Shown: positions 1 to 64,000, counted from the stretch's first letter. The stretch is DNA of 64,000 nucleotides from Dipteris shenzhenensis (GCA_047967505.1 CM106538.1); one strand, 5' to 3'. A program made the numbers and translations. The notes: generated by a model from the letters alone, not told the origin.

Positions 1-3000
1 GGGATGGATTAAGGAGCAAGGGTAAGATGCCACGTGCCCTACTCAATGCATTCTTAAGGTTTTTCCAAATGTTTCCAGCTCCCTGCTCATTGCATATAAA
101 GATGTGATCTTTCCAAATCATGCTGCCTCCTTCTCGCATATTGTTGATCTGCTACAATGCCTTCCATCCACTCGCTTTCTTCCTATCTTCCCTTGTGATC
201 CGCCACACCGATTTGCTTGTGTACATTTCCCTCGCTGCGAAGTGAATGCACTCTGTCGTGAAATATAGCAATAGATGTGTCGTTTTAATTACGAGGACAT
301 GCCTCACTGCTAATGGATTTTGGTAGGGGGTCAGCATGGAATGGACAATGTTACATGCTACATATCTGGATTGATTGCTTTGCTCCTTCTAGTGAAAAAA
401 ACATTTTCGTGACTGCTCTTATTCCAGGTCACGATCCTCAGGGCGCCGCTCTTCCTCCGCCATACCCACAAACTCCTCTTCTAGGATCGAGAGGTATGAG
501 GGAGTGGAAAGAATAAGTTGGTGCCCCTCATTTCTCATTCCAGGATCATGAGAGGATGGTGGCCTTTGAGGGTGGCTGGGTGGAGGAGGTGGCAAGCAAG
601 GGGGAGGGGCAGGGTTGAGGTCGACGAGGTGATCGCAGCAGTGAGGCAGAGGGGAGGGAGTGAGAGGGTGATCACAACGAGGCTAAGGGGAGGGGCAAAG
701 GAACGTTAAAGGTTAATTAGATTAGCTTAATTGACATTAGGGGGTTTAGCATAGGTTAATGTTTTAATTAAATTGCCAACTGATTTTTTCAATGAATCAT
801 GAAAATTTTGTAACTTTTTTTAATCCAATCCAAATTCCTAATGCCAAGACAATTGAAATAGAAAATTACAAACCTAATGCAAAAATTTTGATGCAAATTC
901 AATGCTCGAGCACAAAGTTAGAGAAATTTTAGAATTAGTAGAGCCATTAGTATTATCTATTTCAATGAGAGAAGGTCAAACATTAAAATACAAAATAAGT
1001 TTTAAGGTAAAGAGGAATATAGATTTCAATTGCTAAATTTATTAAAAATTTTCTCATCATATCTTCTAACATTAAAATAAAGAAAAATTAATTTGGTGAT
1101 GACATGTGGCAAGAAAAAAATTTCTACAAGCAAAGTTTTACAAACCAAGCTTACAAAAAAACATGCGTAGTCCATAATAATGGGGGTAACATTAAAATTC
1201 CATGTTAATTACAGGTTCTGTTTGTGTGTGTATGTGTGCATGAGTGCATGTTTGCACATGCATGCGTACGAGATGCCTACATCGATGTGTATGTGCATGC
1301 ACATTCCGTGTGCATGTGCGAATGCATGCACACATTTGTGCATGTATGCATGCGTAGATGCATCTGTGTGTGTGTGCGCGGGTATGCACGTGGGAGAGAG
1401 ACACTCATGTATGACCAACTTCCATTTTCATCTAAATACCCTTACACATTTTCCACAATCCTCATCACATATTCAACTATTTGCTGAATAAAACACATGA
1501 CACTTTACTATGGGTTATCTCTATAGAAGTCAATTGATCTCTCCAAGTCTATGACAAATCATTAAAGGACATGATGATAATTCCATCAAATGGGATTATT
1601 GTATGCATATATATGTATGTGTAGAGAATCACAAAGTAGTATTTTACACAACCCACTAGTTGTGCAATCTATAATGCTCTTGTCTCAAGGATAGAGTTTC
1701 AACATGGAAAAAGGTTCTTCCTCCTTTTTCCCTAATTATTGGTCATTTGTAAAGTGGAACATGCACATTTTGGCATTTTCAAACATGCAAAAGTGTGTAT
1801 TACTTATCTGTATGTGTTTGATGGTTAAGGCACTTTGAACAAACCTTTGAATAAGTATTTTCCATAAACTTGTATTTTTCCCTAAGATTTTTATGAAATT
1901 GGAGATTGCACAGCCAAAATTAATGAAATCTATGTAGTCATTTGTGTGGTGCACCTTGCACATTTTCTCTATGTTCTTCTTTTACTTTTTCTCAAGTTTG
2001 AGTGCATAATTGCCAAAAAGTTGTGTAATGATATGCGTATATCATAGATGTACATTATTGTACACTGCTGATGGTCACGAAACTTTGAAAAAACTTTTCA
2101 ATGAGTAAGTCACTTATACTTGAAAAGATTCATAATAATACGTGTCACGTATATGGTGGGATATGCACATCTTCTCATTTTCAAACAAGCTATACATTGC
2201 ATAAGCACCCAAAACATGTGCATCCATACACTTATACCCAATGTGTATATTGGAGATGGTCACCAAACTTTGCAAAGACCTTTTAATGATTAACGACAAG
2301 CAACCAATCACCCAAGTTCCCCAACGCTACTCTTGGGCCTTAGAACAATAACCCCTTCCCCATGAGGGAGCTTAGTCAACCAATTATTCCAACATTTACT
2401 TTTGAAAACTCATTCTATTAAGCCTACATGATCTCAAGTGACATCCCTAAATCATCTTCTAAGGAAATTATAGTACTACACTAGTAAAAAAGTGGTCCAC
2501 CTTACTATGTACCAACCCATTTAAAGTTATCATCACTACTCCACCTAAATGGAGTAACTCTAATCCACTCTTTTTACGAAAGATGTAACATTGATCCACA
2601 TTTTGAGCTTAACCCAAGTTACTCCCAAGTCCAATGCAACATAATATGTGGATAACAAATTTTCTTTCCACAAGATAGATCCCACCTACTAAAAACTCTT
2701 ATTCATGTCTACTATCATGAAGGTGCACTAAGAGCTAACTCAATATATTGAGGACATAGCATTATCAACTCAAGTGCACCAAATTTCAACCTTATTGGAA
2801 CTCAGAGCTCTTCTTATTGTCACAAGTAAAAATAATTGATATTGTAAAAGGTGATTCACTACTACACATGGATCCTATTGCGATGTTTACGTACCGACGT
2901 TTAGCGCTCGCTTAGTGTTAATCGTCGGTATGAAAAGCGGGTTTCCTAAATCGTCACTATATAGCGACTGTTGGTAAAAGTCGCTATATAGTGACTTTTA

Positions 3001-3590
3001 AGTATCGCTATATAGCGACACTGATATACAAATTTATAGCGACGTTTTTACAGAGATTTTTTTTAAAAAAAAGGCCTTAAAAGTTAGTTTTTTCCAATGA
3101 CAAAATTTTTTAAATTTTCATACATGTTTGAGCTCATAGAGAATTAAAAAATGAGAGCATGTACATCAAGCCTTTGAAGCTCATATATTCATGTCCAAGT
3201 TTGAGATGAGAAAAATCAAATAAGAGCATTTACATCAACTGTTTCATCTTGATCCAAGTCTAAGGTGCCAACAAGTACATCTCCAGCTCTATACCAAGTT
3301 GATCTCCTATATCATCATCGTACTCTAGCATCGTACGTTCACCTAAAAGTATTTGATCATCTTCTTCAATAAAGCTTAAGTGTGGTGATTCTTGATGATT
3401 GTTAACACTTATTTCATTAATTTTCGACTTGTCAATGTACAAATTCATTTTTACATATACTTTTGGACTAGTTTTCAGATAAAATTTAAGAAAAACCCAA
3501 TCTTCAAAGCACATATAAAAACATAAAAACAAGCATTTTTTTATATATTTTTTAAGGACATGAAACTAAAATTATAAAATTTAACGCAGC

Positions 3591-3803
3591 CTACATAAGT
3601 TACATGAAAAAATAAGATTCAGTTGTTGTAAACTCTCTTAATATTTAATGGTGTTAATAAACACCTTCAAAAGTTAAGCCTGAGATTTTCAAGACTACAT
3701 AAGTTACAACGAAAAATAAGATTCGGTTGTTGTAAACTCTCTTAATATTTAATGGTGTTAATAAACACCTTCAAAAGTTAAGCCTGAGATTTTCAAGACT
3801 ACA
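3591..3803. repeat. Tandem duplication of ~105 bp near the left end of the giant element
   Basis: CTACATAAGTTACA...GAGATTTTCAAGA occurs twice in tandem. Confidence 0.85.
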
Positions 3804-3831
3804 GCCATTCAATTTGATGAATTTTCTATTT

Positions 3832-4266
3832 TCAAGTCCTTAGCCTAAATTCAACCCATTCAAGAGCTGAGCTCATCTCTTCCTCATCGAAGTAGTTAAA
3901 ATTATAGAAGAGAAGTAAGGATTGATGAATTTTCTCCTGCATAACACTTTGTTTGTTCTGAATGGCTTGCGCTTCCTCGGGGGAAAATCTTCCATAACGA
4001 GCCACACGCGAAGATATCTCACTTTGAAAGTCTATCAACTCTCTCCTATATGACTGCAATTTATCTATTTCAGTAGTAGCCATACTTATTTTTCTTTCCT
4101 CTTCCTTCTCTAAGCCCTTCTGACAAGCAAAGTCATCCTTCTCGTACTAGGTTAATGGAGCTGGATTTTGCTTTCTCTCCTCTCTCTTTCCTTGGTTCTT
4201 GGCAATCCATTCTTTGAGGCTGCTAATGGCTTGCTCGACAGAATCGATTACCTTAAAAAGATCCAT
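3832..4266 (-). pseudogene. Small ~144-aa helical/charged ORF in the giant element with one in-frame stop; function unknown
   Basis: MDLFKVIDSVEQAISSLKEW... (ATG 4266) and MATTEIDKLQ... (4083-3832) share a frame, separated by a TAG at 4147-4149. Confidence 0.45.
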
Positions 4267-4269
4267 AAT

Positions 4270-4710
4270 GGCTGCAAGATGAAAGGAGTATGCTTGAGAA
4301 GAGGAGGTAAGGTTGCGGGCAAGATAGAAGGAGCAAGCTTGAGGAGAGGAGTAAGGTAAGAAGAGTAAAGTGGAAGAAGTGTGGAGAGGAGTAAGGTAAG
4401 AAGAGTAAAGTGGAAGAAGTTTTTGCTGCGGGTGAGATATAGAAGACGAACGAGGTGAGGAATGTAACAAGAGTGAGGAAAGATATAGAAGACGAACGAG
4501 GTGAGGAAGATAACGAGAGTGAGGAAGGTAAGTAGAGGAGGTAAGGCAAGATGAAAGGAGTATGCTTGAGAAGAGGAGGCAAGGCTGCGGGCAAGATGGA
4601 AGGAGCAAGCTTGAGGAGAGGAAGGAGCAAGCTTGAGGAGAGGAGTAAGGTAAGAAGAGCAAAGTGGAAGAAGTGTCTGCTGCGGGTGAGATATAGAAGA
4701 TGAACGACTA
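4270..4710. repeat. GA-rich degenerate tandem repeats
   Basis: Recurring GGAGAGGAGTAAGGTAAGAAGAG, GGAGCAAGCTTGAGGAGAGG and GATATAGAAGACGAACGA units. Confidence 0.8.
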
Positions 4711-5284
4711 CTAGGGAATTTATAGAACTACAGATGCAAGACCGTAATGCGAGATGACTAGATGCAAGATCGTAATGCGAGACATTATAAAATAAAATGA
4801 TGGGATGCAAGACCGTAATGGGAGACATTTGAGACATATAAGATAGTGATAGTACATTCAAATCTATAAAATAAAATGATGGAACACAAGAATGATATAA
4901 TTAATAGAATCTCATCATGAGATATTCTTTTAATATTTAATATAAGTTAGTAATTATTAGAATCTCATCATGAGATATTCTTTTAATATAATATAAGTTA
5001 GACTTGCTGTACATAATAAATGATAGATTTTGAGTACATTGAAATCTATAAAATAAAGTGATGGAACATAAGAATGATATAATTATTAGATTCTCATCAT
5101 AAGATATTTATTGTACATAATAAATTAGACTTTCAAAAAAGTAAAACCTAATGTATTGTAATAAATAAATATCATAAAATATCCTAATGTATTGCAACAT
5201 TTAACATAAGTTTTAAAAACACTATCATTAATCAATACAAACAAGATAAAAATCTTCAAGGACTCATGTTTCTTTCTACATGTT

Positions 5285-8200
5285 TTACAACTGAATAGAC
5301 TCTGATGAGTCCTCTTGAGGCTGTGATTCTCTAAGAGTACATTGAGTCTCTACTTGTGTGGATGATGTACATTGAGATTCTACTTCTGGTGCAATTGGGA
5401 TAGACTTAATCTCTTCCTCGTTTACAAGATGTGATGTTGTAGATGCACATTGAGTCTCCACTTCTTGTGTAGGAAGAATGCATTGAGTCTCTAATTCAAG
5501 TGTAGACTGTAATGCTTCTACTTGAGGCTGTGATACAGAAGGAGACTGAATTGTCTCTTCTTTTTCTTTGGCTCCCTCAGGTTCTTCATTGAGTCCATCA
5601 TGTTGTTTCCCAATGATAGCAGTTAGATAGTGAACAGTCTTAGCCACAAAATCTTGTAGCTCGAGCTTGGTATATGCTTCTATGGAGACATGTTCAAAAA
5701 TTTCATTGAGATACAACATGAAGTTGTAGGCAATTCTCCACCCACTACTAAACATGTCTTTTTGCTCCACTGTGAGGCGTGTCTGGAAATTTGGTTGGTC
5801 TTGATGCTCCCTAATTTTCATAATCGCAGAAACTAACTTGTTTGCAGACCTGTCCATCATGACATATGACAAAGTGAATTTGTGTAGTAAATAGTAAGAT
5901 GCATGTACATAATGATATGATAAAAGAACACTTACCTGAACACCCTGTGAAAGCCTGTAATTGAGTTGACAAACCAACAATGGTTGTCATCAAGGTCCCA
6001 TACTATCAGGCTCCAATGTGAACTACATCACCAATAAAGAGCGATAAGATTTATCACAATATTAAGTATTAATTGACACAATATTATAAATAAGAGAGTA
6101 AAAGAAAGATTGAGACCATACTTACTTCTCATAGTATGGCATAAAGACAAGTAGTATGCCATCCAAGTCTAAAGGTTGTAGAATTGAACAAACATCATCT
6201 ACTGTCTTCTTGGTATCACTAAGTACAGCTGAAAGAATCGAGCATACAGACGTGATTCTGTACTGATCTAGGAAAATGAGATATAACCGTACTGCAGCAA
6301 TAAATAAACAAATGTTAGAAGCAGATTGAATCAAATGATTGAAGTATCAAGTCAAGAGATGTTCATATCAAACCTGAGGATGGCCATCATGACTTTGTCA
6401 TTAGCCTCTTTCAAAGGGTCGCAGAGGATTGTAACTTCCTCGCTACCAAAAGTCAAAACACGAGGTTGCTTGCTAATGATGACCTTAACCTCAGAAGAGC
6501 TCCCCATTTCGTCCAATACAGCGGTTACATCAGGACAACTTATGGGCGTAGCAACCAATGTTTCCTCTGGATGCTCCACCACGTTATCAATAAATGCCTT
6601 AATGATAGATGACATAAATGCATATAGATGCAAGTCTGTATATGTGGACAATGAGGTTTCACCGCCTCTCAAATTAAAAATTTGAGCAAGGAGCAAAAAG
6701 CAGTTATATCCAACTCTCCACCCACAATTGTGGTCATCATTCTGCTTCGCTGCAGGGCATGTTACATACTCTATTTGATCTTCCAAGTCACCCTCCATTT
6801 GCATAAGTGCATCTATAGCACTTACCAACTTTCGAGCAGATCTACACATCAAAATAGAAAACATAAATGAATGTGCGCATTGCATAGGATGCATCTCATT
6901 GACATAATTATGACACAAGTAGGTTATACTTACTCTGACACACTGCCATGGATAGATGCTATTGAATTGACAAAGAAGCATTGCTTGGCTAAGATGTCCA
7001 CAATTACCAAGCTCCAATGCAAGCTGCATTATCAATTAAGAATAATTATTATTTGATATAATCCTCCACAATGTAAGAGATAAGCTAGGTAGGGATTGAT
7101 ACTCACTCCTCGTGATATGCAGTAAAGATAACTCACGCCGCAGTCAAATCAATAGGTTGCAACCACTTAAAAACATCATCTATGGTCTTCTGCTTATTAC
7201 TAAGTACACTAGAAATAAGAGGATCGACCATATATGCACATCTTTGTATATATAGCGGAAGCTGTTGTAAAACCATACTGCAATAAAAAGAAAAGAATAT
7301 TAGTTCATTTGATCCAATGGAAATACAAAAGCATAAAGTCAGTAAAAAGTTTGTGTCAAACCTGAGGATGGCTATTATAACCTTGTCATTGACCTCTTTC
7401 TTGAAGTTTATGAGGATTGAAATGTCCTCTTCATCGAATATAAAAGTAAGAGGTTGTTCTCGAACTTGAAACCTAACTTGAAATGACTTCTCCATTTGCT
7501 GCAATGTATGATTATTTTCTAGAGTCATCCGACGGATAGCCAGTGCAGCTTTGCTTTCTTGAGATGAGCTTTCTATATTCTCTGCTCCAACTATGTCCTC
7601 CTCATCCTCCTCCTCTCCCTTCTCCTATAAAAGGATAAAATAATTATGAGATTCAAAATTTTAAATTAATTATAAATTTAAAAAGACCTTTAAATGAATA
7701 AAGAAAATTAAACATAAGTCTTCATACCTCTACATATCTTCGTGGTCTTTTTATGTAACCTTCAGAGGCAAGGTCAGTGTCATATCCATCTTCTTCTGCT
7801 TCCTTGCTATCGCTGGTGTCCTCACTATTATATCCAGAGCTTTGATCATTTTCATCATCTTTCTTGCTCTCATCATACATGATCATCTCTATGTCATCCT
7901 CTTCATGTGAGCTTCATGTGAGATCGGACCTTTCTTATCAAACTTTATTGTGAGAGAAGCCACGGTATCAAGGTATTCCAAGCAAGCAGGACTCTCAATA
8001 ATATTTACATTGTGTCATTTTCTGATAAGAGCTTCAAACAGATGTCCCATTCGGCACAATGTGACTTCCCATCTGGACGGTAGCAAAAATTCCATCATAC
8101 TAATTAAAAGATCAGCACTTTTTACTGGCCTTTCATAGTGATTTGCGTTGCGATGGAGGGGACTTGGAGCTTCATGCTCTTCCAGCAGTAGTTGCAATCT

Positions 8201-11200
8201 CTTTGCATTCCCTCTTATATTGTTTTGTAAGGAGTGATCATTGTAAGGGCTCTTCATGCACAAGAAAAAGGTTTCTAGACTCTGTATCTTGAGACCGCAT
8301 TCTCTCTTGTCCCTTTTTCTTGAGTATATCCCATTGTAAATCTTGAGCTCATTGCCATATTGTTTTTTTAGAGTAGCAGACATTTGTTCCTTGTCATCTT
8401 TATCAGCAAATATGACTATATTACATTGTCCCACTCTACCAATGGTGGTATGTAATATTCTGTCAAGGAGTTGACGGATGTCATCCGGTGATATTTCATA
8501 GACAAAGAAAAGCTGAGGTCTCTCCCAAGCAGTGTCATCGGACAAAAAATCACTCAATGAAACTCCATTGCACTCAACACTCTTTCCAGACTCTGAAATG
8601 ATTTCATGTATGAAATAAAAGCCCTTGTTCAAAGTTTTTTCTTTTTTGAGAGTGTGGTTATTGATGACTTTTTGTGCATATGCATACACATTTTCCGGAA
8701 TGTCACTTCTCATAGAGGGAGTAATTTCAGATCCATCATCTTCTACCTTCACCCATTTATGCGCCCAAGCCTTCTGTTTAGCTGACGATAAAGCTGATGC
8801 CATCTGCCTCACAATGTTATGATCAATTTTACATTGGCTAATTGGAATATTTTTTTCTCCCAATAAATATTCAATTGCACTCTTAACTGCATCACGCTTG
8901 ACCTGTTGGATGATGCAATCGTCCATGCAATGATCTTTATCCTTTTTGCCAAAAAACCATTCTTTGGACATTAATTTCTCTGCAGCAAGACTTGCGTATT
9001 TGTCTGGTAGGTTTCTTAAAGGCCTCCACATCCGAGCTGTCATCTCTTTTTTCTCAATCTTCTTTGCCTTCTCTTTAATCAATGATGGAGCCTCATATGT
9101 AACATCTCCTTTCTCACATGCAAGACACACGTCTTTGATCTGATGAAAAACTTCATCACTACAAAAAAGTATGCTTGTGTAGTCTTGATACCTATCCCTT
9201 ATTGTCTTGAAGCTTGTAATCACCTCTACTCTTTCCTGCTTTCCCCTTGGTACAATGGCACTCAAGCATGTGTAGAAGTCAACAAGATTATCCGCTTCCA
9301 CTTTAGTTGCAGTTCTTTTGAGAGTGGTCAAAGGAGAATTAAAATTTTTCCATATGGTCCTAGCTTTGAGTAACATCTCTGAAGTGGAGGTGATTTTTCG
9401 TAGTGCATAAATGTCATGATTAACTCTTTCCGACTCAATCAAATATTTTTTCTCGTTCTTGAAGATACAGATGGATGCAGAATAGTAGTGAAATTGAGGC
9501 ACACTCGCGAAGGTTTGATAAGTAATTTCTCCTTTCTTGTATGCATCTCTAGAGCGCTCATTACAAGCATAGGCATAGTGCTGACCATCTATTGCCTCAA
9601 ATGTACAATGAGCTAAGAAATTTCTCTTGGCATCCCTTATATGTCGTTCTGGATCATTCACTGAATTCTGTCCTTCTTGAAGTGAGGGAACTTGTTTTTC
9701 GAGAAACTTAGTGAATTGTATCTCAAAATCTATAGGCTGAGAGAAATTGATGGATTGACTATAATCTCCCATGACTGGCCAAAATGTTCTTGGACGGAGT
9801 ACCAAATTAGAAACAACTGGTTTTTTTCCATCAATCAAAGCCTGAAAAATCTTTTCAGCATAGGCTATATCTAAGGTCCTGCTGTTGGTGAAGACACTTG
9901 CTTTGACCACTGTTGAAGCATGTATAACTTGAGTCTTCTGGCCCCATATATATCCTGGATCCTCATCTGTCACAGCCTCGAGGAACTTAGTGAATTGCAT
10001 CTCAAAATCTATAGGCTGAGAGAAATTGATGGATTGACTATAATCTCCCATGACTGGCCCAAATGTTCTTGGATGGAGTACCAAATTAGAAACAACTGGT
10101 TTTTTTCCATCAATCAAAGCCTGAAAAATCTTTTCAGCATAGGCTGTATCTAAGGTCCTGCTGTTGGTGAAGACATTTGCTTTGACCACTGTTGAAGCAT
10201 GTATAACTTGAGTATTCAGGCCCCATATATATCCTGGATCCTCATCTGTCACAGCCTCATTCAAGCAAAGATTTAGGTTCTTCATTGATAACATTTCTGC
10301 TTCCAAATCTGACTCCATTTCAAGACCCTCCGCATCCTCTTCATGTTCTTCCTCTTCTCTTCTTTGCCCTTTCTTTGTATATGAACGACCTCTTTTTCCA
10401 GTTATAGGACTTGGAACTGTAGCTCGTGAAGTACTTGCCTTTTGCATTTAACGTCGAGGTTTATTTTTTAGGGGCTCAATGTGAACTGCTTTAGATCGCC
10501 CTACTTCTTCTTCTATTGCCTCAACTTCAGGTATACTTAAGGGCTTCACTTGTTCTGTTATTCCATCAACTTCATGAGTTACACCAGTAATACCATGAAC
10601 AAGAGATGTGTGTGCATGTCCTGTCTTATCTGATGCATGTCGTGTCTCACTCAATTCAATTTCTGTCTGAGATGCATGTGCATGTCTGGTCTCCACCAAT
10701 TCAATTCTTGTCTCAGATGTAGATCCCTTGTAAGCATCCATGTGTACAAGACCCTCATCCATTGCTACAATGTGTTCTGTCTCATCCACTCCACTTCCTC
10801 TCTCATTTGTATTACCATGAACCAGGTCTACATGGCGTGTCTCATCACTTCCTTTCTCATGTGTGGATTCTTGCACCTTAGGTCCCTCCAATGAAGTTGA
10901 ACCTTGTTGGATGACACCCTGAAAGTATTCAAGGATAATCTTTGACTGCATTTTTCTTGCTTCCTCAATGGGAAATTCCTCCCACACATGTTGAAGGATC
11001 TCCAATGTAGGAACCAATTCAGGCAATCTAGGTGCTTTTGGTGGCGGCATCACAAAGTGCATTGCATCTTTCTTAGAAAGAAGAAACGATCTGTTGCTCA
11101 TTCTTGACTTTGTGTAAATCATCATTGTACTGCTGTCTTTTTCAATTTTTATTCCTACTAAGGTGCCCCCTTGAATCAAATTGCTCTTTGAGAAAGATAC

Positions 11201-11395
11201 ATTTGATGCACACTCATCTTTCTCCAACTCTCTCTTTGTCATCACTAGAATGAGATTTCCTTTACTTAAGACCAAGAACCATGCTTTCTTTGTTGTGTCA
11301 ACAACTGTCCAGTTTGTAAAGTCCTTTGGGGCATAAATTCTTCCATTGTATTTCAGTGTCATACCATTGACAAATGCTGTAGCCTCAAGATCCAT
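5285..11395 (-). pseudogene. Large cargo gene of the giant element: N-terminal region, ParB/DGQH-like region, acidic linker, two tandem Ulp1/C48-like protease domains (probably one spliced gene, now disrupted)
   Basis: AG acceptor just before ATG at 11395. ORFs 10448-11410 and 8015-10447 share a frame with one TAA between them. FEAIDGQHY motif. Spliced exons give LHWSLVIVD...VNS...QNDDHNCGW (His 7017-7019, Cys 6724-6726) and MPYYENSHWSLIVWD...VNS...QKDMFSSGW (His 6016-6018, Ser 5744-5746). Joining of the two halves through acidic exons (7530-7950) is inferred. Confidence 0.7.
9699..10258. repeat. In-frame 279-bp (93-aa) tandem duplication in the cargo ORF
   Basis: EAVTDEDPGYIWG...QFTKFLE occurs twice, offset 279 bp. 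Confidence 0.95.
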
Positions 11396-12449
11396 CCTGT
11401 ATTCAAGCACAACACAAATTTTAAGTACTTTGACAAACTACAATTACTTTGAAAAATCAAAAGTACAATGAGTCCCATTAATACACCTCAAGTTTTTATT
11501 CTTCCCAATCATATAAGTATCAATTTCATGCTTTGGGAATAGCCTAAAAGGCTTTACAACGCTTAGAGCATAAATGCTTTGGGAATAGCCTAAAAGGCTT
11601 TACAAGGCTTAGAGCATAAATGTGAAAAAAAATAAGGATTTACAATGATCTCTGAATACAAATTTGAAGTCTGTCATATATAAGTGCAAAATGCTCTGTC
11701 AACTCCCGCAACTGATATAAGTGTAAAATGCTCTGTCAACTTCCACAACTGTAATCTGTCATGTCCACTGATACAACTTTCAATCATCTTGAAAGTTTAA
11801 AAACCTTAATCGTTGCTTAAATGGTAGGGTTGTTGTGACTGTGAAACCGAATGTGAACGAATGGACTGACTCCGATTAGGAACTAGTCGGGAAATTTTGA
11901 GCATGGCTTTGATTGGTTTTTTTGGAGTTCTCTCCTCTAAGGACAAACTAATCTATGCTAATCTAGACTACACCAACCGTCGAAGCGAAGAAAAGCAAGA
12001 AATAATTTCTTTTCCATTGTTCTTTTTAATATCCTTAGGTTGCGAATTAAAAGCAAAAAATAATCTATTTTCCATTATTCTTTTTAATACACTAAGGTTG
12101 TGAGTTTAAAAAAGATAAAATTTGTATTTTATCTTTTTTAAACTCACACCCCTTTCTCTCTCTCTCCCCCCCTTCTCTCCCCCCCCTTCTCTCTCGCTGC
12201 CGCCCCCATCCTCCCACCCCACCTTCCCCATTCTCACTCCCACGCCCACGTCCATTCTTTCACCTTCCCCATTCCCATTCCCTCTCCCACTCCCATCCTC
12301 CCACCCCTTTCTCTCTCTCTCCCCCCCCATTCTCTCTCGCTGCCATGGCAGCGGCCCCCCCTTCTCTCTCTCTCCCTTCCCCTTCTCGTTTTAAAAAAGA
12401 TAAAATTTATATTTTCAAAAACTAATTTACTTACAACTCATAAGAATTG

Positions 12450-13610
12450 AACATTCACATTAATAAGAAGTTAAAATCTTAATAAATTTGAATTTAAATA
12501 ATAAAAACTATAAAGTAGTTTAACTTAAAGTTTATGAAAAAATAACGTAAAATAAAGAAAACAAGACTTAAAATTAAAAATTTAATATTTACCTACATTC
12601 ACATTAATAAGAAGTTAAAATCTTAATAAATTTGAATTTAAATAATAAAAACTATAAAGTAGTTTAACTTAAAGTTTATGAAAAAACAACGTAAAATAAA
12701 GAAAACAAGACTTAAAATTAAAAATTTAATATTTACCTAGAAGAATATATTAATTCTCCCTAAAAAGAAATAAATTAAAGTAATAATAACGAATGTAAGT
12801 TAAACTACTTTTAAAATTTTAATTTAAAATGTAATAAAATTAAAATTATACTTTTTATATTCCAAAACAAAATGCATTATAGTCTAAATTAAACTAGTAA
12901 ATTAAAAATGAAAGTGAAACTCATTTTAAATTCAAAAACAAAGAAAAATTTAAAATTCAAGTTTCTACAAGTTTTGCTTTTAGCATACATTTGTCTTTTC
13001 ACATCCACGCATTTGTCTTTTGAAACACAAGGTTGTCTTTTATCACAATTTTCACATCCACGCGTTTGTCTTTTGAAACACAAGGTTGTCTTTTATCACA
13101 ATTTTCAAGTTTTCACACATTTATCTTTTCAAACACAAGGATTCATAGTTTAAAAAAAGGCGAGAAATTTGAAATTCTAGTTTCCACACGTTTCTCTTTT
13201 CAAACACCAAGGTTTATAGTTTTGTTTGTTTAAGTTTCGACTAAATCACACACCAATCTCCTCTAATATGCCTCATTGATCGTAGCTCCCAAATTCTTCC
13301 ATCAAAACATCTCTCCTTTATCTCTTCTTGACCGTCGCCCACTCATTTTTTCTCCTCATTGGTAAGATTTTTTATCTCGATCGTACTTTCTCTTGTGCCC
13401 TTCCTCTCTGAATTTTCATCAAACACCAAGGTTTATAGTTTTGTTTGTTTAAGTTTCGAATAAATCACATACCAATCTCCTCTCATATGCCTCATTGATC
13501 GTAGCTCCTTTATCTTGTCTCGATCGTCGCCCACTCATTTCTCCTCTTCATTGGTAAGATTTTCTATCTCGATCGTACTTTCTCGTGTCCTCCTCTCTAA
13601 ATTTTCATCT
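12450..13610. repeat. AT-rich region with local tandem duplications (~145 bp at 12450-12740; ~220 bp at 13200-13610)
   Basis: ACATTCACATTAATAAGAAG... twice; CAAACACCAAGGTTTATAGTTTTG... twice. Confidence 0.8.
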
Positions 13611-13669
13611 CTCTCACTCTTCTCTCTCTCTCTTTCCTCTCCGCTCTAGTCTACGTTTCCTCTCATCTT

Positions 13670-15555
13670 AGTCTACTCTCTCCCCTCCTCTTCATTTCCC
13701 CTCTCTCTCTCTCTCTCTCCCTTTCTCCTCACCTTTTCCCTCTCTCTCACTTGCGCTCCCCACTCTCTCTCACTTGCCATGACCTCCCCCCCTCCCCTCT
13801 CTCTCTCTCCCCCTCTCTCCCTCTCGCTGCCGTGGCAGCGGCCCCCCCTCTCTCTCTCTCCCCCCTCTCTCTCTCTCTCTCTCCCCCCCTCCCTCTCTTT
13901 CGCTACCGTGGCAGCGGCCCCTCCTCCTCTCTCTCCTCCCCTCCCCTCTCTCTTGCTCTCGCATCTCCCCCCTTCTCTCTCTCCCCCCCCTCGTCTCTCG
14001 CTGCCGCGACAGCGGCCCCCCTCTCTCTCTCTCCCCTCCCCTCCCTCTCTCCCCCCTCTCTCTCGCTGCCCCCCCTTATCTCTCTCCCCCCTCCTCTCTC
14101 GCTGCTGCGGCAGTGGCCCCCCCTCTCTCTTCCCTCTCCCCACCCCTTCCCTCTCCCCCCCCTCCCCCTCTCTCGTTGCCGCGGCAGCGGCTCCCCCCTC
14201 TCTCTCTCCCCTCCCCTCCCCTCCCTCCCTCTCCCCCCTCTCTCTCTCTCCCTCCCCTCTCTCTCGCTGCCCCCCCTTCTCTCTCTCCCCCCCTCCCTCT
14301 CTCGCTGCCGCGGCAGCGGTAGCGGCTCCCCCCTCTCTCTCTCCCCTCCCCTCCCCTCCCCTCCCTCTCCCCCCTCTCTCTCTCTCCCTCCCCTCTCTCT
14401 CGCTGCCCCCGCCCCCCCTTCCCTCTCCCCCCCTCCCCCTCTCTCGCTGCCGCGGTAGCGACAGCGGCCCCCCCCTTCTCTCTCTCCCCCTCCCCTCTCT
14501 CTCGCTGCCCCCGCCCCCCCTTCCCTCTTCCCCCTCCCCTCTCTCGCTGCCGCGGCAGTGGCAGCGACCTCCCCCCTTCTCTCTCTCTCCCCCTCCCCTC
14601 TCTCCGCTGCCCCTGCCCCCCCCCTTCCCTCTCCCCCCCTCCCCCTCTCTCGCTGCTGCGGTAGCGGCAGCGGCCCCCCTTCTCTCTCTCCCTCCCTCTC
14701 TCTCGCTGCCCCGCCCCCCCTTCCCTCTCCCCCCTCCCCCTCTCTCGCTACCGCGGCAGCGGCAGCGGCCCCCCCTTCTCTCTCTCCCCCTCCCCTCCCT
14801 CCCTCTCCCCCCTCTCTCTCGCCGCCCCCCCTTCTCTCTCCCCCCCTCTCTCTCACTGCCCCCCTTCTCTCTCCCCCCCCTCCCTCTCCCCTCCCCTCTC
14901 CCTCCCCTCCCTCCCCCCCTCTCTGCTGCCGTGGCAGCGGCCTCCCCCTCCCTCTCTCTCTCCCCCCCCTCGCGGCTTCCCCCTCTCTGCGGCCCCCCCC
15001 TTCTCTCTCTCCCCCTCCCCTCTCTCTCGTTGCCCCGCCCCCCCCTTCCCTCTCCCCCCCTCCCCCTCTCTCGCTGCCGCGGCAGCGGCAGCGGCCCCCC
15101 CTTCTCTCTCTCTCCCTCCCCTCTCTCTCGCTGCCCCCGCCCCCCCTGTCCTCTCTGCCCCCTCCCCCTCTCTCACTGCTGCAGCAGCGGCAGCGGCCCC
15201 CCTTCTCTCTCTCCCTCCCCCTCCCCTCCCTCCCTCCTCTCTCTCGCCGCCCCCCTTCTCTCTCCCCCCCCCTCTCTCTCGCCGCCCCCCCTTCTTCTCT
15301 CCCCCCCTCCCTCTCCCCTCCCCTCTCCCTCCCCTCCCTCCCCCCTCTCCGCTGCCGCGGCAGCGGCCTCCCCCTCCCCTCTCTCTCTCCCCCCTCGCGG
15401 CTTCCCACCTCTCTCCCCTCTCTTCCCCCCTCCCCTTCTCTCCCCCCTCCCTTTCTCTCCCCTCTCTTTCCCCCCCTTCTCTCCTCTCTCTCCCTCTCTC
15501 TTTCTCTCTCTCTTATATTCTCTCTCTAAAAATCTTTCCTTCACTTTTCTCTCTC
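13670..15555. repeat. Polypyrimidine (CT/C) tract with interspersed CGCTGCCGCGGCAGCG palindromes
   Basis: Almost pure C/T on the + strand, punctuated by repeated full or partial copies of the 16-bp palindrome (e.g. ~14303, ~15072). A short related patch lies at 12145-12390. Confidence 0.95.
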
Positions 15556-15589
15556 TATAATAAAATTTCAAAGAATACAAATTTTAAAA

Positions 15590-15745
15590 AAAGTACCTGG
15601 AAAAAAGTTGAAATCGATGCTTGTGCTTGCTTGTGCTTGCTTTTGCTCTTCCTCCTCTTTTTGCTTCTCCTCTTGCTCTTCCTTGTTGAAATGAGAGAAA
15701 CAATGAGAGAAGGAGAGTATATATAAGAAAAACTAGGGTTTTAAG
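15590..15745 (-). promoter_or_regulatory. Putative promoter and 5'UTR exon of the minus-strand cargo gene
   Basis: On the minus strand: AAACCCTAG telo-box (~15734-15742), TATATATA box (~15718-15725), GA-rich leader, then donor CCAG|GTAC at 15596. A candidate acceptor lies at 11397, directly before the ATG. Confidence 0.45.
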
Positions 15746-15819
15746 TGCTTCTCTCTCATTGGTCCTTTTATAACATTATCTCTCTCCCATTGGCCTCTCT
15801 ATTAGATTATCTTCTCTCT

Positions 15820-16765
15820 CTCCCACACACTCCCATCCTCCCACCCCATTCCCACTCCCACTCCCACCCCCATCCTCCCACCCCACCTCCCCCATTCTCA
15901 CTCCCACGCCCACACCCCATTCTTTCACCTTCCCCATCCCCACTCCCTCTCCCACTCCCATCCTCCCACCCCACCCCTCCCACTCCCACCCTCACCCCAC
16001 CCCCACCTCCCCCATTCCCACTCCCACTCCATTCTCCCACCCACTCCCATCCTCCCACCTACACCTCTCACTCCCACTCCCATCCTCCCACCCCACCCCT
16101 CCCCCCCATTCCCATCCCACTCCCACTCTCCCACCCTTATCCTCCCACCTCACCCCTCCCACTCCCATCCTCCCACTCCCTCTCCCACTCCCACTCCCAC
16201 TCCCACTCCCATTTCCCACCCCCCACCTCCCCCATTCCCACTCCCACTCCCATTTTCCCACCCCCCCCCCCGCCTCCCCCACTCCCACTCCCTCCCCCAT
16301 CCTCCCACCCCACCCCTCCCACTTCCACCCCCACCTCCCCCATTCCCACTCCCATCCTCCCACCTCACCCCTCCCACTTCCACCCCCACCTCCCCCATTC
16401 CCACTCCCTCTCCCACTCCCATCCTCCCACTCCCACTCCCCACCCCTCCACACTCCCACTCCCATCCTCCCACCCTCACCCCACCCCCACCTTCCCCATT
16501 CCCACTCCCTCTCCCACTCCCACTCCCATTCTCCCACCCCCACCCCCACCTCCCCCATTCCCACTCCCTCTCCCAGTCCCACTCCCATTCTCCCACCCCC
16601 ACCCCCACCTCCCCCATTCCCACTCCCACTCCCATCCTCCCACCCCCACCCCCACCGCCCCCATTCCCACTCCCTCTCCCACTCTCCCTTTCTCCCACTA
16701 CCACCCTCCCACACTCCCTTTCTCCACTTTCCCACTCTCCCTTTCTCCCACTACCACCCTCCCAA
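15820..16765 (-). repeat. (CCCACT/CCCATT/CCCACC)n array; G-rich (GGGAGT/GGGGGT)n on the minus strand
   Basis: About 950 bp of degenerate hexamers with G3-G5 runs on the minus strand. Confidence 0.95.
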
Positions 16766-16844
16766 CTATCAATTCCACTATTACTTATGAATTCTAATTA
16801 AAACTATTACTTAAATAAATGATATTACTTGAAAACACTCATAG

Positions 16845-17870
16845 GATTTAAGGTTTAGGATTTCGTGGTTTGGGTTTAGGATTTGGGGTTTGGTGAGTTA
16901 GGGTTTAGGGTTCAATGTTTGAGGGTTAGGGTTTGGGGGTTAGGGTTTAGAGTTTGGTGGTTTAGGGTTTAGGGTTTGGGGGTTGGGGTTTAGGATTTAG
17001 GGTTTAGGGTTTAGGGGTTAGGGTTTAGGGTTTAGGGTTTGGGGTTAGGGTTTAGGGTTTGGGAGTTAGAGTTTAAGGTTTAGGGTTTAGGGTTTGGGAT
17101 TTAGGGTTTGGGGTTTAGGGTTTAGGGTTTGGGAGTTAGGGTTTAGGGTTCACGGTTTAGGGTTTGGGAGATAGGGTTTAGGGTTTAGGGTTTAGGAGTT
17201 AGGGTTTAGGGTTTAGGGTTTAGGGTTTAGGGTTTAGGGGTTAGGGTTTAGGGTTTGGGAGTTAGAGTTTAAGGTTTAGGGATTAGGGTTTGGGGTTTAG
17301 GGTTTAGGGTTTGGGAGTTAGGGTTTAGGGTTTAGGATTTAGGGTTTAAGAGTTAGGATTTAGGGTTTGGGGGTTAGGGTTTAGAGTTTAGGGTTTGGGG
17401 GTTAGGGTTAAGGGTTTAGGGTTTAGGGTTTAGGGTTTAGGAGTGAGGGTTTAGAGTTTAGGGTTTAGGGGTTAGGGCTAAGGGTTTAGGGTTTAGGGTT
17501 TAGGAGTTAGGTTTTAGGGTTTAGGGTTTAGGGTTTGGGAGTTAGGGTTTAGGGTTTGGGGTTTGGGAGTTAGGGTTTAGGGTTTAGGGTTTGGGGGTTA
17601 GGGTTTAGGGTTTAGGGTTTAGGGTGTGGGAGTTAGGGTTTAGGGTTTAGGAGTTAGGGTTTAGGGTTTGGGGTTTAGGGTTTAGGGTTTGGGAGTTAGG
17701 GTTTGGGGTTTGGGGGTTAGGATTTAGGGTTTAGGGTTTGGGGGTTAGGGTTTAGGGTTTAGGGTTTAGGGTTTGGGAGTTAGGGTTTAGGGTTTAGGGT
17801 TTAGGGTTGTTATTGGTTAGGGTTTAGGGTTGTTTTGGTTTACGGTTTAGGGTTTAGGGTTTAGGGTTGT
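16845..17870 (+). repeat. Interstitial telomeric repeat array (TTTAGGG)n with GGGAGTTAGGG variants
   Basis: About 1 kb of plant-type TTTAGGG heptamers lying between the TIRs of the giant element. Confidence 0.97.
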
Positions 17871-18023
17871 TATTGGTTTACTGTTGTTATTGGTTAGTGT
17901 CTAATTAAATTTTCAAACACGTTCTGGATTTTTAAATCATTAATAAAGTAGATTATTGAGAAGAGACTAATGTTCTTTATAATGGTTGTTACAGCTTGTT
18001 TGTAAAGGAAACTCACAAAGGAG

Positions 18024-21000
18024 ATGGCTACAAAATTTATTCCGGGGATGGAGGTGATTTTATGTTGTAAAAGAGAGGTAGTTGCATTTGCTACAATCCA
18101 TGAAAGTGATCCAAATTCTATTTGTCACTTTAGAAGACTTGGCGAAGATAAGGTGGCGGTTATCGTATCAAGGATTCTTAGTGCACATGTTGAGCTAAAG
18201 CATAAGTGTGGGGATATTGAAATCCTTGGAGATGTTATGCCCTATAATACTTCCAACAAAGCATTTATTGCATGGGACAGAGATGAGACTTATCCAACAC
18301 ATGTCATCAGGAATACAAAGTGCATATCTTTGGATTTTAGAGTGGGAGATATTTGACAAATGTTATCATTTACAAATAAGTATGTAGCAGAAGGTCAAGT
18401 CTTGGGATTTGAACAAGTTGAACACTGGACATTTGCGCAGATGAGAATTCAAAAAGTTACTGATGATGGTATGGATGATAACTCAATGTCATTGGATGGT
18501 CCCTACTATGAGGTAGGTAAGGATTTGAGATGGAGCATGCAATTTTTAAAGATTGGAAAGACTCGGCATGTTGTTTTTAATGATAAACATAATGTATACT
18601 ACAACATCAAAGAATTGAAAGAATATGCCAATGTACCAAGCTCTATTCCTTCAGAGATGGATGATTCCAATGCACTCAACTCTAGCACTGATGTCTTATC
18701 AGAAGTCGATGAGTTCATTGGTACCGAGAAAGAAAAATATTTCACAAGTGATGCCTTATCCGGGGTGGATGAGTTCATGCACATTGAGAACTTGGGCAAA
18801 GATGTCAAAAGTGTTATATCTTCAAGCATGGATGGCTTCATGGATACTGATAAAGTTCTTGGAGTCAAAGCAGGTAACTATGGAATTATGGAAATCATGC
18901 ACGATAGTATAATGAGTGATGTTCTCTCTGGAGTAGAGGAGTTTCAAGACTATGGAGTTATGCAATCCATAGAAAGTGCATCAATGAGCGATGTTCTCTC
19001 AGGAATAGATGAGTTTGAAGATCATTCTGGACACTCTATCACCACTGACTATGGAGTTATGAAATCCATAGAAAGTGCATCAATGAGTGATGTTCTCTCA
19101 GGAATAGATGAGTTTGAAGATCATTCGGGACACTCTAATGCCATTGTGACAAGTGGTTCTATGATTGTATCAAAAGTAGGGATGAGGTCAACAAAGGACC
19201 ATTCGGTGTTTGACTTTGATTGTGAACTTGTAAATGTTACAAATGGTTTGACGAATGTATCAAAAGCAAGGATGACATCAACAAAGGAATATTCAGTATT
19301 TGACTGTCAAAGTGATAAGATCAAGGATGCAACATCTCATGAAAACAACATGACAAATAAATCTTACAAGGAGAACTACACAAATCCAAATTAGAATGGA
19401 CAGAAGGTCCCAAAACGGACATACAGATGCATGAAAAGACAACGAGTGCAGGCAGATCCAAAAAAGCAACCAAAAAGAATAAGAGTAATGAATGAAGATG
19501 TTATGCTAAAAGCAATGCGATCTACATGCTGTAAGCATACATGTATGCGATCCATTAACTTACATGACATCAAGGGTTGTAGAGAACATGTCTGGCAAAG
19601 GAAAGGAAGCAGAAGAAATGAATACCTACTCACGAGATTTTCTTGCTTTCTTGTAAATGATAAGAGAAGGCGAAGTTCAGGACATCAAATAAGGCCTCTT
19701 ATAAATGGAAAAAGTATATGCAATAATGCATATCGCATTATTACAGGATTATCACATAACACATATTGGAATTTGGCTAATAAAGCAAAGTATGGAGTTA
19801 AATTTAACATTCATGGAAACATAGGAAGGCCCAAAACAAGAGCCTCAACGGTTGCGGCAACAGCAATTTTGAAAGATCACATTTATGAAAATGCTTTACC
19901 GCAACCCCACCTATCAGAAATGCATCTTCCGATAGGTTTGACCAAAAAAGAAGTATTTAACTCTATTGGAGAAACACAGAGGCAAAGAGGGCATGCATCG
20001 GCATCTTTTCATACTTTGTATACTCTTTGGAAAAAAAGATTTGGACATGTTAAAATCCCAAAGAGGCAAAAAATGTCAAAGTGCAACGACTGTGATGATC
20101 TAAAGCGAGCACTTGAGAGTGCAACATCTCTAGAACAAAAAGAAGCTTACAAAAGAAAGAGAGAATTTCATCATGGACTTGTTCGACATTCTAGAATAAA
20201 ATATGCATTTTGGAAGGAGCAAGCTATTTCTCACCCAAATGAGTACATGTGCATTATTGTAGATGGTATGGATCAAAATACAACAACATTACCTCGATTC
20301 GTTAACACTCCACCTAAGCTACAAGACAAATACTTTTTAAAGACACATCTATGTGGAGTGTTAGTGCATGGATTTAAGTTTTTTGCAGACATATGGATTG
20401 ATTCCTTGCATCTACACGATAGCAATCAAGTTGTAACATCCGTTATGAAGGCAATTCACAATGTACATGCAGAAAAAGGTCACCTACCAGCAACTTTGAG
20501 AATACAAGCAGACAATTGCTGATGAGAGAATAAGAATGTACTCTTCTTTGCATTTTGCTCAATGCTAATCGCTCATAGAATCTTCAATGAGATTGAAGTT
20601 GGGTTTTTGTTGGTTGGGCACACACATGAGGATATCGATCAGGTATTTAGCACAGTTTCAAGAGAACTAAAACACAAGGACATGGAGACAATGGATGACT
20701 TGATAAGAAAATGTGGGAGGCAAGTTGGTGGCCGTAAGGAAGGAACAATATGCTCAATGGTTGAGAGGATGTATGATTGGAAGAGCTTTATTCTACCTTT
20801 CATACAAAAAGGTGGTGATGCCCTGATTGGTCATAGCGCTCCACACTATTTTTGATTTTTCTTAAAGGATGAAAAACCAGTGATGCAATGGCAACACTAT
20901 TCTCTTGATACAAAATGGGAACCGAAGAACCTTACTCTCTCTTAACTTCAATCCTGAGCAAAGAAATGCATCCAACATGGGCTCCTATGAAAGAATTCAG

Positions 21001-21730
21001 CGAGAAATCCAAAGGTGAAATAGAAGGCTTAAAAGCTTTTATTGCATACAAAGAGGAAATGCTCCGGAGATTTCCTGATTGGAAGCCCTCTTGGAAGGAA
21101 CACACTACTGTTGTAATTAGCAAGACCTACCAATTGATAAAGGACCTTGCAAAAATGCGAGAAGATGATATTAAGGCAGAACGGCCTTTATTTTGGCCAA
21201 ATGTTGGTAATGACTTGCGTCCAGCATGTGGTCTCTTTGAAAATGAGTTTGAATCGTTGCTCCCACGTCCATATTGTGGACCCAAGAAGAGAGAGTTTAT
21301 GCCACAAATAGACATAGATGTCCATTGTTTTGTTGCAGTTCGACCATCGGATGATGAACATGAGAACGTGAAGTTTTGGGTTGCGAAAGTAGTTGACGTG
21401 AGCATGGATGACCAGGGGAGAGCTACAACATTTACAGCGGTATGGTATGAGCCAAGGGGTAGGAAGGAGAACCAAGATAACAGTACATTGTATAGTAGTT
21501 GTTTGAAAAAGGAATGGATCCCAAACCATGAAGCAATTTCAAGACTTTCCACAGAGACAGTCATAGTATCCTAGAAATCAAGGTCAAAGAAAACAAAGAA
21601 GCACATGGGGTATGATGTAGAAGACAAAATAAAATTACCGCAACCAATTATTACGCACATTACAGAGTTCACAAAGATGCTCGCCCGGGAGGAAGTAGAA
21701 GGAGATAGTGCAAATGAAGAATGCCCATGA
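18024..21730 (+). pseudogene. Sola-like DDD (RNase H-fold) transposase, ~1230 aa reconstructed, with N-terminal TNP1/En-Spm-like modules
   Basis: ORFs 18024, 18360, 19431 and 20562 are one frame broken by stops, with one frameshift near 20915 and read-through to TGA at 21728-21730. Motifs KCNDC...HH, IIVDGMDQ, CGVLVHG, IQADNC**ENKN, VGHTHEDIDQVFS. AG acceptor at ~17994 upstream of the ATG. Confidence 0.8.
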
Positions 21731-24700
21731 TAACACCATTCAAATATCGAGAAAGAGTGAAGGTGGTGGTGGTTGTCAGATGAGAGTGAATGAAGATGGC
21801 ACCCAAGCGATAAGTGACGACAGAAAGGACATTCTGAACAAGAAAACGTTTGGATCGCTCATTTCTGTGATCATGATAGAAAAGGACATTCAAACAAGCA
21901 AATGTTTGGATCGCCCATTTGTACTAAACTCATTGTAAAGGAAAAATTAAATTATTGAAAAGGCCACAGGAGATCCTTTGTACAAAGACTCATCCAGAGC
22001 AATATTTGTTGTAAAACTTATGACATGATAATGTAAAATTACAAGCATAGCTATCGCTATTTTTTGGAGTACAAAAGAGGCTTCCATCATGTCTCATGTG
22101 TATATAAACCTTTTAATTTCTTGAATATTCAAGAGTGTTATAGTTTTCTGCATTGAAAGTAAAAAGAGTCTTACAGGTCTCTTATGTATACATTTTTAAA
22201 ATGTTGTGAATCCTCAATAGCATGGTTTTTCAAGGATTTAAACTAATAACTCGGATTTTTTATTTTAAGAATATGATTCTTATAAACAAGAAATACAAAT
22301 TTAGGATTTAATAGTAGTTTTTGCATTATTTGTACAACATTGTAGAGAGATATTTTAAAATGTCTTATGTGAAAATGATAGTGCCAGAAAGTACACTTTT
22401 GATTCTCGAATGACAGTTTCATAAAGAAAACTTTTCAGTTGGGAAGGATTTTAAGGAATAGTCCAAAAGTAGACATATGAGTCCAAAATTAATGAAATAA
22501 GTGTTTGTTGTCTTCTTCCTCAATATCGTGATCTCCATCCTCCTCCCGTGCGATTTCATTATGCGCATCTTCCTCTTGGCTCATATGGTGATCTACATCT
22601 TCTTCGCTAGATTCATCAATTGGATCCAGCATTGGTAGTGGCATCTCCATATCCACATCTCGATCTTCAAAAATTTTCTTACTTCGTGGTGCAACTTGGA
22701 TCACGTACCACCATCTTGGATCAGAACGAGATCCGGATGAAAAACCACCTATATTGAAGATGGGTGCCAAATGTCGTCAATTATATATATGAAATTATGC
22801 TCAAGTACATGTATCAATGGACTTTAAAAACGAAAGCTTCGACTAATTAAATCATTAGTATGCACCTGCTCACAGTGCTCGGGAAGAACAAAAGTATCAC
22901 TTTCATCGGTCCAATGTTTGGTGGAGTCTATTGCAAAGAGACCGCTACTATCTTTTCTCACTGTCGCATGGGGACCGTTGTAAGTAGTTCTAAACCATTT
23001 TACATCAAGAATGAAAATAGTAAATCGTCTGAAATCAATTTCATAGATGTCGCGTATGGTTCCATAATAATCCAACTATGAGGAGAGAAGATTGGTATCT
23101 GAAGCACTTGCTCGGCTATTTTGTGTGAAGTTAGCCATGACTCCACAATCATACGTGACTCTCTTTGAATCGATGCGTTCCACGCGAAAATGTCGTCCAT
23201 ATGACCATAATGCACTGTACTTTTTGTACTGTAAAAGAGCATCATTAAAACAATGAAGATGCATATATTTTATAGCATATATTGCCACAAATAATTACTT
23301 AATTACATCAAGAGGTAAGAAACTTACATGCATCATACATCCAGATGATAACTCTCGCTCGCGCTCGTTTATTGTCTCTCCATCACGTTCGGCTTTACGT
23401 AGAGCCAGTTGTAGCCAATCAAGTGACATGTGAGTAGGGAGAAGAGCCAGATCCTGTGGATATGGTTGTGATCGCCTGTACATTACTCTGAATATCGTCC
23501 TTGCATTTATTCTTTTTGCTTTGGCCACTTCATATCTCAATCCACTTTTGCATCTCAGGGCTATTGAGGATACAAAACTTATTGAATTTCTCCATTTGCT
23601 CTTCGCTCATCTTTCTTTCAATCCCTTTTCCTTGGGGAACCTCGCCAACGATGTGATCATCATCCTTGTTGTGCCAAGCTTGCAGCATATCAGGATCCGT
23701 GGATGCAAGAAACTCTGTGATATATACTAATGACTCTTGCACAAGCCATCCCTCTGCCATGCTTGCTTCCGGTCTTGCTCTTTGTCTTACAAACCCCTTT
23801 AAAGTTTTCATAAACCGCTCGAGAAAAAACATCCATCGATTATGAACGGTACCTGCTATAGCCACCTCATCAACTATGTGCACAAGCAAGTGGACTTGAG
23901 TTGTCATAATGCTCGAGGGAAAGTGCTTCTCAAGCAAGCATATGGCTTCGATGGATTCCACCCTAGCCTTCTCGATGCTCAATATAGAGATCTCTTTTTG
24001 AGATATCCACCTATTTCACATGTCCATGCATATGTAAGATATTTGAGATATCCACCTGTTTCACATGTCCATGAAGAAAATACATAATGCAATTTGATAG
24101 TAAGCATACCTCACAATACCACAGATCTTGAATATAGCATTTCTAACATCTTCTTGTAAGCACCCTTTTATTGTAATTGGGAGGATGAACTATCAAAGCA
24201 ACAATGAAGTCATGTCAACAATATAACATAATAATAATTACGCTAACGCATCACGATTATCGGTACACTAATTCTACTTAGAATACCTATAAGACCTTGT
24301 GCCAATCATGGGACTTGAGCCCACTAAGCTTATTGTCCTTTGAAAATGCTCCTTTCAAGCAACGCATGTACCCTGTCAGTGTTTGAAAAGAGGCAATATC
24401 TGCCTTGACCACTGCCTCCTCCCTCGTAGAGAGGATCCACGTTGCTTTCAGGAGGACAACTTTTCCCGAATCATGCACTTGGGGCCACAAACGAGACATC
24501 CTATTCATAGCACGCAAGTCTTCTCACACTCCTCTCGAGTCCTTGGAACCAACCAAGTGTGCCCAAATAGTAGCCCCCACATTCTTGAAGATATGCATGG
24601 GATCCAAGAGATGATTGATTTGTAACTGACCCCAATAAGGAAGCTCCTGAAAGATTGATAGCCTCTTCATACCAGGAGGAGGTTCCTCTCCATTCGCCCT

Positions 24701-27700
24701 CCAAGCTTGAATCCAGTCACTTGCCTTCAAATATAATAGTGGTGGATCAAGCTGACCTCCATGTGCGAGATGGTCGAGCGGAAGGTATCGAGCATGATCT
24801 TCATAAACATTTTTCCTCATATGTTTGGAGTAGCATGCAAGCGATTTCAGAGCCGGTCCCAAATAGGACAAGCATGGTACCCACTTGTAACAAGTCCTGC
24901 ACGCGTGCATGAATGTGTTAGTACAAGACATGCGTGCAAAAGAGAGTAAAAAAAGCATAATCCCTCATTGTACATGTAAAGACACAACCACGTACCTGCG
25001 CACTCTCCATATCCTGGGTAGTCATGCATGGTCCACATCAAGATACCCCTGACCAAAATATCATTGGTATGTCTAGGAGCTCTGGAAATATCAAAGACTT
25101 GCACTTCTCTCCATAATATCTATAACTCCTCTATCAAAGGTGCCATGTACACGTCCATGTTTTTTGCCTTGTACTTTCGTGGTACAAGTAGTGCAAGCAT
25201 GAGGTGTCCCTTTTTTATTGTTAGCCATGGTGGGATATTGTAATTCGCCACGACTATGGGCCATGTCGAGCGTAACCCGAAAGGATTCACGCCGTCCATG
25301 GCTAGCCCAAGATGTAAGTTGCATGGCTCCCTCGCAAAGTCCGACCACTGATTATCTATGTGCTTCCAAGCTGCACAATCTGCGGGAATCCTCAATGTGT
25401 GATCAATGGACCGATGAGATGCATGCCATGTCATCAACTCCGCTATGGATTTGCATCGGAACATGTGTTGCTCATGTGTTGTATTCTTGCAATGATGGGA
25501 AAGTGTCTCAAGACCTTTACCGGTATCCGCTCACCCTGCAAGTCATCTCTATATCATTGTTCCCCACACTTTGGACAACTAGCCAAATCTCCATGCTCAC
25601 GATGAAAGAGAATACAATCATTACAGCAAGCATGGATGGTATCATAATCCATACCCACCATTGTTAGCATCTTTTTCGCTTCATCTCTTGATGCGGGCAT
25701 GGTATTTGGTGTAGGCAACATCTTCTAGAGCAACCTATGACAAAGACACTACCCAAATTATGATTCTCAAAACAAACAATATCCAAATAATGAGTCAAAT
25801 TAATGCAAGAGCTAACCTCATTAAGGCCGAGACACTTGTATCCGACCACCCATATTGTACTTGTAGATTCAAGATTGAGAGACAAGCACGTAGTTTAGAC
25901 ATCCTAGCATCCTCGTACAATTGTGTTGATTGCAACTCTCGCATTTTGACCTCAGACTCTGACATCACATGTACATGGGATGTAGTGCCCCTAAACATGG
26001 AATCCATCATGTCGACCATACCCTCGTCGTCATCCGGGAGACTATAGTCTTGCTGAAAGTGAGAAGGTATATGTGTACCCTCGTCACCCTCCTCATCCTG
26101 TTTTAAGATTTCGTGTAAATATAAGATCTTCTATTTCCAGGTATACAATAAGATTGCGAACTTAAATAGCTTTGACTTACCGATGGTCCATCAACATGTG
26201 CAACACCAATGAGGGGTACTGGTTCCAGCTCCTCCCCATACATCCGCAAGTGGCGCATGATAATACGACGTTGATGTCGTACTTCTCGCTTGCAATGAGT
26301 GCAATGACAGTATAACCTCTCCGTATGCCACTTCGTGCTCCCGGGCATTGGCGCATCATCGGACGAGCTTCCACTCGTCCCTTCCATCTACACTTATAAA
26401 ATCACAACATAAGCATGAAGAAGAGATATTAACAGTTATAAAATAGCATGTTTGAGCTTCTTTTGATGCTACAACAAAAAAGTGACTGTAAGCATCGCTA
26501 TATAGCGACCTTTTTGCTTCCGTCACTATATAGCGACGTTTTTAATTAAAAACGTCACTATATAGCGATGGATTAGCGTCGCTATATAGCGACGCTGTGG
26601 GTTATCTCTAAGTAAGCATGCCAATATCTCCTCCCACCTATTTTCGATGACCTCCCACCTATTTCAAGCAACCTCCCACTCTATTTTCCACTCCTTACCC
26701 TTCTCCTACCTCTTGTACTCCCTCTCTATCCTTTTCCCTCTTTGGTTTCTTGAAAGGAAGTTCTTCAAGAGGTGAGTTTGTTTCAACAATGTAGGTTTTT
26801 TTTTGTTAGCTTTAGTTTTGTGAGTGTTTCTTCTTGTATTGCTAAACCTGTAAACTAGTTTTCATGCTTGTTTTGAAAGGATTGAAACAAAAAACAAGAT
26901 TTCAAGAAAGAAAGAAAACTCACCTCTTTTTTCTATATTTCTCTTCCTTCTCTTTCTCCTTGTCTCCTCAATCTCCTCCTTTCCTTGTCTCCTCAATCTC
27001 CTCCCTTCAAGAAGTTGCTTTTGTAATCTCCTCCTTCCACTAACATCTTATTTGAAAAAATGGGTTGTTTTCTCTCTTTTGTAGGGCCAGTCCACTACAC
27101 CGAACGAGACATACTATTTCAGGTAAGTGCTTCCTCTTTTTTCCATTTATTATTTTTGTTATTTGCATTGGCCTGCAGCTAGCGCCTTGAGCGCTAGCTG
27201 CAGTGATGGCCGTAGGAACCCTCTCTTCCCCTCAAACTCTTTCCTTCTTCCCCCTTCTCTTATTCTCTTTTTTCCTCCTTCTCTTTTTCCCTATCTTCTA
27301 CTGCCGGTATTTTTGGAACTCTATGCACCACCCTCTTTGGTCTCTATTCTTTAGCTTTCTCCTCCCTTTGTATCCCGAGTTCTCTATTGTCGATGGTACA
27401 ACAACTATTGAAATTGGTTTACCTTTGCAGAAGGGTATTCTAAAAGAACCTCTTTCTGATTTTTGTATTGTGTTCACATAAAAGGCGTGAGATTTAGTAC
27501 CTTGTAGAGCCGAGCCTGATGCATGTTCTTCGGGGTTCTCAGCATCACCACCAAGTCTTGGGTATCCATGACCCATAGAGGCTCCACCACATCCTGCAAA
27601 GGAGCCTCCTCTTCTAATACTTCTCCTTGACACTACAAGGCATAGGCCCTTTTCCGACAAAAATATCGACGATTTTTACATTAAAATTTTTTTTTAAACG

Positions 27701-27702
27701 GG

Positions 27703-28694
27703 TGCTATTAGCTAGAAAAGAAATCAGGACAAGAGGCTAGACACTAAGCATGGCGACGCTCAAGGGCCATAGAGCAAAGGAGAACATGAGGGCGAAACAT
27801 CATCATGGGAGGGGAAATGGGATTAGAAGGGGAGGGAATGAAGAGGGAGACTATGGCACAAGGGGAAAGGAAGAGGGGGGAGAGAAGCATGTACATGATG
27901 GGAGGAGGAATGTAAAGATGGAGACATCAAGGGAAGAGGGCCATGCTTTATTTGAAAGGAAGGGAAGGGGGAAATCAAAGTACTAGCTAGGTGGCTTTAC
28001 AAGAATGAGCATGTCTCATCAAGGAATAGCCCCCTCCTTTTATAGCCAAGAGAGGGGGTCTCTCCCAATAATTGCATCCTCCCACATGCATGGTGTGTGT
28101 GGAAAAGTCTCCCATGTGGGCTAGGCAGTTACGCACTCTCAATTGTGTGCGACAACCCTTTGCCTCATTTTTCCACATAAATCAAGCCCCATATCTCAAG
28201 TCTATGAAACTCCCTTGGTCTCTCCTTAATTTTATAATACGTTCAAACCTCTAGGAGGACAAGTGGAGGGTTGGCACAAGAAATCTTGCCACCTCATCCT
28301 ATTTTCCCCATTATTTAACTTGCAGTCTTGGACCTTCTATACCTCCCCCACATGGGCCTATCCTACATGAAGGGAATAATCCAATATGATATCCATCTCC
28401 ACCTATTTTATATTACTTCTCCCATGGACTTTGGGCCATATCTCACTAAATGCAGCCTAGGTGGAGGGGTGGCACATGGAGGAGCCATGCCACCTTACAT
28501 TTTATAATATTACTACCATGGATTATGTACATCACACCTTATGGGTCCTTTTACGTGGAAGGGTGGCACATGGTCATGCCTTGCCACCTCAACCTTGGGC
28601 CCTATGCACACCATATTTTATTATACTATTGCCACACATACAAGCACACACACATATTTATGCCTTTTTTCCTTAGGAAAATTTATCCATAACA
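27703..28694 (-). repeat. 3' LTR of the gypsy element (~990 bp)
   Basis: TG...CA ends, adjacent PPT, and first ~117 bp repeated at 36824-36940 and 39722-39840. Confidence 0.75.
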
Positions 28695-28704
28695 GTTCCC
28701 CCCC

Positions 28705-31700
28705 AGGCAGGGAATGCACAATATTTCCATGCCTGGGTCCATCACGCACAAAGAAGGACTTGAGGTAGTGCTTGTTGATCACCTTCTTGCCATATGGCTC
28801 ATGCAGCTCTTGAACTTGTATAGACCCATTGCTACGTTCCTTGATGACTTTGTATGGACCGGTCCACAGTGGCAGAAACTTCTTATCCATTTGGTGGTCC
28901 AATCTATTATCAAAGCATATCACGAAATCCCCCTCAGCAAACTATCTTTCCCATCCCTTGTGAATTTTAGCATCCAAGCAAGCCTTTTGTCGATTCTTTT
29001 AGATCTCTGTTTAGTGTAGTGCAAGGCATCAAGTTTCACCTAACTTCTCAAGTTGTACCAATCTGGCCTCTACATGTTCATCTTCTATCATCGTCTGTTC
29101 TTGTGCCAATCTCAAGGCGGAATCTCTAACTCTAGTGGTAAAATTGCCTTAGTACCATACACCAACTCAAAAGGAGTGTCACTTGAAGACATTTTATGAG
29201 TGATGTTGTAAGCCCACACGGCTTTAGTGACCTTCTGATCCCACTGGCTCCTATTCCCTGTGGCCATTTTTCCCATGGTTTTACAAAGGAGGCCACTGGT
29301 CCACTCTGTTTGACCCATGGATGCTGGATAATAGATGCTAGAAGTGCGATGATCAATACCCATGCGATTCATGAGTAACTCCACTACTTCATTCAAGAAT
29401 GGACTCCCATGGTCAGAGACTATTTCCATGGGTGTCCCAAACCTTGTGCAGATACGTTCAAATATGAAATTTGAAACTGCCTTACCATTTGCAGCAGGGA
29501 GGGCGATAGCTTCGACCCACTTAGTGACATACTAAGTGGCCACCAAAAGATACTTCTTTTTGCCGGCAGTCATGGGCAAGGGCCCGACACTATTTCCATG
29601 GGTGTCCCAAACCTTGTGCAGATACGTTCAAATATGAAATTTGAAACTGCCTTACCATTTGCAGCAGGGAGGGCGATAGCTTCAGCCCACTTAGTGACAT
29701 ACTGAGTGGCTACCAAAAGATACTTCTTTTTGCGGGCAGTCATGGGCAAGGGCCCTGGGCAAGGGCCCGACAAAATCTATTCCCCACTTCTGAAACGGAT
29801 GGATGGACATCACTAAGTGATGTTGCCCAGGATGCAAATCCTTCCTAACAAAGAATTGGCATGGTTTACAGGTTTTGCAATACAAAGTGACATTCTTGAA
29901 CAGCGTCGGCCAATAGTATCCAGCATGTAAAATCTTCTTAGCTGTATAGTCACTGGCATAGTGGCCTCCACAAAATCCATCATGATAATGCTTCAATACC
30001 TTAGGCACTTCATCTGCATCAATGGCCCATTTTAGTACCCCATCCATGCCTTGACGGTATAACACCCCATCAAAGAGGGTGTAGTGCCTACTATCTCTGC
30101 AGATCTTCTTTCTCTCATAGCTAGTACTTTCTGGAGGAAAGGAGAAAGCAGTCAGAAACCTGTAGATACCACCATACCATGGATCCCCAACTTCTATGGC
30201 CGCTACAGGGTTACATCAAGGCACTCCTCTAAATCAATCAAAGCATTCTTCAAGTTGGAACAACCCCCTTTTACAATTTTGAAAGAAAAATCATATTCTT
30301 GTAAAACTGCCAACCATTTGGCCAACCGGCCCATGGGGTTTGATGATTGAAGAACCTGCTTTGCAAGACCAGTGCTAGTGAGTATAATGAAGGACTTTAC
30401 AGCCACATAATGCTTAAATTTCTCAATGCAGAATGCCAAAGACAAGGCATGCTTGTCAACCTCTGAATAGCATCGCCCAGTGTCGAGTAATTGTGGAGAA
30501 GCAAATCGAACGGGATACATGAACTGATCCTCCCCTTGCTGAAGAAGAATGCCTGCCAGATTGTGCTCAACAAACCCAGGATTGATATAGAAAGTCTTTG
30601 ACCAATCTGGATTGCGTAGAATGGGTTCTGAAGCCAGAGCATTCTTGATTTGTTCAAACCCATGATCACAATCCTCATCCCAAGAGAAATCAGCCCCATC
30701 TTTTAATAGCATCATCATGGGTCGTGTCAAAGTAGCATATTGATCAATGAAGCGACGATAGTATCCTACTCGATTGTCAAATGAGCGTATCTGACGTTTG
30801 GTTGTTGGTGGGGAGAGCTTAAGGATGGCTTCTACCTTCTCGGGGTGGCTTGATGCACTTAGATGAGACAATATGTCCTAGTAACCTCCCTTGATCAGTG
30901 GCTCCAATGGTGCATATCTCAGGGTTGAGACTGCCATTCAGATCATTGACCCTTTGGAAGGCCTACCTTCCTAATGTGCCCCTTACGTGACGAGAATATA
31001 CAAAAATCATCTAAAAACACCTCCAAGAAATCCCCCAAATAAGGAGCAAACAGCATCTGCATAAATCTTTGAAAGGTAGTAGGAGCATTGGTGAGGCCAA
31101 ATGGCATTACTTTGAATGCAAATGTCCCCCAAGGTGTGGCAAATGTGGTTTTAAGCACATCTTCTTCGGCAATTCTGATTTGATAAAACCCGAAGTAACC
31201 ATCATAGAAACCATACATCTCATGACCACTTACCTTCTCAAGAATGAGGTCTTGAAAGGGCAGAGGATGGTGATCCCTCTTGGTGGCCGCATTGATTTTC
31301 TTATAGTCGATGCAAACCTGCCACTTGTTGTTTTTCTTTAGGGTGACTACCACTGGTGAAACCCATTCAATATTGTGAACCGAAACAATAAACCCTGCTT
31401 CTATAACTCTGAGCACAAAGCATCAGTCTGTAGGGGCCCTAAGCTCCGATACTTCTGAGCCACAAGCTTTGCATCAGGCTTCAGCTCTATCTTGTGTTCT
31501 ATGGCAGTCACATGGCGAAGGTGGTGGTAGCTATTTGCGAAAAGGTCAGGGAAATCTTTGAACATTTCTAGGAACTCATCTTTCTCACTTGGAGTGAGGT
31601 CTAGGGAAAGCATAGATTCAAGTTGTTGAGGACTAGCTGCTACCTTTTCTATAGGTGGTGGGGTTGGAGACACCCCCATCATGTAAACTTCCTCATCTGA

Positions 31701-33453
31701 GAACTCCTCCCCCCCGTCTGATCCTTCCATTGATTTAGACACCAAGGATGAGAGAGTATCACTGTCTTGCTCCTCTTCTTCTTCTGGTTCCGTGGCACCT
31801 ATTTGCACCGAGATCTTCTCCTTAGAAGCACCACAAGACATGTGTCCTATCTTCCAATAGCTAACTGCATCACTCTTTCTCAACCATGGTCTCCCGAATA
31901 TGGCTAGGTAACTCCACTACATAGAAATTGACGGTGGTGATCAACCCATTGACAGTGATGGGCAAATCCTCAATGACTCCCAGGGTGGCGAGTCATCGAC
32001 CATCTGCTACCTTAATTCGAGTGGAGGAATGCCTTGTGCATTTCAAATTCAATTTCTTCATGATTCGGGGCACCATGATATTACATGCAGCTCCCCTATC
32101 AACACACACACTTTTGACACGGCAATTATATATGATGACATCTACTGTATGTGGGTGCCGATCAATTTCTTTAGAGATAGAAGATACCTCTCGTACCTTT
32201 CCCTTTTTCTTGCTCTTCCTTGTTCAGAGCCCTTGCTGCAACTCACATCTCACCTGAGCAAGGTCCTAAATGACCGAATAGTCCTCTTGCCCTGAGCCGA
32301 TGGGAAATTTCAAGGGTGACCACTTACTCCTGTGGGATCTTTTAGTCTTCACTGTTGGTGGGTCTACCATCTCAGCATCTGAGGGCTATGAGGAGGACAC
32401 TTCTTCTTGGGGCAGCCTGGTCCATGGTTTGGAGAGGGGTCCGAGGTGGTACGACTTCTTTTCCCGAGGTCAAGGATCTCTACGTCAGAATCCTCAGTGC
32501 TTGATTTACTCAAAAGATTCACCCTTGGAATATTGGGACATTCCGTGCGATAATGACCCTTCTGGTGGCACTCGTAGCATACAACATTAGCATGGTCTCT
32601 TGGAGGGCGGTTGGCTTGATTTCTGATGCCCACCATCTCAAGCCGAAGATCATTCAGGGCCTAACTCCGGGTTCTTTTGCAGGGGGGGCCTCTTTAGCTG
32701 GAGGGGTCGAGGGAGTAGAAAGGAGGGGGGCTGGTGGCGAGGTTGGGGAAATCTTTGAGGCAAAGGGTGAGAATATACACCTTGTTGAGGGTAAGCATCT
32801 AAGGAAGGACCATACATTTGAGGTGGAGGCGGTGGATACATCCTTGATGGGGGGTGGGAGTATGCCTCTGAGTTAGACCCCCCAGGTTGTTGTTGCAAGA
32901 ATTGAGGGGGTTGCAGATGGACAATCATCTTCTTTGAAGTGGGGTCAGACTGAACTTTATCAAACTTTTGAGCAATCTCATGTGCTAGCACCATAGTTTC
33001 TGGATTCTCCCATTTAAGCTTGAGGCGGAATTCATCACTTACTCCTACTACAAGGTAGCCCAACACATGCTGAGTCATTCTAGCTCGAAATCCGGAAGTG
33101 TCCTCCTGCATGACAATTAAATGGTCTAGGAGCACAGCCACTCGATCCACATATCGACGCGCCATCTCACCTTCTAATTGCTTCAAGTTTGTCACCTGCA
33201 GGTACACATTCTCCGGCTCTTCTCTGCTGAAATACTCAATCATCACTGCTGTCAACCTTGGCCAGCTTTGGCAAACATCGTTGGCCTACTTCTCATACCA
33301 CACTTGAGCCAAACCCTCTAGAAATCTGGGAAGAATCAACAGCCATCTATCTTCAGTAAGAAAGTTGAGAGAAACACAACGGCGCTTGAAGGCGACAAGA
33401 TACTAATTTGGATTTTCTTCAACCCATCCACAAAACACAGGAATGTCAGCCAT
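28705..33453 (-). pseudogene. gag-pol (gag, CCHC knuckle, aspartic protease, RT, RNase H, integrase), many stops and frameshifts
   Basis: CYECHQKGHYRTEC; VDRGAACNI; WQVCIDYKKIN...MPFGLTNAP...FLDD; YYRRFI...RLAKW; GHY...GYYWP...CKPCQ; WGIDFVGP; IVSDHG; WTGPYKV. Confidence 0.92.
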
Positions 33454-34036
33454 GCTTGGAAAATGGAAAAGAGAGACGAAATGAGGCTTATCTATGGGCA
33501 AACAATGGAAAGAGGTAGCTTGAAATGAAAATCAGGTGAAGATACATCCACAAAGCACACATACGCAGGGTAGGGTGTCACTGGTGTATTGTGAAATACT
33601 ACTCGGGAAGAATTTTCAGCATAGAATAGCTCATAGACAATCTTAAAGGACCAACCCTCATGATATCATAGGCATCTTTACAAGTGAGGAATTGAGACGT
33701 GGCGCTGCATGAGGTTGTTCATCAAGGCAAACAAGAATGCCATGACAAATGTCAATAGTTGGAGAGCTTGCACATCACCTTCAGCTTCTTCCAGTTCTTG
33801 TAGTCACCATGCTATTTCTTCAAGGGGTGTGCGATGTGGCATCCTTCTTTTGAGCAATGTCCTTGAGGACCTTTCTGATGATCTTCCAAAGTCAGTAAAC
33901 TCGCATCAAATATGCCCAATACTTAGTTTCATGATGACCACAACCTTAGCATTCCTTACAAATGATCACCCTCCTTCGTGGCTTGCAGCTTTGTTGGGGT
34001 GGTGCTTCCACTCGCGTCATGTGTGATTGAAGTACA

Positions 34037-34420
34037 AGCTTCACGTGCCAAGAAATCAGCAACTGTATTTTGAGGTCAAGGGATATGCTAAATTTTTACC
34101 TCTTCAAATTGTTGGCACAGTTCCAATGCTTATTGATGTCGTGGAACCAAGCCTTTGCTCCGCACCTTCCACCTTCCACTAACTTGTTCACACACTAGTT
34201 GAGAATCTCCTTGCACCTCAAGTTGCTTGACGTGATGTTCTTGTGCCTTTTGTAGCCCAAAAATGAGTGCCGAGTACTCAGCTTGGTTGCAAGTACTTGC
34301 AGGTGCAGACTGGCTATAACAATACTCCTCACCACCCGGTGAAGTGAGCTTCACACCCATGCCAGCAGCCTTGGTCGAAGGTTTGTAAGCTCCATAAAAT
34401 TGAAGGATCCAAGATGCCAT
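34037..34420 (-). pseudogene. Extra archaeal-type/cellular-like RNase H (aRH) ORF upstream of gag
   Basis: WILQFYGA...GMGV...TCNQAEYSALIFGL...LEVQGDSQLVCEQVSG.W, continuing through stops to HIP*PQNTVADFLA. Confidence 0.85.
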
Positions 34421-34778
34421 CACACCAAGACTAAAATTCGGACATCCAAAGTTACTCGATAGTCCAAGATAGGTAGAAGGAGAGGGTGGGGAGAATTTAA
34501 TACTTGAGCCAAACGTTTAGCACCAAATAAACTTGCAATCCTTTGTTGATAGTTTATCTTTAGACCAAAAATAATTACAACTTGAAGCCTGAAATGAGGC
34601 ACAAAAGGTTGATTAGGTACAAATGGATTCCTTGGTTGAAACATTACCAACCATAGCCGAGGCCTAGAAACCTTTGTAGTGAGATTGAGAATAAACCATT
34701 CAAGACGAGCTTATCCACAGGAATTAATAGGCAGATGTGCCAAATCTCCCCCCAAGCTTAGGGAGCATCCCACCCTTC

Positions 34779-36824
34779 AAAGAAGGACACCCTTTTAATT
34801 ACCTCCAAAGCAGCAAGTAGCTCGATCACCGCACAATGAGTAGAATTAAAATCAAAGTCCTCCCAGTGTATCACTAGTTCTTCACCTTGAATCATCCATG
34901 GTGTATCATCCCACCCGTCGTCTCCTTAAACAATGCACTGGACAATCAGCCTTTGAAGGTCGACATGATGATCAAGCAAGAGATCTCGCCAATTGGTAGC
35001 CGTAATGAGCAGAGGACCAGGCACCAAATCCTTAAACTCGTCGAGAAGTGACATACATATCCACCCTCCTCGCGTGGCATGCATCCGTGAAGTGAAGTTG
35101 AAAAAGTTTTGAATCGGCGATCTAGTAGGAGATGTGAATAGAGCACATGAAATGAAATACTTTTGCTTTTTACAGCAAGAGTAAACTCCCCACGGTTAGA
35201 GAGTTATAGTTCCTGAGATTTCAATATATAAGCAAAAATCATTACATTTTCATCACTTCCTACTTGTTGGCCCAATGATAAGTCTCCCTTTTGTGAAGGG
35301 GGAGGTCTTGGGTTTAAATCCCACTTTTTAATAAAAAGAGAGGAGAGGAGAGGAGAAGGAGAAGAGAAAGAGAAGAGAAGAGAGAGGGGAGGCACGGGAT
35401 CCGTTACAGTTTTGCAAAAACCCAGAAAAACTGTCCGCGACCAGAAGACACAGGAGCCCAGAAACCGTCGTGGTCTATCCGTGATGCGCGCGGGTGTACA
35501 CAGTGGACACGTGCAAGAGCTCAGAGGGAGCACATATGTTGTAGTTCTACAGATGCAACCGGTACGAGCAGAAGATTTGCCAACCAAAATACACGTAGGA
35601 ACTGCAAGCAGAAAGCAGGGAGACTAAAAGTTCAGAAGTAAGGAGGTTTTGCAGCTGTAGAGACAAGGAAGGCACACAGTTTCGAGGTGCAAAAGTAGAG
35701 AACTATGCATGGAAGAGGCCACAGAGCTGCACCCACCTAGGAGTAATAGATTTTACACCACTAGCCGTGGAGATTTCGATCCCAGTAGCCATACCATTTA
35801 AAAAAAAGAAGGACACCCTTTTAATTACCTCCGAAGCAGCAAGTAGCTCGATCACCGCACAATGAGTAGAATTAAAATCAAAGTCCTCCCAGTGTATCAC
35901 TAGCTCTTCACCTTGAATCATCCATGGTGTATCATCCCACCCATCGTCTCCTTAAACAATGCACTAGACAATCAGCCTTTGAAGGTCGACATGATGATCA
36001 AGCAAGAGATCTCGCCAATTGGCATCCATAATGAGCAGAGGACCAGGTACCAAATCCTTAAACTCGTCGAGAAGTGACATAAATATCCACCCTCCTCGCG
36101 TGGCGTGCATCCGTGAAGTGAAGTTGAAAAAGTTTTGAATCGGCGATCTAGTAGGAGATGTGAATAGAGCACATGAAATGAAATACTTTTGCTTTTTACA
36201 ACAAGAGTAAACTCCCCACGGTTAGAGAGTTACAGTTCCCAAGATTTCAATATATAAGCAAAAATCATTACATTTTCAACACTTCCTACTTGTTGGCCCA
36301 ATGATAAGTTTCCCTTTTGTGAAGGGGGAGGTCTTGGGTTTAAATCCCACTCTTTAATAAAAAGAGAGGAGAGGAGAGGAGAAGGAGAAGAGAAAGAGAA
36401 GAGAAGAGAGAGGGGAGGCGCGGGATGTGTTACAGTTTTGCAAAAACCCAGAAAAACTATCCGCGACCAGAAGACACAGGAGCCCAGAAACCGTTGCGGT
36501 CTGTCCGTGATGCGCGCGGGTGTACACAGTGGACACGCGCAGGAGCTCAAAGGGAGCACATATGTTGTAGTTCTACAGATGCGACCGGTACGAGCAGAAG
36601 ATTCACCAACCAAAATACACGTAGGAACTGCAAGCAGAAAGCAGGCAGACTAAAAGTGCAGAAGTAAGGAGGTTTTGCAACCGTAGAGACAAGGAAGGCA
36701 CATAGTTTGGAGGTGCAAAAGTAGAGAATTGTACACGGAAGAGGCCACAGAGCTGCACCCACCTAGGAGTAACAGATTTTACACCACTAGCCGTGGAGAT
36801 TTCGATCCCAGAAGCCATACCATT
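34779..36824. repeat. Tandem duplication of a 1026-bp unit in the gypsy 5' leader, each unit ending in the PBS-like site
   Basis: Paired ORFs at 34946/35972 and 35204/36230 are offset by 1026. Both units end in TTCGATCCCAG(T/A)AGCCATACCA. Confidence 0.95.
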
Positions 36825-39800
36825 TCTATTAGCCGGAAAAGAATCAGGACAAGAGACTAGACACTAAGCATGGCGATGCTCAAGGGCCATAGAGGAAAGG
36901 AGAACGTGAGGGCAAAATGTTATCATGGGAGGGAAAATGGAAGCAACTTCTCAAAGAGATTGGATTGAGGAGACAAGGAGAAAGAGAAGGAAGACAAATA
37001 CAAAAAAGACTAGAAGAGAGGTGTCTTCCATCTTTTATAAAATCTCATTTTTTATCTTCAATCCTTTGAAATCAACCACAAAAACTAGCACATAGCCTTA
37101 GCAATACAAGGAGAAACATGCTTCAACACTCACAAAACGAAATCTCACAAAAAACGAACCTCCGTTGTTCAAAGAGACTCACCTTCTTGAAATACTTGTT
37201 TTCAAGAAAGCGCAGAGGGAGAAGGGTGGAGAGGGAGCACAAGTGTTAGAAGAGAGGTGAGTAGTGGTGAGGAGTGGAGAATAGAGTGGGAGGTCATCGG
37301 AAATAGGTGGGAGGAGAGATTGTAGCTTACAATAGAGATTACTAAAGAAAGCGCCGTGCATCGCGAGGTTCGGGTTTTAACCCACAGCATCGCTATATAG
37401 CGACGTTGGTCAGTCGCTATATAGCGACGCTAGTCAGTCGCTATATAACGACGCTTATATTTAAAAGCATCACTATATAGCGACGGAATAGAGCAAATCG
37501 TCGCTATATTGCGACGGAACAGGTCAAAACATTGCTATATAGCGATGCTTCAAGACACTTCATGTTTAAAGTTAAAAAAGAAGCTCATAGATACTATTTT
37601 ATAACTGTTAATATATTTCCTTGCAACTTATATTGTGATTTTATAAGTGCAGATAGAAGAGACGAGTGGAAGGTCGTCCGATGATGCGCCAATGCCTGGG
37701 AGCACAAAGTGGCTTATGGAAAGGTTATATTGTCATTGCACTCATTGCAAGCGAGAAGTACGACATCAATGTCGTATTATCATGTGCCACTTGCAGATGT
37801 ATGGGGAGAGCCCAAACCAGTACCCACCGTTGGTGTTGCACGTGTTGATGGATTATCGGTAAGTCAAAGCTATTTAAGTTCACGGTTAATATTGAATACC
37901 ATTATGGTACGAAACCTTGAGACAATATCTTATATTTACATGAAATCTTAAAACAGGATGAGGAGGCTGACGAGGGTATGCATATACCTTCACACTTTGA
38001 GCATCATATTTGAAGGCAAGTGACTGGATTCAAGCTTAGAGGGCGAATGGAGAGGAACGTCCTCCTGGTATGAAGAGGCTATTGATCTTTCACGAGCTTC
38101 CTTATTGGGTTCAGTTACAAATCAATCATCTCTTGGATCCCATCCATATCTTCAAGAATCTGGGGGCTACTATTTGGGCACACTTGGTTGGTTCCAAAGA
38201 CTCGAGAGGAGTGCGAGAAGACTTGCGTGCTATGAATAAGATGTCTCATTTGTGACCCCAAGTGCATGCTTCGGGAAAAGTTGTCCTCCCGAAAGCAACG
38301 TGGATCCTCTCTATGAGGGAGGAGGCAGTGGTTAAGGCGGACATTGCCTCTTTTCAAACACCGACAAGGTACATGCGTTGCTTGAAAGGAGCATTTTCAA
38401 AGGACAATAAGCTTAGTGGGCTCAAGTCCCATGATTCGCACAAGGTCTTACAAGTATTCTATGCTGTAGAATTAGTGTACCGATAATTGTGATGCGTCAG
38501 CGTAATTATGATTATGTTATATTATTGACATGACTTCTTTGTTGCTTTGATAGTTCATCCTCCCAATTACAATAAAAGGGTGCTTACAAGAGATGTTAGA
38601 AATGCTATATTCAAGATCAGTGGTATTGTGAGGTATGCTTACTATCAAATCGCATTGATTGCATTTTCTTCAATTTAAGCTGATTAATCTGTAGACTAAT
38701 TATGAAAATATCTCATGGACATGTGAAATAGGTGGATACCTCAAAAAGAGATCTCCATATCGAGCATCAAGAAGGCTAGGGTGGAATCCATCGAAGCCGT
38801 ATGCTTGCTTGAGAAGCACTTTTCCTCGAGCATTATGACAACTCAAATCCACTTGCTTGTGCACATTGTTGATGAGGTGGCTATTGCAGGTACCGTTCAT
38901 AGTCGATGGATGTTTTTTCTCGAGCAGTTTATGAAAACTTTGAAGGGATTTGTAAGACAAAGAGCAAGACCAGAAGCAAGCATGGTAGAGGGATGGCTTG
39001 TGCAAGAGTCATTAGTATATATCACGGAGTTTCTTGCATCTACGGATCCTGATATGCCGCAAGCTTGTCATAACAAGGATGATGATCGCATCATTGGCGA
39101 GGTGCCCCAAGAAAAAGGGATTGAAAGAAATATGAGCGAAGAGCAAATGGAGAAATTCAATAAGTTTTGTATCCTCAATAGCCCTGAGATGCAGAAGTGG
39201 ATTGAGAGATATGAAGTGGCCAAAGCAGAAAGAATAAATGCAAGAACGAGATTCAGAGTAATGTATGGGCGATCGCAACCATATCCACGGGATCTGGCTC
39301 TTCTCCCCACTCACATGTCACTTGATTGGCTACAACTGGCTCTACGTAAAGCCAAATGCGATGGAGAGACAATAAACGAGCGCGAGCGAGAGTTATCATC
39401 TGGATGTATGATGCATGTAAGTTTCGTACCTCTTGACATAATTAAGTAATTATTTGTGGCAATATATGCTATAAAATAGATGCATCTTCATTGTTTTAAT
39501 GATGCTCTTTTACAGTACATAGGAACTGCAAGCAGAAAGCAGGCAGACTAAAAGTGCAGAAGTAAGGAGGTTTTGCAGCCGTAAAGACAAGGAAGGCACA
39601 CAGTTTGGAGATGCAAAAGTAGAGAACTATGCACGGAAGAGGCCACAGAGCTGCACCCACCTAGGAGTAACAGATTTTACACCACTAGCCGTGGAGATTT
39701 CGATCCCAGCAGCCATACCATTTCTATTAGCCGGAAAAGAAATCAGGACAAGAGGCTAGACACTAAGCATGGCGATGCTCAAGGGCCATAGAGGAAAGGA

Positions 39801-42435
39801 GAACATGAGGGCAAAATGTTATCATGGGAGGGAAAATGGGAAGCAACTTCTCAAAGAGATTGGATTGAGGAGACAAGGAGAAAGAGGAGGAAGACAAATA
39901 CAAAAAAGACTAGAAGAGAGGTGTCTTCTATCTTTTATAAAATCTCGTTTTTTATCTTCAATCCTTTGAAATCAAGCACAAAAACTAGCACATAGCCTTA
40001 GCAATACTCACAAAACGAAATCTCACAAAAAACGAACCTCCGTTGTTCAAAGAGACTCACCTTCTTGAAATACTTCTTTTCAAGAAAGCGCAGAGGGAGA
40101 AGGGTGGAGAGGGAGCACAAGTGTTAGAAGAGAGGTGAGTAGTGGTGAGAAGTGGAGAATAGAGTGGGAGGTCGTCGGGAATAGGTGGGAGGAGAGATTG
40201 TAGCTTACAATAGAGATTACTAAAGAAAGCACCGCGCATCGCGAGGTTCGGGTTTTAACCCACAGCATCACTATATAGCGACGCTGGTCAGTCGCTACAT
40301 AGCGACGCTAGTCAGTCACTATATAACGACGCTTATATTTAAAAGCATCACTATATAGCGACAGAATAGAGCAAATCGTCGCTATATATCGACGGAACAG
40401 GTCAAAATGTTGCTATATAGCGATGCTTCAGGACACTTCATGTTTAAAGTTAAAAAAGAAGCTCATAGATACTATTTTATAACTGTTAATATATTTCCTT
40501 GCAACTTATGTTGTGATTTTATAAGTGCAGATAGAAGAGACGAGTGGAAGGTCGTCCGATGATGCGCCAATGCCTGGGAGCACAAAGTGGCTTACGGAGA
40601 GGTTATATTGTCATTGCACTCATTGCAAGCGAGAAGTACGACATCAATGTCATATTATCATGTGCCACTTGCAGATGTATGGGGAGGAGCCCGAACCAGT
40701 ACCCACCGTTGGTGTTGCACGTGTTGATGGATTATCGGTAAGTCAAAGCTATTTAAGTTCACGGTTAATATTGGATACCATTATGGTACGAAACCTTGAG
40801 ACAATATCTTATATTTACATGAAATCTTAAAACAGGATGAGGAGGCTGACGAGGGTATGCATATACCTTCACACTTTGAGCATCATATTTGAAGGCAAGT
40901 GACTGGATTCAAGCTTAGAGGGCGAATGGAGAGGAACGTCCTCCTGGTATGAAGAGGCTATTGATCTTTCACGAGCTTCCTTATTGGGTTCAGTTACAAA
41001 TCAATCATCTCTTGGATCCCATCCATATCTTCAAGAATCTGGGGGCTACTATTTGGGCACACTTGGTTGGTTCCAAAGACTCGAGAGGAGTGCGAGAAGA
41101 CTTGCGTGCTATGAATAAGATGTCTCATTTGTGACCCCAAGTGCATGCTGCGGCAAAAGTTGTCCTCCCGAAAGCAACATGGATCCTCTCTATGAGGGAG
41201 GAGGCAGTGGTCAAGGCAGACATTGCCTCTTTTCAAACACCGACAGGGTACATGCATTGCTTGAAAGGAGCATTTTCAAAGGACAATAAGCTTAGTGGAC
41301 TCAAGTCCCATGATTTGCACAACGTCTTACAGGTATTCTATGCTGTAGAATTAGTGTACCGATAATTGTGATGCATTAGCGTAATTATGATTATGTTATA
41401 TTGTTGACATGACTTCTTTGTTGCTTTGATAGTTCATCCTCCCAATTACAATAAAAGGGTGCTTACAAGAGATGTTAGAAATGCTATATTCAAGATCAGT
41501 GGTATTGTGAGATATGCTTACTATCAAATCGCATTGATTGCATTTTCTTCAATTTAAGATGATTAATTATGAAAATAATTTTCTTCAATTTAAGCTGATT
41601 AATCTGTAGACTAATTATGAAAATATCTTATGGACATGTGAAATAGGTGGATACCTCAAAAAGAGATCTCCAAATCGAGCATCGAGAAGGCTAGGGTGGA
41701 ATCCATCGAAGCCGTATGCTTGCTTGAGAAGCACTTTTCCATGAGCATTATGACAACTCAAGTCCACTTGCTTGTGCACATTGTCGATGAGGTGGCTATT
41801 GCAGGTACCGTTCATAGTCGATGGATGTTTTTTCTCAAGCAGTTTATGAAAACTTTGAAGGGATTTGTAAGACTAAGAGCAAGACCAGAAGCAAGCATGG
41901 TAGAGGGATGGCTTGTGCAAGAGTCATTAGTATATATCACGGAGTTTCTTGCATCCACGGATCCTGATATGCTGCAAGCTTGTCATAACAAGAATGATGA
42001 TCGCATCATTGGCGAGGTTCCCCAAGAAAAAGGGATTGAAAGAAATATGAGCGAAGAGCAAATGGAGAAATTCAATAAGTTTTGTATCCTCAATAGCCCT
42101 GAGATGCAGAAGTGGATTGACAGATATGAAGTGGCTAAAGCAGAAAGAATAAATGCAAGAACGAGATTCAAAGTAATGTACGGGCGATCGCAACCATATC
42201 CACGGGATCTGGCTCTTCTCCCCACTCACATGTCACTTGATTGGCTACAACTGGCTCTACGTAAAGCCGAATGCGATGGAGAGACAATAAACGAGTGTGA
42301 GCGAGAGTTATCATCTGGATGTATGATGCATGTAAGTTTCTTACCTCTTGACGTAATTAAGTAATTATTTGTGGCAATATATGCTATAAAATAGATGCAT
42401 CTTCATTGTTTTAATGATGCTCTTTTACAATACAA
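36623..42435. repeat. Tandem duplication of a ~2.9-kb chimeric unit (gypsy leader/PBS, LTR stub, CACTA promoter region, internally deleted TnpD)
   Basis: AGGAACTGCAAGCAGAAAGC restarts at 39521. Paired ORFs 37647/40525, 38070/40949, 38781/41696. Confidence 0.93.
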
Positions 42436-43268
42436 AAAGTACAGTGCATTATGGTCATATGGACGACATTTGCGTGTGCTACGCATCGATTCAAAGAGAG
42501 TCACGTATGATTATGGAGTCATGGCTAACTTCACACAAGATAGCTGAGCAAGTGCTTTGGATACCAATCTTCTCTCCTCACACTTGGATTATTGTGAAAC
42601 CATATGCGAAATCTATGAAGCTGATTTCAGACGATTTAGTATTTTCATTCTTAATGTAAAATGGTTTAGAACTATTTACAATGGTCCCCATGCGATAGTG
42701 AGAAAAGATAGTAGCAGATTCTTTGCAATAAACTCCACCAAACATTGGACCAATGAAAGTAATACTTTTGTTCTTCCTGAGCACTATGAGCAGGTGCATA
42801 CTAATGATTTAATTAATTGAAGCTTTCGTTTTTAAAGATCCATTAATACATGTACTTAAGCATAATTTCATATATATAATTGACGACATCTGGCACCCAT
42901 CTTCAATATAGGTGGTTTTTCATCCGGATCGTTTTGATCCAAGATGGTGGTATGTGATCCAAGTTGCACCACGAAGTAAGCAAATTTTTGAAGATAAAGA
43001 TCATAATATGAGCCAAGAGAAAGATGCGCATAATGACATCACACGGGAGGAAGATGGAGATCACGATATTGAGGAAGAAGACAACGATCATCAAGAATCA
43101 CCACACTTTATTGAAGAAGATGATCAAGTACTTTTAGGTGAACGTACAATGCTAGAGTACGATGATGATCATATAGGAGATCAACTTGATATAGAGTTAG
43201 AGATAGACTTGTTTGGCACGTTAGACTTGGCTCAAGATGAAACAGTTGATGTAAATGCTCTTCATTGA
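37650..43268 (+). pseudogene. CACTA TnpD remnants (two tandem copies) lacking the Transposase_21 core exon
   Basis: The CHCTHC exon is joined at ~38003 and ~40881 directly to the LKASDW...LDPIHIFKNL segment. VHLLVH/WMFFL exon in both copies; the terminal acidic exon (42912-43268) only in the second. Confidence 0.88.
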
Positions 43269-44400
43269 TTTTTTTCATCTCAAACTTGGACATGAATATA
43301 TGAGCTTCAAAGGCTTGATGTACATGCTCTCATACTTTTATTCTCTCAAAAGGTCAAACATGTATGAAAATTTAAAAAAATTTGTCCTTGGAAAAAACTA
43401 ACTTTTAAGGCCTATATGAGTAAAAAAGCTCTCTGGAAAACGTCGCTATAAAATAGTATCTCAGTGTCGCTATATAGCGACACTTAGATTTCTGACAAAC
43501 ATCGCTATATAGCAACTTTAGAAATCGTCACTATATAGCGACATTTGCTTAAAGTCACTATATAGCGACGCTTTACGGGATGCGCTTCCCATACCGATGA
43601 TTAGCGCCCTACACCCGCTAAACGTCGGAACTTAAACGTCGCAACAGGATCCGTGTGTAGTAGTGTGACATCTTCCTTGGGCTATAGTAGCATGCTGGAA
43701 GTTTGTCAAACCATGCAGGTCAAAAGGAGATAAGGGAAGTTGAAAATATGTCGTCTTCTTGTCAAGGAGAGCAGGAAAAGCCAAGAGATCAGAAAGGTTC
43801 TAGTTAAAAGAGACATGAGGAGCCACGACACCCTAGGTGTATCCACACTTGATTTGGACGTCACATCGGGGTCATATCCAAATGCTTCAAAGAAGCTGTT
43901 ATACTTGAGTGCAACAGAATGAAGGACATTTGGGGGCTCGGGAGGGAGAGGAGAGGATGTCTCGTGAATCGTCCTCATCCCATCGCCGAATGATCAGAGA
44001 TTTGTGAAGCCAACCTTACCCATACAACCTTCCTCTATTTTTGCCATTCACCCTCTCCTCCTTCCTCCTGCCCATCCCTACTACTCCCATTTTGCTTATC
44101 ATCCCTACCCATGTGTGTGTGCATGCTTGAGGGCTAGCAAGGCTAGGTTTAGGTTTAGGTTTAGGTTTAGGTTCCGTTAAGTATATAGTTAAGATTAGCA
44201 TTAGCTTATGTCTTTATGGGTGACGTATGGGGTACATGGGTGTAAATGTTAGGGGATTTTCTGGTCAAACTATGCCTAGCGTTATGGAGTGTATTGTGGG
44301 TGATGTGTAAGTTTGTATGTATGGCATTTTTTTGTAAATTATGATTTGGCATTATGTAGCCTTGGCTACTAAAAAAGTGGACCCATTACATGCTTGTATG

Positions 44401-44402
<2 letters not shown>

Positions 44403-44463
<61 letters not shown>
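44403..44463. repeat. Compound microsatellite (TC)n(AC)n
   Basis: Directly visible. Confidence 0.97.
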
Positions 44464-45756
44464 TGAGGAGTTACGAGGTGCACACTACCTAAGGCCTATG
44501 TTAAGTGGTAGTAGGTTTCCTTTCCTAGGGCAATCAGATGCAGGCAGCCACTCACATGGGCGAGCACCCAAATCCCCTTGAGTCTGCAATTTCTGTGGTC
44601 CCCAGGAAAGGATATGGGGAGGCTTGTTGACAGGCAACCGACCCGAGAGCATGTAGGTCGACCCTTGTCCTAATGATGTGATAACGAGTTCCATTCTTAA
44701 GGTACGCCAGCGACCATCGATCCATATCAACCGGGCTCGTGTGTCATCATTGCTAACCACGAGCTTCACGATTGTTTTCTTTTCTCTTTTTTTTGAACAC
44801 ACCCACACCATACTCACGCACCCGAGGTCCTATCGAGGGGCACTCGCCCTAGACCAGTGGGCAATGGGTCCACAGCTGTGGCACTCACACACACCCAACC
44901 ACAAGCTACGATTCCATGCCCCATATTCCACCAAGACTTGAACCCATGACATGAACACTCAAACCACTAGGCCAGAGCCTTGGGGATCATTTTGGCCGTT
45001 GAATTGGAACCCACGTGAGTGAGTAGGTCGGTGTGATGGCCCGTACTCGTTCTTAGTTAATTGTGGCTTGATAATATCGAAGTCAAAGTCGACAAAGGGG
45101 ACCTGCAAGGTTCATAACCGAGCGTTCATATAAGCATGAATAATCAACAAACATAACCCAGCATTCATGTAAGCTAAGCGTTCAATGCTTTCAAAGTCGC
45201 AACGATGGAGACACTCAAAGCTGCAATTTCTTCTACCTCGAGGTACGTAGCCCACATTGTTTTGAAGAAAAGGGAGTGACTGCCGCTACCATCAACCACA
45301 AAATGCAATTTCGTAACCCCACAAAAGAGAGAGACTTCGTGGAAACGGCCTAATTATTCTGCAACGAGAGATTCAAGCAACCAAATGAGCACCACGACGT
45401 AGGAGGAGCAGACATATTTTAGTGATTTGAATTTGATCACACCGATTGAACGGCATCAATCCGCCTACGACGAGCCAACTTGTAATCACTCTGTTTGACT
45501 TTCTTCCATTTGCCTGGAAAACTTGCCCCCCCCCGCAAGCTTTTGACCCGTGAGATGATACAAATAACCTCTCTGCCTCGTTGCCATAATCAGAAAACTA
45601 GCTCCCAATTCATTTCCTTGCGCCGCTTCGCTCCCGTCTTGATTCTTCTTCCTCATACAACCTTATCTTTTTTTGAGAATTGTCTCTCATTAGTACTCAG
45701 ATCATAGTCTGTAAACGTTTTCTCGGCGCAGAACAATTTGACGAGATTACTCTGTC

Positions 45757-46215
45757 GTGAAGGGCAACCCACAGCCACAGTCTAGCCCTGTAAGCTCGAT
45801 TTCTACAAGCAGCAAGGCTTTGTGCCTTCTTATAATCGTCGTGATGTTGCTAGCGCTCCCAGTTGAATCTCGCAGAATGGAATCACATACTCACCACCAT
45901 TCTCGAAGACGCCAGAGACAGCAGGGACAGTACATGCTCCAAAGCCTCCCCACCTCGCCTTATACTAGCCAGAGGACTAGCAGAAGATCGCACGCACAAG
46001 AGAACACTGACGAGCAAATAAGGCTATTAGACGTCAGAAATCAAAGCACACCAACGGGCCGGGGACTAAGGTTCCGTAACCGCAAAGTCTTAAGACCCGT
46101 TGCAAACCAACGGCAGTCCCTCTTCCGAGCAGCAGCTGCTCATGTGCAGTTCAACAGACTGAGCACTCCAGTTTCAGGGCCAAACCCTGGAGGCAATTCA
46201 GTACCAGCGCCGTGA
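45757..46215 (+). CDS. Candidate small secreted peptide precursor (SGP-rich, CLE/IDA/PIP-like C-terminal motif); GTG start or lost ATG
   Basis: Hydrophobic signal-like segment ALCLLIIVVMLLALPVES|RR, basic low-complexity middle, C-terminus FNRLSTPVSGPNPGGNSVPAP*. Lies in non-repetitive sequence. In-frame stop at 45739; first ATG only at 45844. Confidence 0.6.
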   Translation: MKGNPQPQSSPVSSISTSSKALCLLIIVVMLLALPVESRRMESHTHHHSRRRQRQQGQYMLQSLPTSPYTSQRTSRRSHAQENTDEQIRLLDVRNQSTPTGRGLRFRNRKVLRPVANQRQSLFRAAAAHVQFNRLSTPVSGPNPGGNSVPAP

Positions 46216-47523
46216 TTATCTTGTGCCAATCACAGAAAGCGCCCTAGTCATTGCCATCAAGGTGATACAATCAAGGTGTTCGTCGTTGCCACGAAGTTGA
46301 TACAATGCTAGAGGCAATTCCGCACCAGCGCCATCGAGACAAACCATGAGGAACGCCAGGGCAACATGATAGATTATTATGCACCTTTGATCTAGAAGAA
46401 ACGATTCTCTCAAGGACGGATATTTCAAGAAACTCTAAGGTTAACTTCTCCAAACGTATGATAGTATGCAGAAAGAGCCTTCCGAACCCTTGCAGCCCGA
46501 TAGAATGGCATTGTGATGCTCTACGTTTGTTCAAACAATGTGTATAGTACTGCGTATTTGATTGGTTTCTACAACAAACAGGGGCTACTGAAAAAGAGAA
46601 GTTGCCCAAGAAGAAAACCAAAGAATTGTATGTTTTGAATTTATCAAAATTACGCTTTTCTATAAGAATGGATTCTTTAATTCTAGAATTCGTGGAATTG
46701 AACTATAGATTCTAAGTAATAGCAGTCATAGCTTTTTTCAATCGTTTATAAGATGAAAATGATTTGAATATGTACCTATGAAGAACAAAACAAATTATAC
46801 ATGTTGAACTTAAAATTTTGTGCTTATATGGAACAAGTGTTTGAAAGTGTGACTCCCTATCATGTTTGAGTGAATAAAACATTAATTTTTTGAATTTCCT
46901 AAATATTTATTCCATTCACAAAGCACAAGGTACAAAAATATTGAAACTAGATGCCTTAATAAAAAAGGGAGGCCCTCTTTCAAAAAAATGGTATTAGCGA
47001 GTGGAAGAGGGGGGAAGGGGGGAAGGGGGATGGATTAAGGAGCAAGGGTAAGATGCCACGTGCCCTACTCAATGCATTCTTAAGGTTTTTCCAAATGTTT
47101 CCAGCTCCCTGCTCATCGCATATAAAGATGTGATCTTTCCAAATCATGCTGCCTCCTTCTCGCATATTGTTGATCTGCTACAATGCCTTCCATCCACTCG
47201 CTTTCTTCCTATCTTCCCTTGCGATCTGCCACACCGATTTGCTTGTGTACATTTCCCTCGCTACGAAGTGAATGCACTCTGTCGTGAAATATAGCAATAG
47301 ATGTGTCTCGTTTTAATTACGAGGACATGCCTCACTGCTAATGGATTTTGGTAGGGGGTCAGCATGGAATGGACAATGTTGCATGCTGCATATCTGGATT
47401 GATTGCTTTGCTCCTTCTAGCGGAAAAAACATTTTCGTGACTGCTCTTATTCCAGGTCACGATCCTCAGGGCGCCGCTCTTCCTCCGCCATACCCACAAA
47501 CTCCTCTTCTAGGATCGAGAGAG

Positions 47524-50500
47524 CACAAGGAACTTTAGACTAATGCCTATATAGGAATTTGGTGTTCAACTAGGAAATTTGAGCATATTTCCTAGATAAA
47601 AAGAGGAATTTTCCCCTCTTCATCTAGGAATTTCTTTTTCCTATATAGACAGTCAATGCCATCTTGGAAATTTGTCATGTAATATGGAGAATCAAGTGGA
47701 TTCTATGTTTTCTATCTAGGAAATGACCTCTTTTTTTCACAGCAAATTGTATTTCCTATATAGATCACTCAATGCTATATAGGAAATGTGACATCCCATA
47801 TGGAGAATCAAATGAATTTTCTATTTTCTATATAGGAAATATGGTCTCTTCTAGGAAATATGTACTTTTATATGGATAATCAAGGGGATTCTCTGTTTCG
47901 TATATTAGAAATTAGCAAGACTGCATGTTTTGTATTGCAATTACCTACATAGGAGGAGTTTTTTGTGTAAGAAAGACTGTTGAATATTGCATATAAAAAA
48001 ATATTTGTATATTAAAAATGAGCATGTACGTAACAAGTGTGGATCATTGTAATTTTAATAAGATATCTAATGTAGGCTAATTACATATTCTTTAATTTTA
48101 GAACACTATATTTCTTCTATATGGAGTCCAAATAAAAGTGACAATGAGAAGTACATGCACTTATTTTTATTCCAAAAAAATTCTAAGGTTTCTCCATTTT
48201 GTAAGTGAAAAATATAATAATGTTAAAATTATAATATGCTATGTAATTCAAAATTAATGTCCCAAATTAGAAGTACATGTGCAATGTTAAGTTGATAAGG
48301 CACTATCGTCTCATGTTTTCTAAGGTAAAACTATATCTCAAGGGAAATTTTTGCCAATAGAGGGTGAATAATCCCTTTAGCCATGAAATACACAATGTGT
48401 GATGTCAAATGTAATATTTTGGTGTAAAAATCAACTATCTCATGCACCCAATGACAAAATTATAACTCAAAATCAATGCTCTCTAACATAAGATAAATAT
48501 TATTTACCAATAAATATATGAAGTTGATTAAACTAATTACAAATTATGAGATGTTTATTTCCTGTAGTAGTGCACATCTTTTTTAGTTAGGTGCAAAACT
48601 ATTATGTTGCGATGTCAACTGGGTGTCCTTTCATCGTCAACGACATTCATATTTTGGTACCCTGAACATCCATGTACATTTGTAAATAAGTCCAAAATAA
48701 ACCGCTAGGTTGAGTGACTTATTGACCATATAAAAGTCTTTTATCTAATATTTACATAATTTTCTTCCTCCCATTGTGTTTTCCCCTTATATTATCGTAT
48801 TCATCGCATACACATTATACATTTTGTAGTATTATTTTGTGATGTTAATGCATCGTCACTCCATTAACTTTTTGATGCCCTTTGTCCAAATACATTTGAA
48901 AATAAATCCAAATAGATGTGTATGTTGCATGCTATATCATTAATCCAAAAGGAAGCCATCTAGACTAACATAATTTGCTTCACTCCTATTTTCCCTTTAC
49001 ATCTTTGTATTCTACACATATACATTCTCCTTTTGTAGTGCAATGATGGTAGAATATCCAACAACCCTCTACTAGACAAACATAGTTTTCATAAAAAGAT
49101 GATGGTTGAAGAAATTATGTATGAATCAAAAGAAACAAAGATTGAACCTATCCAATAAGAACCAAAAATATGGTTTAGGTGATGTAATAGTAACAAAAAA
49201 TGTTACCAAATGCAATTGGCACAAGATAAATCTATTGACAATAGAAATACATTCTTAGATGCTTAGTTTAGATTCAAACTACCAAAGGAAAAGTATCCCC
49301 ATTGCCATCACGAATTCCCATTCGTATATTATTACTCTACTTGTAATTGATGTCAAATTCCCCTTGAATCATTTCTTCCACTCTAATATGACTATGCAAT
49401 GCTAAGTTGGCATTTAAAAAGAAATCAATTTTTGTGTCAAACATCTACACTATGCTAATGGTTTAAATTTTAAACTATGTACATATGTCTTACAACCATC
49501 TTTACATAATTCTTTCCAATGGCATTAACACTATCATTCATAGGTGAGTGAAAAAATGAGAGATCACTTAGAACAGAAGACCGTGCAAAGAAGTGATAAA
49601 TCCCAAGGAAAGAGATGCAAGGTATTCTTATATTTAGAATTTATTTTCTATGATTTGAAGTCTTTATACCTTGATTTTAATCTCAATGTTTTATTTGAAT
49701 TAGAACTTAAAAGATATTCAAGGTACAGACATGGAGGTGACTACGATTTCAAGCGAGTATAGAAGAGTATGTGACAGCCTTTTACATTAGGCTTCATTAT
49801 TTAAATCATTTGCTTCGAATTTGTTAATATATTGTCACTTGTTTTGTTACTATGCCCTCAAGTGGATGACATTTCAGAGGAAAATATGGAGACGATACTT
49901 TTGAAATACATGGGAGTCCACACAATTCATGATATGTACTTTTCCTTAAAAAGTACATATGTGAAGCTTAAAAAGATGGAGAGTAGCTTCAAACAGTACT
50001 CTACAGACATCAAGAGACCAGCCAGTAACATTATGATAAGGGACATTGTGCATTGGCTTATTGAAAGTCAAAAAGTTAGATTCATGGAAAAATCTGATGT
50101 GCTTAGTTTAGAAGATATAGATATTTTGATATGACATTTAGCTTGATTCAAATAAGTCTTCAAAGATGTTATGTAGACTCTTTTAGCTCTCTTTGGTTGT
50201 CTTATATTTCTTATAGTAGAAGTTTTTTGCTTTTTCTTTTGAATATTGTAATAACGAATGGACTTTTTACCTTCTTATTATTTGTAGAAATATTAAAGAG
50301 AACTCCATAATCTTTTTGATGGTTTTGTTGAATCTTAGTGTAGATAATGTGAGTTAATGTAATTATAGTAACAATTGCTTATTGCTCTAGGTACTTTAAA
50401 AGTTCAAATTGCTACATATGAAAATGTGAAACATGAGTGCTTCATTTCTTAAATGATATAACTTAGACAAAATCACTTATTTCGTGTTCTCCCTATATAG

Positions 50501-50923
50501 GGAAATAGAAGATTCTCAATATTGTTTACTAGTTCATAACCAGGAAGTTTGCAAACTATGAAAAATGGGGCATTTCCTAGTTTGTCTTACAAAGAAAAAG
50601 AGGATTCTCTATATCATTTACTAGACTATAACTAGGAAGTGTGCAAACTAGGGAAAATGGAACATTTCCTAGTTAGACTATGTAGGGAATTGCTAATGAA
50701 TTTCACTATCTAGGAAAATTTTCCTATATGGTGAAATTCTCTAATGATTCCCTGCATTAACTTGCATAGGAAATTTTTTGATTGATTCCCTAGATAAGGT
50801 AACTAGGAAGTGTTCCATTTTCTTTAGTTTGCACTCTTACTAGTTATGTTCATTTCAAACTAGTAAATGATATAGAGAATCCTCTTCTTTTCCTATACAG
50901 AGAACATCTCAAAGTTCCTTGTG
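47524..50923. mobile_element. 3,400-bp non-autonomous TIR element with CACAA termini (CMC/CACTA-like)
   Basis: 13-bp perfect TIR CACAAGGAACTTT...AAAGTTCCTTGTG, many subterminal TAGGAA/TTCCTA motifs at both ends, absent at the equivalent site in copy A (493/494). No clean TSD. Confidence 0.85.
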
Positions 50924-53619
50924 GTACGAGGGAGTGGAAAGAATAAGTTGGTGCCCCTCATTTCTCATTCCAGGATCGTGAGAGGGTGGTGGCCTTTGAG
51001 GGTGGCTGGGTGGAGGAGGTGGCAAGCAAGGGGGAGGGGAAGGGTTGAGGTCGACGAGGTGATCGCAGCAGTGAGGCGGAGGGGAGGGAGTGAGAGGGTG
51101 ATCACAACGAGGCTGAGGGGAGGGGCAAAGGAAAGTTAAAGGTTAATTAGATTAGCTTAATTGACATTAGGGGGTTTAGCATAGGTTAATGTTTTAATTA
51201 AATTGCCAACTGATTTTTTCAATGAATCATGCAAATTTTGTAACTTTTTTTAATCCAATCCAAATTCCTAATGCCAAGACAATTGAAATAGAAAATTACA
51301 AACCTAATGCAAAAATTTTGATGCAAATTCAATGCTCAAGCACAAAGTTAGAGAAATTTTAGAATTAGTAGAGCCATTAGTATTATCTATTTCAATGAGA
51401 GAAGGTCAAACATTAAAATACAAAATAAGTTTTAAGGTCAAGAGGAATATAGATTTCAATTGCTAAATTTATTAAAAATTTTCTCATCGTATCTTCTAAC
51501 ATTAAAATAAAGAAAAATTAATTTGGTGATGACATGTGGCAAGAAAAAAATTTCTACAAGCAAAGTTTTACAAACCAAGCTTACAAAAAAACATGCGTAG
51601 TCCATAATAATGGGAGTAACATTAAAATTCCATGTTAATTACAGGTTCTGTTTGTGTGTGTATGTGTGCATGAGTGCATGTTTGCACATGCATGCGTACG
51701 AGATGCCTACATCGATGTGTATGTGCATTCGCATTCCGTGTGCATGTGCAAATGCATGCACACATTTGTGCATGTATGCATGCGTAGATGCATCTGTGTG
51801 TGTGTGCGCGGGCGTGCACGTGGGAGAGAGACACTCATGTATGACCAACTTCCATTTTCATCTAAATACCCTTACACATTTTCCACAATCCTCATCACAT
51901 ATTCAACTATTTGCTGAATAAAACACATGACACTTTACTATGGGTTATCTCTATAGAAGTCAATTGATCTCTCCAAGTCTATGACAAATCATTAAAGGAG
52001 ATGATGATAATTCCATCAAATGGGATTATTGTATGCATATATATGTATGTGTAGAGAATCACAAAGTAGTATTTTACGCAACCCACTAGTTGTGCAATCT
52101 ATAATGCTCTTGTCTCAAGGATAGAGTTTCAACATGGAAAAAGGTTCTTCCTCCTTTTTCCCTAATTATTGGTCATTTGTAAAGTGGAACATGCACATTT
52201 TGGCATTTTCAAACATGCAAAGGTGTGTATTACTTATCTGTATGTGTTTGATGGTTAAGGCACTTTGAACAAACCTTTGAATAAGTATTTTCCATAAACT
52301 TGTATTTTTCCCTAAGATTTTTATGAAATTGGAGATTGCACAGCCAAAATTAATGAAATCTATGTAGTCATTTGTGTGGTGCACCTTGCACATTTTCTCT
52401 ATGTTCTTCTTTTACTTTTTCTCAAGTTTGAGTGCATAATTGCCAAAAAGTTGTGTAATGATATGCATATATCATAGATGTACATTATTGTACACTGCTG
52501 ATGGTCACGAAACCTTGAAAAAACTTTTCAATGAGTAAGTCACTTATACTTGAAAAGATTCATAATGATACGTGTCACGTATATGGTGGGATATGCACAT
52601 CTTCTCATTTTCAAACAAGCTACACATTGCATAAGCACCCAAAACATGTGCATCCGTACACTTATACCCAATGTGTATATTGGAGATGGTCACCAAACTT
52701 TGCAAAGACCTTTTAATGATTAACGACAAGCAACCAATCACCCAAGTTCCCCAACGCTACTCTTGGGCCTTAGAACAATAACCCCTTCCCCATGAGGGAG
52801 CTTAGTCAACCAATTATTCCAACATCTACTATTTGAAAACTCATTCTATTAAGCCTACATGATCTCAAGTGACATCCCTAAATCATCTTTTAAGGAAATT
52901 ATAGTACTATACTAGTAAAAAAGTGGTCCACCTTACTATGTACCAACCCATTTAAAGTTATCATCACTACTCCACCTAAATGGAGTAACTCTAATCCACT
53001 CTTTTTACGAAAGATGTAACATTGATCCACATTTTGAGCTTAACCCAAGTTACGCCCAAGTCCAATGCAACATAATATGTGGATAACAAATTTTCTTTCC
53101 ACAAGATAGATCCCACCTACTAAAAACTCTTATTCATGTCTACTATCATGAAGGTGCACTAAGAGCTAACTCAATATATTAAGGACATAGCATTATCAAC
53201 TCAAGTGCACCAAATTTCAACCTTATTGGAACTCAGAGCTCTTCTTATGGTCACAAGTAAAAATAATTGATATTGTAAAAGGTGATTCACTACTACACAT
53301 GGATCCTATTGCGATGTTTACGTACCGACATTTAGCGCCCGCTTAGCGTTAATCGTCAGTATGAAAAGCGGGTTTCCTAAATCGTCACTATATAGCGACT
53401 ATTGGTAAAAGTCGCTATATAGCGACTTTTAAGTATCGCTATATAGCGACACTGATATACAAATTTATAGCGATGTTTTTATAGAGAGATTTTTTTTTTA
53501 AAAGGCCTTAAAAGTTAGTTTTTTCTAATGACAAAATTTTTTAAATTTTCATACATGTTTGAGCTCATAGAGAATAAAAAAATGAGAGCATGTACATCAA
53601 GCCTTTGAAGCTCATATAT

Positions 53620-56600
53620 TCATGTCCAAGTTTGAGATGAGAAAAAACAAATAAGAGCATTTACATCAACTGTTTCATCTTGAGCCAAGTCTAAGGCGCC
53701 AAACAAGTCTATCTCCAACTCTATACCGAGTTGATCTCCTATATCATCATCGTACTCTAGCATCATACATTCACCTAAAAGTATTTGATCATCTTCTTCA
53801 ATAAAGCTTAAGTGTGGTGATTCTTGATTATTGTTGTCTTCTTCCTCAATATCGTGATCTCCATCCTCCTCCCGTGCGATGTCATTATGCGCATCTTCCT
53901 CTTGGCTCATATGGTGATCTACATCTTCTTCGCTAGATTCATCAATTGGATCCGGCATTGGTAGTGGCATCTCCATATCCACATCTCGATCTTCAAAAAT
54001 TTTCTTACTTCGTGGTGCAACTTGGATCACGTACCCCCGGGGGATTCACAAGAGGAAACTTATGATATCACATGAGTGTACAATAGGGGGGTTTCTTTTA
54101 ATGAGGCATAAGCTTATACATTAGGGGTGGGGGGCCTTTTATTTTTTCCCAATATTGAATTTAAGTTAGGGGGGCCATGCCATATTTAAGAGGGGGAGAC
54201 ATAGTATAGGCTACCTTGGATAACTAGTCCAAACAAGTTTGGTTTTGTGTATGGTTTTAAATAATCATAGGGAAAGTAATCTAAATTTTCTTATTGTGCG
54301 ATCTAAACGCTTGAGAAAGAACGTAGATTTAAGGAAAGGGGGGACATAATAGAATTTTGGTGGTATCTTATAAGCTTAAATAGGGGTGTTTTATCATCCT
54401 ACATGGATCTTAAATAGGGGGTTTTCTTGAAGTTCATGCACGTAGGTGACGTCCCCCTTTCATGAAGAGTGAATCCCCCGGGCACGTACCACCATCTTGG
54501 ATCAGAACGATCCGGATGAAAAACCACCTATATTGAAGATGGGTGCCAAATGTCGTCAATTATATATATGAAATTATGCTCAAGTGTATGTATCAATGGA
54601 CTTTAAAAACGAAAGCTTCGACTAATTAAATCATTAGTATGCACCTGCTCACAGTGCTCGGGAAGAACAAAAGTATCACTTTCATCGGTCCAATGTTTGG
54701 TGGAGTCTATTGCAAAGAGATCACTACTATCTTTTCTCACTGTCACATGGGGACCGTTGTAAGTAGTTCTAAACCATTTTACATCAAGAATGAAAATAGT
54801 AAATCGTCTGAAATCAATTTCATAGATGTCGTGTATGGTTCCACAATAATCCAACTATGAGGAGAGAAGATTGGTATCTGAAGCACTTGCTCGACTATCT
54901 TGTGTGAAGTTAGCCATGACTCCACAATCATACGTGACTCTCTTTGAATCGATGCGTTCCACACAAAACTGTCGTCCATATGACCATAATGCACTGTACT
55001 TTTTGTACTGTAAAAGAGCATCATTAAAACAATGAAGATGCATATATTTTATAGCATATATTGCCACAAATAATTACTTAATTACATCAAGAGGTAAGAA
55101 ACTTACATGCACCATACATCCAGATGATAACTCTCGCTCGCGCTTGTTTATTGTCTCTCCATCACATTCGGCTTTACGTAGAGCCAGTTGTAGCCAATCA
55201 AGTGACATGTGAGTAGGGAGAAGAGCGAAATCCCGTGGATATGGTTGTGATCGCTTGTACATTACTCTGAATCTCGTCCTTGCATTTATTCTTTCTGCTT
55301 TGGCCACTTCATATCTCTCAATCCACTTCTGCATCTCAGGGATATTGAGGATACAAAACTTATTGAATTTCTCCATTTGCTCTTCGCTCATCTTTCTTTC
55401 AATCCCTTTTCCTTGGGGAACCTCGCCAAAGATGCGATCATCATCCTTGTTGTGCCAAGCTTGCGGCATATCAGGATCCATGGATGCAAGAAACTCTGTG
55501 ATATATACTAATGACTCTTGCACAAGCCATCCCTCTGCCATGCTTGCTTCCGGTCTTGCTCTTTGTCTTACAAACCCCTTTAAAGTTTTCATAAACCGCT
55601 CGAGAAAAAACATCCATCGACTATGAACGGTACCTGCTATAGCCACCTCATCAACTATGTGCACAAGCAAGTGGACTTGAGTTGTCATAATGCTCGAGGG
55701 AAAGTGCTTCTCAAGCAAGCATACGGCTTCGATGGATTCCACCCTAGCCTTCTCGATGCTCAATATAGAGATCTCTTTTTGAGATATCCACCTATTTCAC
55801 ATGTCCATGCATATGTAAGATATTTGAGATATCCACCTATTTCACATGTCCATGAAGAAAATACATAATGCGATTTGATAGTAAGCATACCTCACAATAC
55901 CACAGATCTTGAATATAGCATTTATAACATCTTCTTGTAAGCACCCTTTTATTGTAATTGGGAGGATGAACTATCAAAGCAACAATGAAGTCATGTCAAC
56001 AATATAACATAATAATAATTACGCTAACGCATTACGATTATCGGTACACTAATTCTACTTAGAATACCTATAAGACTTTGTGCCAATCATGGGACTTGAG
56101 CCCACTAAGCTTATTGTCCTTTCAAAATGCTCCTTTCAAGCAATGCATGTACCCTGTCGGTGTTTGAAAAGAGGCAATATCTGCCTTGACCGCTGCCTCC
56201 TCCCTCATAGAGAGGATCCACGTTGCTTTCGGGAGGACAACTTTTCCCGAATCATGCACTTGGGGCCACAAACGAGACATCCTATTCATAGCACGCAAGT
56301 CTTCTCGCACTCCTCTCGAGTCCTTGGAACCAACCAAGTGTGCCCAAATAGTAGCCCCCACATTCTTGAAGATATGCATGGGATCCAATAGATGATTGAT
56401 TTGTAACTGACCCCAATAAGGAAGCTCCTGAAAGATTGATAGCCTCTTCACACCAGGAGGAGGTTCCTCTCCATTCGCCCTCCAAGCTTGAATCCAGTCA
56501 CTTGCCTTCAAATATGATGGTGGTGGATCAAGCTGACCTCCATGTGCGAGATGGTCAAGTGGAAGGTATCGAGCATGATCTTCATAAACATTTTTCCTCA

Positions 56601-58164
56601 TATGTTTGGAGTAGCATGCAAGCGATTTCAGAGCCAGTCCCAAACAGGACAAGCATGGTACCCACTTGTAACAAGTCCTGCACGCGTGCATGAATGTGTT
56701 AGTACAAGACATGCGTGCAAAAGAGAGTAAAAAAAGCATAATCCCTCATTGTACATGTAAAGACACAACCACGTACCTGCGCACTCTCCATATCCTGGGT
56801 AGTCATGCATGGTCCACATCAAGATACCCCTGACCAAAATATCATTGGTATGTCTAGGAGCTCTGGAAATATCAAAGACTTGCACTTCTCTCCATAATAT
56901 CTGTAACTCCTCTATCAAAGGTGCCATGTACACGTCCATGTTTTTTGCCTCGCACTTTCCTAGTACAAGTAGTGCAAGCATGAGGTGTCCCTTTTTTATT
57001 GTTAGCCATGGTGGGATATTGTAATTCACCATGACTATGGGCCATGTCGACCAAGATGTCAAGCGTAACCCGAAAGGATTCACGCCGTCCATGGCTAGCC
57101 CAAGATGTAAGTTGCATGGCTCCCTCGCAAAGTCCGACCACTGATTATCTATGTGCTTCCAAGCTACACAATCTGCGGGAATCCTCAATGTGTGATCAAT
57201 GGACTGATGAGATGCATGCCATGTCATCAACTCCGCTATGGATTTGCATCGGAACATGTGTTGTATTCTTGCAATGATGGGAAAGTGTCTCAAGACCTTT
57301 ACCGGTATCCGCTCACCCTGCAAGTCATCTCTATATCGTTGTTCCCCACACTTTGGACAACTAGCCAAATCTCCATGCTCACGACGAAAGAGAATACAAT
57401 CATTATGGCAAGCATGGATGGCATCATAATCCATACCCACCATTGTTAGCATCTTTTTCGCTTCATCTCTTGATGCGGGCATGGTATTTGGTGTAGGCAA
57501 CATCTTCTAGAGCAACCTGTAACAAAGACACTATCCAAATGATGATTCTCAAAACAAACAATATCCAAATAATGAGTCAAATTAATGCAAGAGCTAACCT
57601 CATTAAGGCCGAGACACTTGTATCCGACCACCCATATTGTACTTGTAGATTCAAGATTAAGAGACAAGCACGTAGTTTAGACATCCTAGCATCCTCATAC
57701 AATTGTGTTGATTGCAACTCTCGCATTTTGACCTCAGACTCTGACATCACATGTACATGGGATGTAGTGCCCCTAAAAATGGAATCCATCATGTCGACCA
57801 TACCCTCGTCGCCATCCGAGAGACTATAGTCTTGCTGAAAGTGAGAAGGTATATGTGTACCCTCGTCATCCTCCTCATCCTGTTTTAAGATTTCGTGTAA
57901 ATATAAGATCTTCTATTTCCTGGTATATACAATAAGATTGCGAACTTAAATAGCTTTGACTTACCGATGGTCCATCAACATGTGCAACACCAATGGGGGG
58001 TACTGGCCCTCCCCATACATCCACAAGTGGCGCATGATAATACAACGTTGATGTCGTACTTCTCGCTTGCAATGAGTGCAATAATAGTATAACCTCTCCG
58101 TAAGCCACTTTGTGCTCCTGGGTGTTGGCGCATCATCGGACGAGCTTCCACTCGTCCCTTCCAT
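53620..58164 (-). pseudogene. CACTA TnpD-type transposase, multi-exon, with a MITE in the last exon
   Basis: IHACHNDCILF...CPKCGEQRY, LGLAMDGVNPFG, STWPIV, DYPGYG, LDPMHIFKNV, VHLLVH, WMFFLERFM. Confidence 0.92.
54036..54482. mobile_element. 447-bp MITE-like element, 14-bp TIR, 8-bp TSD
   Basis: TIR CCCGGGGGATTCAC/GTGAATCCCCCGGG. TSD CACGTACC at 54028-54035 and 54483-54490. Empty site at ~22702-22709 in copy A. Confidence 0.95.
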
Positions 58165-60290
58165 CTACACTTATAAAATCACAACATAAGCATGAAGAAG
58201 AGATATTAATAGTTATAAAATAGCATGTTTGAGCTTCTTTTGATGCTACAACAAAAAAGTGACTGTAAGCGTCACTATATAGCGACCTTTTTGCTTTCGT
58301 CACTATATAGCGACGTTTTTAATTAAAAACGTCGCTATATAGCAATGGATTAGCGTCGCTATATAGCGACGCTGTGGGTTAAAACCCGAAACTCTAAACG
58401 CGCGGCGTTTTCTTCATCCTATTCCCTAATCTCTCAAGTAAGCAAGCCAATATCTCCTCCCACCTATTTTTGATGACCTCCCACCTATTTCAAGCAACCT
58501 CCCACTCTATTTTCCACTCCTCACCCTTCTCCTACCTCTTGTACTCCCTCTCTACCCTTTTCCCTCTTTGGTTTCTTGAAAGGAAGTTCTTCAAGAGGTG
58601 AGTTTCTTTCAACAATGTAGGTTGTTTTTTGTTAGCTTTAGTTTTGTGAGTGTTTCTTCTTGTATTGCTAAACCTGTAAACTAGTTTTCATGCTTGTTTT
58701 GAAAGGATTGAAACAAAAAACGAGATTTCAAGAAAGAAAAAAAACTCACCTCTTTTTTCTATATTTCTCTTCCTTCTCTTTCTCCTTGTCTCCTCAATCT
58801 CCTCCTTTCCTTGTCTCCTCAATCTCCTCCCTTCAAGAAGTTGCTTTTGTAATCTCCTCCTTCCACTAACATCTTATTTGAAAAAATGGGTTGTTTTCTC
58901 TCTTTTGTAGGGCCAGTTCACTACACCGAGCGAGACATACTATTTCAGGTAAGTGCTTCCTCTTTTTTCCATTTATTATTTTTGTTATTTGCATTGGCCT
59001 GCAGCTAGCTGCAGTGATGGGCGTAGGAACCCTCTCTTCCCCTCAAACTCTTTCCTTCTTCCCCCTTCTCTTATTCTCTTTTTTCCTCCTTCTCTTTTTT
59101 CCCTCTTCTCTTATTCTCTCTTTCCCCCTTCTCTATTTCCCCCTTCTCTCTTTTCCCTTCTCTCTTTCCTTTCCCTCTTATTCTCTATTTCTGCATAGCA
59201 TGAGAGCATGAGCATATGCAGAAATAGAGAATGAGAGAAGCTTCTCTCTTTCTCTATTTCCGCATAAGCTCATGCATAAGCTTATGCTTATGCTTATGCT
59301 TCTCTCTTTCCCCCTTCTCTATTTCCCCCTTCTCTCATTCTCTATTTCCGCATAAGCTCATTCTCTATTTCTGCATAAGCTCATGCTTATGCTTCTCTCA
59401 TTCTCTATTTCCGCATAAGCTCATTCTCTAGCTTCCGCATAAGCTCAAGCTTATGCTTCTCTCTTTCCCCCTTCTCTATTTCCCCCTTCTCTCATTCTGT
59501 ATTTCCGCATAAGCTTATGCTTATGCTTCTCCCATTCCCCCTTCTCTATTTCCGCATAAGCTCATGCTTATGCTTCTCTCTTTCCCCCTTCTCTGTTTCC
59601 CCCTTCTCTCATTCTCATGCTTATGCGGAAATAGAGAATGAGAGAAGGGGGAAATAGAGAAGGGGGAAAGAGAGAAGCATAAGCATGAGCTTATGCGGAA
59701 ATAGAGAAGGGGGAATGGGAGAAGCATAAGCATAAGCTTATGCCGAAATAGAGAAGGGGGAATGGGAGAAGCATAAGCATAAGCTTATGCCGAAATAGAG
59801 AATGAGAGAAGGGGGAAATAGAGAAGGGGGAAATGAGCTTATGCGGAAATAGAGAATGAGAGAAGCATAAGCTCATGCTTATGCTTCTCTCATTCTCTAT
59901 TTCCGCGTAAGCTCATTCTCTATTTCCGCATAAGCTCATGCTTATGCTTCTCTCATTCTCTATTTCCGCATAAGCTCATTCTCTAGCGTCCGCATAAGCT
60001 CATGCTTATGCTTCTCTCTTTCCCCCCTCTCTATTTCCCCCCTCTCTATTTCCCCCTTCTCATGCTTATGCTTCTCTCTTTCTCCCTTCTCATTCTCTAT
60101 TTCTGCATAAGCTCTCATAAGCATATGCATGAGCTTATGCAAAAATAGAGATTGAGAGATGCATAAGCATAAGCATAACCTCATGCTTATGCTCATGCAT
60201 GAGCATGAGCTTATGCTCATGCTTATGCTTCTCTCTTTCCCCCTTCTCTCATTCTCTATTTCTGCATAAGCTCATGCTTATGCTTCTCTC

Positions 60291-62573
60291 TGATGGGATA
60301 TCTCAAGGTGTATGCCTCAGGCACACCTTGGTTTCTATGTGTGAGTGCTAGAGGCACAGTTAGGTGCCCATAAGCACAGTTAGGTGGTGGAAGAGCCACA
60401 TAGGATGATTGAGAGAATCTGAGAGCAGATTGAGGAGATGATTGTGGAGCTCTGAAGTCATCAGTGATGTCAGTGAGCATGTATGAGGTGCCTACTTAAG
60501 GACCTCACTCTTCTTCATTCTACAAGCAAGTAATGCAAGTATTCTGAGTTTGTGTCCCCTCTTTCCTTTCCTTTCAGTTTACCAACATGGTATCAGAGCC
60601 CTTTGATCCCCCTTGAGCCCATTTTTTGCCACATCATCATCTTCTTCTTCATCTTCTTCTTCACCATCTCTCCCTCTTCTTCCCAAAGTTTGCTTAAGCT
60701 TGTTCTCCTCCGGTTCTCAGCCATTTCCCATGTCCTTCCTGCTGGAGATCCACCTTGAAGGGGCGAACCTCTGGCTGAGAGGAATCAAAGAAAACCACGC
60801 CCGTTTCGTCGCCATTACATGATTTCCGTCGATTATTCCTTCTGCGTTTTCTCTCAGCCCACCTTATCTTCCTCTAATTTCTTTCAGGGGTAGATTCTCC
60901 ATGCCTTGGGCTATCCTGTGCTGAAATCTGAGCAGTAATGGTTGCCTATTCAAGCTGAAAATAGAGAAAAACCAGTCGACGTTGGAAAGGCAAGCTATGG
61001 AGTTCTGACGCCTTTTTGCGCCTCTTCTTCCCAGAGGATCTTCTGTGGTATAACAGCTCTCTTTTGCCTTAAAAATCCCCTTTTCCTTTGCTTTAAAGAG
61101 TGAGCTACAAGCCCTCCAAGTTCAGTCTTTTAGTTTTGATAGTTTTGGACAAGTTTTTGAAGATGATGCTACATAAAATGCTACTCTAGCATTTCTGGTT
61201 TTTTGAAACTTTCAATAACTTCAGTACAAGTGTGGCTTTAGTTTTGTTTTGGATTGCTAGACCTAGTTTTGATTGGAAAGTATTCATTTTAGCCACTTCT
61301 ATGAAGCATGTAAGAAGAAGCATCATTGATTGAATATTGGTCACTAGTCTTTGCTACATCAAGTGCTCATATTTTGGAAGTCTTTCAGTTATTTTTTGCC
61401 TTGTAAGAGAGATAGACACTGCCCAATATCTGGGTTATACCCTCTCATGGCTACCCTATTGAATCTAGAGAAGTTCAATGGAAAGGGCTTCCACACATGG
61501 CAGATGAAGGTGAAATTTGCATTGATGAGGGAGAACTTATGGGGACTTGTCAAACCGACTCCTACCGCTTCTTCTACGGCCTCCAATGCTGGAGAATCCT
61601 CAACTCCAACACGACCGGCAAGGGATCCAGCTAAAGAAGAAAGGCATATGGAGCTCAGGAAAGGCAATGACACTGTTTATGCTATAAAAGTCCAGAAGAG
61701 CAAGTATACCCCTTGCAATCACTGTGGAAAGACAAATCTTCTTTCAAAGGACTGCTTCAAAATTAATCCATGCAAGCACTGTGGCAAGAACAACCATAAT
61801 GAGAAGTTTTGCAGAGCCAAAGCAAAGACAGAAAATGCAAATCTACTTTCAGTTGATGAGCCTCCACAAGATGAGGCATCCTTTGAAGATTATGCATTTT
61901 AAAACATCTCTATGTATGCTCCAGATCTCTCTTTTTATGTCAAGGTACTCAGCCTGGATAGTCCTCCAAAATGAATGAAAATAAACTATTGTGTTTTGTG
62001 TGTTTTGTAAACACCTCTGGTCACCTTATGATGTAGGCCATGTGTATGTTTTGCTCCATGGTACCTCCTGTAGACATTGTGTGCATGTACATGCAGGGGA
62101 GATAACCATTGGAAGGTCTTTTTGTATTCCTTTTGTTTACCTTACACCCAAGGGAACCCTTGCTAGCATGAGAACCTAGCCATAGATTTATCCTTGACCA
62201 CCATGAGATGGCATGAGAAACTATGAGACTAGATGTATCCTTGACATAGCCTGAGGCATTCCCTTGAGGGGGGGTTTGATGGGATATCTCAAGGTGTATG
62301 CCTCAGGCACACCTTGGTTTCTATGTGTGAGTGCTAGAGGCACAGTTAGGTGGCCATAAGCACAGTTAGGTGGTGGAAGAGCCACATAGGATGATTGAGA
62401 GAATCTAGGAGCAGATTGAGGAGATGATTGTGGAGCTCTAAAGTCATCAGTGATGTCAGTGAGCATGTATGAGGTACCTACTTAAGGACCTCCCTCTTCT
62501 TCATTCTACAAGCAAGTAATGCAAGTATTCTGAGTTTGTGTCCACTCTTTCCTTTCCTTTCAGTTTACCAACA
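60291..62573 (+). mobile_element. Non-autonomous copia-type LTR element (gag-only, TR-GAG/TRIM-like), 2,283 bp
   Basis: 297-bp LTRs at 60291-60587 and 62277-62573 (TG...CA), PBS TGGTATCAGAGC (tRNA-iMet), PPT GAGGGGGGG, TSD CTCTC on both sides. Confidence 0.96.
61447..61902 (+). CDS. Internally deleted copia-type Gag
   Basis: MATLLNLEKFNGKGFHTWQMKVKFALMRENLWGLV N-terminus joined to two knuckles (CNHCGKTNLLSKDC degenerate; CKHCGKNNHNEKFC intact). No pol. Confidence 0.75.
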   Translation: MATLLNLEKFNGKGFHTWQMKVKFALMRENLWGLVKPTPTASSTASNAGESSTPTRPARDPAKEERHMELRKGNDTVYAIKVQKSKYTPCNHCGKTNLLSKDCFKINPCKHCGKNNHNEKFCRAKAKTENANLLSVDEPPQDEASFEDYAF

Positions 62574-63292
62574 CTCTCTTTCCCTCTTCTCTATTTCCGC
62601 ATAAGCTCATGCTTATGCTTCTCTCTTTCCCCCCTCTCTATTTCCCCCTTCTCTCATTCTCTATTTCCACATAAGCTTATGCTTATGCATGAGCTTATGC
62701 AGAAATAGAGAATGAGAGAAGCATAAGCTCATGCTTATGCTTCTCTCATTCTCTATTTCCGCATAAGCTCATTCTCTGTTTCCGCATAAGCTCATGCTTA
62801 TGCTTCTCTCTTTTCCCCTTCTCTATTTCCCCCTTCTCTCATTCTCTATTTCTGCATAAGCTCATTCTCTATTTCCACATAAGCTCATGCTTATGCTTCT
62901 CTCATTCTCTATTTCTGCATAAGCTCATTCTCTATTTCTGCATAAGCTCATGCTTATGCTTCTCTCTTTCCCTCTTCTCTATTTCCCCCTCCTCTCATTC
63001 TCTATTTCCGCATAAGGTCATTCTCTAGCTTCTCTCTTTTCCCCTTCTCTATTTCCCCCTTCTCTCATTCTCTATTTCTGCATAAGCATAGGCATGAGCT
63101 TATTCTCTCGAACTCTTATTCTCTACTTCCCTCTTCTTCCTCTTCTCTTTCCTTTCCCTCTTCTTTCCTTTCCCTCTTCTTTCCCTCTTTCTTTTCCCTC
63201 TTCTTTCCTTTCCCTCTTCTTTCTTCTTGCCTATGCCTATGCTTATGTTTGTTTTTTTGTTTTTTGTTTTTGTGTTTGTGTCTATGTTAGAC

Positions 63293-64000
63293 ATGGGATC
63301 ACGTCACTCATCCGATGAGTACGGACAGCCTCGCAGGAGAAGAGCTCATGATCTTTATGCTCCAGAGGACTTTGATTCCTCTCAGGCGACTACCCTGAGG
63401 ACTACCCCTGGTCCGACTCCTCTCGGACCTAGCACTACGACTACCCCTGGTCTAACTCCTCTTCCACATAGCACTGCGACTACCCCTCGGGGAACTCCTT
63501 TGCTAGCCGTGCATGGCTTTGTTGGGAGTCCCGACGAGTTTTTAGCATAGATGAGCGATGAGGAGGCAACGAGATTCTTCTCTCTGCTATCTCAGAGGAC
63601 CTCAGAAATTCCCTCCCTTACACTGACGGGTGGACGTACTGCCCAGCCGTCCCCTCATGCCCCTTCGACTGCGGGGTCATCACCTGCGCATGTGTCTTGC
63701 AAGGGAAGGAAGAGTAGGACAGGCAGCTCATGTTGTGCTGACTCGGGAGATGTAGACAAGTCAGCACACTCATGCTCCTTTAGGTCTCCACTTGGTCTGG
63801 AGACACAGTATTAGTCAGGTCCCTTTCCCTCTCCTACTCCCACTACTACTCCTCGCTCTGGAAGCGCTCGCGCAGCTTCCACTCCTTCTGACTCTGCTAC
63901 CGTTAGTCCTCCTTACTCATTAGGGATCCTCTCCTATCAAATCACAGCTACCGGAGAGATAATAGAAGATAGAAAGGGCAAAGCAGTGAGGGCCGCCATG
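63293..64000 (+). pseudogene. First coding exon of the divergent second CACTA gene (TnpA-like, inferred), S/T/P-rich, two in-frame TAG stops
   Basis: Donor CAG|GTAAG at 58949, acceptor TTAG at 63290, ATG at 63293. The frame is open to the window end except TAG at 63548 and 63812. Confidence 0.5.

Follow-up and report, generated by a model that had tools for sequence, protein, structure and literature searches.

The 64,000-nt stretch of Dipteris shenzhenensis DNA analysed here (GCA_047967505.1 CM106538.1; hereafter the window, to whose positions all coordinates refer) contains a CACTA transposon into which a further 19.1 kb is set, and this raises the question of whether that DNA arrived as one mobile element, to which superfamily such an element would belong, and whether the genes and repeat arrays within it are its own accessory parts or private to this copy. 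The reading preferred here, with a probability of roughly 0.6, is that of one decayed copy, no longer autonomous, of a giant cut-and-paste transposon with a DUF7869 transposase, most likely of Sola type, which inserted as one unit and carries a ParB-like gene together with other accessory parts. The features on which this reading draws are listed in Table 1.

Table 1. Features of the inserted element and of the related CACTA copies (window positions; TSD, target-site duplication; TIR, terminal inverted repeat).
Feature	Position	Strand	Description
Left TSD copy	3400..3403	none	TGTT
Left TIR	3404..3429	+	26 bp
Subterminal 13-mer, left	3458..3470	+	TACTTTTGGACTA
Subterminal tandem repeat	3591..3803	none	104-bp unit, 2 copies, 96% match
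Small ORF	3832..4146	-	104 codons, no family
Purine-rich short tandem repeats	4147..4900	-	Open in several frames, low-complexity
Three ORF segments	5285..7624	-	Resemble a tandem pair of intron-split Ulp1/C48-like protease domains
ParB-like ORF	8015..10447	-	810 codons, uninterrupted
Tandem duplication in ParB-like ORF	9699..10258	-	279 bp, in frame, 2 copies, 97% match
Adjoining ORF	10448..11437	-	329 codons, same frame, one TAA from the 810-codon ORF
Hairpin-forming palindrome	12096-12151; related arm 12390-12415		26 nt; related arm 26 nt
AT-rich tandem repeat	12451..12776	none	144-bp unit, about 2 copies
Palindrome array	13826..15364	none	About 14 units of ~75-150 bp, plus one at 12339
C-rich minisatellite	15828..16764	none	CACTCC / CCCCA-type; - strand G-rich
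Telomere array	16842..17868	+	Degenerate, plant-type (TTTAGGG)n; about 146 units, 63 perfect
Transposase pseudogene	18024..21574	+	~1,183 codons, no evident intron
Transposase stops	18354; 19392; 20520-20525; 20853	+	TGA; TAG; TGA TGA; TGA
Transposase frameshift	near 20925-20935	+	1 bp
Catalytic candidates	20262-20264; 20511-20513; 20631-20633 or 20637-20639	+	D; D; D
Subterminal 13-mer, right	22459..22471	-	Inverted orientation
Right TIR	22480..22505	-	26 bp
Right TSD copy	22506..22509	none	TGTT
Empty site, CACTA copy C	43083..43086	-	CGTT, uninterrupted, copy inverted
Empty site, CACTA copy B	53831..53834	none	TGTT, uninterrupted

The element occupies positions 3404-22505 (19,102 bp) and sits at a TGTT within a CACTA transposon; the host is taken to be a seed-free vascular plant and probably a fern. 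As the original prediction had described, its TIR arms pair at 25 of 26 positions (96% complementary), it is flanked by a 4-bp TSD, and a subterminal 13-mer is shared by the two ends. This 13-mer spans nt 55-67 counted from the left terminus and nt 35-47 counted from the right one. The interval 3400-22509 given there needs a correction, in that the element proper stops at 22505, because the last four positions are the TSD copy. The TSD could also be read in the register TTGT, its length being 4 bp either way. The terminus is confined to the two ends, a 21-mer taken from it occurring exactly twice in the 64 kb, once per element end, against 0.01 occurrences expected. The same 21-mer had no match in viral contigs, and three single one-ended matches in prokaryote genomes were taken as chance. 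The core of the 13-mer, TTTTGGACT, also makes up the inner part of both TIRs, the inner part of the left one (TTTTCGACT) being the subterminal motif with one mismatch, and the 13-mer is a candidate transposase-binding motif.

The site before insertion is preserved twice in the window. Paralogue B reads ...GATTATTGTTGTCTTC... unbroken across the position concerned, so the empty site claimed for it stands, but B is another CACTA copy and no segmental duplicate; its identity to the interrupted copy A is 98.0% over 2,915 bp of left flank and 96.8% over 3,919 bp of right flank. The second empty site lies in the inverted copy C. The 4-bp sequence is single in both empty sites and doubled around the element, and TIRs, TSD and the two empty sites together show that the 19.1 kb was inserted as one unit, as had been supposed. 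Absence from B and C would on its face also be compatible with no insertion at all, the 19 kb being ancestral to the CACTA family and deleted from these two copies. This is very improbable, as the geometry of the TIRs and the TSD contradicts it: the additional DNA lies exactly between 26-bp TIRs and a 4-bp direct duplication where B and C have the 4 bp only once, and it encodes a transposase of its own that is unrelated to the Transposase_21 of CACTA.

That transposase is encoded on the + strand and, in agreement with the original prediction, is shown to be an enzyme with a D-D-D triad and, by modelling, an RNase H-like fold; its breaks, namely five in-frame stops and one frameshift, had gone unmentioned. 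Two of its ORF pieces match Pfam DUF7869 (PF25273) with E-values of 4.6e-11 and 8.7e-29, the match running on across the stops, and their scores of 43.1 and 100.9 bits (profile positions 4-68 and 71-172/192) lie above the curated cut-off of 26 bits. There are 49 homologues, the best with 35% identity across 99% of the query, and the named relatives come from lancelet, sea urchin, oyster, crinoid and nemertean; matches found with tblastn run in a single frame from 19410 to 20924. Across an alignment of 44 sequences there is no variation at D290, and conservation reaches at least 90% at D373, D413 and D415; E412, D413 and D415 are candidates for the third catalytic residue. An AlphaFold2 model (pLDDT 80.5) places the triad on beta1, at the end of beta4 and just past beta5. 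The best Foldseek rows for this model are Mos1 (E 1.2e-3) and IstA, and with VIA it resembles retroviral integrase cores (Z 10.5-11.1), Mos1 (10.7) and Metnase (10.4). A PDB profile search with the C-terminal domain returned only a non-significant BAH-domain (EBS) row (E 0.54), which is kept as a lead, and a search of viral contigs with the transposase alignment found no relative.

Four of the five stops are TGA, and recoding of this codon was considered. It was rejected because the homologues have R or W there, because CpG is depleted and because TGA ends ORFs in the normal way. At the positions of three of the five stops the homologues carry W/G/T, R and R, and the observed/expected ratio of CpG in the coding parts is 0.27-0.46. 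The term DUF7869 was not found in the literature searched. The insertion resolved here to the base pair, taken together with the model, supports the view that the DUF7869 family consists of DDD transposases that make 4-bp duplications.

The transposase is most probably a DDD enzyme of the Sola type, an assignment made by TSD, TIR and triad features. A Pfam search gave no match to the domains rve (Ginger), Transposase_21 (CMC/Chapaev), piggyBac or hAT. Catalytic residues two and three are just 40 residues apart, with no inserted domain, which argues against enzymes of the hAT, CMC, MULE, P, Kolobok and Academ types. These results speak against the alternative that the DUF7869 transposase comes from a non-Sola superfamily, be it undescribed or another 4-bp-TSD group, in which case Sola-like would be a mislabel. 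So do the named relatives, which come from the kinds of animals in which Sola was first described. We regard such a mislabel as quite unlikely, even allowing for a fold closest to integrase and mariner cores, for a label given by features, and for the mutual dissimilarity of the three groups Sola1, Sola2 and Sola3. A DDD transposase and 4-bp TSDs are also the hallmarks by which Sola is defined in the excerpted text of PMC10741241, which agrees here with the original prediction, and the 26-bp TIR lies inside the published range of 11-1124 bp. Some Sola elements exceed 15 kb and the superfamily is present in non-seed plants, Physcomitrella being named (PMC10741241, PMC3627910, both in part), and excerpts of two further papers report SOLA elements in the ferns Azolla and Ceratopteris (PMC6786969, PMC6890710). 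Two features differ: according to a portion of PMC3627910 the Sola2 of Dictyostelium uses an AT-rich AWWT target, compared with TGTT here, and at 19,102 bp the present element is far above the usual 2-9 kb of Sola.

The remainder of the element is taken up by genes on the - strand and by repeats between them and the transposase; the - strand gene, central palindrome tract, G-rich array and telomeric array named in the original prediction are all present. Residues about 170-340 of the 810-codon ORF make up a ParB/sulfiredoxin-like domain, in which the motif F-E-A-I-D-G-Q-H occurs, and the C-terminal half belongs to no recognised family. The 329-codon ORF, for which no family was found, may code for the N-terminal portion of this protein. 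A word-based search with the 810-aa product gave no homologue, and among 1.84 billion representatives there were 11 weak matches, with which it shares a conserved ...WEPVDGQH...AC... block in an otherwise weakly conserved alignment. The structural model is weak (mean pLDDT 53, core 60-85), and within that limit it gives the core a ParB/sulfiredoxin-like fold. The seven best VIA rows are all proteins of the ParB/Srx fold, namely sulfiredoxin (Z 8.3), PadC (7.7), a serine kinase (7.4), KorB (6.9), human sulfiredoxin (6.4), SbnI (6.4) and Atu1540 (6.0), Z-values of 6-8 being a range that VIA itself calls common. Foldseek gave no match to the model at E <= 0.001, and sequence and profile searches of Pfam, NCBIfam and PDB gave no match to ParB, DndB or Srx. 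Neither the 810-aa product nor its long relatives P0055, P0056, P0057 and P0064 yielded any Pfam or NCBIfam family, and in the ParB-like protein these searches showed no DNA-modifying domain. An identity as fungal DUF3723, suggested by ESM Atlas (0.93, low recognition), was dropped because Pfam gives it no support.

Downstream of this gene on the - strand are the three Ulp1-like segments, in which the motifs ...EVNDKVIIAILRF... and ...QNDDHNCGW..., and in the second copy ...SSGW..., can be recognised by eye; both copies seem by eye to be without a full catalytic triad. For the part at 6352-7035, 26 of 30 ESM Atlas matches are plant Peptidase_C48 clusters (score 0.91). No match to Pfam PF02902 was found for six ORF pieces at E <= 10, nor any match of the region to PDB sequences. 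The segments may function like, or derive from, an Ulp1 domain, and are treated as a lead short of membership in Peptidase C48. The only Pfam match of the small 104-codon ORF is the coiled-coil-like ZapB, at an E-value of 0.019 and under the cut-off.

Each unit of the palindrome array consists of a C/T-rich spacer and a palindrome of 14-16 bp, (C)GCTGCCGCGGCAGC(G). At two or fewer mismatches this palindrome has 17 matches in the window, all within 12339-15364, against 0.02 expected, and the aligned units have a mean column identity of 73%. The array lies 2.4-3.9 kb upstream of the - strand ORF block and is a candidate binding-site array for the ParB-like protein; it could also be a plain GC-rich minisatellite. 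The hairpin-forming palindrome and its related arm enclose a short C-rich stretch with 86% likeness to 15812-15972, and about 150 bp separate the end of the telomere array from the transposase ATG downstream of it. An Rfam scan of the window gave no matches.

The original prediction did not recognise this architecture from described plant TE families, and on this point it goes too far, as two precedents are found in algae. The first is Sola1-1_Ec32 of the brown alga Ectocarpus, a 21.5-kb Sola-1 family with an opposite-strand gene for a protein with a ParB-like domain (PMC12477816, in excerpt). Compared by architecture, both are giant TIR transposons of ~20 kb with an opposite-strand ParB-like gene; they differ in host, a brown alga in one case and a land plant in the other, and in a DNA methyltransferase domain that the Ectocarpus protein adds and that was not detected in the present element. 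Ulp1-like segments, a palindrome array and a telomere array are not mentioned for the Ectocarpus element in the excerpts of that report. The second is the giant Plavaka (CMC) transposons of the red alga Bostrychia moritziana, for which the portion of the preprint drawn on here (bioRxiv 10.1101/2025.02.11.637652) describes PAG3, a protein with an N-terminal ParB-like domain whose gene adjoins tandem inverted-repeat arrays and which is proposed to bind and modify its own transposon. The likeness here is a ParB-like accessory gene with an inverted-repeat array nearby. The transposase superfamily is different (Plavaka/CACTA-like), and PAG3 has a 2OG-dependent oxygenase domain, none of which was detected in the present element. 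As regards the Ulp1-like segments, excerpts of PMC2836005 report Ulp1/OTU cysteine proteases on Ginger1, Mutator-like elements and Helitrons, so that a SUMO/ubiquitin-type protease module on a DNA transposon has parallels, and one DUF7869 relative, an oyster protein, bears an OTU domain. Unlike those proteases, the Ulp1-like parts here are unfused to the transposase, lie on the opposite strand and are Pfam-negative.

Whether these parts belong to the family was approached through 80 metagenome loci encoding distant DUF7869 relatives, most of them on short contigs. With tblastn only C-terminal and N-terminal parts of the transposase matched these loci; neither the ParB-like protein nor the Ulp1-like ones gave a hit. 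A TIR/TSD scan of 40 hand-picked longer loci gave one clean candidate, with a 22-bp TIR and flanking AAAA, which was discounted because AAAA is too low in complexity. The lack of matches in the 80 loci would suit a real giant transposon whose opposite-strand genes and arrays occur in this copy or lineage alone, as Pack-type cargo of captured host or transposon fragments together with satellite growth, neither having a part in the life of the element. The same can be said of the failure to find a further copy of the element in the 64-kb window, of the ease with which tandem arrays expand, and of the in-frame 279-bp duplication, which indicates recent local duplication; moreover, fixed nested insertions and unrelated genes are frequent in giant Ectocarpus elements (PMC12477816, in part). 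Such passengers are nevertheless somewhat unlikely here, for the 810-codon ORF is intact whereas the transposase, of similar length, has its five stops and a frameshift, and no internal TIR/TSD pair or retroelement signature surrounds the cargo block. Opposite-strand ParB-like genes and inverted-repeat arrays also recur in unrelated giant algal transposons, to judge from the excerpts of the two algal reports.

Under the preferred reading of a giant Sola-type transposon with accessory parts of its own, the transposase would bind the TTTTGGACT motifs in and beside the TIRs and cut the target with a 4-bp stagger, and the present copy would have been mobilised in trans by an intact relative. In the giant Ectocarpus families, as given in part of PMC12477816, transposase genes are frequently pseudogenes, and mobilisation in trans is presumed for their copies. 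The palindrome CGCTGCCGCGGCAGCG (16 bp, roughly 15 copies), which lies centrally in the element, would serve as binding site for the ParB-like domain of the opposite-strand protein, and this binding may mark the chromatin of the element or organise it, a role suggested for ParB-like accessory proteins in giant transposons of algae. Further accessory or regulatory parts would be the telomere array and the Ulp1-like segments.

It is worth mentioning a wider possibility, which on present grounds is an unlikely one: land plants may hold giant Sola-type transposons with a self-recognition module, in which a ParB-like protein, encoded on the strand opposite the transposase, would load on a parS-like array of 16-bp palindromes in its own element, and chromatin factors that bind telomere repeats would be drawn to the telomere array beside the transposase promoter. 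If this were true, the element would control the state of its own chromatin, or keep its halves or the excised DNA together while it transposes, and a bacterial-type partition/condensation system would have been reused by a eukaryotic transposon. As the ParB-like gene and the candidate array belong to one element, the idea of a protein that binds its own transposon is directly testable here. Reports of ParB-like accessory genes on giant DNA transposons are recent and confined to brown, red and green algae, and an example from a land plant would extend the known range of this accessory strategy.

The element is 19,102 bp long, with the 4-bp duplication lying outside it, and its ends are as the original prediction had them, namely two inverted arms, TGTT on either side as a 4-bp duplication and a 13-mer (TACTTTTGGACTA) common to the left and right subterminal regions. 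The core of this 13-mer, TTTTGGACT, is also the inner part of each terminal inverted repeat (TIR); counting both ends, four copies lie within the outermost 70 nt. The 21-base terminus occurs twice in the 64 kb scanned, once per end, versus 0.01 expected. The empty site claimed in copy B of the flanking paralogue is uninterrupted at 53831-53834, and the inverted copy C adds another at 43083-43086. The TIRs, the TGTT flanks and the uninterrupted paralogues therefore define an element spanning 3404-22505, which was inserted as a single unit. The left flanks of copies A and B are 98.0% identical and the right flanks 96.8%.

The flanks had been described as a duplicate; they are paralogous, but as copies of a CACTA transposon rather than a plain duplicate, their ORFs matching Pfam Transposase_21 (E 4e-43) and DUF4218 (E 3e-23). 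The best named relatives of the CACTA transposase are from the fern Adiantum nelumboides (59-61% identity), and one relative of the cargo protein is from the lycophyte Diphasiastrum, which points to a seed-free vascular plant as host, probably a fern. The copies in the window are 89-98% alike, with parts in tandem around 36.6-42.4 kb, and comparing them gave base-pair resolution for a number of nested insertions. Copy B has a 3.4-kb AT-rich insertion (47522-50922) missing from copy A, with inverted repeats of ~13-15 bp at its ends (CACAAGGAACTTT...), an extra AG on the left and no clean target duplication readable at its ends. Also confined to copy B is a MITE-like insertion of ~450 bp (54036-54482), whose 14-bp inverted ends (CCCGGGGGATTCAC) and 8-bp duplication (CACGTACC) would be consistent with an element of the hAT type. 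A reverse-transcriptase RNase H domain (30203-30877, - strand; Pfam RT_RNaseH_2, E 3e-21) and, ~4 kb from it, a direct repeat pair of 1,021 bp, 96% alike (34779-36825), are probably an LTR retrotransposon or the remains of one. Dispersed and inverted satellite-like repeats of roughly 60-300 bp (76-97% identity, + strand C-rich) occupy 59100-63100.

Features of the element and of its CACTA setting
Feature	Coordinates	Strand	Details
TIR arms	3404-3429 and 22480-22505		26 nt, 96% complementary
Three ORF pieces (Ulp1-like)	5285-7624	-	downstream of 810-codon ORF
810-codon ORF	8015-10447	-	uninterrupted
AT-rich stretch	between divergent genes		hairpin palindromes and 144-bp repeat
Palindrome array	13826-15364, with one more unit at 12339		74% G+C; ~15 units, each with (C)GCTGCCGCGGCAGC(G)
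C-rich minisatellite	15828-16764
Degenerate TTTAGGG array	16842-17868		~146 units, 63 perfect
Transposase pseudogene	18024-21574	+	one long frame, ~1,183 codons
CACTA (En/Spm) family, at least three copies or partial copies	1-3403 and 22506-27292; 47027-59104; 37495-43486 (inverted)		Pfam Transposase_21, DUF4218

There is good support, from a predicted structure and from conservation in 44 aligned sequences, for the + strand gene encoding a DDD transposase, in agreement with the original prediction. Pfam assigns it to DUF7869, with a match unbroken across an internal TGA TGA. Aspartate D290 is invariant, and D373, D413 and D415 are conserved at ≥90%. The AlphaFold2 model (mean pLDDT 80.5) has an RNase H-like fold in which the conserved Asp sit on beta1, where beta4 ends and just past beta5; Foldseek ranked Mos1 and IstA at the top (E ~1e-3), and VIA-align gave retroviral integrase cores (Z 10.5-11.1), Mos1 (10.7), Metnase (10.4) and IstA (10.1). 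Of 49 relatives, the best shows 35% identity with 99% of the query covered; these closest matches are uncharacterised metagenome proteins, 1,053-1,070 aa long, that are extended at the N and C termini in the same way. Those with named sources come from lancelet, sea urchin, oyster, crinoid and nemertean. The C-terminal part (21200-21540, +; ...CFVAVRP...FWVAKVVDV...AVWYEP...) is kept in the 1,055-aa relatives. A profile search with this domain picked up the EBS BAH domain weakly and below significance (E 0.54); the C-terminal domain may read chromatin or serve in targeting.

This transposase copy is dead as judged from its reading frame, with in-frame stops (TGA 18354, TAG 19392, TGA TGA 20520-20525, TGA 20853) and a shift of frame near 20925-20935. 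Opposite three of the stops the homologues show W/G/T, R and R, and the coding parts have a CpG observed/expected ratio of 0.27-0.46, below the 0.66-0.89 of the palindrome array; the homologues' residues at the stops and the CpG depletion are compatible with C-to-T decay of methylated DNA. Because the flanks differ by just 2-3%, the copy was probably defective before its move and mobilised in trans.

On the opposite strand, the 810-codon ORF follows a 329-codon ORF in the same frame, a single TAA separating them. A word-based search with the longer ORF found zero relatives, and HMMER run in full against 1.84 billion representatives yielded 11 (three with E < 1e-10). Common to these is a block (...FL....[WF]EP[VI]DGQH...AC...) that by eye we take to resemble the DGxHR box of ParB/sulfiredoxin-fold proteins. 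Profile searches of Pfam, NCBIfam and the PDB were negative, as was Foldseek with the model, which is moderate (mean pLDDT 53, core 60-85) with a shallow alignment behind it; in an exhaustive VIA-align search, however, all of the seven highest-ranked rows were ParB/Srx-fold proteins (Z 8.3 to 6.0). A ParB/Srx-like domain is thus probable, though not proven. As for the pieces downstream, 26 of 30 ESM Atlas matches fell in plant Peptidase_C48 clusters. Since Pfam and PDB sequence searches with these pieces returned nothing, their reading as a tandem pair of intron-split Ulp1-type protease domains stays a lead. Deubiquitinase-type proteases may recur alongside DUF7869 transposases, because the oyster relative (P0028) has an N-terminal OTU cysteine-protease domain (PF02338); in the present element the Ulp1-like pieces would be their counterpart.

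Four features lie in the gap between the two divergent genes, among them the predicted palindrome tract and G-rich and telomeric arrays (12339-17868). The palindrome has 17 matches with ≤2 mismatches, all falling within 12339-15364, versus 0.02 expected, and the TTTAGGG array ends ~150 bp ahead of the transposase ATG.

As to mechanism, enzyme class and unit insertion are established. The transposase would recognise the terminal TTTTGGACT repeats and cut the target with a 4-bp stagger. ParB proteins recognise 16-bp parS sites, and by analogy the ParB-like protein would recognise the internal 16-bp palindromes and so mark or organise the element, while the telomere repeats may be a regulatory or chromatin-recruiting tract before the transposase gene.

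What defines Sola elements is a DDD transposase together with a 4-bp TSD; they measure 2-9 kb with some >15 kb, and they occur in Physcomitrella and infrequently in flowering plants (PMC10741241). Among ferns, Azolla and Ceratopteris are listed as having SOLA elements (PMC6786969, PMC6890710). In the Ectocarpus family Sola1-1_Ec32 (21.5 kb), an opposite-strand gene encodes ParB-like and DNA methyltransferase domains in one 1,104-aa protein, and transposases of giant families in this alga are often pseudogenised (PMC12477816). In Bostrychia Plavaka elements the gene for PAG3, a ParB-like and 2OG oxygenase protein, adjoins tandem arrays of inverted repeats (bioRxiv 10.1101/2025.02.11.637652), and Ulp1 and OTU proteases are found in Ginger1, Mutator-like and Helitron elements (PMC2836005). 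Unlike Sola1-1_Ec32 with its methyltransferase and PAG3 with its oxygenase, the element here has no detectable modifying domain, and its telomere array is an addition to these themes. The architecture had been called unrecognised among described plant TE families, which holds for the combination but not for its themes, known from Ectocarpus, Bostrychia and the protease-carrying elements; in the literature covered, primary Sola papers and supplements lying outside it, neither the combination nor a transposase role for DUF7869 was found described. The element is genuine, a giant Sola-like transposon with exactly placed boundaries that belongs to a recently described kind; it is known here from one decayed copy and joins known transposon themes within a land plant.
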